Shown here: piece by piece, positions 1 to 64,000 of the stretch | Numbering within the stretch: position 1 is the first letter of the stretch | Layout: every line of letters starts with the position of its first letter | Source: a virus | Taxonomy: Duplodnaviria; Caudoviricetes | DNA length: 64,000 bases | Direction: 5' to 3' (one strand) | Virus record (IMG/VR): IMGVR_UViG_3300042483_000388 | The notes under the pieces: generated by a model | The model's input: the letters and a program-made list of their open reading frames with translations, nothing else | Database searches by the model: none | What the model was told of the DNA's origin: nothing | Made by a program: the position numbers and the translations under genes

Positions 1-72
1 GAACATCAGGAACCAATGGAACATCAGGAACCAATGGAACATCAGGAACCAATGGAACATCAGGAACCAATG
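1..72 (+). repeat. Perfect 18-bp tandem repeat (GAACATCAGGAACCAATG) x4, coding GTSGTN
   Basis: Four identical 18-nt units are read directly at 1-72, followed by a partial fifth. Confidence 0.95.
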
Positions 73-3000
73 GAACATCGGGTTCAAGTGGTACTAACGG
101 AACGAATGGGACTAGCGGAACTTCAGGTACTTCAGGCACTAATGGTTCATCAGGTACTAATGGTTCATCAGGCACTAATGGTACGTCAGGCACTAATGGT
201 TCATCAGGCACTAATGGTACGTCAGGTACTAATGGGACAAACGGAACATCAGGAACCTCTGGTTCAAGTGGGACATCAGGAACCTCGGGTTCAAGTGGTA
301 CTAATGGTACGAGTGGGGTGAATGGTACTTCAGGTACTGACGGGACTTCTGGCACAAATGGTACGGACGGAACTAGTGGTACAAACGGAACAAGTGGAAC
401 ATCTGGAACGAATGGAACGAATGGAACGAATGGGACAAGCGGCACAGATGGAACATCAGGAACAAATGGTACAAGCGGAACTAACGGAACTAGTGGTACA
501 AACGGAACTTCAGGAACTAATGGAACTAATGGAACTAGTGGAACATCAGGGACAAACGGTACGAATGGAACATCAGGGACAAATGGTACTAGCGGTACCG
601 ACGGAACATCAGGTACAAATGGAACTAGCGGTAGTTCAGGAACAAACGGAACATCAGGAACAAATGGAACTAGCGGTACTGATGGAACGAATGGCACATC
701 GGGCACATCAGGAACTAATGGCACATCAGGAACTAATGGAACTAATGGGACAGATGGAACTAGTGGAACAAATGGGACTTCTGGAACTAATGGAACATCA
801 GGGACTAATGGAACATCAGGGACTAATGGAACTAATGGAACTAATGGAACTAATGGGTCTTCGGGTTCAAGCGGAACTAATGGGACATCTGGTACTAACG
901 GAACTTCGGGAACAGACGGAACTAGTGGAACTAATGGAACATCAGGATCAAGTGGTACAAATGGTACTAGCGGAACTAATGGGACTAGCGGAACTAATGG
1001 CACTAGCGGAACATCAGGATCAAGTGGTACGGACGGGACTTCAGGTACAAATGGAACTAGTGGAACTAACGGTACTTCGGGAACGGACGGGACTTCAGGT
1101 ACAAATGGAACTAGTGGAACTAACGGTACTTCGGGAACAGATGGGACATCAGGTACCAACGGAACATCAGGAACTAGCGGTACCGACGGAACATCAGGTA
1201 CAAATGGGACCAGCGGAACAAATGGAACTAGCGGTAGTTCAGGAACATCAGGAACAAACGGGACTTCAGGAACTAACGGAACATCAGGAACAAATGGTAC
1301 TGATGGTACATCGGGAACAAATGGGACTAGCGGTACTGATGGTACAAACGGAACTTCAGGAACAAATGGTACAAACGGAACTTCAGGGGCTAATGGATTT
1401 TCAACAGGTTTAGTTTATTATTTTAACCCTTCATCAGCATCTACAATTCCAACTTACTATGTTATGGATAGAAACATAGTGATAGGTGCCGGAACAACAT
1501 TAACTGCAACAGGGGGTGGAACACAACTAATAGGATCATTTTCAACAATTATTGGAGACCCTGGAATAACTACAATACCGTCAGGAAATTGGAACTTTGA
1601 GAATTACGTTGGTATGAGTTCCAATGGTGGTACTCCAAATTTATATGCTGATATATATATTAGAACAACAGGTGGTACTGAAACTTTAATTGGATCAAAT
1701 AGTGTATTACCCCACTCCATTACCGACGGTACGGTTGTGGAACTTTATTTATATTCGGTACCTGTATCCGCAACAACGGTAAATATTAATGATAGAATAG
1801 TCGTTAAGTTCTATGCAACCTCATTAGGTGGAAGAACAATGACTTGTTATTTTGAAGATGCGACAATTGCTCAGGTAACCACTTCATTATCACCATTTAT
1901 TGCGGGAACATCAGGTACAGATGGTACTTCAGGCACTAACGGTACTAGTGGTACAAATGGTACAAACGGAACTTCTGGGACTAATGGATCTAGCGGTACA
2001 AATGGAACTAACGGAACAAGTGGTACTAATGGAACCTCAGGAACTAATGGTACGGATGGTAGTTCGGGAACAAGCGGAACTTCAGGTTCATCAGGGACTA
2101 GTGGGACAAATGGAACAGATGGGTCTTCAGGTTCAAGCGGTAGCTCAGGCACTTCAGGATCTAATGGGTCTTCAGGAACAAGTGGTAGTAACGGAACAAA
2201 TGGAACGAATGGAACTTCAGGGACTAATGGAACAAACGGAACATCAGGGACTAATGGAACATCAGGAACAAATGGTACGAACGGGACTTCAGGTACAAAT
2301 GGAACTTCGGGAACAAATGGGACAAACGGAACATCAGGTACGAATGGTACTAGCGGTACTAGCGGAACTAACGGAACTAATGGAACTTCAGGTACAAATG
2401 GTACAAATGGTACGAGCGGGACCAACGGAACTTCAGGAACAAATGGTACAAATGGATCGTCAGGAACTAATGGAACTTCAGGTACAAACGGAACAAATGG
2501 AACTTCAGGTACTAATGGTACGAGCGGAACAAACGGAACAAGTGGATCATCACCTGCAGTACCAGGTTCAGATAATCAAGTTTTAACGTCAAACGGATCA
2601 GGAGGAATAGTTGCCGAATCTCTTTTAACATTTGATGGTACAAAATTAAGTGTATTGTATCAGGCTGGTGATGAAGGTGGGGAAATCCTATTAAACAAAC
2701 CTGTAACTAACACTACCATTTCAGGTACAGGGGTCACTTTTGACATATGGCAAGATAGAATTAGGTTTTTTGAACAAGGTGGTACTGCAAGAGGTGCGTT
2801 TCTTGACATAACCGCATGTGCTGCGGGTGTCGGTACAAATTTATTAACATCTGCCGGAACTTCAGGTACAAATGGAACTTCAGGAACGAATGGTACAAAC
2901 GGAACTTCAGGGACGAACGGTACTAATGGAACGTCGGGAACAAACGGTACGAATGGAACTAGCGGTACTAATGGAACATCAGGTACCAATGGAACAAATG

Positions 3001-4910
3001 GTACGTCGGGGACTAATGGAACATCAGGTACGAATGGGACTTCTGGAACTAGCGGAACTAATGGAACATCGGGAACTAACGGAACAAATGGTACTAGCGG
3101 AACAAACGGCACTAGCGGAACAAATGGAACTAATGGAACTTCAGGTACCAACGGCACTTCAGGAACAGATGGGACATCTGGTACTAACGGTACCAATGGA
3201 ACTTCAGGTACGGATGGAACTAGCGGAACATCAGGTACGGATGGAACTAGCGGAACATCAGGAACTAGTGGGGAAAACGGAATATCCGCAGGTCAAACAT
3301 ACTACTTCAATGAAAGTCAGAATAGTGATGTTTTAGGATATAAGGTATTATCAACAGAACCATCAACCGCATCAACACAAACAGTAACAACAAATTTATT
3401 AGGAATCCAACAAAACGTTTTAGTTTCTGATTACATAACACCACAATTAGGGTTTTCAGTTATTCCTGGTGGCGTACAAAGATTTCATTTACATTACTTA
3501 AAACCGGCAAGTAATGATGATATAGATGCATATGTTGAAATACAATTGGCAGATTCATCAGGAACAACTATAGGTCCAACAATAACTTCTAACATTTCAT
3601 TAATTGGTTGGGTTAGTGCGGTAATCCCTGTTGAAGTAAATGTAGATATAGTATTACCAACAACAACAATAGATCCAACAAATAGAATGATTGTTAGATT
3701 ATATTTGAGTAATAATGATGCAACGGCACATTCGGTGGTATATTATACTGAAGGTAATTCATATTATTCATTTGTTGTTACCTCAGTTGGCGCGATTGCC
3801 GGTACGTCAGGGACTTCAGGTACAAATGGAACCAGCGGTACTTCTGTTTCAGTTCCTGGATTAAACAATGAAGTTTTAACATCTGATGGATCAGGAGGTA
3901 TAGTTGCAGAAACTAATTTAATATTTAGTGGGTCACAATTATCCGTAACAGGTACGGTAGTAACTTATGGGTTTGCTCTTCCTAATATAGATACGTCAAC
4001 AGGATATTTAACCACATCAACACCTATGGTAACGTCTACTTCTATTGATTGGCTCAGTAGAATCGCCTATGATGTTTCTAGTACTTCAAGTATTAATTGG
4101 ACGAGTAGATATTTAACGGACTCATATCCTATTACTTCTGTTGATTGGGAAACTAAATATTTAAATGCGTATGACTTAACTACATCAGGGGCCACTCTTA
4201 GTGTTGATTGGAATTCTAGGTCATTATATTCATTTAGACCTCTTCCTATGCCAACTTCCACTCTTAGTGTGGATTGGCAGAATAGAACATTGAATGATAG
4301 TGGTGGTATTTCTTCAGTAGCATGGAGAGATCGCACCTTATACACACCTAATGGAACAACATCTTTAAATTGGACGGATGATACTTTTTTAGATTCAAAT
4401 GTTTATCAACGTGATTATAAATCTGCCGTTATACAAAACGCAGTATCAAATAACTATAACATTCCATATGGGTCATATTTAGGGGATGTAATTGAAGTAG
4501 ATGGTTCTACGACCTTTATGGATGCAGCAGTAACAGATGGAAATTTAGTTTATTTAGATACTAACGCCACTTGGTATCCTGTTAATCAAGCGGCAAGTGG
4601 GGCCACTTTCCTATTAGGTATTGCACATAACGTATATGCTCCTGGTGGAACAGGGTATGTTTTACTAGAAGGACATGTTGTAATTGATGATACATCATTC
4701 TCAGGACCAAATGTGCAAGGTGCGGATCATGGTTTACCAATATATATTAGAGATGGAACAACTCAGGGTCTTATGTCAACAGTCGTTCCTACTACGACTG
4801 GTGGACCAAATATAGTAAGAGTGTTAGGTCATTGTTACCAACAAAACTCAGGAACAGCAACACAATGGATGATGAAATTTAGACCATCAAATGATTGGAT
4901 AGAAATATAA
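3..4910 (+). CDS. Very long Gly-Thr-(Ser/Asn/Asp) repeat fibre-like virion protein with embedded globular domains (5'-truncated; true start lies upstream of the window)
   Basis: The frame of ORF 318..4910 is open from position 3 (aca tca gga acc aat gga = TSGTNG...). It has three long G-X-Y triplet blocks, two related ~170-aa non-repetitive domains starting G(F/I)SxGxxYYFN, two VPGxxNxVLTSxGSGGIVAE modules, and C-terminal S(I/V)(D/N)WxxR repeats. Confidence 0.8.
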   Translation, partial: TSGTNGTSGTNGTSGTNGTSGTNGTSGSSGTNGTNGTSGTSGTSGTNGSSGTNGSSGTNGTSGTNGSSGTNGTSGTNGTNGTSGTSGSSGTSGTSGSSGTNGTSGVNGTSGTDGTSGTNGTDGTSGTNGTSGTSGTNGTNGTNGTSGTDGTSGTNGTSGTNGTSGTNGTSGTNGTNGTSGTSGTNGTNGTSGTNGTSGTDGTSGTNGTSGSSGTNGTSGTNGTSGTDGTNGTSGTSGTNGTSGTNGTNGTDGTSGTNGTSGTNGTSGTNGTSGTNGTNGTNGTNGSSGSSGTNGTSGTNGTSGTDGTSGTNGTSGSSGTNGTSGTNGTSGTNGTSGTSGSSGTDGTSGTNGTSGTNGTSGTDGTSGTNGTSGTNGTSGTDGTSGTNGTSGTSGTDGTSGTNGTSGTNGTSGSSGTSGTNGTSGTNGTSGTNGTDGTSGTNGTSGTDGTNGTSGTNGTNGTSGANGFSTGLVYYFNPSSASTIPTYYVMDRNIVIGAGTTLTATGGGTQLIGSFSTIIGDPGITTIPSGNWNFENYVGMSSNGGTPNLYADIYIRTTGGTETLIGSNSVLPHSITDGTVVELYLYSVPVSATTVNINDRIVVKFYATSLGGRTMTCYFEDATIAQVTTSLSPFIAGTSGTDGTSGTNGTSGTNGTNGTSGTNGSSGTNGTNGTSGTNGTSGTNGTDGSSGTSGTSGSSGTSGTNGTDGSSGSSGSSGTSGSNGSSGTSGSNGTNGTNGTSGTNGTNGTSGTNGTSGTNGTNGTSGTNGTSGTNGTNGTSGTNGTSGTSGTNGTNGTSGTNGTNGTSGTNGTSGTNGTNGSSGTNGTSGTNGTNGTSGTNGTSGTNGTSGSSPAVPGSDNQVLTSNGSGGIVAESLLTFDGTKLSVLYQAGDEGGEILLNKPVTNTTISGTGVTFDIWQDRIRFFEQGGTARGAFLDITACAAGVGTNLLTSAGTSGTNGTSGTNGTNGTSGTNGTNGTSGTNGTNGTSGTNGTSGTNGTNGTSGTNGTSGTNGTSGTSGTNGTSGTNGTNGTSGTNGTSGTNGTNGTSGTNGTSGTDGTSGTNGTNGTSGTDGTSGTSGTDGTSGTSGTSGENGISAGQTYYFNESQNSDVLGYKVLSTEPSTASTQTVTTNLLGIQQNVLVSDYITPQLGFSVIPGGVQRFHLHYLKPASNDDIDAYVEIQLADSSGTTIGPTITSNISLIGWVSAVIPVEVNVDIVLPTTTIDPTNRMIVRLYLSNNDATAHSVVYYTEGNSYYSFVVTSVGAIAGTSGTSGTNGTSGTSVSVPGLNNEVLTSDGSGGIVAETNLIFSGSQLSVTGTVVTYGFALPNIDTSTGYLTTSTPMVTSTSIDWLSRIAYDVSSTSSINWTSRYLTDSYPITSVDWETKYLNAYDLTTSGATLSVDWNSRSLYSFRPLPMPTSTLSVDWQNRTLNDSGGISSVAWRDRTLYTPNGTTSLNWTDDTFLDSNVYQRDYKSAVIQNAVSNNYNIPYGSYLGDVIEVDGSTTFMDAAVTDGNLVYLDTNATWYPVNQAASGATFLLGIAHNVYAPGGTGYVLLEGHVVIDDTSFSGPNVQGADHGLPIYIRDGTTQGLMSTVVPTTTGGPNIVRVLGHCYQQNSGTATQWMMKFRPSNDWIEI
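1029..1136 (+). repeat. Perfect 54-bp tandem duplication inside the Gly-Thr repeat coding region
   Basis: ACGGACGGGACTTCAGGTACAAATGGAACTAGTGGAACTAACGGTACTTCGGGA occurs at 1029-1082 and 1083-1136. Confidence 0.9.
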
Positions 4911-4911
4911 T

Positions 4912-5265
4912 ATGCCACCCCCATCAAGCAAAATATCAGGAATACCAGTAACATCCATAATTAATATGAAGAGTGTTAATGTAACATCTATTGTTTCAAT
5001 AGGTGGAGTATCTACATCAAATATTCCTGGATGGCCAAGTGGTAGTGGGTGCGAAACACTTATTTTAGGTTATGCTTCTGGTCCACCCCCTACACAGGCA
5101 TGTAGAAATAGAACAAATGAATACCAATTTGACTCTACTAATAGTATTTTATATGGTGTTGGAGAACCTTGCGGTGGCATACCAGCCCCTAACGGCTTTT
5201 ATTCTGATGGTAGGTCAATTTACACTTGGTTTGACGGAATATGGGGATTTGGGGGACCTTGTTAA
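4912..5265 (+). CDS. Small Gly/Pro/Cys-containing hypothetical protein, probably fibre- or virion-associated
   Basis: 117-aa ORF starting 1 nt after the fibre gene stop; N-terminal KISGIPVTSI..SIGGVS repeats and a C-terminal PAPNGFYSDG..W motif. Confidence 0.6.
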   Translation: MPPPSSKISGIPVTSIINMKSVNVTSIVSIGGVSTSNIPGWPSGSGCETLILGYASGPPPTQACRNRTNEYQFDSTNSILYGVGEPCGGIPAPNGFYSDGRSIYTWFDGIWGFGGPC

Positions 5266-5271
5266 TTTATA

Positions 5272-8196
5272 TTATCTGTTATCTATATAGATGATTACTT
5301 CACTATAGTATTCTATAAAATGATCATTCCATAGATCCCATTTAATATCTACACCATCTACGGAGAAAACTTGTATGTTATCAAATTGTGGAAAGATATT
5401 ATCTCTAAACCATCTGAACTTACATTTATGAAAACTATCATCATCTCTCATATGAAATTCCGTTACAATTTTTGGAATTGTTTTTAAAAACTCAATATTA
5501 CTTTGTTGGAACACATCGTATTCACCACCTTCACAATCACACTTTAAGAAATCTATTTTATCAATTCCGTTTTCATCTAAAAATTCTTTGAATGTAAATG
5601 TTGGAACACTCTCACTAACATTATCCCAAGTGATATGAATTTTCTTTTTATCTGTGATTGCCCCTTGAATAATTTTTACATTATCTTGACCAACATTTTT
5701 ATGAAGTATACCAACTTGGTATGATAATGGTTCCACAACATAACATTGTTTTGGATTCTTTGGTAAGATTTTATATGTGAACGGACCTAAGGACGCACCT
5801 AAATCAACAACAACATCACCTTCTTCAACTTCAAAATGTCTTTCATATGTATTATCTTCAAATATCTCTTTAATTGCAGCATCAACATACCAACCACTTT
5901 TTTTACCCCAGTCAAATTCAACCTCATCAAAATTTTCTTCCGTTACCCCTTCATTATTAATAATTCTATTTATTTGTTTAATTACCATATCAGAACTTAT
6001 TCGATTTGTACATTCAAACATTCGATCGGTATTTTTATGTAAAGGACACCAATTCCAGTCGCCAGCATCTAATCTTTCTGAATTAAAACATCCGTGACAA
6101 ACACTTTCATTAATAACTCTATATGTGTCTAAAGTTGTTTCTGCCCATTTCTCACTAAACCCTGAAATCAAAACAATAGGTAATTTACAAGCCCAAGCCA
6201 ACCAAGATAAACCAGACCCTAAACCAATAAAAAACTCACAACTTGATAGGTCATTAATAACTTCTTGTAGGTTTCCTCCTTTATAAATTGTTACGCCTTC
6301 AGGATAATGGTTACCCATATAGCCATCACCTTCTTTAGAATAGACCATGCATTCATATCCCAAATTATTAAGATGATCTATAACCGCTTGCCAAGCGTCA
6401 GGATTATTCCAATACTTTGCCTGTGCCGTAGAATGAAAACCAATACCCACTTTTTTCTTTTTAGGTGTGTTAGGTAATTTTAATAGTGGTCTAACTTCTT
6501 CATAATCTAAACCTAATATATCCGTTGCCGTTTTTTGTAATGGCATTTTTTTAAAATCAAATGGGTGTTTGTTTGCGTCAAATTTACCATCTTCATTATA
6601 AAACCAACCTAAATTATATTGTGCGTGTATGTTTGGTATTAATTCGCCAGGTTCAACAAACTCAATTTCAGGATACTGATCTTTAAACAAACTATTAAGG
6701 AATGTCGATACTATCGGTTTGCAACCATGTTTTTTTCTAAATACCTCACAATAAGGAACCCAAGCCATTGTATCACCTAATGATTTTGATCCGAATGAAA
6801 TATATACTCTCTTATCTTTTAGATCTAATGTCTCATCATAAATTACTTCACCATTTTCTTCAACTGTTGTTCTCCATTTAATGAAATATTCTTTATTTAA
6901 TTTAACCCAACTATTAATTGACAATTCATTTTGATATGATATTTCATTTTTATCATCATAATATTTAATATTCAATTTGTTTTCTGTGGTTCCTTGTATT
7001 TCAAAATAAGGTTGGGTAACATAATGTCTAACAAAGGTATAATCTTTGGTTAAAGGTTTGTTTTGGGTAATGTTTATATTTGTAACTGCGTTATAAAAAT
7101 TCAATAAATCTTCACCAAATGTATCATCAGGTAATATTTTATAAACGTCCTTATTTTCAATAAGTTCAACCAATTGTTTTGATATGTTTTTAACATCACC
7201 TTCTATTGGTGTTATATATCCGTCAAACATACCCATGTATTGTGGTAAATCTCTTGCAAGGATTTTCATTCCATAGTTGATTGATTCTCTAACAACCAAC
7301 GGATTACATTCCCAAGTTGAGTTAAACATTAAAACATCGCAAGCCGTCATGAATTTCTCAACGTCAGATCGTTCCCCCCATACTTTAACATTAGAAGGAA
7401 GGTCTTTCATAATAGGACCCCAATAGTCTTCAAAGTTTGGAGCTTGGTTCCCAATAAAATGAAATTCAATATCTGAGTTTGATTCAATTAATTCTTTTGC
7501 AACCTCAACACCTTCACCTTGATTTTTACCACTTGTCCATAACCCAACATTAAGTACGTGAGTTTTAAACATATCCAAACCAAGTTCATTTCTTACTTTA
7601 ATTTTTTCAATAAGTGGTACTTGATTAAAATCACCATAGATTTCATTCTCCTCTAAAATTTTAGTTACCTTATTCTCAATTGGGTATAACGATAAAAACT
7701 TAATTGGTGTTTCATTTAAAAACGTTTCCTTTAAATGATAAGGGGTAACAAAACAATATGCCTCAGGATTGAATTTTTTATGTGTTTGCGGATTAAACCA
7801 AACATTATGACAAGTCTCAACCATTTTCCAAGTCCTATCATTTGAATAAAGTTGATTTAACAATGGTAGCGGAATTTTATTAAAACTTTCAAACCCTTCA
7901 ACCATCTCTTCTGAATGGACAATATCAATATGATTGTTTTTAATAATATCAATTAACTCATATTTTCTTTTTGTGTTACTTGTATCCCCTAAACTAAAAA
8001 AATGACCTTCACCCAATATATCAATTATTTTATCTCGTTGAACAACATATGTATTACTAAACTGAGAATACTCAACCAAAAAGATTTCAATTTGGTCTTT
8101 GAATTTTTGAAGTTCTTGAATTCTTTTTAATACGAATTGGGGTTGTCCTCCAGTTGAAAGATGAGGTGTAAGATATAATAGTTTAATTTTTTTCAT
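5272..8196 (-). CDS. Tri-domain enzyme: GT4-like glycosyltransferase + TibC/AAH-type autotransporter O-heptosyltransferase + FkbM-family methyltransferase
   Basis: N-terminal GT-B motifs (PHLSTGGQPQ; GERSDVEKFMTACDVLMFNSTWECNPLVVRES). Middle domain with TibC-like motifs (DETLDLKDKRVYISF..SLGD..WVPY; QAKYWNN; FFIGLGSGLSWLAWA..P.VLISGFS; CHGC..WCP.HKNTDR.FECT). C-terminal VVDLGASLG and IDFLKCDCEGGE. Start moved from 8214 to the MKKIK ATG at 8196. Confidence 0.85.
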   Translation of the reverse strand: MKKIKLLYLTPHLSTGGQPQFVLKRIQELQKFKDQIEIFLVEYSQFSNTYVVQRDKIIDILGEGHFFSLGDTSNTKRKYELIDIIKNNHIDIVHSEEMVEGFESFNKIPLPLLNQLYSNDRTWKMVETCHNVWFNPQTHKKFNPEAYCFVTPYHLKETFLNETPIKFLSLYPIENKVTKILEENEIYGDFNQVPLIEKIKVRNELGLDMFKTHVLNVGLWTSGKNQGEGVEVAKELIESNSDIEFHFIGNQAPNFEDYWGPIMKDLPSNVKVWGERSDVEKFMTACDVLMFNSTWECNPLVVRESINYGMKILARDLPQYMGMFDGYITPIEGDVKNISKQLVELIENKDVYKILPDDTFGEDLLNFYNAVTNINITQNKPLTKDYTFVRHYVTQPYFEIQGTTENKLNIKYYDDKNEISYQNELSINSWVKLNKEYFIKWRTTVEENGEVIYDETLDLKDKRVYISFGSKSLGDTMAWVPYCEVFRKKHGCKPIVSTFLNSLFKDQYPEIEFVEPGELIPNIHAQYNLGWFYNEDGKFDANKHPFDFKKMPLQKTATDILGLDYEEVRPLLKLPNTPKKKKVGIGFHSTAQAKYWNNPDAWQAVIDHLNNLGYECMVYSKEGDGYMGNHYPEGVTIYKGGNLQEVINDLSSCEFFIGLGSGLSWLAWACKLPIVLISGFSEKWAETTLDTYRVINESVCHGCFNSERLDAGDWNWCPLHKNTDRMFECTNRISSDMVIKQINRIINNEGVTEENFDEVEFDWGKKSGWYVDAAIKEIFEDNTYERHFEVEEGDVVVDLGASLGPFTYKILPKNPKQCYVVEPLSYQVGILHKNVGQDNVKIIQGAITDKKKIHITWDNVSESVPTFTFKEFLDENGIDKIDFLKCDCEGGEYDVFQQSNIEFLKTIPKIVTEFHMRDDDSFHKCKFRWFRDNIFPQFDNIQVFSVDGVDIKWDLWNDHFIEYYSEVIIYIDNR

Positions 8197-8247
8197 ACTA
8201 TAAAAATAAAACATACATTTTAATTGTGAAGTTCATATCATTATAGA

Positions 8248-9195
8248 ATGAAAGATGTTTGTGTTGATGTGTTAGGATGTAGATCGTTAGGGGATACCTT
8301 AGCCGTTACACCAACTTTAAGAAAACTTTATAATTCTTACGGTAAAAAAATATCTGTCGCAACTCATCACCCCGAAATTTTTAAAAACAATCCTTACGTA
8401 GATAATATTTTTAATGAAATTACAGACGACATTAAAAATGATTATGAAGTATTTGAATCCTTTAATATTGGATACCACCCAAACGGTGTTTGTTATAAAC
8501 ATAACGCAATGGATATTAGACAATTTCATGCGGTTAATTTAGGGTTTATGTTGACCAGAGATGAAATGTCAATGGACTATTTTCCTGATGAGGTAGAATT
8601 AATTGAGGGGTTACCTGAAAAATATGTTTTAATTCACCCCGTTCAAAATTGGAATTCAAGAACATGGGATGAAAAAAAATGGCAAATGTTAACAAAACTC
8701 TTAAATGAAAGAGGTATTGCCGTTATTTCTGTTGGAAAAGATTCATCAGAACTTGGTGGTTCAAATGTGGATAAACCCGTTTTTAATTTTAATATTGATA
8801 TTGGTTTGAATTTAATGAACCAAACAACCTTATCTCAAACATGGTGGCTAATTAATAGTGCAATGTGTTTCATTACTATGGATTCAGGATTACTTCATTT
8901 AGCAGGAACAACAGACTCAGAAATAATCCAACTTGGAAGTTCAATACATCCTCAATTTAGAGCACCATATAGAAAAAATAATCAAGGTCATAAATACCAT
9001 TATGTTCTTGGTGGTTGTGGTTTACATTGTGCATCAGATATTAAATACGGAGTTAAAGAATGGAAATCAATACAAGGTATACCATCACTCGTTAATTGTT
9101 TAGAAAGAAAAGAAACATTTGAATGTCACCCCAACCCAATTATTATTTATAATAAAGTTTTGGAAATATTAGATTTAGAATATTTATGTAGATAA
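8248..9195 (+). CDS. GT9-family (heptosyltransferase-like) glycosyltransferase
   Basis: SLGDTLAVTPTLRKL, HPEIFKNNPYVD, LIHPVQNWNSRTW and FITMDSGLLHLAGTT are GT9 motifs; Cys-rich C-terminus. Confidence 0.8.
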   Translation: MKDVCVDVLGCRSLGDTLAVTPTLRKLYNSYGKKISVATHHPEIFKNNPYVDNIFNEITDDIKNDYEVFESFNIGYHPNGVCYKHNAMDIRQFHAVNLGFMLTRDEMSMDYFPDEVELIEGLPEKYVLIHPVQNWNSRTWDEKKWQMLTKLLNERGIAVISVGKDSSELGGSNVDKPVFNFNIDIGLNLMNQTTLSQTWWLINSAMCFITMDSGLLHLAGTTDSEIIQLGSSIHPQFRAPYRKNNQGHKYHYVLGGCGLHCASDIKYGVKEWKSIQGIPSLVNCLERKETFECHPNPIIIYNKVLEILDLEYLCR

Positions 9196-9210
9196 TCACA
9201 TTTTAATTAC

Positions 9211-9510
9211 ATGGCAAACCAAATTCAAATAAATTCAATATCTGGAACTTCACCATTTGATATCTATGTATGTGATGTAACCATATCGTATTGTTTTTTT
9301 GTTTCAGGAATCACCACAACACCATATACGTTTAATGTTCCTCCACCTTTAGAGTCTATAACACCAATTATTTTAAAAATTATAGATGCTAATGATTGTG
9401 AAAAAATATTCTTACTATCTTGTGGGGAAATATACGGAAAAGAATTTGAAGGTTTTGAAGTATTTTTATTTCAAGACTCATCAATTTTTTTATTCGAAGG
9501 TCCTCCTTAA
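9211..9510 (+). CDS. Hypothetical protein (99 aa)
   Basis: Clean ORF between two glycosyltransferase genes; no recognisable motif. Confidence 0.6.
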   Translation: MANQIQINSISGTSPFDIYVCDVTISYCFFVSGITTTPYTFNVPPPLESITPIILKIIDANDCEKIFLLSCGEIYGKEFEGFEVFLFQDSSIFLFEGPP

Positions 9511-9565
9511 ACTATTAATATTCATATTTTTTTCTTTTCTATTATTATTATGGAAATAACCAAAT

Positions 9566-10810
9566 ATGAATACAATATTTATACAAATCGCCTCCTATCG
9601 TGATCCCCAACTTAGTTTAACAATCTCAGATTGCATTAAGAACTCTAAATACCCCAAAAATTTGGTATTTGGTATTTGTAATCAATATCACCCTGACGAT
9701 GAATTTAATATTGATGAATATCAGAATGACAAAAGATTTAGAATTGAAAATGTTTTATATTCAGATTCTAAAGGGGCTTGTTGGGCTCGTAACTTATTAC
9801 AACAAAGATATAGTGGAGAAACTTACACATTACAAATAGATTCTCATATGAGATTTTCTCCCGATTGGGACATTGAGATGATTAAAATGGTTAAACAACT
9901 TCAAAAGAAAGGACATAAAAAACCTTTATTAACGGGTTATGTTTCATCATTTGATCCCGAAAATGATCCACAGGGAAGAGTAAATGAACCATGGAGAATG
10001 TCTTTTGATAGATTTACACCTGAAGGTGTTGTGTTCTTTTTACCTGAGGTTATCCCTGGATGGAAAAAATTAAAAGAACCTATCCCTTCCAGATTCTATT
10101 CCGCACATTTTTGTTTTACATTGGGGCAATTTGTCAATGAAGTCCAACACGACAAAGATTATTATTTTCACGGAGAAGAAATTTCTATTGGCGTAAGATC
10201 CTTCACATATGGGTATGATTTATTTCATCCTCACAAAGTTTTAATTTGGCACGAATATACTCGAAAAAACAGAACAAAAAGTTGGGATGACGATAAAGAT
10301 TGGCATAAGAAAAACACAGCTTGTCATATAAAGAACAGACAACTTCTTGGTGTTGATGGAGAAGTTTATGATGGAGACTACTCACAATACTTTGGTAATG
10401 AAAGAACCATTAGAGATTACGAAAGATATTCCGGAATTTTATTTTCTAAAAGAGCTGTTCAACAAGATACTTTAGATAAGAAATACCCACCCAACGATTA
10501 CCCATATTCGTCCGAAACAGAATGGATTAATTCTTTTGCCACAATATTTAAACATTGTATAGACATAAATTTAAATAGTGTTCCAGAAACAGATTATGAT
10601 TTTTGGGTTGTTGCCTTCCATAACGCAAAAGATGAAACAATATATAGACAAGATGCTGACGCAAACGAAATTTTAAGAATAAAAAATGATCCCGATGGAT
10701 ATGGAAAAATATGGAGAGAGTTTAATGCAACCGAAATACCAAAATATTGGGTGGTATGGCCACACTCCATATCTAAAGACTGGTGTGAAAGAATAGTAGG
10801 TAATTTATGA
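9566..10810 (+). CDS. GT60-like GlcNAc transferase (Skp1-hydroxyproline GlcNAc-transferase family)
   Basis: IFIQIASYRD, GACWARN, LQIDSHMRF (DxH metal motif), FHGEEISIGVRSFTYGYD and WHEY match the family signature as I recall it. Confidence 0.8.
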   Translation: MNTIFIQIASYRDPQLSLTISDCIKNSKYPKNLVFGICNQYHPDDEFNIDEYQNDKRFRIENVLYSDSKGACWARNLLQQRYSGETYTLQIDSHMRFSPDWDIEMIKMVKQLQKKGHKKPLLTGYVSSFDPENDPQGRVNEPWRMSFDRFTPEGVVFFLPEVIPGWKKLKEPIPSRFYSAHFCFTLGQFVNEVQHDKDYYFHGEEISIGVRSFTYGYDLFHPHKVLIWHEYTRKNRTKSWDDDKDWHKKNTACHIKNRQLLGVDGEVYDGDYSQYFGNERTIRDYERYSGILFSKRAVQQDTLDKKYPPNDYPYSSETEWINSFATIFKHCIDINLNSVPETDYDFWVVAFHNAKDETIYRQDADANEILRIKNDPDGYGKIWREFNATEIPKYWVVWPHSISKDWCERIVGNL

Positions 10811-12474
10811 TAACATTAGTAACGGGTTTATGGGACATAGGTAGAGGTGACCTTAGTGAAGGTTGGTCAAGATCGTACCAACATTATCTTAATAAGTTTG
10901 AGGACTTACTTAAGGTAGAGAACAATTTAATCATCTTTGGTGATGAGGAATTAGAAAAGTTTGTTAAAGAGAGACGACAAGACCACAACACCCAATTTAT
11001 TGTTAGAGACTTAACTTGGTTTAAAAATAATGAATTTTATAATCAAATACAATCAATAAGGACAAACCCAAAATGGTATAATCTTGCGGGGTGGTTAACG
11101 GACTCAACTCAAGCAAAATTGGAAATGTATAATCCATTGGTTATGTCAAAAATGTTTATCCTTCACGACGCTTTGCTCTTGGATAAGTTTGTCTCAGAAA
11201 AACTATATTGGATTGATGCTGGATTATCAAATACTGTTAATTTAGGTTATTTCACAAAAGACAATGTATTACCAAATATCGATAATCTTTTTGATAAGTT
11301 CACGTTTATTTGTTTTCCATATCAAGCCAACACAGAGATACACGGATTTGATATTAAACAAATGGATAAATACACTAGAGATAGAGTTGATAAAGTTTGT
11401 CGTGGAGGTTTCTTTGGTGGACCAATTGAGGACATAAGACAAATGAATACCTTGTATTATAATTTAATTAAAGATACATTATCAAAAGGTTTAATGGGAA
11501 CAGAAGAAAGTTTATTCTCAATTCTATTATATAACAACCCAACCTTAATTGATTATGTTGAAATAAATGGTGACGGATTATTGTATAAGTTTTTTGAAGA
11601 TGTTAAAAACAATGATGTAAAAATCAAAACAATTTCAAGACCGAACGAAGTTATTAAGAAAACAAATGGTGGTGTTGGTTTATATGTTATAACATTTAAC
11701 AGCCCAAAACAATTTGAAACCTTAATTAAAAGTATGTTAGATTATGATCCGGACTTTATTAATAAGACAAAGAAGTTTTTATTGGATAACTCCACAGACC
11801 TATCAACAACTCCGAGATATAAAGAATTGTGTGAAGAGTATAACTTTGAACATATTAAGAAAGATAATATAGGTATTACTGGTGGTAGAGTGTTTGTTGC
11901 CGAACATTTTGATGAAACTGATTTGGACTTTTATTTTTTCTACGAAGACGACATGCTATTTTATTCAAAACCAAACTCAAAATGTAAGAACGGATTTAGC
12001 AGAAATTGTGATAAATTATATGACAAAGCTCTTCATATTATGAAGAAAGAGGAATTAGATTTTCTCAAGTTAAACTTTACGGAATTTTTTGGTTCGCACG
12101 AAAAACAGTGGTCGTGGTATAACGTGAGCAATGAATTTAGAAAAGAACATTGGCCGTTTAATCAAAACTTGCCGGTGCAAGGTCAAGACCCAAACTCACC
12201 AAATTTAGAATTTAAAAACATTAAATCACATAATGGGTTATCATATGCGACTGGTGAAATCTTTTTAAGCAATTGGCCGATCGTGTTAAATAGAGACGGC
12301 AATTACAAATGTTATTTAGAAACAAAATTTGCCCATCCTCACGAACAAACGGTGATGAGTCAATGTTATCAAGAAACCGTTAAGGGTAGAGTTAAGTCGG
12401 CAGTTTTATTACTTACACCAACAGAACACAACCGTTTCGATTTTTATGAGGCACATTTGAGAAAAGAATGTTAA
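10807..12474 (+). CDS. HtrL/YibB(WlaTC)-family glycosyltransferase fused to a GT2-like domain
   Basis: N-terminal ITLVTGLWDIGR, YNPLVMSKMF, YWIDAG, GGFFGG and GTEESLF. C-terminal LYVITFNSP, LLDNSTD and FYEDDM. ATGA overlap with the upstream gene. Confidence 0.7.
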   Translation: MITLVTGLWDIGRGDLSEGWSRSYQHYLNKFEDLLKVENNLIIFGDEELEKFVKERRQDHNTQFIVRDLTWFKNNEFYNQIQSIRTNPKWYNLAGWLTDSTQAKLEMYNPLVMSKMFILHDALLLDKFVSEKLYWIDAGLSNTVNLGYFTKDNVLPNIDNLFDKFTFICFPYQANTEIHGFDIKQMDKYTRDRVDKVCRGGFFGGPIEDIRQMNTLYYNLIKDTLSKGLMGTEESLFSILLYNNPTLIDYVEINGDGLLYKFFEDVKNNDVKIKTISRPNEVIKKTNGGVGLYVITFNSPKQFETLIKSMLDYDPDFINKTKKFLLDNSTDLSTTPRYKELCEEYNFEHIKKDNIGITGGRVFVAEHFDETDLDFYFFYEDDMLFYSKPNSKCKNGFSRNCDKLYDKALHIMKKEELDFLKLNFTEFFGSHEKQWSWYNVSNEFRKEHWPFNQNLPVQGQDPNSPNLEFKNIKSHNGLSYATGEIFLSNWPIVLNRDGNYKCYLETKFAHPHEQTVMSQCYQETVKGRVKSAVLLLTPTEHNRFDFYEAHLRKEC

Positions 12475-12502
12475 ACCCCAGTATTTATTGTTAAACTAAT
12501 TG

Positions 12503-13555
12503 ATGGAATGGTTTATTAAGAAAGGAGCGACGCTTCCTACATTAAAATTAAATATATTTAAAGACGGTAGAAGCGATTATAATAGATCTATGAAAGATCT
12601 AAATCAAGATGATATATTCTTTTCTATGGTTAATACCGAAACAGATATCCCAAGAATAACATCAAGACCGGCAGGTGTTATGGAAAAACCAAACATTGAC
12701 CCAACTTTAGAACCGGATTACTACGTTTACTATCAGTTCACACCTTTTGATACCAAAGTTGTTGGCAGATATAAAGCACAATTTTTAATTAGAAACCAAA
12801 CTGGTGTTTTGGTTTTACCATTAAATGATGAACTATATATAAATGTTACGGATAGTTTCATTATTGACGACTTACCATATGTTAGTTGTTATGTGGTTGA
12901 CTTTCCTTGTTGTGTTGGTTCAGGAGGTGTTAATCCAGGACCAGGTCCAGGTCCTTTCCCAACAACAACGACCACAACAATAATACCATATACAACCACT
13001 TCAACAACAAGTATACCATATACAACCACTTCAACAACTTTAGGTCCTGAACCAACAGCATATACAGAATGGGTTATATCGTTTGGGACACCATCTTCAA
13101 CAAATGCGTGCTCTGAGTCGGGCGAATATGTTACCGCATACACACCTGTAATGTCTGCATTAACAATAGGTCAAACCCTTTGGGCGACACCAGAATTCAA
13201 TACATACGCTTTTGGGACTAATGGTTCTTGGTTTAAAATTCTAAAAAGAAATGGATTGTCTTATTCACCAAATACTGTTATATATGTTGGTCAATATAGT
13301 TTACTATTCGGTAATTACACTCAAGTAATTTATTCACATGAGTGTGGAACTTCATTTCCTTGTAAATGTTTTACATATACTAAAACACAAAATAATCTGT
13401 TTAATTCGTTATATGTTAATTGCAATGGTAATATTGTAGGTATAACTTTACCTTTTAATGGATCTCAAACTTTCTGTGCGGCCTTTACACAACCGTATGA
13501 TTATATATCTGTAACGGGCGGAAATAACAACTGTGTTGGTGGTATTTGTCCTTAA
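12503..13555 (+). CDS. Putative BppU-like (baseplate upper/adaptor) structural protein with Thr-rich linker and Cys-rich C-terminal domain
   Basis: The N-terminal ~135 aa are paralogous to 13594..14025 (FIxxxATLPxLKL; IFFSMVNxETxIPxI; YYVYYxFT; VGRYxxQF). They are followed by PGPGPGP and TTTTT/PYTTTSTT repeats. The BppU assignment is from fold-level resemblance only. Confidence 0.5.
   Translation: MEWFIKKGATLPTLKLNIFKDGRSDYNRSMKDLNQDDIFFSMVNTETDIPRITSRPAGVMEKPNIDPTLEPDYYVYYQFTPFDTKVVGRYKAQFLIRNQTGVLVLPLNDELYINVTDSFIIDDLPYVSCYVVDFPCCVGSGGVNPGPGPGPFPTTTTTTIIPYTTTSTTSIPYTTTSTTLGPEPTAYTEWVISFGTPSSTNACSESGEYVTAYTPVMSALTIGQTLWATPEFNTYAFGTNGSWFKILKRNGLSYSPNTVIYVGQYSLLFGNYTQVIYSHECGTSFPCKCFTYTKTQNNLFNSLYVNCNGNIVGITLPFNGSQTFCAAFTQPYDYISVTGGNNNCVGGICP
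12983..13038 (+). repeat. 26-bp direct repeat with 30-nt period, coding IPYTTTSTT x2
   Basis: ATACCATATACAACCACTTCAACAAC at 12983-13008 and 13013-13038. Confidence 0.9.
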
Positions 13556-13593
13556 CTAAAATCACAACTAAAGTATTTATAAATAAAGTATTG

Positions 13594-14025
13594 ATGGAAT
13601 TTTTCATAGGACAAAACGCAACTCTCCCCCTTTTAAAGTTACAGGTCGTTAAAGATGGTAACAACGACTATGACGATATGATGCAGTTTATTGAGAGATC
13701 TACAATATTTTTCTCAATGGTTAACATAGAAACAGGAATACCAAAGATAATGACTAAATCGGCCGGATTTGTCGAAAAACTTGATATGAACCCAAATGCA
13801 AGTCCAGAATATTATGTTTATTATAGATTTACAAAAAATGATACAAGTAAGGTGGGAAGATATGAAGGTCAGTTTTTATTTAGAAATGACACAGGAACAT
13901 TGGTATTACCGATTAGAGAACAATTATTTATTAATATAAGTGAAAGTTATTTGTCAGACGATATAGAACATAATAATTGTTATACCTTAGAGTTCCCTTG
14001 TTGTATTCCACCCCCAATTCTATAA
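13594..14025 (+). CDS. Putative BppU-like structural protein, paralog of 12503..13555
   Basis: Clear similarity to the upstream ORF, including the ending C(Y)xxxFPCC. Start placed at ATG 13594, downstream of the TATTTAT motif. Confidence 0.55.
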   Translation: MEFFIGQNATLPLLKLQVVKDGNNDYDDMMQFIERSTIFFSMVNIETGIPKIMTKSAGFVEKLDMNPNASPEYYVYYRFTKNDTSKVGRYEGQFLFRNDTGTLVLPIREQLFINISESYLSDDIEHNNCYTLEFPCCIPPPIL

Positions 14026-14049
14026 CCTACTATTTCCATATTTAATTGA

Positions 14050-14081
14050 TTGATATATTCAAATTCCTTGACTATATTTAT
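14050..14081 (+). promoter_or_regulatory. Candidate promoter for DNA polymerase: TTGATA-N17-TATATT (equally TTG-N20-TATATTTA), overlapping a TATTTAT motif
   Basis: TTGATA at 14050-14055, TATATT at 14073-14078, TATTTAT at 14075-14081; ATG at 14135. Confidence 0.55.
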
Positions 14082-14094
14082 TAATGAAGGTGAA

Positions 14095-14111
14095 TGTCGT
14101 TATACACGACA
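14095..14111 (+). promoter_or_regulatory. Small stem-loop in the polymerase 5' leader (TGTCGT-TATAC-ACGACA)
   Basis: Perfect 6-bp inverted repeat with a 5-nt loop, 23 nt before the ATG and with no U-tract. Confidence 0.4.
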
Positions 14112-14134
14112 GCCAATGAACCACACTAATTATT

Positions 14135-16921
14135 ATGATATCACAAGAAGAAATTAAGAGTTTCCTTGAGGGCAATGACCCAGAGGAACATATCGTAGCG
14201 ATAGAATACGATTACCAATCAGACCACATTTTTAAAATAAAAGAAGTTCCCGGTAAAGGAAAATCAATTAACAGAGACACATTTATTGCCTTTGCTTGGG
14301 TTGGTGACCTACACGGACTTAATTTTTATTCTGGGTCCAAAGAACAACAGAAAGAAGCAATGTCCAAATACGGTATCATAATTGATAAATTAAGAACCGA
14401 TGGTAATGAACGATTGGAGAATGGTTTAACATTTCTTGTTAAGTCTCTAAAAGGATATAGAACCCTTATTCAGTTCTTCCGTGATGGAGGAATTGACCCA
14501 TGGGGTGAAAGCGCTAAAGATAGAATAATGTTATTGTCACCTGTAGAACAATACTTGGTCTCAAAGGAAAAACGATTGTTTAAAGGATTTGATGAATATA
14601 ATGACATTACTAGACTTGTATTTGACCTTGAGACTACCGCCTTAGAACCAAAGGACGGTCGTATCTTTATGATTGGGATCAAAACAAACAAGGGGTTTAT
14701 GAAAGTAATTGAATGTAAAGATCCCGATGAAGAAAGAAGAGGTCTTGTTGAGTTCTTTAGAACCATAGATGAGATTAAACCGTCAATTATTTCAGGATAC
14801 AACTCAGCAAACTTTGACTGGTTTTGGATATTTGAGAGATGTAAGGCGCTTAATTTGGATATTAAGAAGATTGCCACACCAATGATACCAAAGAAAACAA
14901 TCTCACAAAGGGAATCTATGTTAAAGTTGGCAAACGAAGTTGAGATGTTTAACCAAGTTAAAATGTGGGGTTACAACGTAATTGATATTATTCACTCCGT
15001 TCGTAGAGCTCAAGCAATTAACTCAAACATTAAAGAGGCAGGTCTAAAGTATATTACAAAATTTATTGAAGCCGAATCTGCCGATCGTATATATATTGAC
15101 CACACTAAAATTGGGTCGATGTATGCCGAAAAAGAGGATTATTGGTTAAATACTCAAAATGGTAACTATAAGAAAGTTGGGTTAGATTCAAAAATTGATG
15201 AGGTATGCGTAAGAAGAGGAGACATTTACATTAAAACAACTGGTGATAATATCGTTGAGCAATATCTTGAGGATGACCTTGACGAAACTCTATTGGTGGA
15301 TGACGAATTCAACCAAGCAACATTCCTATTAGCATCATTAGTTCCAACAACATATGAAAGAGCATCAACAATTGGAACAGCCACTCTTTGGAAAATGGTA
15401 ATGTTGGCTTGGTCATATAAGCATGGGTTAGCGATACCACAGAAAAAAGAAAAAAGAAACTTTGTTGGTGGATTATCTAGATTATTAAAAGTAGGGTATT
15501 CTAAGAACGTATTAAAGCTCGATTACTCCTCACTATACCCTTCTATTCAGTTAGTTCACGACGTGTTCCCTGAGTGTGATATAACGGGGTCAATGAAGGG
15601 GTTTTTAACTTACTTCCGGAATTCTCGTATTATGTATAAGAATTTATCTGCAGAATATAAGACAATTGATAAGAAGAAATCAACATCGTATGATCGTAAA
15701 CAATTGCCAATTAAGATTTTTATTAACGCATTCTTCGGATCATTATCGGCACCACATGTATTTCCTTGGGGTGACATTGATAAGGGAGAACAAATAACCT
15801 GCACGGGTAGACAATACTTAAGACAAATGTTAAAGTTCTTTAGTAAAAAGGGGTATAGTCCTCTAGTATGTGACACGGATGGTATGAACTTCTCATTACC
15901 TGATGGGGGTGTTGATGATAGAACATATGTTGGGAAAGGGTTAAATTGGTTAGTTAAAGAAGGTAAAGAATATAGTGGTTATGATGCCGATGTTGCCGAG
16001 TTTAATGATTTATTTATGAAAGGTGAGATGGGTCTTGATTGTGATGGAACTTGGGATTCTTGTATTAACTTGGCTCGTAAGAACTATGCAACGATGGAAC
16101 ACAATGGTAAAGTTAAATTAACGGGTAATAGTATTAAGTCCAAAAAAATGCCAAAATACATTGAGAAGTTTTTGGATAAGGGAGTTAAACAATTACTTAG
16201 AGGTGAGGGAAAAGAATTTATTGATTGGTATTATGAATACATCCAAAAGATATTTGACCTAAGAGTTCCGTTGGCAGAGATTGCATCAAAAGCAAGAGTT
16301 AAAATAAGTGTTGAGGATTACATTAAACGCAGTAAACAAACAACAAAGTCGGGAAGTTTAATGTCAAGACAGGCTCATATGGAACTTATCATTAGAGATG
16401 GGATACAATCTAATCTTGGTGATGTAATCTTATATGTGAACAATGGAAATAAGGCGTCTCATGGTGATGTTCAGAAAATAAATGAAAAAATGCCAAAAAA
16501 AGAAGTGGATTTATTTTTTGAGGAACATGGTAGTAAACCTATTTTGGGGTCTCACATCCAATTAAATTGTTATCGTATTGAACCTTCTGATTTAGAAAAC
16601 AATCCTGAAATGTTAGGTGAATACAACATCCAACGAGCAATTGCAACATTCAATAAACGAGTGGAACCATTGTTAATCGTATTTGATGATGAGGTTAGAG
16701 ATACATTATTGGTTAAAAATCCAGAGGATAGAAGTTTTTATACTTCAGGTCAATGTAAATTAATTAATGGTAAACCATTCAGTCCTGAAGATCAAGATGA
16801 TATTTATGAAAACTTAATCAAAATGGAACAAGGTGAGATTGATTTTTGGGATTCTGTGGGTGTTGATCCTAATTATATTTATGAATTAGCTGAAACAGGG
16901 TGGGAAGAACATATTAACTGA
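14135..16921 (+). CDS. polB: Family B DNA polymerase
   Basis: Exo I FDLETT, Exo II GYNSANFD, Exo III YLEDD; polymerase motifs DYSSLYPS, KIFINAFFG and CDTDG. Confidence 0.95.
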   Translation: MISQEEIKSFLEGNDPEEHIVAIEYDYQSDHIFKIKEVPGKGKSINRDTFIAFAWVGDLHGLNFYSGSKEQQKEAMSKYGIIIDKLRTDGNERLENGLTFLVKSLKGYRTLIQFFRDGGIDPWGESAKDRIMLLSPVEQYLVSKEKRLFKGFDEYNDITRLVFDLETTALEPKDGRIFMIGIKTNKGFMKVIECKDPDEERRGLVEFFRTIDEIKPSIISGYNSANFDWFWIFERCKALNLDIKKIATPMIPKKTISQRESMLKLANEVEMFNQVKMWGYNVIDIIHSVRRAQAINSNIKEAGLKYITKFIEAESADRIYIDHTKIGSMYAEKEDYWLNTQNGNYKKVGLDSKIDEVCVRRGDIYIKTTGDNIVEQYLEDDLDETLLVDDEFNQATFLLASLVPTTYERASTIGTATLWKMVMLAWSYKHGLAIPQKKEKRNFVGGLSRLLKVGYSKNVLKLDYSSLYPSIQLVHDVFPECDITGSMKGFLTYFRNSRIMYKNLSAEYKTIDKKKSTSYDRKQLPIKIFINAFFGSLSAPHVFPWGDIDKGEQITCTGRQYLRQMLKFFSKKGYSPLVCDTDGMNFSLPDGGVDDRTYVGKGLNWLVKEGKEYSGYDADVAEFNDLFMKGEMGLDCDGTWDSCINLARKNYATMEHNGKVKLTGNSIKSKKMPKYIEKFLDKGVKQLLRGEGKEFIDWYYEYIQKIFDLRVPLAEIASKARVKISVEDYIKRSKQTTKSGSLMSRQAHMELIIRDGIQSNLGDVILYVNNGNKASHGDVQKINEKMPKKEVDLFFEEHGSKPILGSHIQLNCYRIEPSDLENNPEMLGEYNIQRAIATFNKRVEPLLIVFDDEVRDTLLVKNPEDRSFYTSGQCKLINGKPFSPEDQDDIYENLIKMEQGEIDFWDSVGVDPNYIYELAETGWEEHIN

Positions 16922-16924
16922 GTT

Positions 16925-17272
16925 TTACCCAACCTTCATACCATCACTTGATAGTATCATCCAAATTCCCTGAACGTGTTGTAATTCAACACAAGCACCC
17001 CTATCTATAGCAATTTCATCCCAATCTTCGTCAATACGATTTAAGTCTGGAATAATAATACAATTTGTTAAAGTTTTAATTTTAATTTTATCTGTTGTTG
17101 TGGAATCTAATTTTATTTTACAAGTATTAACATCTCTAACAATAATTAGAGTTTCTCCACGAGTAGAATAAAAATCATCACTAACAACTATGGTTTCAAA
17201 AGTATCTAACACTAAAGACCTGTCTCCTCTAAATACGGTTTTTCTAATTGGTTTTTCTCTAACTATTGGCAT
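16925..17272 (-). CDS. Hypothetical protein (115 aa)
   Basis: ORF starts 4 nt after the stop of the neck gene on the same strand; beta-rich composition. Confidence 0.65.
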   Translation of the reverse strand: MPIVREKPIRKTVFRGDRSLVLDTFETIVVSDDFYSTRGETLIIVRDVNTCKIKLDSTTTDKIKIKTLTNCIIIPDLNRIDEDWDEIAIDRGACVELQHVQGIWMILSSDGMKVG

Positions 17273-17276
17273 AAAA

Positions 17277-18407
17277 TTAAATTACATATATCTGTCTTGG
17301 CATTGCCCTAAATTTCAGTTGTTTGTTTAGGTTTTCGGCAAGTAAGGCCTCTCTTTCCATAACCTTTTCTGGTTTAAGTCTTGTTAATCTTCCTTCAGGT
17401 CCAATAAGTTCGTCAATTAATTTTGTCTTTTCGTCTTTAGCTTCAGTTGCAAGTGCCGCATAATCCATAGTTAAATCACCACCATCGGCAGTTTTTAAGT
17501 TTCCACTAAACTTACCACGAACTCTTGATAATGTTTCTTTACAATAGGCAATAAACCACCTTCTTATCCAAACCTGAGCCGGATTATTTAACTTATACCA
17601 ACTTAATTTATCAAATGGAACGTCAGATGGTAATTTAATAATGTCGGGGTTATCAGCCAAACATTTGTCCCTATCTCCCTGACCTAAGTCATAATACCAA
17701 TACCAAACTCTACCTTTCATTAATTCCGCACTACCAAAATCAAATCTACCACCCGGTGTATTTAAAAGATGTAATGCCTTTTTACCTTCAGGTAAAGCGG
17801 TAATGTAATATGTTAAATCGCCTCGTAAAACTCTTTTTTGTATGTTAATCTCTTGCATTCTTAACAACATATCAAACACAGGTGTTAAGAAATAATTTAC
17901 TCCTGAATTACCCATTTGAGCAAGTCCACCACCACCACCAAGACCAGTTCCTTCACCGACACCACCAAAACCACCAACCCCAAAGATTGCATTATCTAAG
18001 GTTGATTGGGTAAACCATAACACTTCGTTAATTTCACGACCTGCGGGTATTTCATATATTTGTTGATTTTTAACCAACTGCACATAATCTTTTTTAATTA
18101 CCCAATCACCACCAGCTTGTAAACCAACAATTTTTGAGTATGCGTAAGTATATCTGTCTTCATAATTTAGACTTTTAGTTAAGAACGCTCTTGAGAGAGA
18201 TTGTGTATCCAAATTAAGGTTATCTAACGCTGTCCATTGAGCTTCAATTAACCAATCCTGAACATATTGTGAGTAGTCGTCTATTGAGAATTCCAATAAT
18301 GTGTCCATCATTTCATCTTCTAATTCAACGGATCTTAAAGGGGCACCCAATAAGTGTCTAATCTTTTGATAAAGTTTACTTCTTTCCGGTTCGTTTATAA
18401 TTGACAT
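17277..18407 (-). CDS. Neck / head-completion protein (T4 gp13-like)
   Basis: N-terminal LYQKIRHLLGAPLRSVELEDEMMD resembles the gp13 LGAP..VE motif; C-terminal W..R..IAYCKE.L..VRGKF..; structural context. Confidence 0.7.
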   Translation of the reverse strand: MSIINEPERSKLYQKIRHLLGAPLRSVELEDEMMDTLLEFSIDDYSQYVQDWLIEAQWTALDNLNLDTQSLSRAFLTKSLNYEDRYTYAYSKIVGLQAGGDWVIKKDYVQLVKNQQIYEIPAGREINEVLWFTQSTLDNAIFGVGGFGGVGEGTGLGGGGGLAQMGNSGVNYFLTPVFDMLLRMQEINIQKRVLRGDLTYYITALPEGKKALHLLNTPGGRFDFGSAELMKGRVWYWYYDLGQGDRDKCLADNPDIIKLPSDVPFDKLSWYKLNNPAQVWIRRWFIAYCKETLSRVRGKFSGNLKTADGGDLTMDYAALATEAKDEKTKLIDELIGPEGRLTRLKPEKVMEREALLAENLNKQLKFRAMPRQIYVI

Positions 18408-18449
18408 AAGACTTTTTTAATATAAATATCTTTATAATTAATTTCTTAA

Positions 18450-20660
18450 CTATTGACAGATAACCTTACCCTTTAAGGTTGGTGGTACTTGTAGTTCAAT
18501 TGGTTCTAAAATGTCTTTATCAACAAATTTATACGCATTTATTTTTGTGTATTTGGGATCTATTCTAAACCTTATGGATAATCTTTTTTCGTCACAACCT
18601 CTTTGACCTTTATTAGACCAATAAAGTTCTATGAATTCTGTAGGTATTAAAATATTGTTTTCATAAAAAATCCCCGACATTTTACTTTTTACCTTTTGTA
18701 AAAAATTTTCAGACAATTGATTTTTTTCTAACCATATAAAGATTCTTTCTATTAACTTATTATATAATTCAATATATGCCGGTTTTTGATTAAGTATTGA
18801 ACTCTCCTTAAAAATTGAAAAGAATTCAGATAAATAACTATCAATAAATGGGTCCATTTTTTTAACCTCAAAAAAAGAACCTTTAGGATAAATAACATTT
18901 CCTTCTTCATCTTTAAAGTCTGACTTACTTTCTAAATCTGCCTTTATGTAATGTGACCCACTTTTAAATGAATTTGATAAACAATTAGTTATCCTAAAAA
19001 AATGGTAGTTTATTGTTTCTTGACCCGATTGAATTTTAACTAATGTATCAAATAATTTTTCTTTTGCGTCATCAGAACAAGCGTAATTTAATTGCAATCT
19101 TGTTGATTTTTTATTGAAGAAATCCCCAACAAATCTATTTTCGTATTTTTGATGTTCCAAGTATCTTGCGTTACGCAAAAGAGAATCTAAATTTTCTGGT
19201 GCTATGGAAGTATTTTTTTGTTTTTTTAAAACTCTAAAAGTTTCTGTTTCATTAAAATTTTTATCTTTTATAAAATCAGAAATTAATTCTAAAAAGTTTA
19301 TAGTTTTTTCTTGGTTTTGTAATGAAAGATTTATAATTTGAGGGAATGTCCCAACAATCTTCTTACTAAAAAAATTATCTAACATTAGTATGGAATGTTC
19401 TAATCTTTGAATAAGATTTTGATCTGTAAGTGTGTCTCTAAAAGCTTTAAGTTTACAAAACGGAGAGTCGTTAATTTTTTTTAATTCGGTATATTCACAC
19501 AAATAGGTTATTTTCGATTGTTGTCTTAATGCAATCTCATTTATCTTAACTATTCTAGATTCTTTTAATGGTTTGTTTTTTGTTCTTAACACATAAAGTT
19601 GGTTAACAAATTCCCAATTAACACTATCCCAAAACTTTTTAATATATTCATCTCTTTTGTTTTGATATTTTAAATAGTAAGCGTGTTCCCAAACATCAAG
19701 ACCAAGAAGTGGATATCCACCACCTTTAACTATATTCATTAATGGATTGTCCTGATTTGGTGTGGACATAATTTTTAACTCATTATTTTTTGATAAATAT
19801 AACCAAGCCCATCCAGAACCAAAACGTTCTTTTGCTGCTTCATTAAACTCATCCTTCATTTTTTTTATGTTTCCAAAATCCAATGTAATTTTTTTTAGAA
19901 TATCCCCTTTAGGAAGTTGTTTCTTTGGTGAGAGCATTTTCCAAAACAATGCGTGATTAAAAGCACCACCCGCATTATTTCTAACTTTGTCATCAAACTT
20001 ACTAATTGTTTTAATTATTTCTTCTAACTCTATATCACCATCTTTGTTTTTCAAAGCGTCATTTAATTTTTTAACATAACCCTTATAGTGTTTGTTATAG
20101 TGAATGTCCATAGTTTTGGAGTCTATGAACTTACTTAATGACGAATAAGAATAAGGTAATTTTTCAATACCGATTTTTTTCATTTCAAGAATTAAGTTTT
20201 CCTTAACCCCACCTTTTTCTATTAATAAAAGTTGTTCATTAATAATTCCCAACCTTTTTTTAATTCCTTTATCCTCAAACATCATATCTCGGATTTCGGG
20301 AAATTTCTTTTCAAACATTTTAATTAATTGACCAGCAAATGCGTTTGCTTCATCTTCATTTTTACCTCCAATATCTGGACCATGTTCTCTGTTTAATATT
20401 GTTAATTGGTATTCGTGAACCCACTCGTGAGCTAAAGTTCTTAATATATCACGATTAAGTCGTCCTTTTGATAGTATTTTTAATGTTGAATCCATTGTCC
20501 TACTTCCTGTGGACATTTCACTATCTCTAACCCCTAAAAAATTAATTTTTAAATCATTCCTTAATGGGTATTTTGTTTGTAAGAATGCGATAAATTTCTT
20601 GGTAAGAACTTTATCTTCCTTGGTCATATCGCATTTTATATGTTTGATCGAAACTTTCAT
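18450..20660 (-). CDS. Fusion: IrrE/ImmA-like HExxH metallopeptidase + Fe/Mn superoxide dismutase + unknown C-terminal domain
   Basis: LAHEWVHE...EDEANAFAG (zincin/M78-like). SOD motifs LPYSYSSL, IHYNKHY, NHALFW, FGSGWAWL, TPNQDNP and DVWEHAYY, with all four metal ligands present. Confidence 0.85.
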   Translation of the reverse strand: MKVSIKHIKCDMTKEDKVLTKKFIAFLQTKYPLRNDLKINFLGVRDSEMSTGSRTMDSTLKILSKGRLNRDILRTLAHEWVHEYQLTILNREHGPDIGGKNEDEANAFAGQLIKMFEKKFPEIRDMMFEDKGIKKRLGIINEQLLLIEKGGVKENLILEMKKIGIEKLPYSYSSLSKFIDSKTMDIHYNKHYKGYVKKLNDALKNKDGDIELEEIIKTISKFDDKVRNNAGGAFNHALFWKMLSPKKQLPKGDILKKITLDFGNIKKMKDEFNEAAKERFGSGWAWLYLSKNNELKIMSTPNQDNPLMNIVKGGGYPLLGLDVWEHAYYLKYQNKRDEYIKKFWDSVNWEFVNQLYVLRTKNKPLKESRIVKINEIALRQQSKITYLCEYTELKKINDSPFCKLKAFRDTLTDQNLIQRLEHSILMLDNFFSKKIVGTFPQIINLSLQNQEKTINFLELISDFIKDKNFNETETFRVLKKQKNTSIAPENLDSLLRNARYLEHQKYENRFVGDFFNKKSTRLQLNYACSDDAKEKLFDTLVKIQSGQETINYHFFRITNCLSNSFKSGSHYIKADLESKSDFKDEEGNVIYPKGSFFEVKKMDPFIDSYLSEFFSIFKESSILNQKPAYIELYNKLIERIFIWLEKNQLSENFLQKVKSKMSGIFYENNILIPTEFIELYWSNKGQRGCDEKRLSIRFRIDPKYTKINAYKFVDKDILEPIELQVPPTLKGKVICQ

Positions 20661-20680
20661 TATTGATAAATATCAAGAAT

Positions 20681-22444
20681 TTAGTATTTCACCGAATGTA
20701 TCTTATTAAGAATAAGTTCAACAATATCTCCCTTTTCATCTAAGTCATCACCCATAACGGTATTGATGTTTTTTTTCTTATCATTTACCATATCATATAT
20801 GACGCTCTCAATTGAGTTAATAAATAATGGATAATAAATTGATACAGAATTATTTTGACCATATCTGTAAGCCCTATCTTCCCCTTGAGCTAGATCGCCA
20901 GGAACAAACGATAGGTCATTCATAATTACGGCTTCAGCAGCAGTTAAAGTAATTCCTACTCCGGCAGCTTTTAAATTTCCAACAAAAACATTTATTTTAT
21001 CGTTCTCTTGGAATTGGTCAACCGCATGTTGTCGTTGTGGTTTTGAAGTTGATCCGTCTAATCTCACGGCTTGTTTTCCAAAATGGTCGGCAATTTTATT
21101 TAATGTGTCGGTAAAATTGGTAAATATAATAACTTTTTTCCCCTGTTCTATAATATTTTCGGCTAACTCAATAGTGTCGTTTATTTTTTCTTCGGCAATC
21201 ACTTGACGAACTTTCATTAACTTACTAAACTGAACCGTTAATGAACTACTCTCGTTTGGATTTTTATTATACCATTCATAATATTCCCCCATCAATCCTT
21301 CATAAAGTTTTGATTTTAATTTTAGGTAAACTGGTGTTATAATTTTTTCTGGTAAGTCTAAAACTTCTGTCTTTAATCTTCTTAATACTTGTCGAGAAGT
21401 TCTATCTCTTAACTCTTCTAAATTGGTTGCTCCGGCAACATTCCATATTTTTCTTTTTCCGGCAGTAAATTGGTAACCACCACAATATCGTATTGCATAT
21501 GCCATCCAGTTTTGTGATACGGGACTATCAATTATTGATAACAGGTTGAAATAATTCATTGGTCTATTTGTCATCGGCGTTCCTGTTAATAACCATACTC
21601 TTTTACAATTTTTCGTAAACGAATTAACTAATTTGGATCGTATGCTTGTTCCGTTAGAAACATAGTGAGCCTCATCTAAAATTATGAGGTCAAAATTTCC
21701 TTGGCTTATCAATGAGTTATCTTTATCCTTTATATCATAAAAGTTTTTTAGGATATCATAATTTATGATAACAAAATCGTGTTCGGTTGAAAACTTTTTT
21801 CCCTCAGCAATATAAACTGAACGATCCGTATAGTTCTCAATCTCACGTTGCCAGTTAATTTTTAAAGATGCGGGACAAACAATTAAAATCTTTTTTACGT
21901 TACACTCTAAAGCGGCGATAATGGTTGCGGTTGTTTTACCCAATCCCATATCGTCCGCAAGAATAAATCTTTTTGAACCGGCAAGTTTTTCTATTGCCTC
22001 TTTTTGGTGAGATAATGGGGGTCTGTGATCGTATTTGGAATAATCAACCTCAACTCTTTCAACATTATGTGTTTTAATTATGGAAGATTTAGGAACCCAA
22101 AACTCTGTTAATGGATCTTTTTCAAAGAACTTACCCCATATATGATACGACTTTTCCTTTTCTACTAATAATTTTTCAATATAAATTTTTTCAGGAGTTT
22201 CCAATAGGTATCTCTCTTCTGCAAACTTTTTTGCGAAGTATGTGTCTAAGTCAACCCATTTACGAGCAACTTTTGGAGTTGTATTATAATAGTTAACGAT
22301 ATAGTCTGATTGTGACCTTGTTGGGTAAAACTTTTTTGAACTTAGTTTTTTATTTTGCAAATATAGGATGTGGTTATTTGCCCCACTATATGAGTCTAAC
22401 AAATCGAGAGCTCTATTCTCTATGATTGATTGGACATTTTCCAA
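20681..22444 (-). CDS. SNF2/SWI2-family DNA helicase/translocase
   Basis: ILADDMGLGKT (Walker A), IILDEAH (DExH), LTGTP and EDRAYRYGQ (motif VI); TTG start. Confidence 0.92.
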   Translation of the reverse strand: MENVQSIIENRALDLLDSYSGANNHILYLQNKKLSSKKFYPTRSQSDYIVNYYNTTPKVARKWVDLDTYFAKKFAEERYLLETPEKIYIEKLLVEKEKSYHIWGKFFEKDPLTEFWVPKSSIIKTHNVERVEVDYSKYDHRPPLSHQKEAIEKLAGSKRFILADDMGLGKTTATIIAALECNVKKILIVCPASLKINWQREIENYTDRSVYIAEGKKFSTEHDFVIINYDILKNFYDIKDKDNSLISQGNFDLIILDEAHYVSNGTSIRSKLVNSFTKNCKRVWLLTGTPMTNRPMNYFNLLSIIDSPVSQNWMAYAIRYCGGYQFTAGKRKIWNVAGATNLEELRDRTSRQVLRRLKTEVLDLPEKIITPVYLKLKSKLYEGLMGEYYEWYNKNPNESSSLTVQFSKLMKVRQVIAEEKINDTIELAENIIEQGKKVIIFTNFTDTLNKIADHFGKQAVRLDGSTSKPQRQHAVDQFQENDKINVFVGNLKAAGVGITLTAAEAVIMNDLSFVPGDLAQGEDRAYRYGQNNSVSIYYPLFINSIESVIYDMVNDKKKNINTVMGDDLDEKGDIVELILNKIHSVKY

Positions 22445-22468
22445 ATTCTTTTTTTATAATAATAACTA

Positions 22469-22484
22469 ATAAATATATATTTAT
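22469..22484. promoter_or_regulatory. Back-to-back divergent TATTTAT motifs
   Basis: ATAAATA at 22469-22475 (minus-strand TATTTAT, upstream of SNF2) and TATTTAT at 22478-22484 (upstream of the GIY-YIG/neck genes). Confidence 0.6.
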
Positions 22485-22489
22485 CAATA

Positions 22490-23452
22490 ATGAATAAGTT
22501 TGAATTATATGGATTATTTTGTCCCGACACAGATCAATTAAAATATATTGGTATAACAAAAAATGGATTACAAAAAAGATTAAAAAACCATTTAAAAAAA
22601 CCAACAAATAAATTTATTTCAAAATGGTTCAGTTCTTTGAGTGATGAGAATAAAATCCCAATAATTAGACAAATAAAAGAATGTAATACCTACGATGATT
22701 TACTACAATCTGAAATATATGAAATTTCAAAATATAGAAAATTAAACTTTGATTTATATAATCTTACCGACGGTGGAGATATCAATCCTATGTTGGGTAA
22801 AACACATAGTGAAGAATCTAAAAAAAAAATATCTCTAATACATAAAGGTAAAAAATTATCAGAAGACGAAAAGTTAAAAAGAAAAGAACGCATCAAAGAA
22901 TTATGGTCAGATACAGAGTGGTCAGAAAAAATTAAGAAAAAAATGAGTGATAACACCAAAGGAGAAAAAAATCCTAACTGGAGAGGTGGTTTTAGAAATT
23001 TAACTTGTTTGTGTGGTAATAAAAAAAACCATTATTCTAAAACTTGTTTGAAATGTAGGGATTGTTATGGTAAAAAAAATAATTTTTTTAATAAAAAACA
23101 TAGTAAAGAAACCTTATCAATTTTAGCGGAAAAAAGTAAAAAGTTTGGTAATGAAAATCCTAATTTTAAATATGATATTAAAAGTGATGAACTATATGAT
23201 TTATATGTTGTAAAAAATAAAACCATAATTGAAATTAGTAATTTATTTAATTGTCATATAAACACAATAAATAAAAAATTGAGACAATATAAAATATATA
23301 AACCAAAATCTAATATTTATAATTTAGTGGTTGATGAGATAAAAAATCATTTAATAAATGAATTAAATTATGTTCAGATTGGTAAAATCTATGGTTGTAG
23401 TAATAAAATCATACATAAATTTGTAAAAAAAAATAACATATATGTCAAATAG
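22490..23452 (+). mobile_element. Free-standing GIY-YIG homing endonuclease with NUMOD3 repeats
   Basis: LYGLFCPDTDQLKYIGIT (GIY-YIG variant), YNLTDGGD, and NUMOD3-like GKTHSEESKKKIS and KKHSKETLSIL; very A-rich; overlaps the next gene by 11 nt. Confidence 0.85.
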
Positions 23453-23957
23453 TAATGTGCCAATAAATAGACTTGGTAAATTTTTTTCTCAAAATGATTT
23501 TTTTTTAGAGGTTAATCTTGGTATGGAATGGATTGTAGGTGATATGAACTTCACTTGTGTCCTTTATCGTGTTGATAGAAACAAAACACCGATAGATGAT
23601 GTTTATGGTGAAGCTCTAACAGACGGGATAAATTTTTTACCTCCAGTTGAGTTTAACGCTTTAGTTGGTATTGCGGTACCTGAAAATAAAATGGTCGGAT
23701 CATCCCGTATAGATCAGTTTGAACCTGGAAACATTACGATTTCAGTTTACTTAAAAACGTTGGAAGACCTCAATATTGATGTTGATTTTGGTGATTATAT
23801 TGGGTATTACGACACTGAAAACTTTGTTAGATATTATAGCGTTGTTAATGATGGTCGTGTGACTTCCGACTTAAAACATACATATAAAGGCTATAAACCA
23901 TTCTATCGCACTATCATTGCGGCACCTGTCGGACCAAATGAATTTAAAGGATTATAA
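23442..23957 (+). CDS. Putative neck / head-closure protein (gp14-like)
   Basis: DDVYGEA..FLPPVEFNALV and GDYIGY motifs, and position next to the tail completion gene. The assignment is largely contextual. Confidence 0.55.
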   Translation: MSNSNVPINRLGKFFSQNDFFLEVNLGMEWIVGDMNFTCVLYRVDRNKTPIDDVYGEALTDGINFLPPVEFNALVGIAVPENKMVGSSRIDQFEPGNITISVYLKTLEDLNIDVDFGDYIGYYDTENFVRYYSVVNDGRVTSDLKHTYKGYKPFYRTIIAAPVGPNEFKGL

Positions 23958-23967
23958 AATATAGAAA

Positions 23968-25011
23968 ATGGCATTACCAAAAAACCATACCGTTAAACCA
24001 TCGATACCATTAACGTATCCAAAAATACTTCACCAAAGAAGAGAAGAATTAGCTGAAATGATTTCTAAGGATGGAACTTACCTTCCTAAATCTTTATTAC
24101 ATGCTGACTTGGATCGTGGGTTTTTAGATTTTGTTCGTGATAAGTTGGGGATTACAACGGAAGGTAAAGTAGTTCCTGTTGTTGACATTTTAATAACAAC
24201 CCAAAATTGGGAACAATTTGTTAAAACTTGGGATTACCAAAATATAGATAAGAATGTTGAACCACCATTTATTACAACAATTAGAGTTCCGGAGGTTAAA
24301 TACGGAAATAATCCAGCCGTAATATATAATATTCCAAATAGAAAAATGTATTATTATATGGAAGTTCCTACTTGGGATGGTAACCGACATGGTGCCGACA
24401 TATATAAAATACCACAACCAATCCCTGTTGATATAAAATATTCTGTTGTAATTGTTTGTAATAGAATGAGAGAAATAAATTCGTTTAATAAAAAAGTTAT
24501 TGAAACATTTGCCTCAAAACAGGCATATCAAAATATTAAAGGACATTATATTCCTATTATTAACGATAGTATGACAGACGAATCGGCTTTAGATTTAGAA
24601 AAAAGAAAATATTATATTCAAAAATACGAATTTACAATGATGGGGTTCTTATTAGATGAGGACGAGTTTGAGGTATATCCAGCATTATCAAGAACCTTTC
24701 AAATGTTTGAGGTGGACCAAACACCGGTTAAAAGACCAACAAAAAAATCTATACCTATTATACCACCAAAACTTACGTTATCTTATAATGTTGGGGTCAC
24801 TTCTGAAGAACATTTTTATGAATATACTTGTAATGTCACTGCGTTTGAAACTAATAATGTTACGTCTTATCAGGTTTATATTAACGACGATTTTTATGGT
24901 AATGATGTGTTCACAATTCAAATAAACACTGGAGATGTTCTCCGTATTGATATTATTCCTATTGATGTCAACGAACCTTCCAGTATTTTGTTTAGTGAAT
25001 CACTAATTTAG
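23968..25011 (+). CDS. Putative tail terminator / sheath stabiliser (gp15-like)
   Basis: DLDRGFLDFV, PPFITTIR, PIPVDIKYSV and Y..QKYEFTMMGFL; lies just upstream of the sheath gene. Confidence 0.6.
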   Translation: MALPKNHTVKPSIPLTYPKILHQRREELAEMISKDGTYLPKSLLHADLDRGFLDFVRDKLGITTEGKVVPVVDILITTQNWEQFVKTWDYQNIDKNVEPPFITTIRVPEVKYGNNPAVIYNIPNRKMYYYMEVPTWDGNRHGADIYKIPQPIPVDIKYSVVIVCNRMREINSFNKKVIETFASKQAYQNIKGHYIPIINDSMTDESALDLEKRKYYIQKYEFTMMGFLLDEDEFEVYPALSRTFQMFEVDQTPVKRPTKKSIPIIPPKLTLSYNVGVTSEEHFYEYTCNVTAFETNNVTSYQVYINDDFYGNDVFTIQINTGDVLRIDIIPIDVNEPSSILFSESLI

Positions 25012-25172
25012 TTTTCACCATAAACGTCTTTTTTTTCCTTACATTTTTCTAAAATAAGATTTTCTAAAAATCGATACATCTTTATACCACGTTTATCGCA
25101 ATATTTTTTTAATACTGAATGAACTTCAATATCAATCTTTAAGTTTTTTATCTTCTTAATGTCTTTATCCAT
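25008..25172 (-). CDS. Ribbon-helix-helix (CopG/Arc-like) DNA-binding protein, 54 aa (not in the ORF track)
   Basis: Manual translation: MDKDIKKIKNLKIDIEVHSVLKKYCDKRGIKMYRFLENLILEKCKEKKDVYGEN*. Pattern is strand (NLKID), helix (EVHSVLKKYC), G turn, helix (MYRFLENLILE). It has its own minus-strand TATTTAT at 25210-25216. Confidence 0.7.
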   Translation of the reverse strand: MDKDIKKIKNLKIDIEVHSVLKKYCDKRGIKMYRFLENLILEKCKEKKDVYGEN

Positions 25173-25174
25173 AG

Positions 25175-25192
25175 GGTAGAAAAAAGGTAGAA
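25175..25192. promoter_or_regulatory. GGTAGAA direct repeat with 11-bp period directly upstream of the RHH gene (candidate operator)
   Basis: GGTAGAA at 25175-25181 and 25186-25192. Confidence 0.4.
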
Positions 25193-25252
25193 TAAAATCA
25201 TACCATTATATAAATACTTTTATTTATGTAAAGTTTTTCATGTTTTAACAAG

Positions 25253-25259
25253 TATTTAT
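25253..25259 (+). promoter_or_regulatory. TATTTAT putative late-promoter motif upstream of the tail sheath gene (representative copy)
   Basis: The same heptamer lies 4-53 nt upstream of about 16 starts (see findings). Confidence 0.65.
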
Positions 25260-25291
25260 ATAAAAATAAATAACTAAAAGAAATTTTAAAT

Positions 25292-28200
25292 ATGGCAACT
25301 AATAGTAAAGTTTTTGTTTCTCCGGGAGTATATACGTCCGAAGTTGACTTAAGTTTTGTGGCACAGAGTGTTGGTGTTACAACTTTGGGAATCGCTGGAG
25401 AGACAATAATAGGACCAGCTTTCGAACCTATTTTCATTACGAATTTTACGGAATTCCAATCTGTATTTGGTGGAGTATCACCAGAAAAGTTCGTAAACAC
25501 ACAAATTCCAAAATACGAAGCGGCGTATATTGCACAAGCATACTTACAACAATCAAATCAATTGTTTGTAACAAGAATCCTAGGTTTATCAGGATATGAT
25601 GCTGGACCATCTTGGTCAATTACAACAATTGCAAATGTTGACCCAAACACAATTGATGTTTGGTGTTTAAGTTCGGTAACAGATTTTAGCACTTGTATAA
25701 CAACTTGTGTTGACCCTAAAGAATTATCATTTGTTGTTGATTTTACTGGTTGTACTAATGATTCATCAACTATTGGGTATACAACAACATTCCCTGATAC
25801 AATCGAATCTCAACTATACACACAATATGAAGAATTTAATGGTGGAGTATCAACAATAGATGATCAAATTAAACAATTGGTCTTCAATGTCATTACAGAT
25901 TCAAATCCTTATATGGCCGAAGATGAATTGATTTCATATTTTGGTTCTATCGCAACAGATGATTATAACACATTACAGGGAGCTGGATGGTCAGCAGAAA
26001 CAAACGTTTACCAAGTTCCTTCAGTTTCATTTGATAACACATCATTAACGTCTTCGTTAAATGATTCTTGGTATTACTCCCAATTCGCCCACACTGGCGG
26101 AACGGCTTATTCAGGATTCTCATTCTTTTCTTATGTGTCAGGTATTACGGCTTACTACCCTAACCCGACACCTACACCACAGGTTTCATCGTCTCCGACG
26201 CCAACACCATCATCTGTTAATCCTTGTATTACACCGTCACCATTTACATCACCAACACCAACACCAACACCGGTTAATATAGACTGTTATCAGGGAAGTA
26301 TTGTTGGTAAGATTTACTACTACACAGGTACTTCATATACAAACTATGATGATGTTGTTGTTACAACCTTAAGATCAAGAGGTATTTCAACATATGCTCC
26401 GAATCAACCAGAACCTGCATACCAAGTAACTGGTGTTACAGACGTAACTTTGAATATGTCAGGACAATACTTCGGTGTTGGTAAAAACCCTTATTTACAA
26501 TTCGCAGTAAATGTGGTTGATAAAACAGGAACAAACTTCACGTTTGAAACCTCATTAAGTCAAAATGATCCAGAATATATTACTAAAGTATTTGGTATTA
26601 CTAATTTCCAAAAACCAAGAATTACGGTTCCATTATTTTGTGAGGAAGTATTCCAGTCATGGTTAAACTATTCTTGGAATAAAGGATATATTAGAGGTTT
26701 AAGTTCTCAATTAGTTGAATTAGACTCTGCGCAAAGTGGTGATATTAACTCAATAGGTTGGTATTTAGATAGATATCAAACACCAAACTCCCCATGGGTT
26801 GTATCAGAATTAAGAGGTAATAAAGTTTTTGACCTATTTAGATTCTATACCATTTCAGATGGTGATGGTGCTAACACACTACTTAAATTATCAATTATTA
26901 ATCAAACATTTAATAATGGAACATTTGATGTCTTAGTGAGGGATTACTTTGATACAGATGCTAACCCTGTTGTTATTGAGAAATTTACAAATTGTACAAT
27001 GGATCCAGGACAAAACAACTTTATTGGTGTTAAGATTGGAACATTAGATGGTGAATATACTTTAATGTCTAAATACATTATGGTTGAAATTAATGAGGAT
27101 GCTCCGATAGATGCACTTCCTTGTGGATTCAACGGATATAATTTTAGAAATTATGCTGGAGCCAAATCAGCGTTCCCAATCATTAAAGCAAAATACGATT
27201 ATCCGGGAGAAGTAGTTTACGATCCACCATTTGGTTTATCATCCGGAAACAATGACGCTATTTTAAGTAGTGGTGATAATGTAAGAAGAACATACTTAGG
27301 TATTTCTAATAGTTACGGATGGGATCCTGGTTATTACGAATATGTTGGTAAGAGAAATCCAATCAACTCTTGTGATATTGATAGTGTTCCATTTAACTAT
27401 AGGTCAGCTGGTTTCCACATGGATATAAATGCAAGTGGTATCACAATCGGACCTGAGTTCTCAACAAGTGGTGATCCAAGATTTGTTTGTGGTAACGCTC
27501 AATTTATTACTGATCCGGATTCACCAACAAACCCATACTATAGGTTATTCGCTCGTAAATTCAACTTATTAGTACAAGGCGGATTTGACGGATGGGATAT
27601 ATATAGAGAATATAGAACAAATAGTGATCAATTTTCTTTAGGTAGACCAGGGTTCTTACGAGGAGCTTGTCCAAGTACACTTTACCCATCTGCAACAGGT
27701 TGGGGAGCATTTAAACAAATTGCGATTGGTGACGGAACTATGGATTTTGCGAATACTGACTACTACGCATACTTGTTAGGTCAACAAACATTTGCAAACC
27801 CTGAAGCAACAAACATAAACGTATTTGTTACACCAGGAATTGATTATGTGAATAATAGTAACTTGGTAGAAGATGCGGTTAACATGATTGAATTCAATAG
27901 AGCTGACTCTTTGTATATTACAACAACCCCTGATTACGATTTGTTTTTACCTTCAACTACTGGTGGGGATGGATTAATCTACCCAACTGAAGCGGTAGAT
28001 AATTTAGAGAACACAGGTATTGACTCTAACTACACTTGTACTTACTACCCTTGGGTGTTAACAAGAGATAGTGTGAACAACACTCAAATCTATATTCCAC
28101 CAACAGCACAAGTAACAAGAAACTTGGCGTTAACTGACAACATTGCATTCCCTTGGTTCGCAGCGGCAGGTTACACTCGTGGTATTGTTAACTGTATTAA

Positions 28201-36000: not shown

Positions 36001-38152
36001 AAAAAATCAAAAATTACCACTAACTACAGCATCAACCGGTAATGATATTAGTGTTAATTCCACAAACAACGGAACTGTATTAAATGCGGATCTTAACTGT
36101 CGTACAACAACTAAAAGGATAAATACCGCCGGACAGATTGTGGATTCATATAATGCTCAAGTTTATAGTATACCTGCGATGGGATGTAGGAGAGTTGCTA
36201 TTAAAAACATTGATGTTGTAATACCACCTGTTGATCCCATTATTCCTGTAGAAGTAGTCACAACGCCTGACCCAACTAAAGAAGTGAGTAATGTGTCAGT
36301 CCCATTAACCGCAACTACACAAAGCATTAAACCTGAAGCTAAGTTAACGGTAGAACAAAAAATTAAAGAAGGAATCTCTAAAAAAATATTAAGAAACCTT
36401 TTCAGTGAATGTGATTACTTTGAGGTTATTAAGGAATCTAACCCAATGGTTTATGACACAATTAAAGATAAAATTAGATTCTTTAATCCGGCATTTCACT
36501 CAATGACACCTGAAGGATTAAATGCGAGACTTACATTCTTAAATCAATGTACGAGACCGGGACAAACCATACCTGTTATAGGTCCTGATGGAAGACCAAA
36601 ATACAATGATGCGTTAAACACATCATTTGGAGCACCACCAATATTGGTATTAAGATTTGGTGACTTTTACCATTGTAAAATTGTTCCAATAGACATTAGT
36701 TTCAATTATGATGGGTCACCTTTAGATTTAAACCCAGAAGGCATTGGCGTACAACCTATGATATGTAATGTAACGATGTCATTTAATATAATTGGAGGTA
36801 TGGGACTTAAAGAACCAGTTCAACAATTACAAAACGCACTTTCATTTAACTACTACGCAAATACTGAAATATATGATGAGAGAGCGGTCGCAACTGAAGA
36901 TACAAGCAAGTTGGATAAATATGTTGTTGAAAAAATAAATGGAGCTCTACCAATTGTAAGCACCTCAAATGCTGCGGTTGTTAATAGTGTGCAACCTAAA
37001 AAGGGTCAAGGAACTATTGGATCAATAACCGATCCAACAACAATGGATTATACGACATTATTAACGTCGTTACAAGATAAGTTGGTTGAGTATTTTAACG
37101 CATATACCGACATGTTAGAAAAAATAACAACGGATTATAATTATGGTGTATTACAATTAGCGTCAAAAGATAGGTCATATACTAAGGGAGTTCTTTCTGA
37201 GTATGTTGACCCAACTGATGTTGAAATATATGGTAAGTCAAATAAATACCTACAATACACAGAAGATTTAATCGCTAAAGTTAAGAAAGATATCGATAGT
37301 GGTGATACGCCTATTTTAGTTGGTTTGAAGAACGACCAATTAACTAATAAACAAACCAGAGAGTTAAAAGAAAAATTAACAACAAACGCAACTAATCGAC
37401 AGACAGCGATATTAGACTTAATACAAAACAACACTCAAAATTTAATAACAATACAACAAGATTTAAATTACATATTTAGACAAATGGATATGGTTGTATA
37501 CCAAACTGATGGTGTGTTGTTAGATACAAATGAACCTACGGTTTATCAATTAAGTGGTGACACTTTATTTGGTCCGGTAACAACATCTGGAAGCATTAAA
37601 TATGTTTATTTGGGATCAGAACCTGGTTGTATTAAAAGAACAATTAATGACTTTAATGCTGATGTTAATTACTATATTGGGTTAGATTTGTATCAAAAAA
37701 ATAGTTCAACTATCGGTAATGATGGATGTTCTTTTAATGTAAACATTATTAATTGTGAGGAAAATAGATTTTATATTGCATTCTCTCCCTTATTTACAAA
37801 AGAAGAAAATTTAACAATTTTTATAAATGAACTAACTAGTGGGCCTGAAATTAAGTCAAACCCTGGATTGGTTGAAAGAATAAAGATAGTTTGTAACGAT
37901 TTAAAAGTTAAATATGATATCATTAATGCTTCATTAGTTAAGGAAATTGACAACTTAAAGACTGATACAACTTCTTTTGCTTATCAAAATGCGGTTAAAT
38001 ATAAATTACCCGAAACAACGGTAAAAACTTGTAATTATGTTACACCACCAACAGATGATGTTAACCAAAGAACGAAAAGAATAAAAGATTTATACTCAAG
38101 TAAAAACTTGAATAATAATGATAAGTTTAACGGAAAAGTAACCTTTAATTAA
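33098..38152 (+). CDS. Large baseplate / tube-initiator-like protein with an internal OmpA-like peptidoglycan-binding domain
   Basis: Two tube-fold-like segments (FPPYNIKFSD..FLGRPEPIYTY.N..RSGSLSW; PPILVLRFGDFYH.KIVP..ISFNYD) flank GFYFDND...IELVGSAS..YNVALSKRRNDSV...CRRVAI. Confidence 0.6.
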   Translation: MSDSSLSFGNSSVFRKQLLVKNLVPYNVPGAYTSPGNPIDYETVLTVSNVADSPNNLVSTNLFANELYPLNEFGPEGGFSTPIGINSVASTNNPEGTNQGPYAPQDTQLDVINEFFIESAYVTNKFGPSGGYKDLVIITDIIGNGNIYQPYWDPGYYSYSSYSTYSIVFQDDPTGSNGLLSSDTYLAKIGASQLKFAFNERIAQEISQATIGSINLDTITDPFSASLLATGQQPFFIRNWKITVPENPILAAVSLANRLTGTYFPVSFIPGDYFDNDQPVNAAQTIAALGVPNALTGGLLAPILTKFRNPSEIFVANTGNGQRSALFSALDYNIYRPSYNRGIIGGLIAGVENLLDQDKPQSGGYYVGSKDSEPSQIDGPANQVPVNAFGVQLESIVYGPQELGILYEGNDELIKFGLKGKSYSDGGGTAGQLVWTSPKYKGNAGFHATAGGGNGSMDSEFNMITGDYLQYQSTEIPFKPGSILANTQALINSADQVQGQARLKHVGTAINQVSKVFNDGYKEITKGSGVLSYVNQADGTQAGIEYCRIFQKDTPYLTYADLQKTDGITKDGRRADYSILDNTYNLNIAPLKNPGSTNIVDGKVKKYMFSIENLAWRTSDRPGFTYDELPVCEKGPNGGRIMWFPPYNIKFSDSTKPDFNSTTFLGRPEPIYTYKNTSRSGSLSWTIIVDNPSVMNTIIEKQMKGATKERVQSIVDSFFAGCTKYDLYDLAIKFNTIPAKDLYTYQQILNNPRLTVEEQQIVIESIPQTAEGTVGTSTGNAAGVDPPLNTGNAGTVTVADPTPPDLNKFEGLGFYFDNDIPGTNPNTTAAQPFNVYYNTYLGQKSVYQTKAPAKVDNAGTIYSASSIPNFFTDVVESNFTVIQSELLKEIDDVLVKSKGSITIELVGSASAPATESYNVALSKRRNDSVLKWFLAQPLSGGTQTIKTYADLGKFKITFDSNGEEIVIPKNQKLPLTTASTGNDISVNSTNNGTVLNADLNCRTTTKRINTAGQIVDSYNAQVYSIPAMGCRRVAIKNIDVVIPPVDPIIPVEVVTTPDPTKEVSNVSVPLTATTQSIKPEAKLTVEQKIKEGISKKILRNLFSECDYFEVIKESNPMVYDTIKDKIRFFNPAFHSMTPEGLNARLTFLNQCTRPGQTIPVIGPDGRPKYNDALNTSFGAPPILVLRFGDFYHCKIVPIDISFNYDGSPLDLNPEGIGVQPMICNVTMSFNIIGGMGLKEPVQQLQNALSFNYYANTEIYDERAVATEDTSKLDKYVVEKINGALPIVSTSNAAVVNSVQPKKGQGTIGSITDPTTMDYTTLLTSLQDKLVEYFNAYTDMLEKITTDYNYGVLQLASKDRSYTKGVLSEYVDPTDVEIYGKSNKYLQYTEDLIAKVKKDIDSGDTPILVGLKNDQLTNKQTRELKEKLTTNATNRQTAILDLIQNNTQNLITIQQDLNYIFRQMDMVVYQTDGVLLDTNEPTVYQLSGDTLFGPVTTSGSIKYVYLGSEPGCIKRTINDFNADVNYYIGLDLYQKNSSTIGNDGCSFNVNIINCEENRFYIAFSPLFTKEENLTIFINELTSGPEIKSNPGLVERIKIVCNDLKVKYDIINASLVKEIDNLKTDTTSFAYQNAVKYKLPETTVKTCNYVTPPTDDVNQRTKRIKDLYSSKNLNNNDKFNGKVTFN

Positions 38153-38153
38153 A

Positions 38154-38477
38154 ATGGCAGAACAATATTGGAATAGATATACAGATTTTTTAATAAACGG
38201 ACAAGAGACGGTTGTTCCTTATGTGAACCTACCGGCAAAGAGTTCGGACAAAAATTACATATATATTGTTGGTCAATCTAGATTAGATAAAGCATCCCAA
38301 CAATTTTATGGAACACCATACTTCGGTTGGTTAATACTAATGGCAAACCCACAATTCACCGGATATGAATTTGCCATTCCGGATGGTGCGGTATTGACAA
38401 TTCCATTTCCTTTAGTAGCTTCTTTACAAGATTATAAAAATGTTATAAATAATCAGTTTTTCTATTATGGCAGATAA
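38154..38477 (+). CDS. LysM-like baseplate wedge protein (gp53-like)
   Basis: RLDKASQQFYGTPYFGWLILMANP...IPDGAVLTIP pattern. Confidence 0.75.
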   Translation: MAEQYWNRYTDFLINGQETVVPYVNLPAKSSDKNYIYIVGQSRLDKASQQFYGTPYFGWLILMANPQFTGYEFAIPDGAVLTIPFPLVASLQDYKNVINNQFFYYGR

Positions 38478-41400
38478 CGGTGAAAATATATTAGTTGAGT
38501 TTGATTACGATAACATTACACTTATAGACCCAAATAAGCTTGTTGACGATCAAGGTAATGTAAAAGATAGGTTAGTTAAACAAGAGGATTTAGTTTATTA
38601 TGTGAACCTTGAATGTAATGTCTTACCAAGAACAAAGTTAGCCGTTGGAACTGCGATGAATGATTCTCAAAGGACTATATCGGTAGGTAAAATCAATTTT
38701 TTAAATCCAGGATTTAAAACTTTTATGGATAACGCTTGGGCTGATGAGTTAACAGGAAAAAACACATTACAAGGTAAAGGTGTAAACCAACCAAGTCTAA
38801 CCTCGGTTAAGAACCCAAACAAATCTGATGACTATTATATAACCCAAAATCTATCATCAAACGGGACACCTGGTGCTGTTGATAATGGGCTTTTGGGAAT
38901 GAAATCGGTTAAAGTAAGTGTTGGACTTGATTTCTTACCCGTTGTTGATGTTGATTTGGAAGACGTTAAAGGTAGGGCTTTGTTTGAGGGTGGAAATAAT
39001 TCTCCATATGCTGCTTTTTTCCAACTACCATATCCACAATTTACTCTAACAATTAAAGGTTACTATGGTAAGGCGGTTAAGATGCCAATAATGTTACAAT
39101 CTTTTACGTCTACTTTTGATCCGGCTACACACAATTTTCAAGTTAAATTGAAATTTTATGGGTATAAATATACCCTACTATCCTATATTAATTTTGGAGC
39201 CTTAATGGCGGTACCCCACATGTATAACAATAAGGTGTCCCAAACAACAAGAACTGCAGAGCAAGGTAATGCAAATGACGCAACTACACTAGCAACACCA
39301 ACCATCGTTAGTAGAGGGTATCAAAAGATGAAGGAAATTTATTCAATTTATAAATCTAAAGGATTAATAGATGATAATTTTCCCGAAATAACACTTAATC
39401 AATTAAAATATCGATTATCAAATTTTATTAAAGATATTTTAGACAAGTTCGCAAAAGAAAATTTGGGATCATTAACTGAAATGACAAATTATACAAACGA
39501 ACTTTTAGGGTTCCAACAAAAAGTTTTTATATATACGACATCTTGGTATAACAAATATATGGACACTAAGAATCCTATCGTTTTAAAATCAACAGGTGAA
39601 AGCGTATATAATTTTAAAAAAGAACTTAACCCAGAAAAAAGAGAAGCCGCTATTGCCGAATTAGGTGGGTATCTAACAAATTATAACTTAAAATTAAGTG
39701 AGAATAAAATCTTTGGAATAAAAGGAAGTTATACCGTTGGAACAACTGTGATCCCATCAGAGATACCTAATAGTATTACCATAGATACTTTAACAAGAAA
39801 AATAGCTTCTCAATCCGATGTGGACTTTGAAAAAACTTATTTATCTCAACAAAATACCACACAAGGTACAATAGACCCAATTAAGTTTGAAACATTTAAA
39901 ACTAATTTATCGACCGATATACTACTTGCGATTCAAGCAAGATTATATTATTTTGATGGACCAAATTCATTTATGTCTATAACTAGTGATATGGCAAAAC
40001 AAGCCTCCACCATTAGGAATAATTGTGAAAAATTAATTACTGAAAATTTGGCAGCAAAATTTAATGACCCAAAGAACGGTCTTGGTTTTATGCCCTCAAT
40101 ACGAAACATACTTGCAATTTTTTATTGTCAAGGGGAGGCGTTTCTTGGTTTATTGGATGAAGTTCATAAAAAGGCTTGGGATCAAAGGGAAAACCCATAT
40201 AGAAGAGCCGCAATATTTGGAAATATAACAACAGCACCAAGCGTTGACGTAAAAACCTCAACACAAAATAATGAACCTATTTATCCGTGGCCGCAGGTAA
40301 TACAGGAAACTATTGGGTCAGATAAACAAGAAAAGTTTGAAGTAATATATCCTGGGGCTCAAAATGTTGCTAGTGCGTATAGGGCTTATAATCCTGAAAT
40401 TTGGCCTGAAGTTGAATTTGTTGAACAATTTATTAAAGGATATACCGAACGATTAAATAGTGACGATAAAGGGGGTGAGAGTAACGTTATTGACACCCAA
40501 CCTTCAAGAATTTCATTAAACGCGATTGATTTTCCAGTTACAAACGAAGTATTCCAAAACAAAGAAGAATCAAAATATTATTATGAAATATATGAGAGAA
40601 TTTTAGTAAACTCATTATATAGTAGAATGAATAGGATGAGTGGATATGATCTTAGCGTCTATGAGGCGGAAGGTGATGATGAAGCCACAAACGTATTAAA
40701 AAGTTTGGGAACCGATAACCCATTTTTATCTAAAAAATTAAAAGAATATTTAGTTGACGGGGCTAATTTTGTTCCATTCTTAAGACATATATCAAACGAA
40801 GGTCAGGGGGATAGTTGGCAATCATTTATTAGGGGGGAATTTGTAACCCCATATCTTAAAAATGAATCACAAAACCCAAATTTGTTATATAATTCGGATT
40901 TGATTCAATCACTTAAATCCCAACCTAACCTTTCATTATCAAATACTAAGAATTTAAATAACTTAGAACAGTATTTTGCAAATTCATCTTCATCAAATAA
41001 GTTTGATTTTACCGATACATACCCACTAAGTAATTTAAAATGGGATAAAGATAATCTAGCGTATGGTAAATATTTAAATAATGTTGAAGAATCTTTTGAT
41101 ACAAAAATGGTTTTATCTTATAACAACATACATAAGACATTAACCAACTTTTTAAATTCCGACACAAATAACGATAAGAGACCATTTACACATTTTAATT
41201 TTGAAAATACAATAGTTACTCCGACAACTGAAACTCTAAAGGATTTTTATGACACAAGAAAATATGAGGATCAAGTTGTTACTGAGGGTAATTTAGAGTA
41301 TGTAAATTATACTAATAATTGGTTTACACCAAATCAAACAACGTCAATGTTGAATACCCCATATTTTATAAATGCAATACAACAGGGGGTATTTAATTTT

Positions 41401-44400
41401 AGATATAAACAAGGGGACAAATATCCATATAAAACAGCTGCTTATTTATTTTTAAATAGTTTACCACTTGGTACTTTAAGAGAAAAATATAAAACGTTAA
41501 AAGACGGAGCGGTTTCCGATTTGGATTACATATTATCAACACTAAAGAAGTTTGGTGCGGTTCATAAATTACCATACTCTTGGATATTAAAATATGGGGC
41601 TATTTGGCACAGATACAAAGTTTATAAAGAAAGTGGTGAAGACATATTAGATCCTGTATGGAAAAACTTTAATTATTTAGAAAATTGGGATCCAGTTAAT
41701 TCTGCAGCAACAAAAAGTTTTAATTTACTTATTGATGGAACACAAAGAGACATTGTTTTAGAAAACACGACAGGTACTCAACCATTTACAGATATTAATA
41801 CGGGATTTTATCCACAATTAACGGACGACTTTAACGTATTTTTACAAGGGTTGAAATTGTTTAGTGGTCAAACACAAGTTACGGGTAAATGTGTAATAAC
41901 GCCAATAAGTGGTGATTGCACAACTTTTGACGTTTCGGGAACTTGTTCTATGAGCGGTACTGTTTTAACTGTTAACACAATAGATTATGATTTTATCAAA
42001 CCAAATGTTCTCATACAATTACCCTCCTTAAGTGCGACAACAAGTATATTGTCCCAAATATCTGGAGTATCAGGTGGAACGGGAACTTATATTATGCCGG
42101 TTTCTATAACTGCAACAAACATAAATTTTGTTATAAAAAGTTATGCTAAAATAACTAATCTTACAAGTAGTGGAATCACAAGTGGGACTATTATTGTTGG
42201 ACCATCAACTAATGGACCTTTAACTTTGGGGGTTCAGGTAACTGGAACAACAAACGATAATGGAACATATTTAATTACACCAACCACCGCAATTACGTCA
42301 AACTTTATTGTTGCCAACTCACCATTAAAGGTTACTGCGATTGATAGTAATATATTATCTGCTAACACAATATTAAATGGTGCGTCTTTAAATGGTAATG
42401 TAACCATATTAAGTCAGTTGTCAGGTGTAAATGGAGGAATTGGAACTTACTCAATATCTTCAGGTCAAACCGCAACGACATCAAACTTTGTTGTTGCAAA
42501 TGCTTTTCTACAAGGAATTGGATCATCACAGATACAACCACTTATTACTTCGGGTAAATTAAAACTAATTAATACGACTAACTCAACCATATTTGAAACT
42601 CCAGGTTTTGACCCCAATAATGGTCAAAGAAGTATGAGGGTCACACCATGGTCTGTTGTTGTTAGAACGACAGATGGGACTGGTTATTATACCTTACCTT
42701 CATTTGGGTCTAATATAAATCAAACAAAAGTTGAAGCATTTAAAAATGGGACAATGAAAGTTGAATTATTAAACAACAACGCAATGTTTAATGGTTCAGT
42801 TAGATTATTCTGGAATGCACCACAATATGGTTGGTTTGATAATGATAAGGTTGTTAAAAATAATCCCGAAACATATATGAAGGAAATTTTTAATACAGAA
42901 AAACTACAACAAAACTTTTTAATTACTGGTAACCAAACAAAATATACGAATATTGAGGAATTATTTACGACCTTTGATATTCAGACATTAGATAGTTTTG
43001 AATCTGAATTTTTAAATTTTAGTAGGTCAATTTATGATTATGTTGACACATTACCAACAACTACCGGTAGTCAAAGTCTACAACTTTTAAATCAGATGGC
43101 AAATCCAAATGCGACCACAGAACTAATATCTGATAAGGGAAATAAGAATTTTCAATACTTAATGAGAGAATTACTTAAAGTTAAAACACCAACTGGAACA
43201 TCGCCAGAAACAGTTTTATCTAGCGTTATAACAAGTCAAAATGATAACTTCCAACAGATATTATCAAATTTTGTTAATTATAATGTCGTATTTAAATATG
43301 GTAACCCATCTATGTTTGATAGACGATTGTTTTTAACGTTTTCAAATAAATTCCTTGAAGACCCAATTATTTATGGTCCTTATGAAAATGGAACATTACC
43401 AACACAAGGTGGATCACTTACATTGTCAAACTCTAAACAACAAAATCCGGAAACTTGGAAAGCGTTAGAGTATTATGTTGGTAACTCAACAATACCTAAA
43501 TTAATATATTCCAATAATGGTTCATATATAACTGATTTTTTTGTTGATCTAAACGTACAGTTTAATGAAAAAAATGTAGCTGACTTTGCACCTTTAATTA
43601 AGATATATGCAAGTCAAAAGTTAGTTGATAATAATCTAAATTTAACCAAATTCTATGGGTTGATGAATGCTTATTTTGATCAATCAGATGCTTACATATT
43701 TAATGTAATTAATGTTATGATGCCTCAGGTTAGGAAAGAATTACCAACCGTTTTTATTGAAGGTGATGGATCAACAAATAGAGCCGGTCTTGAAGCTGGA
43801 TTTACAGAACAAACAAGGACTGAATTGTGGGAAACGTTTAAAGCGTTAAATGATACTTGGATTTCTGGTTATGATTTTAAAAACAAAACATTATTTGAGG
43901 ATGTTATGTTAGTTGATAGGGCGAGTAGAAATGTTGGGGATAAAATACTTGTTGATATATTTGAAATACAAAATCTAATTGAGGGTGGGACATACAAAAA
44001 CAACTTGTTGGATATAGTTACAACAATTTTAGTTCAAAATAACTTCCAACACTTCATGCTACCGTCCTATGTTAATTTTTACAATGTTCAGGATGCATTA
44101 AAAAACCCAACCCCAAAACCTGATGGGTCTTTAGATTTTGCTAATACATTGTTTGGAACATTCTTAAATGTAGATTATAGAAATAGTTCGCCTAAATTTT
44201 TATGTTTCTATGCTAACAAACCAAGTGAACATTTGGATATGAAAGATAATATTGATTATAGGTATAGGGATGACGCTTTCGACCTCAGAAGGGCAAGTGA
44301 TAACCCCTTAATTGAAAATCAAATGGATAAAAAAGATTGGGCTAACTCAAATAAAGTCGTTGGTTTTAATATTGATATTACATCACAAAATCAACAAATA

Positions 44401-45477
44401 TTTAAACAATTTAGTATTAGTCAAACACCTGGTAAACCCACATCAGAATCTTTAGAGATGTTAAATCAAATGTCAAATATGAGTAGAAATACAAGATCAT
44501 CAACACAAAGTGTTTCTCTATATAATTTATATAAAAATAGAAGTTATGAATGTTCCGTTGATATGATGGGGTGTGCGTTAATACAACCTATGATGTATTT
44601 TAACGTTAGAAATATACCAATGTTTAGTGGGCCATATATGATTAGAAGTGTGACTCATAATATTACGGAAAGTGGGTTTGAAACAACCTTTGATGGGTCA
44701 AGACAACCATTCTATAGTTTACCAAGAATTGATAATTTCTTACAAACATTGAACGTAAAGTTATTATCAACAATTGAGGCTAAAATTAAAGAGAAAGAAC
44801 AGAAAAATTTAAATAGTTCGGATAATATTTTGAACCAACAAGAAAATGTGTTAGCAAATATTAAATCTGACGAACAATTAACTAAAAACCAAGATTGTGC
44901 ATTGTCAGCAAACCCAAGATATTACCAATATACGGTAATTGATGTGCCAGCTCAAACATCTAAAACAAGTAGAGAATTATATAATGGTATTAATGCGTAT
45001 TTATCATCTATTGGTCTTGTTGACGACAAATTAGTTCTACAGTCATTAATCATGTTTACCTTTATTTATGTTGATTCTGGAAATTCCACAGGTATATCGG
45101 CATATGAAAATAATTATAGTACAATTGATTTAACCCAAACATATGGGGATGCGTTTACAAGTTATATTGATAAAAAATACTATTGTGTTTCTAGAGGAAC
45201 TAATAGAAATCTTCCTATTGCAAAGTTTACATCATTCGATACTTTTATTCAGTTTGTTTTTGAAAGAACAAAAGGATTGGTGGATACGTTTACGTCAACT
45301 GTTGGAAATAGTGGAACCGCTCAAAGTTCAATAGATACATTAGCTGAAATTTATGTAACTTACTACCCAATAAAACAAAATCAAGATGTTTGGTCTAAGA
45401 TGTCCGAACAAAATGTGGCTTTGGTTAAACAGGAATTTAAAGAGGCTTTTAATTTATTTGATTCGTTGAAAGGTTAA
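38467..45477 (+). CDS. Giant baseplate hub protein (gp27/VgrG-like termini) with long insertions
   Basis: N-terminal hub-like PVVDVDLEDVKG..PYPQFTLTIKGYYG. Near the C-terminus, YECSVDMMG..IQPMMYFNV.NIPMFSGPYMI.SVTHNI..GFET.F. Follows the LysM gene. Confidence 0.65.
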   Translation: MADNGENILVEFDYDNITLIDPNKLVDDQGNVKDRLVKQEDLVYYVNLECNVLPRTKLAVGTAMNDSQRTISVGKINFLNPGFKTFMDNAWADELTGKNTLQGKGVNQPSLTSVKNPNKSDDYYITQNLSSNGTPGAVDNGLLGMKSVKVSVGLDFLPVVDVDLEDVKGRALFEGGNNSPYAAFFQLPYPQFTLTIKGYYGKAVKMPIMLQSFTSTFDPATHNFQVKLKFYGYKYTLLSYINFGALMAVPHMYNNKVSQTTRTAEQGNANDATTLATPTIVSRGYQKMKEIYSIYKSKGLIDDNFPEITLNQLKYRLSNFIKDILDKFAKENLGSLTEMTNYTNELLGFQQKVFIYTTSWYNKYMDTKNPIVLKSTGESVYNFKKELNPEKREAAIAELGGYLTNYNLKLSENKIFGIKGSYTVGTTVIPSEIPNSITIDTLTRKIASQSDVDFEKTYLSQQNTTQGTIDPIKFETFKTNLSTDILLAIQARLYYFDGPNSFMSITSDMAKQASTIRNNCEKLITENLAAKFNDPKNGLGFMPSIRNILAIFYCQGEAFLGLLDEVHKKAWDQRENPYRRAAIFGNITTAPSVDVKTSTQNNEPIYPWPQVIQETIGSDKQEKFEVIYPGAQNVASAYRAYNPEIWPEVEFVEQFIKGYTERLNSDDKGGESNVIDTQPSRISLNAIDFPVTNEVFQNKEESKYYYEIYERILVNSLYSRMNRMSGYDLSVYEAEGDDEATNVLKSLGTDNPFLSKKLKEYLVDGANFVPFLRHISNEGQGDSWQSFIRGEFVTPYLKNESQNPNLLYNSDLIQSLKSQPNLSLSNTKNLNNLEQYFANSSSSNKFDFTDTYPLSNLKWDKDNLAYGKYLNNVEESFDTKMVLSYNNIHKTLTNFLNSDTNNDKRPFTHFNFENTIVTPTTETLKDFYDTRKYEDQVVTEGNLEYVNYTNNWFTPNQTTSMLNTPYFINAIQQGVFNFRYKQGDKYPYKTAAYLFLNSLPLGTLREKYKTLKDGAVSDLDYILSTLKKFGAVHKLPYSWILKYGAIWHRYKVYKESGEDILDPVWKNFNYLENWDPVNSAATKSFNLLIDGTQRDIVLENTTGTQPFTDINTGFYPQLTDDFNVFLQGLKLFSGQTQVTGKCVITPISGDCTTFDVSGTCSMSGTVLTVNTIDYDFIKPNVLIQLPSLSATTSILSQISGVSGGTGTYIMPVSITATNINFVIKSYAKITNLTSSGITSGTIIVGPSTNGPLTLGVQVTGTTNDNGTYLITPTTAITSNFIVANSPLKVTAIDSNILSANTILNGASLNGNVTILSQLSGVNGGIGTYSISSGQTATTSNFVVANAFLQGIGSSQIQPLITSGKLKLINTTNSTIFETPGFDPNNGQRSMRVTPWSVVVRTTDGTGYYTLPSFGSNINQTKVEAFKNGTMKVELLNNNAMFNGSVRLFWNAPQYGWFDNDKVVKNNPETYMKEIFNTEKLQQNFLITGNQTKYTNIEELFTTFDIQTLDSFESEFLNFSRSIYDYVDTLPTTTGSQSLQLLNQMANPNATTELISDKGNKNFQYLMRELLKVKTPTGTSPETVLSSVITSQNDNFQQILSNFVNYNVVFKYGNPSMFDRRLFLTFSNKFLEDPIIYGPYENGTLPTQGGSLTLSNSKQQNPETWKALEYYVGNSTIPKLIYSNNGSYITDFFVDLNVQFNEKNVADFAPLIKIYASQKLVDNNLNLTKFYGLMNAYFDQSDAYIFNVINVMMPQVRKELPTVFIEGDGSTNRAGLEAGFTEQTRTELWETFKALNDTWISGYDFKNKTLFEDVMLVDRASRNVGDKILVDIFEIQNLIEGGTYKNNLLDIVTTILVQNNFQHFMLPSYVNFYNVQDALKNPTPKPDGSLDFANTLFGTFLNVDYRNSSPKFLCFYANKPSEHLDMKDNIDYRYRDDAFDLRRASDNPLIENQMDKKDWANSNKVVGFNIDITSQNQQIFKQFSISQTPGKPTSESLEMLNQMSNMSRNTRSSTQSVSLYNLYKNRSYECSVDMMGCALIQPMMYFNVRNIPMFSGPYMIRSVTHNITESGFETTFDGSRQPFYSLPRIDNFLQTLNVKLLSTIEAKIKEKEQKNLNSSDNILNQQENVLANIKSDEQLTKNQDCALSANPRYYQYTVIDVPAQTSKTSRELYNGINAYLSSIGLVDDKLVLQSLIMFTFIYVDSGNSTGISAYENNYSTIDLTQTYGDAFTSYIDKKYYCVSRGTNRNLPIAKFTSFDTFIQFVFERTKGLVDTFTSTVGNSGTAQSSIDTLAEIYVTYYPIKQNQDVWSKMSEQNVALVKQEFKEAFNLFDSLKG

Positions 45478-45515
45478 ACTTTCAACATAACGAGATATTT
45501 ATAATAAAAAATAAT

Positions 45516-45740
45516 ATGAACACTAAATTAATATTAGACAACTATCTTGGTAAAAACACAAGAGTGTCTGAAAAAGACATGGGAAATGGAACAAAAGAAG
45601 TTTGTGACCTAGATACTGGCGATTGCTATACCCTAAGAATGAAAGATGGTCTTATTGAAAGGGTTGACAATACAAAGAGAGCATTTAAAAAAATACAAGT
45701 AGAGACCACACATGGTATAAAAACATTATTAAACGGATAA
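45516..45740 (+). CDS. Hypothetical protein (74 aa)
   Basis: ORF preceded by TATTTAT at 45496-45502; contains VCDLDTGDC. Confidence 0.65.
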   Translation: MNTKLILDNYLGKNTRVSEKDMGNGTKEVCDLDTGDCYTLRMKDGLIERVDNTKRAFKKIQVETTHGIKTLLNG

Positions 45741-45741
45741 G

Positions 45742-46410
45742 ATGGGAATTGATGACAAAATAATAAGAGAGATAACGAGATATAACTCTATTAACAAATA
45801 TATAATGGAACAAGACGCTCCACCACCTATTGATCCAGCGGCGGGAGCACCACCTGTAGATCCAGCGGCGGGAGCACCACCTGTAGATCCTGCGGCACCG
45901 GCCCCACCACCACCACCTGCAGATGGAGCGGCACCGGCCCCTATAGATATTAGTAACGATCCAGATGTTGAGGAAATTGGAGGTGAAGGTGAGGGAGAAT
46001 CCGAAGAAATTGATATTACCGACCTAATTGATAGTCAAAAAACGATGGCTGACAAACAAGAAGAATATTTTACTAATCTTTTTGACCAGATTAAATCTAT
46101 GGAACAAAAACTTGGTGAGATGGATAGTCTTGTTACTAAGATTGATGGTTTGGATGCTAAACTTGAAAAATATAGACCTAAAACAGCTCAAGAAAAACTA
46201 GAATTAAGGAGTTTGGATTCAGGTCCTTACAAACAAAGTTTATCCGACTTCTTTGTTGATAAAAAAGATGAAATGGAGGCATCGGGTAAAAACGAATATG
46301 TTTTAACTCAAGATGATGTTGAGAATTTTAGTCCTAGTGACATTGAAAAATCCTTTAATCAACCAATGGAGGATGAAGATGATGAACTATTAAACAGATA
46401 TAATTCATAA
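45742..46410 (+). CDS. Acidic Pro/Ala-rich coiled-coil protein (possible head core/scaffold-type protein)
   Basis: PPVDPAAGA repeats, an acidic EEIGGEGEGESEE tract, and a heptad-like segment DQIKSMEQKLGEMDSLVTKIDGLDAKLE. Confidence 0.6.
   Translation: MGIDDKIIREITRYNSINKYIMEQDAPPPIDPAAGAPPVDPAAGAPPVDPAAPAPPPPPADGAAPAPIDISNDPDVEEIGGEGEGESEEIDITDLIDSQKTMADKQEEYFTNLFDQIKSMEQKLGEMDSLVTKIDGLDAKLEKYRPKTAQEKLELRSLDSGPYKQSLSDFFVDKKDEMEASGKNEYVLTQDDVENFSPSDIEKSFNQPMEDEDDELLNRYNS
45832..45900 (+). repeat. 27-bp tandem repeat coding DPAAGAPPV (2 perfect copies plus a partial third)
   Basis: GATCCAGCGGCGGGAGCACCACCTGTA at 45832-45858 and 45859-45885. Confidence 0.9.
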
Positions 46411-46415
46411 CATAT

Positions 46416-46444
46416 AAGGTCGAAATTTTCGACCTTTTTTTTTT
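46416..46444 (+). terminator. Intrinsic terminator ending the tail/baseplate transcript
   Basis: AAGGTCGAAA-T-TTTCGACCTT inverted repeat followed by a T-run. Confidence 0.85.
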
Positions 46445-46463
46445 ATTTAAACGGCGACAAACA

Positions 46464-46495
46464 TTTGACTAAACACTTTCTTACACTTATATTTT
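46464..46495 (+). promoter_or_regulatory. Host-RNAP-type promoter upstream of the SSB gene
   Basis: TTGACT (46465-46470)-N17-TATATT (46488-46493). It also reads as TTTG-N20-TATATTTT, close to the Bacteroidota -33/-7 consensus. Confidence 0.65.
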
Positions 46496-46523
46496 ACAAA
46501 TAAACTTTTAATTAAATTACAAC

Positions 46524-47405
46524 ATGGCGACAAACAATGTTTTAGATGCAGTTTTGGCTCAGTATGAGAGCTCAAAACAAGGTGGTTCTTCTGGCACCTC
46601 AAAATTCACACAAGAAGAAAGAATGAAAAAATATTTCGCAGCCCTTTTAAAGGACAACGAGAAACAAGGTCAAAAGACAATTCGTATTTTACCTACAACT
46701 GATGGATCATCACCCTTCAAAGAAGTTTGGTTCCACGAAATAAGTGTTGATGGTAAATGGCAAAAATTTTATGATCCAGGAAAAAATGATAACGAACGTT
46801 CACCTTTAAACGAGGTTTATGAGGAACTTATGTCAACAGGTCGTGAATCAGACAAACAATTGGCAACACAATATAAAGCTCGTAAGTTTTATATCGTTAA
46901 AGTAATTGATCGTGATAACGAATCCGACGGAGTTAAATTTTGGAGATTTAAACACAATTACAAACAAGAAGGAATTCTTGACAAAATTATTCCAATTTGG
47001 AAAGCAAAAGGAGACGTTACCGATCCAGATAATGGGAGAGACTTAATACTTGAATTAACTAAAGCAAAAACTCCAAAAGGGGCAACTTACACAGTAATTC
47101 AAACGGTTATGTATGACGATCCGGCACCAACACACGGAAATAAAGAAACTATGGATTCTTGGGTAAATGATTCATTAACTTGGGAGGATGTTTATTCTAA
47201 AAAACCGGTTGAGTATTTAGAGGCGATCGCAAGAGGAGAAACACCACGATGGAGTTCTGAAAAGGGAGGATTTGTTTATTCAAATGACTCTGAGGAAGAA
47301 ACATCAATGGGTGGATCAAAATCTATGGCATCTACAACAAAAACAGTTAACAAAACTGTAGACCCACAAGTTAGTTCTGATGTGGATGAAGATCTACCAT
47401 TCTAA
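46524..47405 (+). CDS. Single-stranded DNA-binding protein (T4 gp32-like)
   Basis: IRILPT..GSSPFKEVWFH, KFYIVKVIDRD..GVKFWRF, DP.NGRDL; acidic C-terminal tip DVDEDLPF. Confidence 0.85.
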   Translation: MATNNVLDAVLAQYESSKQGGSSGTSKFTQEERMKKYFAALLKDNEKQGQKTIRILPTTDGSSPFKEVWFHEISVDGKWQKFYDPGKNDNERSPLNEVYEELMSTGRESDKQLATQYKARKFYIVKVIDRDNESDGVKFWRFKHNYKQEGILDKIIPIWKAKGDVTDPDNGRDLILELTKAKTPKGATYTVIQTVMYDDPAPTHGNKETMDSWVNDSLTWEDVYSKKPVEYLEAIARGETPRWSSEKGGFVYSNDSEEETSMGGSKSMASTTKTVNKTVDPQVSSDVDEDLPF

Positions 47406-47423
47406 TTTTAATTAAAAAAAGAT

Positions 47424-47454
47424 AACGGGAGCAGTTTATTGTTCCCGTTTTTTT
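47424..47454 (+). terminator. Intrinsic terminator after the SSB gene
   Basis: AACGGGAGCA/TGTTCCCGTT stem, 6-nt loop, T-run. Confidence 0.8.
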
Positions 47455-47486
47455 ATGTATATTTTATAAAACAATTATTAATTATT

Positions 47487-48470
47487 ATGGCATTGAAAAA
47501 GAAAGAATTTAGTTTAGATACAATAAAAAGTAAGTTTTCCACCAAAACAAAATATAAACCTGAAAGTTTTTATAATCTTGGTGAAGCCTTTTTAACGTCA
47601 TCTGGATTGCCTGGACCTATAATGGGGGGTATAAATATGTTTTTAGGGCATTCAAATACTTCAAAAACAACGGCAATGATATTGGCGGCGGCGGACGCAC
47701 AAAAGAAAGGTCATTTACCTGTTCTTATTATTACTGAGAAAAAATGGTCTTGGGAACATGCGATTGAATTAGGTTTACAGGCGGAGAAAAACGAACTTGG
47801 TGAGTATGATGGTATGTTTATTTTTAATGATTCATTTGATGTGATTGAACAAGCAACTGAGTTTATTAATGAAATACTTGATTCTCAAGAAAAAGGTGAT
47901 ATACCTTATAACTTATTGTTTTTATGGGATAGTATTGGTAGTGTTCCTTGTCAGATGACTTTTGATGGAAAAGGTGGTGGTATGCACAATGCTAAGGTAC
48001 TTGCTGATAAGATAGGGATGGGAATTCATTCAAGGATCTCAAAATCTAAAAAAGAAGAATATCCATATTATAATACTCTTGTAATTTTAAATCAACCTTG
48101 GGTATTACTTCCTGATAACCCATTTGGACAACCAGAAATAAAGGCTAAGGGTGGTGAAGCAATATGGTTAGCATCATCATTAGTATTTTTATTTGGTAAT
48201 CAGAAAAAAGCGGGTATTAGTCACATTGATGCCACTAAGAACGGTAGAAAAGTGTCGTTTGCAATTAGAACAAAGATTTCTATATTAAAGAATCATGTTA
48301 ATGGTCTTGGATATAAAGATGGAAAGATCATTGCGGTACCACAAGGTTATATTGCGGACACAAAAGAATCTTTGGATAACTACAAGAAAGAATATTCAGA
48401 TTATTGGGAAACAAAATTAGGGTATTCAGATTATTCTTTGGCCGAATCTGATGATGACATTGACGAATAA
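47487..48470 (+). CDS. recA: RecA/UvsX-like recombinase
   Basis: P-loop GHSNTSKTT (variant), IITEKKWS, LFLWDSIGSVP (Walker B), LVILNQPW and KAKGGEAI..ASSL. Start moved to ATG 47487. Confidence 0.85.
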   Translation: MALKKKEFSLDTIKSKFSTKTKYKPESFYNLGEAFLTSSGLPGPIMGGINMFLGHSNTSKTTAMILAAADAQKKGHLPVLIITEKKWSWEHAIELGLQAEKNELGEYDGMFIFNDSFDVIEQATEFINEILDSQEKGDIPYNLLFLWDSIGSVPCQMTFDGKGGGMHNAKVLADKIGMGIHSRISKSKKEEYPYYNTLVILNQPWVLLPDNPFGQPEIKAKGGEAIWLASSLVFLFGNQKKAGISHIDATKNGRKVSFAIRTKISILKNHVNGLGYKDGKIIAVPQGYIADTKESLDNYKKEYSDYWETKLGYSDYSLAESDDDIDE

Positions 48471-48484
48471 TATAAAAAATACAA

Positions 48485-49504
48485 ATGATTAAAACTCTTG
48501 TTATTGATGGTAACAATCTACTTAAGATTGGAATTTGTGGGGTCAAAGATTTTTATAATAACGGAGAACATGTTGGTGGAATTTGGCATTTCTTAAACAC
48601 AACCAGAAGATTTTTGGATGAAGTAAATTACAATAAAGTTGTGGTTTGTTGGGATAGTGAAAGTAACTCAACACAACGAAGATTATTTTACCCCAATTAT
48701 AAACTTAACCGAAGACAAGCAAATACCGAAGAACAAGTAAATTCATTCTCATATCAAAAGACAAGAGTAAAACAATATCTTGAAGAGATGTTTATAAGAC
48801 ATATTGAAATTGATGATTGTGAGGCCGACGACATTATTGCACACTATTGTAAAATATCTAAAGACGAACACAAAACTATATTCTCAAGTGATAGAGACCT
48901 TACACAACTTATCTCTGAAGATGTGAGTATCTATTCGCCAAGTACTAAAAAACATTATAAGAATGGAGATATGATTAAAATGTTTGATGTTGAGATACCC
49001 CATTATAACGTTAAAACTTGGAAAATATTATCTGGTGATAAGTCAGACAACATTAATGGGATTTATTATTTGGGAGAAAAAACATTAGTTAAATTATTTC
49101 CTGAGTTACTTGACAAAGAGGTAAATATAACTGATATTTTAACAAAAGGGGAACTACTTTTAAAAGAAGATAAAGACAATCCCGCTTTAAAAAACCTATT
49201 AAGTGGTAGAACAAAAGATGGTATTTTTGGTGATGAGTATTACGAGATAAATAAAAAACTTGTGGACTTATCGGAACCACTAATAAGTGAAGAAGGGAAA
49301 GAATTAGTTGAATCTTATTATTCCGAGTCGATGGATCCCGACGGAAGAGGACATAAGAATTTAATTAGAATGATGATGGAAGATGGACTCTTCAAATACC
49401 TACCTAAGAGAGATGACGCATGGGTTGGTTTTTTGACACCTTTTCTAAAATTAACAAGAAAAGAAAAAACAAATTTTAAAAACAAAAGTAAAACAAAAAA
49501 ATGA
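48485..49504 (+). CDS. 5'-3' exonuclease / flap endonuclease (T4 RNase H or PolA N-terminal-like)
   Basis: LVIDGNNLL, VVCWD, EADDIIA, SSDRDLTQL and GDKSDNING. Confidence 0.92.
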   Translation: MIKTLVIDGNNLLKIGICGVKDFYNNGEHVGGIWHFLNTTRRFLDEVNYNKVVVCWDSESNSTQRRLFYPNYKLNRRQANTEEQVNSFSYQKTRVKQYLEEMFIRHIEIDDCEADDIIAHYCKISKDEHKTIFSSDRDLTQLISEDVSIYSPSTKKHYKNGDMIKMFDVEIPHYNVKTWKILSGDKSDNINGIYYLGEKTLVKLFPELLDKEVNITDILTKGELLLKEDKDNPALKNLLSGRTKDGIFGDEYYEINKKLVDLSEPLISEEGKELVESYYSESMDPDGRGHKNLIRMMMEDGLFKYLPKRDDAWVGFLTPFLKLTRKEKTNFKNKSKTKK

Positions 49505-49950
49505 AAGAACAAGAAATAACAAAATTAGAGTTTTTGTTAATGTGTAATGATAATATCGTTGTCCAACGATTCTTTAATGTTAGGAATTTCAACCGAAATG
49601 CCCACAAATCTGAGGAGTTTTACGACTATATAAGGGTGTTTTGCGCAGAACTTCAACATAATCTAAAGATGAGAACCGTTAGTTATATGTTAGATAATCA
49701 ATATGAAATTACGGAAAATCCTGAAGTATTAAACACGTCAATTACGGATGGTGATGAGGTTTTTAATTTACTAATTAAATTGGGAGACCTGACAATTTGT
49801 CATAGAGCGTTTAACGCTAAAGCATACCCTCCAAAGGTGAGATATACCGTTGACCTACGACCCAAGTTGAAAAACATACTCTCAACACTTACTGACATTT
49901 TTTCAGGTAAAGATTTTAATTTTTTATATCCAGAATTTATTAAAAACTAA
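49501..49950 (+). CDS. Hypothetical protein in the replication operon
   Basis: 149-aa ORF whose start overlaps the exonuclease stop (ATGA-type coupling). Confidence 0.7.
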   Translation: MKEQEITKLEFLLMCNDNIVVQRFFNVRNFNRNAHKSEEFYDYIRVFCAELQHNLKMRTVSYMLDNQYEITENPEVLNTSITDGDEVFNLLIKLGDLTICHRAFNAKAYPPKVRYTVDLRPKLKNILSTLTDIFSGKDFNFLYPEFIKN

Positions 49951-49985
49951 TAGTATTTATCTTTACAAACGAAAGGAAAAAAAAC

Positions 49986-51380
49986 ATGGCGACGGGCAAA
50001 AATTTTGAATATTTAGGTAACACATTTCAGTTACAACTACTAAATCAAATTATATTAGATAAGGATTTTTCACACTCAATAATCGATGTAATAGAGAACA
50101 ACTATTTTGAAAACAAATACTTCAAAATAATAATACAGATGGTTAGAGAGTATTATGTTAAGTTTGATCACACACCATCTTTTGAGACACTTGAACAGGT
50201 TACAAAATCAGAACTACAACAAGAAATTGCGTCAAAAATTGTTCTTGACACTATTAAGAAGATTAAAGACGCACCTATCGATGGTGTAGGTTTTGTCCAA
50301 GAAAAGGCGTTAAAGTTTTGTAAACAACAGGAACTTCAAAAGGTGATGGGTAAGGCTCAAAAGATTATTGACGGAGGTGAGTTTGAAAATTATGACACTC
50401 TTGAAGAATTGGTTAGAGAGGCATTACAAGTGGGAGCAAAAGACACATCAATGATGAATGTATTTTCAAATCTTGAACAAGTTCTTGATGATGATTATAG
50501 ACACCCAATTCCAATGGGAATACCAGGTATTGATAGACTATTGAAAGGTGGTTTAGCAAGAGGTGAAATTGGAGTTATTTTAGCACCAACAGGTGTGGGT
50601 AAGTCTACGATTTTAACTAAGATTGCCAACCACGCATTTAACTTAGGTAATAACGTTCTCCAAGTGTTTTTTGAGGATAATCCAAAAATAATACAGAGAA
50701 AACACTACACTTTGTGGACAAAAATCCACCCTGATGATTTGTCAGAGAGAAAAGAAGAGGTAATGACTAAAGTTAGAGAGATTGAAGATAGTATGCCAAA
50801 CAAACTAATTATGAAAAAATTGCCATCGGACACAGTAACGATGTTACAATTAAAAAATCAAATTAGAAAGATGGTTGCTGATGGGATTAAGATTGATATG
50901 GTTGTGTTGGATTACATTGATTGTGTTGTTCCGGATAAGAATTTGGGTGACGAATGGAAAAGTGAAGGATCGGTTATGAGGGGATTTGAGGCGATGTGTC
51001 ACGAACTTAATTTGGTAGGATGGACAGCAACTCAAGGTAATAGAGCGTCTATTTCATCAGAGGTCGTAACTACAGATCAAATGGGGGGATCCATCAAAAA
51101 AGCACAAGTTGGACACGTAATTATTTCAGTGGCCAAGACCCTACAACAAAAGGAGCTGAAGTTGGCGACAATAGCTATAACAAAATCAAGAATCGGTGAC
51201 GATGGGGTTGTGTTTGAAAATTGTAAGTTTGATAACGCAATGATAGATATTGACACTGAAAGTTCAATGACGTTCTTAGGTATTGAAGAACAAAAGGAAG
51301 AAAGACAAAGACAGAGAGTTAAGGAAGTCTTTGAAAAAAGGAGACAGAGGGAAACCGAAAAGACCTCAACTAATAATTAA
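49986..51380 (+). CDS. dnaB: Replicative DNA helicase (gp41/DnaB-like)
   Basis: Walker A APTGVGKST, VFFED, VVLDYID, WTATQGNR, KSRIG. Confidence 0.92.
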   Translation: MATGKNFEYLGNTFQLQLLNQIILDKDFSHSIIDVIENNYFENKYFKIIIQMVREYYVKFDHTPSFETLEQVTKSELQQEIASKIVLDTIKKIKDAPIDGVGFVQEKALKFCKQQELQKVMGKAQKIIDGGEFENYDTLEELVREALQVGAKDTSMMNVFSNLEQVLDDDYRHPIPMGIPGIDRLLKGGLARGEIGVILAPTGVGKSTILTKIANHAFNLGNNVLQVFFEDNPKIIQRKHYTLWTKIHPDDLSERKEEVMTKVREIEDSMPNKLIMKKLPSDTVTMLQLKNQIRKMVADGIKIDMVVLDYIDCVVPDKNLGDEWKSEGSVMRGFEAMCHELNLVGWTATQGNRASISSEVVTTDQMGGSIKKAQVGHVIISVAKTLQQKELKLATIAITKSRIGDDGVVFENCKFDNAMIDIDTESSMTFLGIEEQKEERQRQRVKEVFEKRRQRETEKTSTNN

Positions 51381-51401
51381 ATTTTAAAAATTAAACAAAA
51401 A

Positions 51402-53261
51402 ATGGACGTTTCACAAAGAATACTGAGTGACATTACAGTGTATATGAAATACGCTAAATTTGTTCCCGAACTTAATAGACGGGAAACATGGGAAGAATTA
51501 GTTACACGAAATAAGGATATGCATATTAAGAAATACCCACATATTAAAAACGATATTGAGGAAGTATACAAAATGGTGTATGATAAGAAAATTCTTCCAT
51601 CAATGAGATCCTTACAATTTGGGGGTAAGTCGATTGAGATTTCACCAAATAGAATTTATAATTGTGCTTACACGCCAATTGACCACGTAGATTCTTTTTC
51701 TGAAACAATGTTCCTATTATTAGGTGGAACAGGTGTTGGATTCTCAGTTCAAAAACATCACGTTGAAAAACTACCTGAAATTAAAAGGCCAAACCCAACA
51801 AGAACAAGACGTTACCTAATTGGGGACTCTATTGAAGGATGGGCAGACTCAATTAAAGTGTTAATGGAATCTTATTTGGGATATAAATCATCAACTCCCA
51901 TATTTGACTTTTCAGATATTAGACAAAAAGGTGCGATGCTTGTAACATCTGGTGGTAAGGCTCCAGGACCTCAACCACTAAAAGATTGTATTCACAACAT
52001 TACAAAAGTTTTGGATTCTAAAAAAGATGGTGAAAGGTTAACACCAATAGAAACTCACGATATTATATGTCATATTGCTGATGCGGTATTAGCGGGCGGA
52101 ATTCGTAGAGCGGCACTCATTAGCTTATTTAGTGCAGATGATGAAGAAATGATTTCTTGTAAATCAGGAAATTGGTGGGAACAAAATCCACAAAGAGGTA
52201 GAGCAAATAACTCAGTAGTACTTCTTCGTCACAAAATAACTAAAGAATTCTTTATGGGTCTTTGGAAACGTATTGAGTTGTCAGGAGCGGGAGAACCGGG
52301 AATTTATTTATCAAACGATAAAGATTATGGAACTAATCCGTGTTGTGAAATTGCGCTACGACCAAATCAATTTTGTAATTTATGTGAAGTAAATGCGTCA
52401 GATATTGAATCACAAGAAGATCTTAATGAGAGAGTTAAGGGGGCGGCATTTATCGGAACATTACAAGCGGGATATACCGACTTCCATTACTTAAGAGATG
52501 TATGGAAAAGAACAACCGAGAAAGATGCTCTTATTGGTATCGGAATGACAGGCATTGGGTCTGGAGTTGTTTTAGGGTATGATATGAAAGAGGCCGCTAA
52601 GGTAGTGAACGAAGAAAACGAGAGAGTTGCCGAATTAATTGGTATTAATAAATCCGCAAGATCAACCACCGTTAAACCATCAGGAACCTCATCTTTGGTG
52701 TTAGGAACATCTTCTGGTATTCACGCTTGGCATAATGATTACTACATCAGAAGAATCCGTGTTGGAAAAAACGAGTCTATATACCCTTACTTGTTAAATA
52801 ACCACCCCGAATTGGTTGAAGATGAATTTTTTAGACCTCACGATACTGCCGTTATTGGTATACCACAAAAAGCACCAAAAGGGGCTATAATAAGACATGA
52901 ATCCGTATTCCAAATGTTAGAACGTGTTAAGAAGGTAGCTCAAGAATGGGTTAGACCAGGACATAGAACGGGACAAAATACTCATAATGTATCGGCAACA
53001 GTTTCAATTAAAGAAGATGAATGGGATTTAGTTGGTGAATGGATGTGGGATAATCGAAAAGCATATAATGGATTGTCCGTATTACCTTATAATGGGGGAA
53101 CTTATACTCAAGCACCTTTTGAGGATTGTACGGAAGAGGATTTTGAAAGATTGGTTAAAACATTAAAAAATGTTGACCTTACAAAAATAACAGAACTTCA
53201 AGATAATACCGATTTGCGTGGAGAGATTGCTTGTGGGGCTAATGGGTGTGAAATTGCTTAA
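51402..53261 (+). CDS. nrdJ: Class II (adenosylcobalamin-dependent, monomeric RTPR-type) ribonucleotide reductase
   Basis: LPSMRSLQFGG, YNCAY, GTGVGFS, AGGIRRAALI, TNPCCEI..QFCNL, TTVKPSGT and a C-terminal Cys pair (ACGANGCEI). No ATP cone; no beta-subunit gene nearby. Confidence 0.9.
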   Translation: MDVSQRILSDITVYMKYAKFVPELNRRETWEELVTRNKDMHIKKYPHIKNDIEEVYKMVYDKKILPSMRSLQFGGKSIEISPNRIYNCAYTPIDHVDSFSETMFLLLGGTGVGFSVQKHHVEKLPEIKRPNPTRTRRYLIGDSIEGWADSIKVLMESYLGYKSSTPIFDFSDIRQKGAMLVTSGGKAPGPQPLKDCIHNITKVLDSKKDGERLTPIETHDIICHIADAVLAGGIRRAALISLFSADDEEMISCKSGNWWEQNPQRGRANNSVVLLRHKITKEFFMGLWKRIELSGAGEPGIYLSNDKDYGTNPCCEIALRPNQFCNLCEVNASDIESQEDLNERVKGAAFIGTLQAGYTDFHYLRDVWKRTTEKDALIGIGMTGIGSGVVLGYDMKEAAKVVNEENERVAELIGINKSARSTTVKPSGTSSLVLGTSSGIHAWHNDYYIRRIRVGKNESIYPYLLNNHPELVEDEFFRPHDTAVIGIPQKAPKGAIIRHESVFQMLERVKKVAQEWVRPGHRTGQNTHNVSATVSIKEDEWDLVGEWMWDNRKAYNGLSVLPYNGGTYTQAPFEDCTEEDFERLVKTLKNVDLTKITELQDNTDLRGEIACGANGCEIA

Positions 53262-53263
53262 TA

Positions 53264-53494
53264 ATGAAAGTAAATTCATCAAACGATTGGATACAACAGT
53301 TATATGTTCAGGAGATAACAAAAAAGAAGTCTCCTGAACCTGACTTTTATAAAGATGATAATGGTAGATTTGTTATGACAGAATCATACCATATAAAAAG
53401 AGGAAGTTGTTGCGGATCAAAATGCAAACATTGCCCTTACGAACCTATTTATCAAAAAGGAAGTAAAAATATACAAGAATCACTAAGAAATTAG
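53264..53494 (+). CDS. Small Cys-rich protein (DUF5522-like)
   Basis: FVMTESYHIKRGSCCGSKCKHCPY motif. Confidence 0.7.
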   Translation: MKVNSSNDWIQQLYVQEITKKKSPEPDFYKDDNGRFVMTESYHIKRGSCCGSKCKHCPYEPIYQKGSKNIQESLRN

Positions 53495-53508
53495 TGATTT
53501 TTTTTTTT
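53478..53508 (+). terminator. Intrinsic terminator ending the RNR operon
   Basis: AATCACTAA-GAAA-TTAGTGATT followed by a long T-run. Confidence 0.85.
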
Positions 53509-53539
53509 AATGGTATATTTATATGTAAATTAAAAAATT

Positions 53540-53884
53540 ATGAGAAGAACAATAAGATTAACAGAAAGAGATTTATCAAGATTAGTTAGACGAGCAATCC
53601 ATGAAATGGATGACCAATCTGAAATAGGAGGTAACTCCTCAACTAAAAGTGCAATGGACACTGTTAGTGAATTTTTAGAATCAAACGGTGGTGGTTTGGG
53701 ATCTAGAAATAACGACGATATTGAAAAAGATCTTCAGGCTTTAGAATATGCTATTCGAATAGAAAGAAATCAATTAGGTGTTAGCAATCAATCTGCAGGA
53801 TACAAAAATAGAAGTAATAATGAAGACGGTGGAATGGGAGATGAACAATTATCCGAAAGATATAATAAAAGAAGAAGAAATTAA
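53540..53884 (+). CDS. Putative internal head protein with RLTERDLSRLVRR leader
   Basis: N-terminus nearly identical to the next gene; acidic body; basic tail LSERYNKRRRN; TATTTAT at 53516-53522. Confidence 0.6.
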   Translation: MRRTIRLTERDLSRLVRRAIHEMDDQSEIGGNSSTKSAMDTVSEFLESNGGGLGSRNNDDIEKDLQALEYAIRIERNQLGVSNQSAGYKNRSNNEDGGMGDEQLSERYNKRRRN

Positions 53885-53890
53885 AAAATT

Positions 53891-54439
53891 ATGGGAAAAA
53901 TTGTAAGATTAACAGAAAGAGATTTATCTAGACTTGTTAGACGGGTTATTAAAGAAGAAGAAGAACAAGATGAAATTGCTGGTAATGTTGAGTCAATTCT
54001 TAACAAACCTAAAGTTGAAATGAAAATTGAAGATATCTATTCTAATCTAAGTGATGACGAAAAAAGAAAACTTGAATCGTCTTTAAATGATTTGGGTATC
54101 AACGCATATACTTCACCAAAAGAAGCTCATGCCGCAGTTCAAAATGTAGCTGATAATATTGGTGGTGAAATGAGTGAAGGTGATGAGAATATGGATCCAA
54201 AAGAAAAAGTTGCCAATATTCTACACGGAATAGGAGAAGCAAATATTGCGGCTTGGGGTGGAGTTCCGGCAGCAATAGTAATTGGCGGTCTTTTAGCTGG
54301 AACTGTTGGAGCACCTATGATTGCGGGATTTGCAATTAGTTGGGGGGTTACCGCTTTATTAATGGGATTAGCAAAACTATTGGCTAAAGATAAATCTAAC
54401 ACTAATGAAAGTTATTATAGACGAAATAGAAGATACTAA
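53891..54439 (+). CDS. Putative internal head / ejection protein with RLTERDLSRLVRR leader and a hydrophobic Gly-rich hairpin
   Basis: Shared leader; hydrophobic stretch IAAWGGVPAAIVIGGLLAGTVGAPMIAGFAISWGVTALLMGLAKLLA; basic tail NESYYRRNRRY. Confidence 0.6.
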   Translation: MGKIVRLTERDLSRLVRRVIKEEEEQDEIAGNVESILNKPKVEMKIEDIYSNLSDDEKRKLESSLNDLGINAYTSPKEAHAAVQNVADNIGGEMSEGDENMDPKEKVANILHGIGEANIAAWGGVPAAIVIGGLLAGTVGAPMIAGFAISWGVTALLMGLAKLLAKDKSNTNESYYRRNRRY

Positions 54440-54458
54440 AAAAAAGAAAAATATTATT

Positions 54459-54486
54459 AACCCTCCCCACAAAGGAGGGTTTTTTT
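54459..54486 (+). terminator. Intrinsic terminator
   Basis: AACCCTCC-CCACAAA-GGAGGGTT followed by a T-run. Confidence 0.85.
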
Positions 54487-54534
54487 ATTTCTATAATTTT
54501 TACTTAAAAAAATACAACACTATATTTATAGGAT

Positions 54535-64000: not shown

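Follow-up and report, generated by a model that had tools for sequence, protein, structure and literature searches.

A predicted collagen-like tail fibre and an adjoining glycosyltransferase cluster in a large phage: a candidate system for O-glycosylation of the phage's own virion proteins

TibC of E. coli modifies Ser, not Thr, acts on synthetic peptides, and has one mapped site, AVS(322)GTN (PMC4358343). In C. difficile, sgtA lies beside the collagen-like bclA3 and encodes a glycosyltransferase (GT) that glycosylates Thr of the BclA3 repeats (PMC7157674), and the acceptor peptide of a T. cruzi GT60 enzyme is KPPTTTTTTTTKPP (PMC3769586). Tailed phages that glycosylate their own structural proteins are already known from the mycobacteriophages, in which virion glycosylation by phage-encoded GTs was demonstrated by Freeman et al. 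2023 (PMID 37329881), as cited in PMC12619734. A sequence-only reading of the locus described here, which held that no such system had been characterized in a tailed phage, was out of date in this respect. The virions of phage XacN1 contain at least two Schiff-positive proteins, which the authors attribute to ORF328 (GT9) and ORF334 (a GT60 homologue) (PMC5852040).

We analyzed a 64,000-nt stretch of DNA (the window). The window is of phage origin and encodes a tail sheath, a gp19-type tail tube, a baseplate wedge, and a family-B DNA polymerase. The source is a large freshwater-type phage, and its closest isolates are Xanthomonas jumbo phage XacN1 (AP018399), Xoo-sp13, and Stenotrophomonas CM1/RAS14. 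The locus is laid out as follows:

3..4910, plus strand: collagen-like tail fibre gene, 3' 95% (PF01391 and tail-fibre PHROG matches)
nt 9-1403, 1905-2552, 2856-3287, and 3801-3845, plus strand: fibre collagen runs (Gly-X-Y triplets)
nt 1404-1904, 2553-2855, and 3288-3800, plus strand: fibre non-collagen domains
nt 3846-4907, plus strand: fibre C-terminal 354-aa domain
4912..5265, plus strand: 117-aa ORF separating fibre gene and GT fusion, without a family match
5272..8214, minus strand: 980-aa fusion of GT4, TibC/Aah-like, and FkbM domains (profile and PDB matches)
about nt 7015-8214, minus strand: GT4 domain of the fusion
about nt 5947-6969, minus strand: TibC/Aah-like protein O-glycosyltransferase domain of the fusion
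about nt 5425-5847, minus strand: FkbM methyltransferase domain of the fusion
8248..9195, plus strand: 315-aa GT9-family glycosyltransferase (PF01075, 56 bits against a cut-off of 22)
9211..9510, plus strand: 99-aa protein related (41-42% identity) to the (Thr-Pro)n-linker proteins next to GT60 in relatives
9566..10810, plus strand: 414-aa GT60-family glycosyltransferase (PF11397 and phrog_24687 matches)
10807..12474, plus strand: 555-aa protein with two GT-A-like domains (HtrL/YibB-like, residues 2-256; GT2-like, about 285-555)
12500/12503-13555, plus strand: poly-Thr linker protein of about 350-351 aa (all-beta N-domain, linker, Cys-rich C-domain)
13546..14025, plus strand: 159-aa protein paralogous to the poly-Thr protein's N-terminal domain (52% identical across 139 aa)

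The first description had placed four GT genes, encoding roughly six GT domains, directly after the fibre gene. The four-gene cluster does carry six GT domains, together with one FkbM methyltransferase domain, but its first gene lies on the minus strand and is convergent with the fibre gene. The cluster borders the family-B DNA polymerase gene. The 117-aa ORF showed little conservation in relatives, and its exact protein was found on at least 22 metagenomic contigs. The reading that we preferred, at somewhat better than even, was that the locus would be a phage-encoded system for cytoplasmic O-glycosylation of the phage's own virion proteins, probably with two initiating enzymes and two acceptor classes.

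The fibre gene is open at its 5' end at the window edge, and 1,635 aa are encoded within the window. A 278,830-bp metagenomic contig, which showed identity to the window across its first 400 bases, carries the complete gene; it starts 262 nt upstream of the window and encodes 1,723 aa. The protein matched Pfam Collagen PF01391 with an E value of 3e-112 and 366.6 bits (cut-off, 27.2), and its PHROG matches were tail-fibre families. Within the window, strict Gly-X-Y triplets number 280 and fall into four runs (155, 72, 48, and 5), the first three of which follow the collagen pattern of an uninterrupted Gly at every third residue. The commonest triplets were GTS (118), GTN (115), GSS (21), and GTD (19). 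The X position was always Thr or Ser (Thr in 252 of the 280), and the Y position was Ser (141), Asn (120), or Asp (19). Pro was absent from all 280 triplets, and the Pro/Hyp-rich X and Y positions that stabilize a collagen helix were thus lacking. Judged from these repeats and matches, the protein is a predicted giant, proline-free, collagen-like (Gly-X-Y) tail fibre. In relatives, the collagen-like rod extends to about 900 triplets.

A repeat protein of over 1,600 aa made largely of GTS, GTN, and GTD triplets had been recognized at the outset, and its size and composition stood, but its collagen-like nature had been missed. The same was true in part of its roughly 100 N-G-T/S sequons. The number was borne out (120 N-G-[ST]; 128 N-x-S/T in total), but their density is a by-product of the repeat because G-T-N-G-T/S periodicity yields them automatically. 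Neither an N-glycosylating enzyme (STT3) nor a GT41 enzyme was found in five near-complete relatives. The fibre also contains 84 SGTN and 149 SG motifs.

The TibC-like domain of the fusion matched TibC itself (PDB 4RAP) with an E value of 7e-69 and the NCBIfam equivalog TIGR04414 with 283.1 bits over residues 416-751 (cut-off, 200). Residues D481, T596, K600, and W671 of the fusion were invariant in 80 phage homologues; they correspond to TibC Asp-110 (the catalytic base), Thr-226 and Lys-230 (beta-phosphate), and Trp-305 (heptose O4). Also invariant in the 80 homologues were C706, C709, C723, and C735, the counterparts of TibC Cys-339, Cys-342, Cys-358, and Cys-370, and an iron finger is predicted. 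The TibC stereoselectivity residue Pro-300 is Gly in the fusion and Gly, Ser, or Ala among the phage homologues. In TibC, Arg-286 contacts adenine N1 and gives ADP-sugar specificity, and an R286A substitution abolishes or largely diminishes activity. This Arg is replaced by Val-652 in the fusion and by Val, Thr, or Leu in 79 of the 80 phage homologues, which counted against the preferred reading. Because the adenine-reading Arg is missing, ADP-heptose is not assured as the donor; the domain may use ADP-heptose or possibly another nucleotide-sugar. Thus, the original TibC/AAH family assignment was confirmed, but the heptose that came with it was not. The FkbM domain passed both of its cut-offs (Pfam, 42.8 against 22.7; TIGR01444, 57.7 against 37.7), and its substrate in the fusion is presumably a sugar (O-methylation).

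The GT60 protein, which had been assigned to its family correctly, is a clear member of PF11397 (E value of 8e-65; 220 bits against a cut-off of 21; best stretch, profile positions 95-346 of 352). It matched phrog_24687 with an E value of 2e-157, was 44% identical to XacN1 ORF334, and had no NCBIfam or PDB sequence match. Its D92-S93-H94 motif was invariant in six sequences, down to 41% identity, and we take this motif to be the GT-A metal-binding, catalytic D-x-D/H motif of the GT27 and GT60 families. A conserved, phage-specific extension of about 120 aa follows at the C terminus.

The 315-aa GT9 protein lacked both the iron finger and the N-terminal barrel and fell below every NCBIfam equivalog cut-off, those for LPS heptosyltransferases and TibC alike; against the LPS heptosyltransferase models (WaaC/WaaF/WaaQ), it reached 31-40 bits, with cut-offs of 135-569. 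In the 555-aa protein, the HtrL/YibB-like domain matched PF09612 (the WlaTC/HtrL GT family) with 65.5 bits (cut-off, 24.1), and the NCBIfam YibB equivalog was not reached (76 against 265). A model of the N-terminal domain had a pLDDT of about 85-90 and matched GT-A enzymes at a probability of 1.0, and the fold match of the 555-aa protein to mimivirus R699 was weak (TM about 0.2). The second, GT2-like GT-A domain, which has conserved DNSTD and EDD motifs, was moderately supported.

GT9, HtrL, GT4, and GT2 are families typical of LPS/capsule synthesis, which counted against the preferred reading and fits another one, namely, that the cluster alters a host surface glycan, such as the LPS core, in the course of infection (hiding receptors and blocking superinfection, for instance) and that its adjacency to the fibre reflects a shared variable late region. 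The best scores of the GT9 protein, though below cut-offs, were to LPS heptosyltransferases; the HtrL/YibB name comes from a gene of the E. coli LPS-core cluster; GT4 and GT2 enzymes are common in LPS/capsule pathways; and relatives hold further GT2 genes and an unusual-sugar operon. Jumbo-phage GT clusters were also read as surface-polysaccharide modifiers by Iyer et al. 2021 (PMC7824862). We considered host-envelope remodelling unlikely, however, because the two most informative domains belong to families with characterized members that act on proteins, because glycoproteins are present in XacN1 virions, and because repeated, specific adjacency to hydroxyl-rich repeat proteins in varied arrangements would be unexpected. 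Moreover, an initiating phosphoglycosyltransferase, a Wzx flippase, and a hydroxymethylase were looked for and not found in five near-complete relatives, which counted for the preferred reading.

The position beside the polymerase gene and a weak TET-associated GT family match in the C-terminal half of the 555-aa protein (E value of 0.03, below cut-off) would suit DNA hypermodification, in which modified bases of the phage genome are glycosylated by some of the GTs as a defense against restriction; phage DNA glycosylation by diverse GTs is established, as cited in PMC12619734. This explanation appeared highly improbable. The match to the TET-associated family was not significant, TibC-like and GT60 enzymes are not among the known DNA glycosyltransferases, and the only thymidylate-synthase-family gene found in relatives (checked in G002) scored as a canonical thymidylate synthase equivalog and not as a hydroxymethylase.

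The poly-Thr linker in the gene after the GT cluster was present as first described. It is a mucin-like poly-Thr/Pro segment (residues 146-177), and a Thr/Pro/Ser-rich linker is retained, with varying sequence, in every orthologue (24-27 of 30 residues). The protein is a candidate GT60 acceptor. Its 159-aa paralogue probably starts at an ATG near nt 13594, and relative G001 has copies of this paralogue beside the fibre gene and beside PolB. In the 99-aa protein, the (Thr-Pro)n linker of its relatives' homologues was missing.

Co-occurrence of GTS-repeat genes with TibC-like and GT60 genes had been proposed as a check. Of 36 de-duplicated TibC-like lineages, 24 had a Gly-X-Y ORF of at least 30 triplets within the available flanks. 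These lineages differed in strand, distance, and triplet mix, and GTS was the triplet shared by all TibC-linked collagens. In the reverse test, 32 of 69 contigs picked solely for a GTS/GTN repeat had a TibC-like gene. Twelve TibC-like contigs from this test were new (35-76% identity); in 8 of these, the gene was less than 10 kb from the repeat match, and in 3, the two genes were 40-60 kb apart, which counted against the preferred reading. Relative G001 (99% complete) has a single collagen ORF in its 292 kb, 1.8 kb away from the fusion. Two further points counted against the preferred reading. Six to seven TibC-like lineages with full or long flanks had no collagen or Ser/Thr-rich neighbor, and much of the co-occurrence reflects common ancestry in one abundant clade, the counts being phylogenetically uncorrected.

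The proposed check therefore held in both directions for the TibC-like gene, but GT60 tracked poly-Thr/(Thr-Pro)n linker proteins and small collagen-like ORFs, not the giant fibre. Four of the six PT tracts of the G001 genome are in two ORFs within about 1 kb of GT60. In G005, L121, and L132, the slot directly upstream of GT60 holds a collagen-like ORF, and L132 also has a (TP)n ORF there. Because of this tracking, two acceptor classes are likely.

The same data bear on the idea that virion glycosylation is confined to PT-linker proteins, fibre non-collagen domains, or beta-helical spikes, which would leave the Gly-X-Y rod bare. BAHT enzymes (the TibC/Aah type) recognize beta-helical passengers, the strongest GT60 linkage is to (TP)n and poly-Thr linkers, a nearby collagen gene is missing in some TibC-like lineages, and XacN1 combines a GT60/GT9 cluster and PT-rich tracts with a giant neighbor that lacks collagen repeats. 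Against a bare rod are the co-occurrence of TibC-like genes and GTS/GTN collagens in both directions, in lineages only 35-50% identical, the occurrence of GTS in every TibC-linked collagen, the small collagen-like ORFs directly upstream of GT60, and the activity of TibC on short peptides with one mapped site in an S-G-T-N context. We judged a bare rod to be quite unlikely.

The domain identities, the conserved catalytic residues, and the gene linkage across lineages are established here, and the original interpretation of the locus as an own-fibre glycosylation system was partly supported. For the preferred reading, we infer the acceptor sites, sugars, glycan methylation, and biological role as follows. 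The TibC/Aah-like domain would attach a sugar to the collagen-like fibre through Ser hydroxyls, probably at Y-position Ser residues in the recurring S-G-T-N context, a context shared by the mapped TibA site, AV-S-GTN. The fused GT4 and then FkbM domains would extend and methyl-cap this sugar. GT60 would add HexNAc (GlcNAc by analogy) to Thr of poly-Thr/(Thr-Pro)n linkers; its acceptor in the window would be the 350-aa protein two genes downstream and, in relatives, also small GTS/GTN collagen-like proteins. Elongation of the GT60-started glycan would fall to the GT9 enzyme and the two-domain HtrL+GT2 enzyme. The biological role would be stabilization of a proline-free triple helix and/or shielding of the fibre. 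In Riftia, a vent worm, galactosyl-Thr stabilizes the triple helix of cuticle collagen. A more far-reaching version, in which a BAHT-like enzyme forms a ring and works processively along the rod to glycosylate Ser in almost all Gly-Thr-Ser triplets, the sugars replace hydroxyproline, and GT60 builds mucin-like linkers, seemed doubtful.

The pairing of such a fibre gene with these enzymes is repeated in numerous uncultured phages, so the phage probably sugar-coats its own fibres. On the more far-reaching version, one of the most abundant uncultured jumbo-phage lineages would carry a sugar-coated "bottle-brush" fibre, and a phage GT60 of a type otherwise characterized only in eukaryotes would make mucin-like linkers on accessory fibre proteins.

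The BAHT systems of E. coli (TibC/Aah; PDB 4RAP/4RB4) share the GT-B domain, iron-finger Cys, and catalytic residues with the phage domain, and the tibC-tibA and aah-aidA pairs, like the phage fusion, place the gene next to that of a presumed acceptor, a long surface protein with Ser-rich repeats. The phage domain differs in being phage-encoded and in lying between GT4 and FkbM in one fusion. BAHT forms a dodecameric ring and transfers heptose to Ser, whereas ring and transfer are putative for the phage domain. The known BAHT substrate is a beta-helical autotransporter, not a triple helix, which counted against the preferred reading; no autotransporter was found in the window, and the phage neighbor is a collagen-like fibre.

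SgtA-BclA3 and B. anthracis BclA resemble the phage locus in having a Thr-rich Gly-X-Y surface filament to which further sugars and caps are added, with an adjacent GT; sgtA is directly upstream of bclA3. In the Firmicute BclA proteins the triplet is GPT, so that Pro occupies X and Thr occupies Y, whereas the phage has Thr at X, Ser, Asn, or Asp at Y, and no Pro. SgtA is a GT-A+TPR O-GlcNAc transferase, neither BAHT nor GT60, and the carrier is a spore rather than a virion. For the mycobacteriophage system, to our knowledge, no collagen-like acceptor, BAHT, or GT60 enzyme has been reported. Those phages are siphoviruses of Actinobacteria, and the acceptors, as described in the citing paper, are the C termini of capsid and tail-tube subunits.

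XacN1 and its relatives have homologues of GT60 (44% identity) and HtrL+GT2 (40-43%), plus a GT9-family gene (ORF328), and their GT genes lie between baseplate/giant-fibre genes and the DNA polymerase gene. They differ in having a carbamoyltransferase there, and the TibC-like fusion was not found in the XacN1-group regions examined. The giant neighbor protein of XacN1 has short PT-rich tracts and no Gly-X-Y repeats, which counted against the preferred reading, and given this neighbor, the GT genes may be linked to fibre or baseplate proteins more broadly.

The eukaryotic GT60 GlcNAc transferases (T. cruzi mucin pp-alpha-GlcNAcT; Dictyostelium/Toxoplasma Skp1 Gnt1) share PF11397 and the D-x-H motif with the phage enzyme. 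Family members use UDP-GlcNAc to attach alpha-GlcNAc to protein Thr or Hyp; for the phage enzyme, this activity is putative and is suggested by genomic linkage to poly-Thr/(TP)n proteins. It differs from the eukaryotic ones in belonging to a bacterial virus, in its putative action in the bacterial cytoplasm, and in its extra C-terminal 120 aa or so, but its neighbors have poly-Thr/(Thr-Pro)n tracts similar to KPPTTTTTTTTKPP, the peptide that serves as acceptor in T. cruzi. Like the phage, mimivirus is a virus that has collagen-like proteins together with its own enzymes for surface-fibre glycosylation, and it has the collagen glycosyltransferases L230 and R699. Its host is eukaryotic, and its enzymes, paired with a lysyl hydroxylase, modify hydroxylysine in the manner of animal collagen, whereas the phage has no hydroxylase and its acceptors would be Ser and Thr.

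The window was derived from a contractile-tailed jumbo phage of low GC content (~32%), whose genes encode a tail sheath, a T4 gp19-type tube, a baseplate wedge, a family-B DNA polymerase, a DnaB-like helicase, and a ribonucleotide reductase. No deposited phage was matched when the locus was searched by megablast. The nearest isolates were Xanthomonas phage XacN1 and its relatives, with GT60 protein identity of only 42-44%. Two of the locus proteins had more than 6,000 metagenomic homologues apiece (with no informative name among the matches listed), and the lineage is one of very abundant environmental jumbo phages. Genome-wide maps were made on the relative G001 (292 kb, 99% complete), and the full fibre gene was taken from a 278,830-bp metagenomic contig that is identical to the window across the first 400 bases. 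The locus contained the following genes:

3-4910, plus strand: collagen-like fibre
5272-8214, minus strand: 980-aa fusion of GT4, TibC/Aah-like, and FkbM methyltransferase domains, convergent with the fibre gene
8248-9195, plus strand: GT9-family protein, scoring under every specific heptosyltransferase cut-off
9566-10810, plus strand: clear GT60 (PF11397) member with the invariant D-S-H motif
10807-12474, plus strand: HtrL/YibB-like GT-A domain plus a second domain
12503-13555: 350-aa protein with an all-beta N-terminal domain, a poly-Thr/Pro linker, and a Cys-rich C terminus

The fibre ORF encodes 1,635 aa inside the window, and the complete gene encodes 1,723 aa with a 52-aa nonrepeat N terminus. 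We counted 280 strict Gly-X-Y triplets in runs of 155, 72, 48, and 5, with Thr at X in 252 of the 280; Y was Ser (141), Asn (120), or Asp (19), and proline was absent. The sequence-only reading had seen these triplets without naming the Gly-X-Y period. The fibre matched Pfam Collagen at E 3e-112, and its PHROG matches were collagen-like tail fibres. Two pairs of mutually similar noncollagen domains separate the collagen runs, and a 354-aa domain forms the C terminus; all of these domains lacked a match to a known family. The fibre also contains 84 SGTN motifs and 120 N-G-S/T sequons, the latter formed by each G-T-N that precedes G-T/S. Because the sequons are a by-product of triplet order and neither STT3 nor a GT41 N-glycosyltransferase is encoded in five near-complete relatives, we gave them no weight and rejected their N-glycosylation.

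Fibre lengths of 1,723, 1,750, and 1,762 aa were observed among contigs that share an identical downstream 117-aa protein (L088:4828-9999, L089:3758-9010, and L091:481-5769; compare window 3-4910), and in relatives the fibre reached as much as 3,395 aa, with an uninterrupted run of 904 triplets. This variation in length indicates that the repeat number evolves quickly. The GC content of the fibre gene is 41-44%, compared to ~32% across the remaining window.

The GT genes were said to adjoin the fibre gene, and they do, with the qualification that the first of them is on the minus strand and converges with it. The middle domain of the fusion protein it encodes matched solved TibC at E 7e-69 and passed the NCBI curated equivalog model for autotransporter O-heptosyltransferases (283 bits; cut-off, 200). 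When key residues, as defined by the TibC structure paper (PMC4358343), were compared in 80 phage homologues, Asp-110 (catalytic), Thr-226, Lys-230, Trp-305, and the four iron-finger Cys residues were invariant. The position of Arg-286 was occupied by Val, Thr, or Leu in 79 of the 80 homologues, and the stereoselectivity residue Pro-300 was replaced by Gly, Ser, or Ala. In TibC, Arg-286 hydrogen-bonds adenine N1, and activity is abolished or largely diminished in the Ala mutant (PMC4358343). Judged by sequence, the domain is predicted to resemble the bacterial autotransporter heptosyltransferase (BAHT) family in fold and chemistry. Since the adenine-reading Arg-286 is replaced and Pro-300 is also changed, the putative donor need not be ADP-heptose.

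A candidate for phage-encoded ADP-heptose synthesis, a SIS_2 (GmhA-like) gene present in two of five relatives, was not taken as evidence of heptose because in G005, the relative in which it was inspected, it lies within a NeuB/aminotransferase/dehydratase sugar operon. Locus L086 of G005 (80-98 kb) is a long same-strand operon for unusual-sugar synthesis, with a GDP-mannose-dehydratase-like enzyme, a DegT aminotransferase, an epimerase, NeuB, a SIS isomerase, a short-chain dehydrogenase, and a class IV aminotransferase, which suggests that nonulosonic-acid-type sugars are made by the phage. In G001 (175863-179497), the open frame of the fusion is 1,497 aa, and the FkbM match is only a 29-aa remnant, indicating that the C-terminal module is exchangeable. 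The contig G037 (IMGVR_UViG_3300027728_001610; classed as a provirus in IMG/VR) has a pair of TibC-like genes, of 76% and 71% identity, ~70 kb apart.

The 324 relatives of the fusion in IMG/VR were collapsed at 90% TibC-domain identity into 36 clusters, 24 of which had a Gly-X-Y ORF of at least 30 triplets in the available flanks. Several collagen-negative clusters have shortened flanks, and six or seven clusters with full or long flanks had no Ser/Thr-rich neighbour. The linked collagen ORFs, with up to 904 uninterrupted triplets, occupied three kinds of position (convergent and adjacent; same strand, upstream; same strand, 0.1-5 kb downstream), and their triplet mix differed, with GTS common to all. 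This variety of gene arrangement and triplet mix argues that the linkage is more than frozen synteny. In G001, the only collagen-like ORF lies 1.8 kb from the fusion, and collagen-like ORFs were likewise concentrated near the fusion in other near-complete relatives.

In the reverse test, IMG/VR was scanned for the GTS/GTN repeat pattern and 69 distinct contigs were examined, of which 20 were already in the TibC set and 49 were new. A TibC-like domain (35-76% identity) was present in 12 of the 49 new contigs, most of which are 5-40% fragments; the gene was <10 kb from the repeat match in 8 of these 12 and 40-60 kb away in 3. Thus, the proposed co-occurrence of TibC-like genes with repeat ORFs was present in both search directions (24/36 clusters and 32/69 contigs). 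Measured against a total of a few hundred TibC-like genes among 2.9 million contigs, the association is strong in these counts, which are uncorrected for phylogeny.

The estimate of about six GT domains at the locus agreed with our count of six, plus one methyltransferase. The second domain of the 555-aa protein at 10807-12474 has conserved DNSTD and EDD motifs, its Atlas look-alikes are in viral GT2 clusters, and the fold matches of the protein are enzymes having two GT-A domains; on these grounds, it is probably a GT2-like GT-A domain. Neither the GT60 protein nor the 555-aa protein had a match among PDB sequences. A fold match to R699, the Mimivirus collagen glucosyltransferase (TM ~0.2), was read as generic GT-A similarity only. 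The GT9, HtrL, GT4, and GT2 parts may instead remodel the host LPS or surface. Arguing against such host remodelling, a phosphoglycosyltransferase or flippase was not found in five relatives, the locus includes enzyme families of protein type, and the neighbours are acceptor-like. Glycosylation of DNA is unlikely and has little support: a TAGT match (E 0.03) fell below significance, and the thymidylate synthase of the relatives is canonical.

GT60 was also expected to co-occur with the repeat genes. Linkage was found, yet with a different pattern from that of the TibC-like genes, namely with PT/(TP)n linkers and small collagen-like ORFs; only 2 of the 49 new repeat contigs had GT60, which was rarer than the TibC-like domain. 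Of six PT tracts in the whole G001 genome, four fall within two ORFs ~1 kb or less from GT60, and a fifth is at a distance of 3 kb from the GT9/TibC locus. GT60 in G005 lies directly after a second collagen-like ORF, and the protein encoded next has three (TP)n linkers. Loci L121 and L132 have, directly upstream of GT60, a small ORF containing 18-21 GTS/GTN triplets, and L132 has a (TP)n ORF there as well. The 99-aa gene in this upstream slot in the window is a homologue of those linker proteins that has lost the linker. In the TibC-anchored loci, GT60 was no closer to the nearest PT tract than local tract density predicts, so the argument for GT60 rests on the G001 genome-wide map and the independent loci.

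All orthologues of the 350-aa protein keep a Thr/Pro/Ser-rich linker, the sequence of which drifts between poly-Thr and (TP)n. The linker of this supposed structural gene was upheld, and a structural role is plausible only; the protein had a weak Atlas match to a baseplate family, and its structure model had a mean pLDDT of 43. Its N-terminal domain has a paralogue in the next gene, a tandem duplicate of ~120 aa (window 12503-13555 and 13546-14025). G001 copies of this all-beta domain (120985-121368 and 190132-190461) are beside the fibre gene and the DNA polymerase, and the domain may define a fibre-associated adaptor family.

From the observed domain identities and linkage, we infer that glycosylation is initiated by two enzymes, each with its own class of acceptor. 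Ser of the fibre would be the target of the BAHT-like domain, with the fused GT4 extending the sugar and FkbM capping it. TibC modifies Ser, not Thr, is active on peptides, and has a mapped TibA site at AVS-GTN (PMC4358343). On mucin-like linkers and small collagen-like proteins, glycans would be started at Thr by GT60 and then lengthened by the HtrL+GT2 and GT9 enzymes. The Trypanosoma cruzi GT60 enzyme transfers alpha-GlcNAc onto mucin Thr, with KPPTTTTTTTTKPP as the acceptor (PMC3769586). A serious alternative is that virion proteins are glycosylated while the Gly-X-Y rod is spared, given that the substrates of BAHT enzymes are beta-helices and that collagen repeats are lacking in XacN1.

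Several other window proteins were observed. The 736-aa protein at 18450-20660 (minus strand) has a complete Fe/Mn superoxide dismutase at residues 166-354 between unmatched ends, a fusion that is unusual for a phage. Giant plus-strand ORFs of 1,684, 2,336, and 1,880 aa (33098-38152, 38467-45477, and 56919-62561) matched no PHROG and had no Pfam hit of significance, a below-cut-off OmpA in the 1,684-aa ORF being the only one; the 1,880-aa ORF stands after the baseplate-wedge gene, like the 3,313-aa ORF325 of XacN1. In the 1,117-aa tail sheath (25292-28645, plus strand), sheath domains are recognizable only in the last ~280 residues. A 320-aa ORF with a NUMOD3 motif (22490-23452, plus strand), between an SNF2 helicase and structural genes, is possibly homing-endonuclease-like.

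To our knowledge, the only role described for BAHT enzymes is to modify virulence-associated autotransporters of pathogens, and GT60 enzymes have been characterized only in protists. If glycosylation of the rod and linkers is correct, phages would be a second natural niche for the BAHT family, one that is much larger and offers an acceptor of different structure, and GT60 would gain a phage branch. The known range of phage virion glycosylation would then reach beyond mycobacteriophages into a jumbo-phage lineage that is very abundant in the environment. The fibres would also provide a natural test of whether O-glycans stabilize proline-free collagen helices, could be of use in collagen-mimetic design, and could shed light on protease resistance and recognition avoidance by phage fibres.

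The earlier statement that no such system is known in a tailed phage does not hold, as mycobacteriophages are an established case of virion glycosylation (Freeman 2023, as cited in PMC12619734). In XacN1, virion proteins are Schiff positive, which Yoshikawa et al. attribute to ORF328 and ORF334 (PMC5852040); ORF334 is a homologue of the window GT60, and ORF328 shares the GT9 family with the window GT9. Our literature search found no paper that connects collagen-like fibres of phages with enzymes of the BAHT or GT60 type. Glycosylated collagen-like proteins are known elsewhere: BclA is glycosylated in Bacillus anthracis, Mimivirus has collagen-glycosylating enzymes, and in the SgtA-BclA3 system of Clostridioides difficile, a glycosylated collagen-like protein has an adjacent GT gene (PMC7157674). 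The notable points of the phage locus are its enzyme families, the size of its fibre, and the abundance of its lineage.

Follow-up and report, generated by a model that had tools for sequence, protein, structure and literature searches.

Protein O-heptosylation by TibC and Aah is textbook biology of enteric adhesins, and a gene with a TibC/Aah-like domain in a phage raises the question of what such an enzyme modifies there. The gene lies in a 64,000-nt stretch of IMG/VR record IMGVR_UViG_3300042483_000388 (hereafter the window), whose source is a T4-like jumbo phage of lake water, and not an enteric pathogen, with a genome of about 280–290 kb. Tail sheath, gp19 tube, gp25, T4 baseplate, gp32, DnaB and PolB genes are all encoded in the window.

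Domain architecture of the fusion gene

The reading frame extends to an upstream ATG at 8214, and this ORF (5272..8214, minus strand) encodes 980 aa from the first ATG. The true start is probably at 8196, because close homologs begin with MKKIKLL, which corresponds to the second ATG, and the protein is thus likely to be of 974 aa. Residue numbers throughout refer to the 980-aa ORF (P0001). The gene and its domains are as follows:

5272..8196, minus strand: fusion gene with GT4, TibC/Aah-like and FkbM domains (ORF list, translation and domain matches)
7045..8196, minus strand: GT4 (retaining GT-B) glycosyltransferase domain, residues ~7–390 (Pfam, EX7E motif and model)
5947..7041, minus strand: TibC/Aah-like (BAHT-like) domain, residues ~392–756 (TIGR04414, TibC match and model)
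5275..5922, minus strand: FkbM-family SAM-dependent methyltransferase domain, residues ~765–980 (TIGR01444 and PF05050)

The GT4 domain was identified by Pfam Glycos_transf_1 (33.2 bits vs a gathering threshold of 26.4) and by Glyco_trans_1_4, also above gathering, and its EX7E motif (E302..E310) is invariant across the alignment. Its model (pLDDT 94) was matched by Foldseek to BshA, PimB', MshA, WaaG and HepE with TM 0.55–0.66. These matches give no particular specificity to the domain; WaaG was its sole PDB sequence match, with an E of 0.056 that is not significant, and in the Foldseek ranking many GT4 enzymes stand level. At the other end of the protein, the FkbM domain was identified by TIGR01444 (57.7 vs 37.7 bits) and PF05050 (42.8 vs 22.7 bits), and the stretch VVDLGASLG (residues ~800–808) would represent the class-I SAM-binding glycine or nucleotide-binding motif.

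The central domain matched TIGR04414 at 283.1 bits (curated cut-off of 200, E = 3e-84) over profile positions 31–374 of 374, and the TibC chains 4rap and 4rb4 at E = 7e-69 over residues 434–756 of the fusion protein, with an identity of ~40%. An AlphaFold model of residues 392–765 (pLDDT 95.4, with eight N-terminal strands) had as its best PDB matches 21 TibC chains (TM 0.82–0.87 over ~376 columns), with a TM of 0.86 to 4RAP and 4RB4, beta-barrel included. The features of the TibC protomer are predicted in this model, namely an N-terminal beta-barrel, a GT-B core, a thumb made of a beta-hairpin, and an inserted finger. LPS heptosyltransferases came next after TibC, with TM ~0.5 and 12–16% identity. 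Judged by this model, the central domain is confirmed as a true structural relative of TibC. The original prediction had described a near-complete TibC/AAH homolog with an intact iron finger, lying between GT4 and FkbM domains, and with this the domain matches and the alignment agree. The counter-case that it had named, a best structural match to LPS heptosyltransferases without the iron finger, falls away because TibC, and not these enzymes, tops the structural matches.

Conserved and altered residues of the TibC-like domain

The motifs that had been quoted for this gene were all found in the minus-strand translation: SLGD with D481, AQAKYWNN (residues 597–604), SGLSWLAWA (residues 667–675) and the finger, which reads CHGC...WCPLHKNTDRMFECT at exactly the coordinates first reported. 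The positions that were compared with TibC by alignment are:

6772..6774, minus strand: codon of D481, which matches catalytic base Asp-110 of TibC (378 of 385 domains have Asp)
6010..6099, minus strand: four-Cys 'iron-finger' motif C706, C709, C723 and C735 (aligned with TibC C339, C342, C358 and C370)
6259..6261, minus strand: codon of V652 (aligned with TibC Arg-286)
6217..6219, minus strand: codon of G666, at the position of TibC Pro-300

Each finger Cys is kept in 374–377 of the 385 aligned domains. The TibC cysteines C339, C342, C358 and C370 make up a 1Fe-0S iron finger (PMC4358343), and the four cysteines of the fusion protein would, on the strength of this alignment, also bind iron. 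At the donor site, T596, K600 and W671 correspond to T226, K230 and W305 of TibC, where Thr-226 and Lys-230 bind the donor beta-phosphate and Trp-305 binds heptose O4 (PMC4358343). The Asp, Thr, Lys and Trp positions are near-invariant across the 385 domains.

Two further positions are not those of TibC. Arg-286 of TibC contacts adenine N1, which explains the ADP specificity, and its mutation abolished or largely diminished activity; Pro-300 is a determinant of heptose stereoselectivity (PMC4358343). The Arg-286 column is Arg in 34 of 34 rows of clade A, the clade of the AIDA-linked enzymes described below, while in clade B, to which the window protein belongs, it is Val (39), Ile (10), Arg (10), Thr (8), Leu (6) or Ala (1). 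As the adenine-contact Arg is Val here, and mostly Val, Ile, Leu or Thr in clade B, donor binding may be different from that of TibC.

A search for donor-pathway genes covered the window and related IMG/VR records. Neither gmhA nor a PfkB heptose kinase was found in the window and its near-complete relatives (G001–G003), so that the absence of ADP-heptose genes noted earlier holds for these genomes; it does not extend to the whole clade, as gmhA-like genes (188 bits) are present in 5 of 21 enzyme-encoding phage records, with Val-form lineages among the carriers. At the bacterial homolog loci, an HldE-like neighbor was seen at one clade-A locus only. With Arg-286 replaced by Val, it is uncertain whether the donor of the central domain is heptose.

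The enzyme could on these grounds be an altered or non-heptose one, which uses another nucleotide sugar or mainly binds the repeats and so acts as a scaffold for the two flanking domains, and the exchange of Arg for Val and of Pro-300 for Gly, together with the lack of a phage-encoded heptose pathway in most close relatives, would fit this. It is, however, difficult to reconcile with the near-invariance of the Asp, the beta-phosphate Thr and Lys and the heptose O4 Trp, or with the gmhA-like genes that Val-form phage lineages carry too, and it appears quite improbable. A working transferase, supplied by the host with what is probably a nucleotide-activated heptose, is the reading followed here.

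TibC forms a dodecamer ring in which back-to-back dimers are joined via the thumb (PMC4358343). At the thumb tip, F265 and V266 of TibC are replaced by Tyr and Met in the fusion protein and in most clade-B domains, a conservation that is only suggestive of such a ring, which may or may not have room for the N- and C-terminal fusions. A two-copy homodimer prediction of the TibC-like domain, run without controls, scored 0.00 and speaks neither for nor against a dimer.

Clades, neighboring genes and the predicted acceptor

Thousands of metagenomic proteins and 286 IMG/VR contigs carry this fusion. The TibC-like family as a whole was found in at least 570 stretches of GTDB species genomes and in 286 IMG/VR contigs, with 759 clusters (50% identity, E ≤ 1e-30), so that its range is wider than the enteric pathogens from which it was earlier described as known. 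A tree of 108 domains, which came from a quick IQ-TREE search and was rooted only at its midpoint, has a single branch with 100% SH-aLRT support that splits clade A from clade B. Clade A (34 rows, 17 of them AIDA-linked and none repeat-linked) contains the AIDA-linked genes of E. coli, Salmonella and Paraburkholderia, and an AIDA-type gene is present in 17 of the 21 clade-A loci open to labelling. Clade B, which includes the window protein, has 74 rows, 42 of them linked to a repeat protein and none to AIDA. One change on the tree accounts for all linkage labels. As the two clades parted only once in evolution, the Fisher p of 2e-11 for clade vs linkage overstates independence.

It is scarcely credible, then, that the protein is a canonical autotransporter heptosyltransferase with which the phage hyper-heptosylates AIDA-I/TibA-type adhesins of its host. 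It does pass the curated equivalog cut-off of TIGR04414, with which the JGI automatic name of its homologs ('autotransporter strand-loop-strand O-heptosyltransferase') agrees, and it keeps the catalytic residues as well as those of the iron finger. Yet no AIDA-like ORF was found within the window or at the 74 clade-B loci, in contrast to the labelled loci of clade A, and the fully supported branch stands between this protein and every AIDA-linked enzyme, with Arg-286 not kept. The protein was originally described as a homolog of the characterized autotransporter enzymes; it belongs to their sister clade, which is never AIDA-adjacent and adjoins Gly-Ser/Thr triplet-repeat genes consistently.

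The genes on either side of the fusion gene offer a different acceptor:

3..4910, plus strand: giant fiber protein, the predicted acceptor (truncated by the window start, 1635 aa visible)
4912..5265, plus strand: 117-aa ORF between the fiber gene and the fusion gene (no family match)
8248..9195, plus strand: divergent GT9-family glycosyltransferase of 315 aa, without an iron finger (PF01075, 56.4 bits)
9566..10810, plus strand: PF11397 'GlcNAc' (GT60-like) glycosyltransferase (Pfam E = 8e-65; phrog_24687 E = 2e-157)
10807..12474, plus strand: HtrL/YibB-like domain protein of 555 aa (PF09612; TIGR02192 below its cut-off)

The fiber protein possesses four long proline-free tracts of Gly-Thr-Ser/Asn/Asp triplets (~275 triplets in total) with globular domains between them. 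It matches Pfam Collagen (E = 3e-112) and also PHROG tail-fiber families, the latter matches owing largely to the repeats themselves. Its gene is the only triplet-repeat ORF of the window and ends 360 bp from the fusion gene. The GT9 gene weakly matches TIGR04414 as well as LPS heptosyltransferases II and III. In the majority of related phages it stays beside the fusion gene, and the order GT9–orf99–GT60-like–HtrL forms a conserved gene block.

The association with repeats recurs in other genomes. A giant Ser/Thr-rich Gly-X-Y ORF lies near the TibC-like gene, in many cases adjacent to it, in 52 of 82 related phage loci. Relative G001 (99% complete, 291,867 bp) has exactly one repeat ORF, ~2 kb from the fusion gene, and in Microcystis phage Mel-JY01 such an ORF occurs 1.7 kb upstream of an FkbM...TibC fusion. 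No triplet-repeat tract was found in phage record G016 (85% complete). In phages, this gene linkage could partly be inherited synteny. Bacterial clade-B genes adjoin genes for signal-peptide or lipobox proteins bearing (GTS)n, (GSS)n or (GTT)n tracts. When whole genomes were scanned for a coding pattern of (Gly-Ser/Thr-Ser/Thr) x6 or x8, with a reversed-pattern control that gave 0 matches, every repeat tract in 8 of 10 bacterial genomes (3.1–5.2 Mb) was found ≤2 kb from the TibC-like gene and none elsewhere. The complete genome of Methylomicrobium lacus contains a clade-B gene and no x8 repeat tract.

Two other readings have to be weighed against these data. The fiber may be a mere syntenic bystander, with the true acceptors being other Ser/Thr- or Pro/Thr-rich tracts, such as those of capsid, sheath or linker proteins. 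Freeman et al. in 2023 (as cited in PMC12619734) are said to have found that mycobacteriophage glycosyltransferases decorate the phages' own structural proteins, a likeness to the present proposal and a precedent for this one; the enzymes are reportedly other ones, which act on C-terminal ends of the capsid and tail-tube proteins. Some clade-B phages also have no repeat ORF within 6 kb of the gene. However, one phage scored as 'none' in this respect (G018, complete) carries five Gly-X-Y repeat ORFs elsewhere in its genome, and the tracts with which bacterial clade-B genes pair are unique in their genomes, so a bystander role for the fiber has little probability.

The other reading is that the GT9-like, GT4, HtrL-like and methyltransferase modules modify no protein and instead remodel the envelope of the infected cell, in its LPS core, O-antigen or capsule, as a means, for example, of blocking superinfection or aiding release. 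Phage-encoded glycan-modifying genes are common, the GT9, GT4 and HtrL/YibB families are best known from LPS core clusters, and the only PDB sequence match of the GT4 domain is the non-significant one to WaaG (E = 0.056). The central domain is of the same CAZy-type GT-B family as WaaC, WaaF and WaaQ (GT9), with a weak PF01075 match, and a plain GT9 gene adjoins the fusion gene. Unlike the central domain, however, these enzymes (TM ~0.5, vs 0.86 for TibC) possess no beta-barrel, thumb or iron finger, features that in TibC serve protein-substrate handling (PMC4358343), and they act on lipid-linked acceptors. Nor would one expect an LPS enzyme to pair exclusively, across whole genomes of unrelated bacteria, with Gly-Ser/Thr repeat proteins, and envelope remodeling is considered unlikely.

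Proposed pathway and comparison with known systems

O-glycosylation of the neighboring fiber by the fusion enzyme is the most likely function. By analogy with TibC and Aah, the central module would transfer a sugar from a nucleotide donor to Ser/Thr hydroxyls of a repetitive protein, in this case the Gly-Thr-Ser/Asn/Asp tracts of the giant collagen-like fiber next door. Modification would take place inside the infected cell, ahead of virion assembly, by a cytoplasmic enzyme. The GT4 module would then extend the glycan with a further sugar, the FkbM module would O-methylate it, and the products of the divergent GT9, GT60-like and HtrL-like genes would probably finish it. Taken as a whole, with donor, extension and methylation included, we regard this explanation as reasonably probable.

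In distant phages the GT4, TibC-like and FkbM modules are separate neighboring genes, and in other phages they are fused in different combinations. Many bacterial loci have the TibC-like gene alone, which points to its product as the initiating, protein-linked step. The assembly line within one polypeptide (initiate, extend, O-methyl cap) that was originally proposed is indirectly favored by this variety of arrangements, while its order of steps is still something that we infer.

Long Ser/Thr repeats are also glycosylated by dedicated neighboring glycosyltransferases in Gram-positive bacteria, in the cytoplasm by GtfA/GtfB for serine-rich-repeat adhesins and at the Thr of Gly-X-Thr triplets in BclA, a collagen-like exosporium glycoprotein of Bacillus. 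The initiators are unrelated, however (GT4 GtfA/B and rhamnosyltransferases, respectively), and the substrates are surface proteins and not phage fibers. The nearest relatives of the central module are TibC/Aah (TIGR04414; 4RAP, 4RB4; PMC4358343), with which it shares sequence, fold, catalytic Asp and donor-site Thr, Lys and Trp, as well as the setting of a cytoplasmic enzyme next door to a gene for a highly repetitive Ser/Thr-bearing protein. In contrast to these, it is phage-encoded and joined to GT4 and FkbM domains, falls in a sister clade with Arg-286 and Pro-300 replaced by Val and Gly, and has a Gly-Ser/Thr triplet-repeat protein encoded beside it, in place of a beta-helical passenger of AIDA type.

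The best functional analog for extension and methyl-capping is A064R of chlorovirus PBCV-1, with three domains, two rhamnosyltransferases and a methyltransferase (PMC9614988). Here too, one viral polypeptide combines two glycosyltransferase modules with a terminal O-methyltransferase and assembles the last part of a glycan borne by a virion protein. The folds, however, are unrelated (GT-A-like, and a new GT family) and without sequence homology, and the glycan is N-linked on the capsid protein of a eukaryotic virus (PMC9614988). Mimivirus L230 likewise modifies the virus's own low-proline Gly-X-Y collagen-like proteins, but does so by Lys hydroxylation and hydroxylysine glucosylation, with another enzyme family and another chemistry (PMC9614988).

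The outcome for the phage may be sugar-coated collagen-like fibers bearing a heptose-based, methyl-capped glycan, in which TibC-like and then GT9, GT4 and HtrL-like steps may build a likeness of the LPS inner core on protein. Such a glycan might substitute for hydroxyproline in stabilizing the helix, or tune host adhesion. Bacterial clade-B enzymes may decorate small secreted proteins and lipoproteins. That clade B as a whole represents an undescribed phage and bacterial system for O-glycosylation of proline-free Gly-Ser/Thr triplet repeats is a more tentative idea, and on balance doubtful. If true, the known acceptors of the family would no longer be beta-helical autotransporters alone but would take in collagen-like or mucin-like repeats, its organisms would come to include abundant freshwater phages and many environmental bacteria, and thousands of database entries with the autotransporter name would be mis-described. 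Literature searches that paired TibC with phages, or heptosyltransferases with collagen-like proteins, turned up nothing relevant. Fiber glycosylation by a phage enzyme would be of consequence for host recognition, for the stability of the particle and for the stabilization of proline-free collagen-like helices. The hypothesis lends itself to a direct test, since the gene of the predicted acceptor lies next to that of the enzyme and ADP-heptose is made by E. coli.

With regard to the phage itself, Flavobacterium phages show a similarity to the C-terminus of the window's sheath protein that is too weak to point to a host. The 'Moraphage' lineage (PMC12619734) was not equated with this phage, being outside the T4 group and described in a paper without heptosyltransferases or collagen. 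Megablast of the fusion gene gave no match to isolated phages, and its tblastn relatives were Mel-JY01, three huge uncultured phages and one FkbM-only match. Metatranscriptome pieces of 150–380 nt with 1–10% differences, for which DNA carry-over or relatives are possible sources, map onto the gene.

Domain structure of the fusion protein

The fusion gene was examined in translation, with residues numbered on the following ORF:
5272..8214, minus strand: single long ORF of 980 aa (P0001)

The second ATG of this ORF lies at 8196 and near homologues start there with MKKIKLL, so the gene is likely to span 5272-8196 and to encode 974 aa. All of the motifs named in the original prediction were found in the translation, namely SLGD (D481 included), AQAKYWNN (residues 597-604), SGLSWLAWA (residues 667-675) and CHGC...WCPLHKNTDRMFECT, with cysteines 706, 709, 723 and 735 encoded at nt 6010-6099 just as had been claimed.

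The N-terminal domain exceeds the gathering score of Pfam Glycos_transf_1 (match at residues 207-356) and possesses an invariant EX7E motif (E302..E310) of the GT4 type. Its structural model is confident (pLDDT 94) and many retaining GT4 enzymes match it equally well. The C-terminal FkbM methyltransferase clears both curated cut-offs, TIGR01444 (57.7 bits vs 37.7, residues 801-921) and PF05050. For the central domain, Pfam gave a weak GT9 match, and the NCBIfam profile TIGR04414 (hepto_Aah_TibC) scored 283.1 bits over residues 416-751 against a cut-off of 200. A sequence search of the PDB returned strong matches only to the TibC chains 4rap and 4rb4 (E = 7e-69, residues 434-756). An AlphaFold model of residues 392-765, built from a 49-row alignment, has a pLDDT of 95.4, a pTM of 0.91 and an eight-stranded barrel at its start. 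When this model was searched with Foldseek, all TibC chains were ranked on top (TM 0.82-0.87, ~376 aligned columns), followed by the LPS heptosyltransferases WaaC and WaaF and a Veillonella GT9 protein at TM ~0.5. The claim of TibC homology is therefore sustained, the best structural matches being TibC and not plain LPS heptosyltransferases, and it is close to certain that the central module is a TibC-fold glycosyltransferase at the family level.

Residue equivalences were taken from a HMMER alignment to TibC and an alignment of 385 domains.

Functional residues of TibC (roles from PMC4358343) and their equivalents in the window protein
D110, catalytic base: D481, kept
T226, beta-phosphate contact: T596, kept
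K230, beta-phosphate contact: K600, kept
W305, heptose O4 contact: W671, kept
C339, C342, C358, C370, holding the ferric ion: C706, C709, C723, C735, kept
R286, hydrogen bond to adenine N1, accounting for ADP specificity: V652, changed
P300 (Ser-294 in Aah), selector of D,D- or L,D-heptose: G666, changed
F265, V266, thumb tip: Tyr, Met, changed

The kept positions are nearly invariant across the 385 domains. In the same alignment the Arg-286 column is occupied by Val (215), Arg (50), Leu (47), Ile (37), Thr (21) and Ala (11).

Phage setting and two clades of TibC-like domains

The source of the window is not an enteric bacterium. The window codes for a 1117-aa tail sheath, a gp19-like tube, a T4 baseplate protein and gp25, as well as for gp32, a DnaB-type helicase, PolB and ribonucleotide reductase, and has a GC content of ~33%. 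The closest isolate is Microcystis phage Mel-JY01 (sheath identity 33%), and exact words of the fusion gene were found in at least 19 lake-water metagenome runs. The relative G001 (IMGVR_UViG_3300034117_001582; 291,867 bp, 99% complete) has a TibC-like domain with 89% identity. The sheath Pfam domains match only the last ~280 residues of the sheath (25292-28645, plus strand), leaving an unexplained N-terminal extension of ~800 residues. Residues 166-354 of a 736-aa protein (18450-20660, minus strand) form a whole Fe/Mn superoxide dismutase, with both Sod_Fe_N and Sod_Fe_C, and the regions on its N- and C-terminal sides are unassigned; such a fusion is unusual in phages. A 320-aa ORF (22490-23452, plus strand) lying between the gene for the SNF2 helicase and those for structural proteins has a NUMOD3 motif and resembles a homing endonuclease.

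A search of 5.8 billion proteins identified 4632 multi-domain relatives (E <= 1e-10), the majority being the same ~975-aa fusion on contigs of up to 390 kb, for which the JGI automatic name is "autotransporter strand-loop-strand O-heptosyltransferase". A further 3364 relatives are shorter. In a 50%-identity library, 759 clusters were found at E <= 1e-30, and multi-domain proteins make up most of the best 150 of these, some with two or three TibC-like domains. Four metagenomic proteins of 900-1030 aa (P0244, P0252, P0316, P0323) each have three separate stretches matching the TibC-like query, which suggests tandem domains in one chain. Relatives are also encoded on 286 IMG/VR contigs and at least 570 stretches of GTDB species genomes (Methylococcales, Burkholderiaceae, Bradyrhizobium, Lentisphaeria, Selenomonadales, Enterobacteriaceae and others). 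The description of these enzymes as known from enteric pathogens applies to where they have been studied but not to where they occur.

A tree was built from 108 dereplicated TibC-like domains, and loci were labelled by the genes within 6 kb of the TibC-like gene. AIDA-like neighbours were identified by phmmer with Salmonella AIDA-I and a Paraburkholderia AIDA-repeat protein, and repeat neighbours as Gly-X-Y ORFs of no fewer than 15 triplets in which Ser+Thr make up 35% or more. A single branch with 100% SH-aLRT support divides the tree into two clades.

Neighbours and Arg-286 position in the two clades
Clade A, 34 rows: AIDA-linked 17, repeat-linked 0, neither neighbour 4, flanks too short 13; Arg 34/34
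Clade B (with the window protein), 74 rows: AIDA-linked 0, repeat-linked 42, neither neighbour 9, flanks too short 23; Val 39, Ile 10, Arg 10, Thr 8, Leu 6, Ala 1

Clade A includes the genes of E. coli, Salmonella, Paraburkholderia, Lentisphaeria and Selenomonadales. One change on the tree suffices to explain the AIDA and repeat labels, and because the split is a single event, the Fisher's test value for the labelled rows (p = 2e-11) should not be read as reflecting independent replicates. Two of the clade-B loci with neither label have shorter GTS/GSS tracts directly next door.

Repeat proteins beside the enzyme

In the window, the fusion gene is convergent with the giant fibre protein gene (3-4910), which is cut by the window edge, with a 117-aa ORF between the two. 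The giant protein has four long tracts of Gly-Thr-Ser, Gly-Thr-Asn, Gly-Thr-Asp or Gly-Ser-Ser triplets (~275 triplets in total, with no proline) with globular domains between them, and matches Pfam Collagen (E = 3e-112) and PHROG tail-fibre families. On the other flank of the fusion gene, 33-51 bp away, a divergent block begins with a plain GT9 gene, continues with a 99-aa ORF, a GT60-like gene and an HtrL/YibB-like gene, all of which are retained in close relatives, and is followed by PolB. The GT60-like gene is:
9566-10810, plus strand: PF11397 "GlcNAc" (GT60-like) glycosyltransferase homologue, E = 8e-65

Eukaryotic cytoplasmic protein O-GlcNAc transferases are the best-known members of the PF11397 family. 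The product also matches phrog_24687 over nearly its whole length (E = 2e-157), indicating that this glycosyltransferase is widespread in phages.

The prevailing architecture among relatives is GT4-TibC-FkbM, with variants adding a GT2 domain or a second methyltransferase. In more distant phages the GT4, TibC-like and FkbM modules are separate adjoining genes, a "Rosetta stone" pattern that supports a shared pathway. A more distant phage (L003, 13,404-16,759) has sulfotransferase, APS-kinase-like and small cytidylyltransferase-like ORFs between the fusion gene and the collagen-like giant gene; in some lineages, sulfate groups may be added to the glycan or fibre as well.

A Ser/Thr-rich Gly-X-Y ORF of up to 3100 aa is present in 52 of 82 related phage loci, many of which are truncated, and many of these ORFs directly adjoin the enzyme gene. 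The whole genome of G001 has exactly one Ser/Thr-rich Gly-X-Y ORF (181,311-190,079), ~2 kb from the fusion gene. The complete genome of G018 (182,846 bp) has none within 6 kb of the enzyme gene and five elsewhere, and no Ser/Thr-rich Gly-X-Y ORF was found in the 85% complete record G016. In Mel-JY01, the repeat tracts occur in an unannotated ORF ending 1.7 kb upstream of a 1226-aa FkbM...TibC fusion:
Mel-JY01 (PP395634.1), 2-3049, plus strand: collagen-like ORF with (GTSGSSGTSGTR)n, at least 1016 aa

PP395634.1 instead annotates two minus-strand hypothetical CDSs there (1-651 and 739-2298) and, on the plus strand, only the last 178 codons of the ORF (2519-3052). The fibre gene was probably overlooked when the record was annotated.

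The bacterial neighbours of clade-B genes are not fibres but small proteins in which a signal peptide or lipobox is followed by (GTS)n, (GSS)n or (GTT)n. They were identified in Methylococcales, Pseudobdellovibrionaceae, Burkholderiaceae, Bradyrhizobium, Acidiferrobacterales, Arenicellales and other Gammaproteobacteria. Homologues of the window GT4 and FkbM domains are absent from most bacterial clade-B loci, which points to the TibC-like enzyme as the step touching the protein.

As a control, ten whole bacterial genomes with a clade-B gene (3.1-5.2 Mb) were searched for Gly-(Ser/Thr)-(Ser/Thr) codon triplets repeated six or eight times in a row. In eight of the ten, all matches (29, 6, 28, 41, 11, 13, 3 and 13 when overlapping matches are counted) lie within 2 kb of the TibC-like gene, with none elsewhere, and the reversed pattern gave no matches. 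The eight-triplet pattern had no match in the other two, one with interrupted repeats and the other the complete genome of Methylomicrobium lacus, which is an exception to the pairing of enzyme and eight-triplet tract. Its chromosome (NZ_CP169217.1, 352,110-369,195) carries a clade-B TibC-like gene, a 536-aa ORF. In these genomes, Gly-Ser/Thr tracts of this kind are thus essentially confined to the neighbourhood of the TibC-like enzyme gene; of all the evidence, this control speaks most strongly for the repeat being the partner of the enzyme.

Proposed glycosylation of the fibre and its donor sugar

We favour, with fair but far from full confidence, a pathway in which the TibC-like module would move a sugar onto Ser/Thr of the fibre triplet tracts in the infected cell. 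Extension of the glycan would follow, through the GT4 module together with the GT9, GT60-like and HtrL-like enzymes encoded nearby; the FkbM module would methylate it, and the decorated fibre would be incorporated into the virion. The closest functional analogues of such a pathway are chlorovirus A064R, a single viral protein that likewise combines two glycosyltransferase domains with a methyltransferase, and Mimivirus L230, which glycosylates collagen-like proteins of the virus (PMC9614988). Mycobacteriophage virion glycosylation, as cited in PMC12619734, is a further analogue. Full-text literature searches returned no paper tying TibC-type enzymes to phages or collagen-like repeats. New here are the clean two-clade split with a residue correlate, the bacterial lipoprotein partners and the genome-wide exclusivity control.

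With regard to the donor, the earlier caveat that the window lacks ADP-heptose genes holds, as no heptose-pathway gene was found in it. Neither a GmhA-type isomerase nor a PfkB kinase was found in the near-complete relatives G001-G003 and G005, the sole candidate in G001 being a small cytidylyltransferase-like ORF (RfaE domain II, 70 bits vs a cut-off of 181). Of 21 enzyme-encoding phage records, five have genes resembling gmhA (~180-188 bits vs a cut-off of 209), and all five show Val at the Arg-286 position. All three kinds of heptose gene are scattered over one relative, G004 (IMGVR_UViG_3300042558_004148, 373,485 bp):
118,794-119,264: gmhA-like isomerase
39,163-40,050: PfkB kinase
317,253-317,645: RfaE-domain-II-like nucleotidyltransferase

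Given these genes, a heptose, supplied by the host in the window's phage, is the likeliest candidate for the donor sugar, a view tempered by the loss of the adenine contact and by Gly occupying the stereoselector position. The trio in G004 could represent a phage-encoded ADP-heptose pathway.

What the first reader, a model, noticed from the sequence alone, without database searches (positions are those of the whole stretch)
9566..10810. Eukaryote-style Skp1 GlcNAc-transferase (GT60) homolog in a tailed phage
Seen: the IASYRD / QIDSH / FHGEE / GYD motifs. Established: GT60 enzymes are characterised in Dictyostelium and Toxoplasma (O2-sensing Skp1 modification) and in trypanosome mucin O-glycan initiation. 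Inference: this could be the initiating enzyme for O-glycans on Thr-rich phage linkers. An extra C-terminal ~110-aa domain (KHCIDINL..YDFWVVAFH) may recognise the acceptor.
Basis: partly seen in the sequence, partly recalled or inferred. Interest (0 to 1): 0.7.

Follow-up and report, generated by a model that had tools for sequence, protein, structure and literature searches.

The report
Phage mucin-type protein glycosyltransferase (GT60)
A large uncultured lake phage carries a genuine member of the enzyme family that starts mucin-type sugar chains on threonine in protists; here and in hundreds of phages and bacteria it is paired with a second sugar enzyme and sits beside genes for threonine/proline-rich proteins, so it probably sugar-coats the phage's own proteins, though no sugar has been measured.

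Summary
ORF 9566-10810 (+) encodes a 414-aa soluble protein with all the quoted motifs. It matches Pfam PF11397 (CAZy GT60) at 220 bits against a cut-off of 21. The AlphaFold model (pLDDT 95.5) resembles animal and Toxoplasma polypeptide GalNAc-transferases (GT27, Z 19.6-22.8) more than generic GT2 enzymes (Z 17.9 or less).

"Eukaryote-style" is misleading. The family is abundant in prokaryotes: at least 571 bacterial species, at least 570 IMG/VR phage contigs, PHROG 24687 and four isolated jumbo phages. This copy groups with phage and Bacteroidota genes.

New here:
- The gene overlaps (ATGA) a 555-aa HtrL_YibB + GT-A-like protein. The pair recurs in 75 of 80 related phage loci, in XacN1 and RAS14, and in 25 of 80 bacterial loci from several phyla.
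- 66 of 80 phage loci carry Thr-rich proteins within 7 kb of the pair.
- In bacteria the neighbours are twin-arginine-leader Thr/Pro-repeat proteins or T6SS VgrG-(TP)n spikes. In four genomes, (TP)5 tracts occupy only 1-4 places each, and half or more of those places lie at the GT60 locus.
- In the window, the only dense poly-Thr tract is in the gene directly after the pair.

The C-terminal extra domain is a generic FN3-like sandwich. Protein O-glycosylation of Thr-rich tracts is therefore well supported by context but unproven. The scan has noted the same pairing in at least 28 other genomes.

The parts
9566..10810 (+). GT60 (PF11397) glycosyltransferase gene, 414 aa. The GT-A catalytic domain spans residues 1 to about 320; the FN3-like domain spans residues about 326-414.
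9839..9847 (+). D92-S93-H94, the DxH metal/nucleotide-sugar motif shared by GT60 and GT27.
   Evidence: Nearly invariant in 43 homologues. It lies at the end of strand 87-91 in the model. The DxH motif of GT27/GT60 is described in PMC7185993.
10172..10180 (+). G203-E204-E205 (within FHGEE); E204 and E205 are invariant. I read this as the family's counterpart of the GT-A 'xED' motif, which is an inference.
   Evidence: motif concept from PMC7185993
10250..10252 (+). H229 (in WHEY), an invariant candidate C-terminal metal-binding His.
   Evidence: its role is inferred, not shown
10541..10807 (+). C-terminal FN3/Ig-like beta-sandwich domain (residues about 326-414).
   Evidence: Model pLDDT 93.9. 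Best matches are FN3 domains at Z 7.6, rmsd 2.7 A, 78 residues aligned; this is in the range the tool calls generic.
10807..12474 (+). Partner gene, 555 aa. It has an N-terminal HtrL_YibB domain (PF09612, residues 2-256) and a C-terminal GT-A-like half. Its start overlaps the GT60 stop (ATGA).
   Evidence: Co-occurrence with GT60.
12500..13555 (+). Candidate acceptor, 351 aa. It has a phage-only N-terminal domain, then a PGPGPGPFP-TTTTTT-IIPYTTTSTT-SIPYTTTSTT linker (residues 150-187, nt 12947-13060), then a Cys-rich C-terminal domain.
   Evidence: the only dense Thr tract in the 64-kb window. Homologues in related phages.
13546..14025 (+). Paralogue of the N-terminal domain of the previous gene. 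It has no Thr linker here, but a TP-rich linker in the 80%-identical phage L001.
9211..9510 (+). 99-aa ORF directly upstream. It corresponds to the N-terminal Cys-containing domain of a phage protein family that in relatives continues into (TP)n linkers and variable distal domains.
8248..9195 (+). GT9-like (heptosyltransferase-fold) glycosyltransferase in the same gene island.
5272..8214 (-). 980-aa fusion of a GT4 domain, a TibC/Aah-type protein O-heptosyltransferase domain (TIGR04414, 283 bits against a cut-off of 200) and an FkbM methyltransferase. It is a second protein-directed glycosyltransferase in the island.
3..4910 (+). Giant collagen-like fibre protein, open at the 5' end of the window. 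It holds 253 G-T-S/N/D triplets and 128 N-x-S/T sequons and is another possible glycosylation target.

Best explanation
The gene encodes a soluble, cytoplasmic, retaining GT-A glycosyltransferase of family GT60. I infer that it transfers the first sugar, most likely a HexNAc from a UDP-sugar (GlcNAc by family precedent), onto Thr or Ser hydroxyls in the poly-Thr and Thr-Pro linkers of phage-encoded modular proteins while these are made in the infected cell. The translationally coupled HtrL_YibB + GT-A protein, together with whatever glycosyltransferases are inserted between the two genes in a given phage, would then extend or decorate that sugar. The result would be mucin-like, glycan-coated linkers on virion appendages. 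Such a coat could stiffen them, protect them from proteases, or change adhesion and recognition.

Shown here:
- family membership;
- a fold closest to polypeptide GalNAc-transferases;
- conserved catalytic motifs;
- the conserved gene pair;
- a statistically strong association with Thr/Pro-rich protein genes in phages and bacteria.

Inferred, not shown: the donor sugar, the acceptor identity, that the Thr-rich proteins are virion parts, and the biological benefit.
For: 1. Family. PF11397 scores 220 bits against a cut-off of 21. D92-x-H94, E204-E205 and H229 are invariant or nearly so across 43 diverse homologues. The characterised GT60 enzymes are polypeptide GlcNAc-transferases: T. cruzi TcOGNT1 makes GlcNAc-alpha-1-O-Thr on mucins (PMC9472816). 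[quoted passage not shown]

2. Fold. The model has pLDDT 95.5. The 29 best structural matches are all polypeptide GalNAc-transferases (Z 19.6-22.8, 263-315 residues aligned, rmsd mostly 3.3-3.7 A). The next, generic GT2-type enzymes reach Z 17.9 or less.

3. Window synteny. The only dense Thr tract among about 40 genes in the 64-kb window lies in the gene that starts 26 nt after the GT60/HtrL pair.

4. Phage synteny.
- 75 of 80 related IMG/VR loci keep the HtrL fusion 0-6 kb downstream of GT60.
- 66 of 80 have Thr-rich proteins within 7 kb. Of these genes, 51 end within 1 kb upstream of GT60 and 18 start within 1 kb downstream of the partner gene.
- 22 of 23 C-terminal tails of the downstream protein family begin with poly-Thr or TP linkers.
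- The upstream family runs from a domain like the window's 99-aa ORF straight into (TP)n.

5. Bacterial synteny.
- 21 of 80 genome loci have a Thr/Ser/Pro-rich ORF within 2.5 kb.
- Many of these have a twin-arginine-like leader.
- Six loci also carry a PqqD-type peptide-recognition protein.
- In Ralstonia and Achromobacter the gene lies in a T6SS cluster beside a VgrG with a C-terminal (TP)n tail.

6. Whole-genome control. (TP)5-coding tracts occupy only 1, 1, 2 and 4 places in four genomes of 2.8-6 Mb. The GT60 locus holds 1/1, 1/1, 1/2 and 2/4 of those places.

7. Neighbour. An adjacent gene has a TibC/Aah-type protein O-heptosyltransferase domain above its curated cut-off, so protein glycosylation is already implied for this island.

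8. Topology. The protein has no signal peptide or membrane segment. This fits modification of proteins assembled in the cytoplasm.
Against: - No biochemical or mass-spectrometric data exist for any bacterial or phage GT60.
- 14 of 80 related phage loci show no Thr-rich neighbour within 7 kb. 40 of 63 members of the downstream protein family lack a C-terminal tail of 20 aa or more, although most of those loci have a Thr-rich gene upstream.
- Only about a quarter of bacterial loci show a Thr/Pro neighbour.
- The partner's HtrL_YibB family is otherwise known only from LOS/LPS core loci and has no assigned activity (PMC4172580). The island also holds GT9-fold enzymes, so a non-protein acceptor is not excluded.
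- The Thr-rich neighbours have not been shown to be virion proteins. Pfam and PHROGs gave nothing for them, and the protein atlas gave only a weak BppU_N lead (score 0.88).
- Thr/Pro linkers are common in these phages' modular proteins, so part of the phage association could reflect genome organisation rather than function. The bacterial whole-genome control is what argues against this.
Confidence: 0.6

Rival explanations
1. The GT60/HtrL pair and the neighbouring GT9-type enzymes modify a host envelope glycan (LPS/LOS core, capsule or another glycolipid) during infection. The purpose could be to block superinfection or to alter receptors. On this view the Thr-rich neighbours are unrelated structural genes.
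For: HtrL_YibB proteins are otherwise found in LOS/LPS core loci (PMC4172580; TIGR02192 and PF09612 matches). GT9-fold enzymes sit in the same island. Phage-encoded envelope-modifying glycosyltransferases are a known kind (my own knowledge).
Against: The fold is closest to polypeptide transferases, with a clear gap to polysaccharide GT2 enzymes. Every characterised GT60 enzyme acts on polypeptides. The bacterial loci pair the enzyme with Thr/Pro-repeat proteins, PqqD peptide-recognition proteins or VgrG-(TP)n. The gene families that recur in these neighbourhoods did not look like the flippase, polymerase or priming-transferase genes of polysaccharide clusters, but only a few neighbours were scanned against Pfam. 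The GT9-fold domain in the large neighbour is of the protein-heptosylating TibC type.
Confidence: 0.15
2. The enzyme glycosylates a host cytoplasmic protein as a takeover or regulatory modification, in the manner of Skp1 modification by Gnt1 or of toxin-type glycosyltransferases. It does not act on phage structural proteins.
For: It is a soluble cytoplasmic enzyme. The founding GT60 member Gnt1 modifies a cytoplasmic regulatory protein (my own knowledge; named in the Pfam description of PF11397). PHROGs files the family under 'moron, auxiliary metabolic gene and host takeover'.
Against: No prolyl hydroxylase or other oxygenase was found among the window proteins scanned. The conserved partner and the variable glycosyltransferase inserts imply construction of an oligosaccharide rather than a single regulatory sugar. 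The tight, recurrent linkage to Thr-rich phage genes and to bacterial Thr/Pro-repeat proteins is not explained.
Confidence: 0.1
3. The pair glycosylates modified bases in phage DNA, as T4 glucosylates hydroxymethylcytosine, to evade restriction.
For: The pair lies about 1.7 kb upstream of the DNA polymerase gene in a T4-like myovirus. The C-terminal half of the partner gives a sub-threshold hit to the TET-associated glycosyltransferase family PF20691 (E = 0.029, 14.8 bits against a cut-off of 27.5).
Against: The PF20691 hit is below threshold. No hydroxymethylase or TET/JBP-like gene was seen in the window. To my knowledge, known DNA glucosyltransferases of T-even phages have a different fold (GT-B). 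Chromosomal bacterial homologues sit beside Thr/Pro-repeat proteins and in T6SS clusters, not beside DNA-modification genes.
Confidence: 0.04

Closest known systems
Trypanosoma cruzi TcOGNT1/2 (CAZy GT60), UDP-GlcNAc:polypeptide alpha-GlcNAc-transferases that start mucin O-glycans on Thr
   Same: Same Pfam/CAZy family. Same DxH-type GT-A catalytic core. The likely acceptors are likewise Thr-rich mucin-like tracts (PMC9472816).
   Different: The protist enzymes are Golgi membrane proteins acting in the secretory pathway. This one is soluble and cytoplasmic, carries a C-terminal FN3-like domain and is coupled to an HtrL_YibB + GT-A partner. Its activity is untested.
Dictyostelium/Toxoplasma Gnt1 (GT60), the cytoplasmic Skp1 hydroxyproline alpha-GlcNAc-transferase
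   Same: Same family and also cytoplasmic. It is followed by a multi-domain extending glycosyltransferase (PgtA in protists, from my own knowledge), which is a functional parallel to the two-domain partner here.
   Different: No Skp1-type target and no prolyl 4-hydroxylase were seen in the window. The neighbours are Thr-rich, not a single Hyp site. The partner is unrelated in family (HtrL_YibB). The phage gene groups with bacterial genes; no eukaryotic sequences could be included in the tree.
Animal and Toxoplasma polypeptide GalNAc-transferases (GT27)
   Same: Closest solved structures (Z 19.6-22.8). Shared DxH motif (PMC7185993). Two-domain layout: a catalytic domain plus a C-terminal beta-rich domain.
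   Different: No sequence-level match to any solved structure. The C-terminal domain is an FN3-like sandwich of about 90 aa, not a ricin-type beta-trefoil lectin. There is no membrane anchor.
Phage-encoded virion glycosylation in mycobacteriophages (Freeman et al. 2023, cited as ref. 80 in PMC12582341)
   Same: Phage-encoded glycosyltransferases modify the phage's own virion proteins in the host cytoplasm. This is the precedent that tailed phages do this.
   Different: A different phage group and host. The paper itself could not be read here, so the enzyme families were not compared directly. No GT60 or HtrL pair has been reported in the literature I could search.
Cytoplasmic glycosylation of bacterial adhesins before export (TibC/Aah heptosylation of autotransporters; GtfA/GtfB on serine-rich repeat adhesins; HMW1C)
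   Same: Soluble glycosyltransferases modify repeat-rich proteins in the cytoplasm and are encoded next to their substrates. This fits the bacterial loci with leader-bearing Thr/Pro-repeat proteins. A TibC-type domain lies in the window itself.
   Different: Different enzyme families (GT9-like, GT4, GT41). The acceptor repeats here are Thr/Pro-rich. The comparison for GtfA/B and HMW1C rests on my own knowledge.

Membership tests
CAZy GT60 / Pfam PF11397 (GlcNAc) | Whole-protein score above the Pfam gathering threshold | tested here: met
   220 bits against a cut-off of 21, E = 8.2e-65, two stretches covering profile positions up to 346 of 352.
CAZy GT60 / Pfam PF11397 (GlcNAc) | GT-A fold with a DxH motif in place of DxD, plus a later metal-binding His | tested here: met
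   D92-S93-H94 is nearly invariant and H229 is invariant in 43 homologues. The GT-A model has pLDDT 95.5. DxH is described as specific to GT27 and GT60 in PMC7185993. Metal binding itself was not tested.
CAZy GT60 / Pfam PF11397 (GlcNAc) | Structural kinship with GT27 polypeptide transferases rather than generic GT2 enzymes | tested here: met
   The top 29 matches are all ppGalNAc-transferases at Z 19.6-22.8. The next families reach Z 17.9 or less.
CAZy GT60 / Pfam PF11397 (GlcNAc) | Retaining transfer of GlcNAc from UDP-GlcNAc | not testable with these tools
   Needs an enzyme assay; the donor cannot be read from the sequence.
CAZy GT60 / Pfam PF11397 (GlcNAc) | Polypeptide (Thr, Ser or Hyp) acceptor | tested here: inconclusive
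   Only contextual evidence: linkage to Thr/Pro-rich protein genes in phages and bacteria. There is no direct evidence.
Skp1-Gnt1 pathway (PhyA prolyl hydroxylase, then Gnt1, then PgtA and later enzymes) | Partner prolyl 4-hydroxylase (2OG-Fe(II) oxygenase) encoded with the transferase | tested here: not met
   No oxygenase family appeared among the window proteins scanned with Pfam or PHROGs. Only this 64-kb window could be examined, and a few ORFs were scanned with PHROGs only or not at all.
GT27 polypeptide GalNAc-transferases | C-terminal ricin-type beta-trefoil lectin domain and a type II membrane anchor | tested here: not met
   The C-terminal domain is a sandwich of about 90 aa whose best matches are FN3 domains. 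No hydrophobic segment is present. No sequence match to GT27 chains was found.
PHROG 24687 (phage glycosyltransferase) | Full-length profile match including the C-terminal domain | tested here: met
   E = 1.7e-157; residues 1-411 against profile positions 1-406 of 409. XacN1, Xoo-sp13, CM1 and RAS14 homologues are 42-44% identical over 99% of the length.

The most novel reading that the evidence does not exclude
GT60 plus the HtrL_YibB/GT-A fusion form the core of a widespread, uncharacterised prokaryotic 'mucin-type' O-glycosylation system. It would build glycans in the cytoplasm on Thr/Pro-repeat tracts of three kinds of protein: secreted proteins (exported already glycosylated, possibly through Tat), T6SS VgrG spikes, and phage tail appendages. 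Phages would have captured it at least twice from their hosts' phyla to give their fibres a glycan coat.
Probability: 0.4. Interest if true: 0.8.

Novelty: new variant of a known kind. Interest (0 to 1): 0.62.

Why it matters
To my knowledge and in the literature I could search, GT60 has been studied experimentally only in protists. If the reading is right, the same chemistry that starts trypanosome mucin glycans is used by a large group of freshwater and soil phages and bacteria on their own Thr/Pro linkers.

That would matter in four ways:
- It would give a function to thousands of 'hypothetical' or 'cell wall' glycosyltransferase annotations.
- It would help explain why poly-Thr and TP linkers are so common in phage fibres.
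- It would extend virion glycosylation from mycobacteriophages to T4-like and jumbo phages.
- It would point to glycosylated T6SS spikes and to secreted proteins that are glycosylated before export.

The enzyme is small and soluble, and cultured phages (XacN1, Xoo-sp13, CM1, RAS14) and bacteria (Ralstonia, Paraburkholderia, Sphingobacterium, Tunturiibacter) carry homologues, so the idea can be tested directly.

Tried and rejected
- **Sequence search of solved structures.** The single protein and a 43-sequence profile found no homologue. A Gnt1 structure that I recalled from memory did not appear, so I do not cite one.
- **Own genome.** None is held for this window.
- **Near-identical DNA in isolated phages.** None found.
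- **tRNAs.** None in the window.
- **Promoter and terminator scan.** Counts equal those of shuffled sequence, so it is uninformative.
- **Exact-protein look-ups of two bacterial homologues for precomputed neighbour annotation.** Not on record. I used my own ORF calling instead, which is noisy in high-GC loci.
- **Literature.** Searches for GT60 or PF11397 in phages or bacteria found only an auxiliary-gene list and general GT-A reviews. Freeman et al. 2023 could not be opened. PMC8402811 turned out not to concern phage protein glycosylation.
- **Eukaryotic GT60 sequences.** None could be obtained by reference, so the tree has no eukaryotes and no root. I cannot say whether the prokaryotic or the protist branch is ancestral.
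- **Complex prediction (enzyme with substrate or partner).** Not run. The tool's own guidance says such pairs are rarely informative, and my report does not claim binding.
- **DNA-glycosylation idea.** Considered and set aside (see rival explanations).
Full report
**What is there**

ORF 9566-10810 (+) is intact, with an ATG start, 414 codons and a TGA stop.
- IASYRD at residues 8-13
- QIDSH at 90-94
- FHGEE at 201-205
- GYD at 216-218
- KHCIDINL at 329-336
- YDFWVVAFH at 344-352

It matches Pfam PF11397 ('GlcNAc', CAZy GT60) with E = 8.2e-65 and 220 bits against a gathering score of 21. It matches PHROG 24687 ('glycosyltransferase') over its full length with E = 1.7e-157. It has no hydrophobic segment, so it is a soluble cytoplasmic protein.

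The window is part of a large T4-like myovirus. It encodes a tail sheath, gp19-like tube, gp25 and gp6-like baseplate proteins, family-B DNA polymerase, DnaB-type helicase, UvsX-like recombinase and ribonucleotide reductase. GC content is about 32%. No near-identical isolate exists in the phage collection. Close relatives occur on lake-metagenome contigs of up to 157 kb fetched here, and the index lists carrier contigs up to 505 kb.

**Fold and catalytic apparatus**

A 43-sequence alignment of diverse homologues shows invariant or nearly invariant residues:
- D13
- D92-S93-H94
- E204-E205
- R211
- H229
- a 'WPxS...W' signature in the C-terminal domain

AlphaFold2 on that alignment gives pLDDT 95.5 and pTM 0.90. 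Foldseek and a VIA-align second look both place the catalytic domain (residues 1 to about 320) closest to polypeptide GalNAc-transferases (GT27). The 29 best entries are all ppGalNAc-Ts from human, mouse, Drosophila and Toxoplasma. They score Z 19.6-22.8 with 263-315 aligned residues and rmsd mostly 3.3-3.7 A. There is then a step down to generic GT2-type enzymes at Z 17.9 or less.

This matches the published view.

No solved structure is detectable by sequence.

**The C-terminal domain**

Residues about 326-414, folded alone, give pLDDT 93.9. The best matches are fibronectin type III domains at Z 7.6, rmsd 2.7 A and 78 residues aligned. The tool itself rates this range as generic.

The domain is kept in the phage clade and in most bacterial homologues, where tblastn matches run to residue 406-414. 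In the Burkholderiales T6SS-linked proteins, matches end at residue 308-397. In the large proteins with two to four GT60 stretches, most matches also end near residue 300-320. A role in holding the acceptor is only an analogy with the lectin domain of GT27.

**Not 'eukaryote-style'**

The family is very common in prokaryotes and their viruses:
- more than 6,700 close relatives among the 8,000 candidates scored in the 5.8-billion-protein collection;
- 4,304 clusters at 50% identity with E of 1e-3 or better;
- many protein-atlas clusters that are 76-97% viral;
- UniProt entries already named 'Glycosyltransferase, GlcNAc [uncultured Caudovirales phage]';
- four isolated jumbo phages at 42-44% identity over the full length: XacN1, Xoo-sp13, CM1 and RAS14.

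The literature already states that GT60 occurs 'only in prokaryotes and protists' (PMC7185993).

In a maximum-likelihood tree of 101 sequences (quick search, unrooted, no eukaryotes available), the window's protein lies in a phage clade. That clade sits inside the half of the tree that holds all 16 Bacteroidota sequences; Saprospiraceae and Lewinellaceae are the nearest cellular rows. The Xanthomonas and Stenotrophomonas phage proteins are sister to Burkholderiales proteins with SH-aLRT support of 99. Phage copies thus track the phylum of their likely hosts, which suggests at least two separate exchanges. It also hints that this phage infects a Bacteroidota host.

**A conserved two-gene core**

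The GT60 stop overlaps the start of the next gene (TTATGATA). That gene (10807-12474) encodes 555 aa. It has an N-terminal HtrL_YibB domain (PF09612, 65.5 bits against 24.1). Its C-terminal half is GT-A-like to my eye but has no significant Pfam match; the only hit is a sub-threshold one to PF20691.

The pair recurs widely:
- in the closest relatives L001, L004 and L005, and partly in L002;
- in 75 of 80 IMG/VR loci, always 0-6 kb downstream of GT60, with other genes (glycosyltransferase-like in L001) inserted between the two in many cases;
- in XacN1 and RAS14, at 38-41% identity over the full length and about 4 kb downstream, beyond a carbamoyltransferase;
- in 25 of 80 bacterial genome loci from Bacteroidota, Gemmatimonadota, Acidobacteriota, Myxococcota, Binatota and Pseudomonadota.

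HtrL_YibB proteins are otherwise known only as uncharacterised members of LOS/LPS core loci (PMC4172580).

**Association with Thr/Pro-rich proteins in phages**

In the window, the only dense Thr tract among about 40 genes is the segment PGPFP-TTTTTT-IIPYTTTSTT-SIPYTTTSTT (residues 150-187) of gene 12500-13555. That gene starts 26 nt after the pair.

Homologues of its N-terminal domain follow the pair in 57 of the 80 phage loci. Where they have a C-terminal extension of 20 aa or more (23 proteins), 22 of the extensions begin with poly-Thr or TP linkers.

The 99-aa ORF just upstream of GT60 (9211-9510) corresponds to the N-terminal domain of another family. In relatives that family continues directly into (TP)n linkers and variable distal modules.

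Overall, 66 of 80 phage loci have at least one Thr-rich protein within 7 kb. There are 120 such genes among 1,005. Of these, 51 end within 1 kb upstream of GT60 and 18 start within 1 kb downstream of the partner gene.

**Association with Thr/Pro-rich proteins in bacteria**

21 of 80 bacterial loci have a Thr/Ser/Pro-rich ORF within 2.5 kb of the module. That is 6.2 per 100 kb, against 2.3 per 100 kb in the outer flanks.

Many of these are small proteins with a twin-arginine-like leader (for example NRRKALKTILG, GRRKLLQALG, SRRQFVKYL) followed by long TP, TPS or SPTPTT repeats. The Saprospiraceae protein ends in a T9SS sorting domain.

Six loci add a PqqD-type peptide-recognition protein, and four of these also have a P-loop protein. 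Several loci appear to hold a second GT60 copy.

In Ralstonia and Achromobacter the gene lies inside a T6SS cluster. I identified the TssE/F/G-like genes and the PAAR gene from sequence features alone. The VgrG matches Phage_GPD, Gp5_trimer_C and Phage_base_V and ends in a long (TP)n tail.

**Whole-genome control for the bacterial association**

I counted the places where a (Thr-Pro)5-coding DNA pattern occurs in five of these genomes.

| Genome | Size | Places with the pattern | Places inside the GT60 locus |
|---|---|---|---|
| Congregibacter | 4.2 Mb | 1 | 1 |
| Luminiphilus | 2.8 Mb | 1 | 1 |
| Ralstonia | 6.0 Mb | 2 | 1 |
| Acidimicrobiaceae | 4.5 Mb | 4 | 2 |
| Alphaproteobacteria MAG (L066) | 4.1 Mb | 0 (its repeats are interrupted) | - |

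The chance that a single tract falls within a 13-kb window of a 3-6 Mb genome is about 0.2-0.5%. The linkage is therefore not accidental.

**Other protein-directed glycosylation in the island**

The 980-aa neighbour on the opposite strand (5272-8214) contains a TibC/Aah-type autotransporter O-heptosyltransferase domain. It scores 283 bits against a curated cut-off of 200. GT4 and FkbM methyltransferase domains flank it.

Upstream of that lies a collagen-like protein of more than 1,635 aa with 253 G-T-S/N/D triplets. Which enzyme, if any, serves which substrate cannot be decided here.

**Most likely mechanism**

GT60 would bind a UDP-HexNAc through the DxH/His metal site. It would transfer the first sugar, with retention, to Thr or Ser in unstructured poly-Thr and TP linkers of phage appendage proteins in the cytoplasm. 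The coupled HtrL/GT-A protein and lineage-specific inserted enzymes (other glycosyltransferases, or a carbamoyltransferase in XacN1-like loci) would then elaborate the glycan.

Family, fold, motifs, gene coupling and linkage are shown. Donor, acceptor, glycan and benefit are inferred. I put this at about 0.6.

The rivals are:
- modification of a host envelope glycan (about 0.15; supported mainly by the LOS association of HtrL);
- modification of a host protein (about 0.1);
- DNA base glycosylation (about 0.04).

**Novelty**

The gene family assignment is already made in public databases, and phage virion glycosylation is known from mycobacteriophages (ref. 80 in PMC12582341). I found no published description of the following:
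- the conserved GT60 + HtrL pair;
- its systematic flanking by Thr/Pro-linker proteins in T4-like and jumbo phages;
- the parallel bacterial contexts (leader-bearing TP-repeat proteins with PqqD, and VgrG-(TP)n).

This scan's own notes record the same GT60/Thr-Pro pairing in at least 28 other genomes. Those notes are unchecked AI readings and I do not count them as evidence. I reached the linkage from my own loci and controls before reading them.

Noticed in passing
L067:8270-11134 (-) and L062:11052-12953 (-): In Ralstonia sp. 25C and an Achromobacter MAG, a T6SS VgrG spike (Phage_GPD, Gp5_trimer_C and Phage_base_V in L067) ends in a long (Thr-Pro)n tail. It lies beside PAAR-like and effector-sized genes and within 1-4 kb of a GT60 gene inside the T6SS cluster. 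This suggests a possibly glycosylated T6SS spike. In Ralstonia this tail is one of only two (TP)5 places in the 6-Mb genome.
   Followed up: partly
L055:2816-9500; also L029, L031, L034, L038, L044, L079: Bacterial clusters from Halieaceae, Acidobacteriota, Myxococcota, Binatota and Tepidamorphaceae combine several elements: what look like two GT60 paralogues, HtrL-family proteins, a PqqD-type peptide-recognition protein, and often a P-loop protein of about 287 aa. Several (L031, L038, L055, L079) also have a small twin-arginine-leader protein made mostly of TP repeats. They look like a dedicated substrate-plus-enzyme cassette.
   Followed up: partly
L086:10415-12712 (XacN1), L087:10518-12818 (RAS14), L007:1625-3196, L014:1516-3087: A NodU/CmcH-type carbamoyltransferase (Carbam_trans_N and Carbam_trans_C in L007) sits between GT60 and the HtrL fusion. 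It occurs in Xanthomonas and Stenotrophomonas jumbo phages and in Saprospiraceae and Cytophagaceae MAGs. This hints at carbamoylated glycans in those lineages.
   Followed up: partly
window 5272-8214 (-): A 980-aa fusion of a GT4 domain, a TibC/Aah-type protein O-heptosyltransferase domain (TIGR04414, 283 bits against 200) and an FkbM methyltransferase. It is 83% identical in L001-L003 but was not found within 10 kb of GT60 in L004 and L005.
   Followed up: partly
window 3-4910 (+): A collagen-like protein open at the 5' end, with 253 G-T-S/N/D triplets, 128 N-x-S/T sequons and only 35 Pro in 1,636 residues. GC is about 44% against about 32% elsewhere. Globular modules interrupt the repeats.
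   Followed up: no
window 18450-20660 (-): A 736-aa protein with a complete Fe/Mn superoxide dismutase (Sod_Fe_N and Sod_Fe_C) embedded at residues 166-354, next to the gp13-like neck gene.
   Followed up: no
L098:4995-6932, L126:4299-6941: In related phages the protein directly upstream of GT60 has three parts: a small N-terminal Cys-containing domain, then (TP)n linkers, then long arrays of 'FNQPIGSWDVSNVTNM' repeats. From memory these resemble DUF285/BspA-like repeats; this was not tested.
   Followed up: no
one search list (P0123, P0124, P0125 and others): Metagenomic proteins of 1,000-2,461 aa contain two to four GT60 stretches in tandem. In most of them the best match ends near residue 300-320 of the query, so they lack the FN3-like domain.
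   Followed up: no
window 22490-23452 (+): A 320-aa protein with a NUMOD3 motif, a likely homing-endonuclease-type DNA-binding protein. It lies between the SNF2-type helicase gene and the structural genes.
   Followed up: no
window 25292-28645 (+): The tail sheath protein is unusually long (1,117 aa). Only residues 901-1115 match sheath profiles, so about 900 N-terminal residues are unexplained.
   Followed up: no

Follow-up and report, generated by a model that had tools for sequence, protein, structure and literature searches.

A zincin–superoxide dismutase fusion of marine jumbo phages as a candidate capsid-packaged polyprotein

A single reading frame in a 64,000-nucleotide stretch of phage DNA (IMG/VR record IMGVR_UViG_3300042483_000388, referred to here as the window) encodes a predicted protein of 86.5 kDa, in which a minimal zincin-fold domain, a Mn-type superoxide dismutase (SOD), and a phage-restricted C-terminal domain are joined by two linkers (Table 1). 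Judging from its sequence and genomic context, this protein may be taken into the prohead and cut by a protease of the T4 gp21 type, with the fragments being ejected together with the DNA. The probability of this reading is estimated to be about 0.45. The fusion is best regarded as a variant of polyvalent or capsid-cargo proteins.

Table 1. Features of the fusion gene and its surroundings, in window coordinates. Residue numbers refer to the fusion protein.
Feature	Position (nt)	Strand	Remarks
Upstream neighbour, SNF2-family helicase	20681-22444	minus	conserved synteny
TATTTAT promoter-like element	20666-20672	minus	12 nt before fusion ATG
Fusion ORF	18450-20660	minus	736 aa, uninterrupted
Minimal zincin-fold metallopeptidase-like domain, residues 1-128	20277-20660	minus	
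Linker 1 / helical pre-sequence, residues 129-159	20184-20276	minus	ends L-x-E / M-K-K
Mn-type Fe/Mn superoxide dismutase, residues 160-356	19593-20183	minus	Pfam, ligands
Linker 2, residues 357-380	19521-19592	minus	LKE (E367), INE (E375)
Type-A variable C-terminal domain, residues 381-736	18453-19520	minus	phage-only family
Downstream neighbour, T4 gp13-like neck protein	17277-18407	minus	own TATTTAT at -21

The fusion is genuine. The same 736-aa protein is present, with 97-99% identity, on contigs from independent samples, and contigs of up to 279 kb carry versions with all three parts at 50-70% identity. These observations rule out a chimeric assembly, a concern raised in the initial annotation of this DNA. 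The gene is represented by more than 1,000 protein clusters and by at least 590 loci in IMG/VR. Its carriers form a widespread group among the uncultured jumbo phages of marine waters. A megablast search for cultured relatives found none, and PolB is ~23% identical to that of Salinibacter phages in the cultured-relative search. Several comparisons below are made with a relative of 272 kb (G001), which has 60-89% identity to the window across shared genes. A literature search for phage or virion SODs returned nothing relevant, and PADLOC gave no match for defence or anti-defence annotation.

The motifs HEWVH and EDEANAFA, which had been noticed upstream of the SOD, are both present in the N-terminal domain, at residues 78-82 (nt 20415-20429) and within NEDEANAFAG at residues 101-110, respectively. 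The structure model of this domain contains strands at residues 3-8, 37-42, 52-54, and 59-63 and helices at residues 14-30, 69-87, and 100-119. HEWVH is located on helix 69-87, and E102/E104 are on the next helix. The side chains H78 and H82 are invariant among homologues, and E79 is nearly so. The domain fits the description of the MPTase of polyvalent proteins (PMC5512222) in its three-strand sheet, its N-terminal helix, and the placement of HExxH and the Glu on two successive helices. The earlier assignment as an IrrE-like protease is not supported: Peptidase_M78 (PF06114) remains below the Pfam threshold (16.0 bits vs. 22, E 0.011) and IrrE is not the closest structural relative. The domain can be placed at the level of the zincin fold but not in a particular family. 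Unlike IrrE/ImmA proteins (Peptidase_M78), the domain is without an HTH or GAF partner, and it does not have the third His of the SprT/Wss1-type minimal zincins. A stress-switch or ROS-defence role for the fusion is pure inference. A stand-alone homologue of the zincin in cyanophage S-SRM01 sits among replication genes; this observation, together with the fact that the SOD pre-sequence is not a shared label (see below), counts against packaging.

The presence of an intact Fe/Mn SOD at nt ~20165-19599 was confirmed. Both Pfam domains score above threshold, with Sod_Fe_N covering residues 166-244 (E 1.2e-20, 74.2 bits, GA 27) and Sod_Fe_C residues 250-354 (E 8.9e-40, 135.3 bits, GA 20.9). The metal ligands H187, H236, D322, and H326 and the gateway Y195 are invariant in 41 homologues. 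The Mn-type signature consists of G231-G232 and Q303 (in NQD). Among solved structures, Sphingobacterium MnSOD (6gsc/5a9g) is the closest, with E 8e-64 and a full-length alignment, and E. coli SodA (1d5n) is found with E 4e-55. By this signature and its nearest solved relatives, the SOD is predicted to be of the Mn type. It shares the fold family, the four ligands, the gateway Tyr, and the Gly-Gly/Gln signature with the bacterial MnSODs. In comparison, the phage enzyme sits in a fusion, behind a conserved helical pre-sequence of 30 aa, and has Tyr192 at the position of His31. The expectation that phage SODs are often of the Cu/Zn type was not borne out, as several jumbo phages with deposited sequences, among them the PA5oct group and Vibrio phage 2.275.O, carry stand-alone Fe/Mn SODs. 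The stand-alone SODs of cultured jumbo phages carry ordinary-gene annotation and, to our knowledge, phage SODs have until now been regarded as auxiliary genes of the ordinary kind.

The linker motifs that had been listed initially are all present: LLIE (E148) and LILE (E159) in linker 1, and the two in linker 2 given in Table 1. Linker 1 is helical by prediction, and SODs without a zincin in the same genomic slot begin with a homologous pre-sequence of 30 aa. The [LIVMF]xE sites of linker 1 at E129, E142, E148, and E159 are each kept in 93-100% of the homologues, and E159-M160-K161 at its end is invariant. An HMM of the pre-sequence matches only the SOD fusion in G001, and the pre-sequence is therefore not a shared address label.

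What is constant in the slot is the unit of pre-sequence and SOD, to which a zincin and a C-terminal domain may or may not be added. Three unrelated domain types (A, B, and C) are found at the C-terminal position, which can also be empty. Swapping of the flanking domains around the SOD, anticipated in the initial annotation, is observed: homologues gain, lose, and exchange their flanks. Distant homology between tail types A and B found no support (hhalign probability 0.3%), and Pfam gave no consistent family for types B and C. The zincin-SOD forms of 362-367 aa do not have the C-domain as a split-off gene, with gp13 located directly next to them and no tail homologue downstream. The zincin, the SOD with its pre-sequence, and the C-domain are three modules that also occur separately.

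In many slot members, the zincin is missing but the pre-sequence with its (L/I)xE / MKK end is retained, which indicates that the junction motif does not depend on the zincin. This bears on the possibility that the fusion is a polyvalent effector processed by its own zincin (in cis or in trans, before packaging or after injection) or delivered intact, so that the prohead protease is not needed. The match of the zincin model to the MPTase description, the conservation of its HExxH residues, and the polyvalent architecture of multidomain relatives are in keeping with such an effector. The retention of the motif in zincin-less members speaks against it, however, as does the site motif, which suits a protease of gp21-type specificity, as found in the lineage, and we regard such an effector as improbable.

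The type-A C-domain family comprises 156 clusters at 50% identity and is restricted to phages. The motifs IKADLE (K573, D575) and FEVKK (E598, K600), pointed out earlier as loosely resembling PD-(D/E)xK, are present, with D..ExK at nt 18861-18944. Across 56 members with identities of 18-41%, residues E507, K573, D575, E598, and K600 do not vary, and E612 and R693 are further invariants. In the structure model (pLDDT 86.7), E507 is located at the end of a helix, D575 at the start of a strand, and E598-x-K600 on a strand. This arrangement is that of the PD-(D/E)xK motif, in which D...(D/E)xK residues of neighbouring strands are joined by an acidic residue from an upstream helix. On the other hand, no significant nuclease fold or profile match was obtained. 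Foldseek searches of PDB and AFDB clusters, and searches of ESM Atlas and VIA-wide, gave nothing significant for the fold, and the only significant match in BFVD is a member of the same family. The sequence has no match in Pfam, PHROG, PADLOC, or PDB sequences, Pfam found no consistent family for 39 type-A members (all but the query stand-alone), and a protein atlas feature search returned no usable match. The relationship to PD-(D/E)xK enzymes is a motif-level lead. An Fe-S or Zn cluster was rejected, as the Cys residues are kept among close fusions and not in the wider family. In multidomain relatives, the C-domain is combined with lysozyme, LysM, and PG-binding domains. These combinations match the pattern of polyvalent proteins and were counted in favour of packaged cargo.

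In T4, the prohead protease gp21 cuts after (L/I)-x-E in substrates that include IPI-III and Alt, and the CTS of a cargo protein is an N-terminal segment of ~10 aa that is cut at its end. A protease of this family (Peptidase_S77, PF03420; 81 bits, E 1e-23) was found in the close relative G001, at nt 184187-184615. Leader families ending in (I/L/V)xE account for at least 33 ORFs of G001, and two ORFs with such leaders are found in the window. Stand-alone homologues of the type-A C-domain likewise begin with leaders ending in (I/L/V)xE. The position of linker 2 corresponds to such an N-terminal leader, with its (L/I)-x-E end, and the linker is disordered in the model (pLDDT <50 for residues 1-24 of the modelled C-domain). 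Relative to the conserved Cys388, its [LIVMF]xE sites are at -21 and -13, compared to -20 and -12 in the stand-alone homologue P0125; 19 of the 29 fusions retain the one at -13. A stand-alone paralogue of the type-B tail is encoded by G001, and by eye its N terminus resembles one of the leader families.

Other properties of the protein speak against packaging. The fusion has no N-terminal capsid-targeting leader; its N terminus belongs to the zincin fold, where residues 3-8 form the first strand (pLDDT 92). The linkers are not recognizable copies of the cargo leaders of the lineage, as HMMs built from three leader families of G001 give at most 3 bits on them, no better than background. Moreover, [LIVMF]xE occurs 24 times in the fusion, including 10 times inside the C-domain. 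The protein is rich in Lys, Glu, Ile, and Leu, and the motif is readily produced by amphipathic helices.

The fusion gene has its own TATTTAT, as originally described. Of 58 distinct homologous loci, 51 have this element at precisely -12 although their flanks have diverged. In G001, TATTTAT is present within 60 nt upstream of 102 of the 310 ORFs, against ~3.4% expected (~10-fold enrichment). It is mostly found before structural genes (neck, sheath, tube, and baseplate), and none was found ahead of PolB, SNF2, SSB, UvsX, exonuclease, or RNR. By this promoter-like motif, common to structural genes, the fusion gene appears to be of the late type.

The order SNF2 helicase, SOD gene, and T4 gp13-like neck gene is constant in every architecture. 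The reported adjacency to the neck gene is supported by the downstream product, which is 74-84% identical to proteins with Pfam Phage_T4_gp13 and matches the PHROG head-tail adaptor Ad2 (E 4e-8). A late-type promoter motif and a location beside gp13, with both genes sharing a strand in all relatives, could also be expected for a structural or virion-surface part of the neck or collar, which would tether the SOD to the particle, for example for protection in sunlit oxic water. No module with homology to structural proteins was found, however, and a fixed structural part would not be expected to come with or without domains as the zincin and the tail do here. Such a role is considered very improbable.

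If the fusion is packaged cargo, the precursor would enter the prohead, where a gp21-type protease would cut at the conserved (L/I)-x-E sites, E159/M160 and E367 and/or E375. The expected products are a zincin fragment of ~18 kDa, a SOD of ~25 kDa, and a C-terminal enzyme of ~43 kDa, and these would be ejected into the host along with the DNA. The SOD could then remove superoxide early in infection, while host targets would be left to the zincin and to the C-domain, which may be a metal-dependent nuclease. The fusion may have arisen from leader-tagged cargo genes joined head to tail, the leaders being kept as internal cleavage linkers. On this reading, the fusion would be a small example of the 'polyvalent proteins' described by Iyer et al. 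2017.

A cytoplasmic multi-enzyme protein, made late and never packaged, would be a different explanation. The linkers would then be structural helices (for example for oligomerisation) instead of cleavage sites, and the zincin and C-domain co-expressed accessory enzymes. The SOD would shield the infected cell, or iron, manganese, and radical enzymes of the phage such as RNR, from superoxide in the late, light-exposed phase. The absence of an N-terminal leader and of a match to the leader HMMs agrees with such a protein. The SOD-specific pre-sequence, predicted to be a long helix, the compositional frequency of [LIVMF]xE, the ordinary-gene annotation of stand-alone SODs in cultured jumbo phages, and the position of the S-SRM01 zincin homologue are also consistent with it. 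However, a soluble SOD has no evident use for a conserved 30-aa pre-sequence with its invariant (L/I/V)-x-E / MKK end, C-domains are elsewhere leader-tagged or combined with lysozyme/LysM, and the promoter motif and slot are common to structural genes. A purely cytoplasmic function appears rather unlikely.

The proposal of a late, packaged, and processed polyprotein put forward in the initial annotation thus stands in some parts: the -12 motif, the gp21-type protease and leader-tagged proteins in a relative, the leader-tagged C-domain homologues, the matching spacing, and the exchange of flanking domains agree with it, but the fusion has no N-terminal leader and the leader HMMs fail on the linkers. 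It is possible, with the odds somewhat against it, that the whole marine jumbo phage lineage packs an active Mn-SOD and exchangeable enzyme cassettes as a polyprotein, whose linkers are retained cargo leaders cut by the prohead protease.

An injected or virion-borne SOD would identify oxidative stress at infection as a selective pressure on marine phages, strong enough for a lineage of this breadth (at least 590 loci, more than 1,000 clusters) to keep a SOD in a fixed late-gene slot. It would also be the first case of a phage injecting an antioxidant enzyme with its DNA. Linkers retained from cargo leaders would mark out a simple path by which separate leader-tagged cargo genes could evolve into processed polyproteins. 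The architecture offers a testable model for the origin of polyvalent proteins in phages, with cargo genes being joined and their leaders becoming protease-cleavable linkers. The C-terminal domain defines an uncharacterised, phage-restricted, enzyme-like family. With its sharply conserved, catalytic-looking signature and ejection-protein-like contexts, it is a good target for structural and functional studies.

Polyvalent proteins carry several unrelated enzymatic domains, with a zincin-like MPTase as a hub; capsid packaging has been predicted for the phage members and proteolytic release proposed (PMC5512222). For MPTase-containing members such as P1 DdrB, Iyer et al. proposed cutting by the zincin domain, N4 vRNAP is packaged uncut, and SOD has 0 mentions in that paper (PMC5512222). 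The fusion resembles these proteins in having several unrelated enzymatic domains in one chain together with a zincin, and in the fusion of lysozyme/LysM to relatives of its C-domain. It differs in being small, with three domains, and in having linkers that are like retained cargo leaders with sites of the prohead-protease type.

With the T4 internal proteins, the fusion shares a lineage that has a gp21-family protease (in G001) and many proteins tagged with (I/L/V)xE leaders; its domain junctions carry conserved (L/I)xE, and its gene appears to be late-type. In contrast to them, its candidate sites are internal, between domains, and it has no N-terminal CTS. Chlorovirus PBCV-1 and megavirus, which are large eukaryotic viruses, package a stand-alone Cu,Zn-SOD in the virion. 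The concept of a particle-borne SOD acting against host superoxide at entry would be the same in the phage, where packaging is a proposal from sequence. The enzymes differ, theirs being Cu,Zn-dependent and stand-alone, and that of the phage Mn-type and fused.

The fusion ORF is uninterrupted, and its product (736 residues, 86.5 kDa, pI 9.3) contains a zincin domain (residues 1-128), linker 1 (129-159), a superoxide dismutase (SOD, 160-356), linker 2 (357-380), and a C-terminal domain (C-domain, 381-736). The sequence motifs named in the initial annotation are all found, with HEWVH (residues 78-82) and NEDEANAFAG (101-110) in the zincin, LLIE (E148), LILE (E159), LKE (E367), and INE (E375) in the linkers, IKADLE (K573, D575) and FEVKK (E598, K600) in the C-domain, and TATTTAT 12 nt ahead of the ATG. 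The three-part architecture is seen again at 50-70% identity, on contigs up to 279 kb. An assembly artefact is ruled out as the origin of the fusion, as the same protein is present at 97-99% identity on independent ENA/Tara and IMG/VR contigs.

The SOD is intact and lies where it was first placed, with matches to Pfam Sod_Fe_N (residues 166-244, E 1.2e-20) and Sod_Fe_C (250-354, E 8.9e-40). The ligands H187, H236, D322, and H326 and the gateway residue Y195 are invariant, and G231-G232 together with Q303 (NQD) are characteristic of the Mn type. Among solved structures, the MnSOD of Sphingobacterium (Bacteroidota) is the closest, with an E value of 8e-64.

The zincin is modelled as a compact domain (pLDDT 88.3), with a sheet of four strands and a helix at the N-terminus, followed by the HEWVH helix and a second helix that begins at E102-D-E104. 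Residues H78, H82, E102, and E104 do not vary, and E79 hardly does. The proposal of an IrrE-like protease is borne out for the zincin fold but not for IrrE membership. The predicted fold and HEWVH are those of a zincin, and the matches of the model in AFDB clusters (down to E 6.5e-7) include IrrE-like entries beside SprT-like and DUF4157 ones, but Pfam Peptidase_M78 remains below threshold (16 bits versus 22). The domain is classed as a minimal gluzincin that is probably active. A stand-alone homologue of 132 residues is present in the cultured T4-like cyanophage S-SRM01 (Synechococcus phage, 164797-165195; locus L101, 3947-4345; tblastn E 2e-5), amid genes for DNA polymerase, recombinase, and primase/helicase.

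The C-domain is also modelled confidently (pLDDT 86.7), with one half helical and the other alpha/beta. A Foldseek search of the PDB gives no significant match (best E 0.57), a fold search of AFDB clusters and the ESM Atlas gives none, and the sole match in BFVD is a family member, an uncharacterised protein of a marine phage. Sequence profiles of Pfam, PHROGs, PADLOC, and the PDB do not match either. By exhaustive profile search the family comprises 156 clusters at 50% identity. Residues E507, K573, D575, E598, K600, S611, E612, and R693 are invariant in 56 members (18-41% identity), and remain so in a second alignment of 39 members except for S611, which is almost invariant. In the model, a helix ends at E507, a strand begins at D575, and ExK falls on a strand further along, a placement that fits the PD-(D/E)xK order. 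The resemblance noted in the initial annotation thus stands for the order of the invariant residues but finds no significant fold or profile match, and membership of the PD-(D/E)xK superfamily is a lead at the level of motifs. As judged from its sequences, the family is a new, uncharacterised, phage-restricted, enzyme-like one.

The phage is a jumbo myovirus of marine origin, uncultured and AT-rich (~32% GC), with sheath, tube, and baseplate genes as well as PolB, a DnaB-type helicase, UvsX-like and gp32-like proteins, and RNR. No cultured relative was found in the phage collection. A close relative, the IMG/VR contig G001 (272.6 kb, CheckV 93% complete), shares 60-89% identity with it across common genes. 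A Bacteroidota host is hinted at, because the nearest solved SOD relatives are Sphingobacterium MnSODs and the genes have no Shine-Dalgarno-like sequences upstream. In 85 related loci the gene order is constant: the SOD gene comes after the SNF2 helicase gene and before the gp13-like neck gene, which is followed by a 115-aa gene. PolB is on the other strand. A structural role of the fusion, in association with the neck whose gp13-like gene follows it, is highly improbable. In the window, a NUMOD3-containing gene (PHROG 'homing endonuclease') separates the SNF2 helicase from the tail genes; it looks like a recent insertion because it is missing at that position in four relatives (L001, L003, L005, and L103). 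The 14 nt ahead of its ATG are identical to those ahead of the SOD-gene ATG.

The constant unit of this slot is the SOD with a 30-aa helical pre-sequence, to which linker 1 is homologous (19 bits, the only match in G001). The zincin is an optional addition at the N-terminus, and a 262-aa form without it (MKKLESKAELIKEEIISQDKKGYQDFLITE followed directly by MKRIGIEKLPY) is found on contigs up to 310 kb. In tail-less forms (362-367 aa) the gene stops after the SOD and gp13 comes directly next. Where a tail is present, it is one of at least three types that are mutually unrelated by BLAST; hhalign also finds no relationship between types A (the C-domain) and B. Longer strings of 958 and 910 aa carry two tails. 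The swapping of domains around the SOD, raised as a question earlier, is seen in close relatives, with a type B tail in P0082 (SOD 91% identical) versus type A in P0004 (88%). The type B tail of SOD fusions (as at G001 124007-126151) contains D..QVKP, likewise a nuclease-like motif, and has a stand-alone paralogue of 299 aa in the same genome (27438-28337, locus L088), which starts with MNSLHEDIRRIKKLMNLLEGE; by eye, and unscored, this N-terminus resembles one of the leader families described below. The domain-level description, of a zincin, an intact Mn-SOD, and an exchangeable uncharacterised enzyme domain in a fixed slot with a conserved promoter motif, is close to certain.

Of 58 distinct upstream regions of the SOD gene, 51 have TATTTAT at exactly -12, amid divergent flanks. 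In G001, 102 of the 310 ORFs (~3.4% expected) have it in the 60 nt before them, including neck, sheath, tube, baseplate, and large structural genes, and it is not found ahead of PolB, SNF2, SSB, UvsX, exonuclease, or RNR. The distribution in the window is the same: many structural genes have it 11-42 nt ahead of them, and replication genes mostly lack it. This points to TATTTAT as a candidate late-class promoter, a timing that we infer; certain transcripts from it would have almost no leader.

Positions of features in the window
Feature	Position	Strand	Remark
Fusion ORF	18450-20660	-	
Predicted SOD	19593-20183	-	
Homing endonuclease	22490-23452	+	
TATTTAT	18422-18428	-	
TATTTAT	20666-20672	-	ahead of SOD fusion gene
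TATTTAT	25253-25259	+	
TATTTAT	29628-29634	+	
TATTTAT	33080-33086	+	
Two adjacent small leader-tagged ORFs	53540-53884, 53891-54439	+	common 22-aa leader

In T4, the prohead protease has the specificity (L/I)xE and cargo carries a CTS. At least 33 ORFs of G001 have short N-terminal leaders of several families that end in (I/L/V)-x-E (for example MKRIIRLTESDLARIVRRVINE, MKELIRHILKE, and MKIIITEDQ...), and a prohead protease of the T4 gp21 family is among the products of this genome (Peptidase_S77, 81 bits, E 1e-23). The leader of the two small window ORFs, M..(I/V)RLTERDLSRLVRR(A/V)I(H/K)E, matches the largest of these families and is a candidate capsid-targeting or propeptide label. With leader-tagged ORFs and a gp21-type protease, the lineage looks like one with a T4-style targeting and processing system. 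The best explanation for the fusion, with a probability of roughly 45%, is a three-module precursor that would be expressed late, taken into the prohead, and cut by the gp21-type protease between E159 and M160 and at E367 and/or E375. The resulting zincin (~18 kDa), Mn-SOD (~25 kDa), and E..KxD..ExK enzyme (~43 kDa) would enter the host together with the DNA.

Stand-alone homologues of the type A C-domain start with such leaders, drawn from several families. The (L/I)xE sites of linker 2 are at -21 and -13 from the first conserved Cys, and those of the stand-alone P0125 at -20 and -12. The -13 site is retained in 19 of 29 fusions, and some site directly after the SOD in all 29. Linker 2 is the sole disordered stretch in the C-domain model. 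In linker 1, four [LIVMF]xE positions are retained in 93-100% of homologues, and its end is the invariant E159-M160-K161. Several observations count against packaging and cutting. The N-terminus of the fusion is strand 1 of the modelled zincin fold, with no detachable leader, leader HMMs do not recognise either linker (3 bits or less), and the pre-sequence is unique to the SOD. The [LIVMF]xE motif is frequent (24 in the fusion protein, 10 of them within the folded C-domain), and M160 could be an internal start codon, either still in use or used in the past. A further point against is the replication-gene setting of the S-SRM01 zincin homologue. A late cytoplasmic multi-enzyme that is never packaged is the second most likely reading, less probable than packaging and cutting; the leaders of the C-domain homologues and the conserved pre-sequence with its invariant end count against it.

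Multidomain relatives pair the C-domain with phage lysozyme, LysM, and DUF5661, with PG_binding_1, or with PcfJ, in the same style as the polyvalent proteins (Iyer et al., PMC5512222). Large phage metagenomic proteins with such partners and a type A C-domain include P0137 (1038 aa), P0185, P0196, and P0148, the architecture of which resembles that of ejection proteins; several of these begin with a leader, MEFKK.DL..(K/N)E, and then have a hydrophobic segment. The hub domain found most often in polyvalent proteins is the zincin MPTase, and they are predicted to be packaged and proteolytically released (PMC5512222). For the fusion, a polyvalent effector that is cut by its own zincin, or delivered uncut, is a still less likely reading than the unpackaged multi-enzyme. 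The fusion is best placed among the polyvalent or capsid-cargo proteins. SOD is absent from the polyvalent-protein paper (PMC5512222). Compared to these known proteins, the new features are a slot whose constant core is an SOD, the proposed retained-leader architecture of the linkers, and the uncharacterised, phage-restricted, enzyme-like family at the C-terminus.
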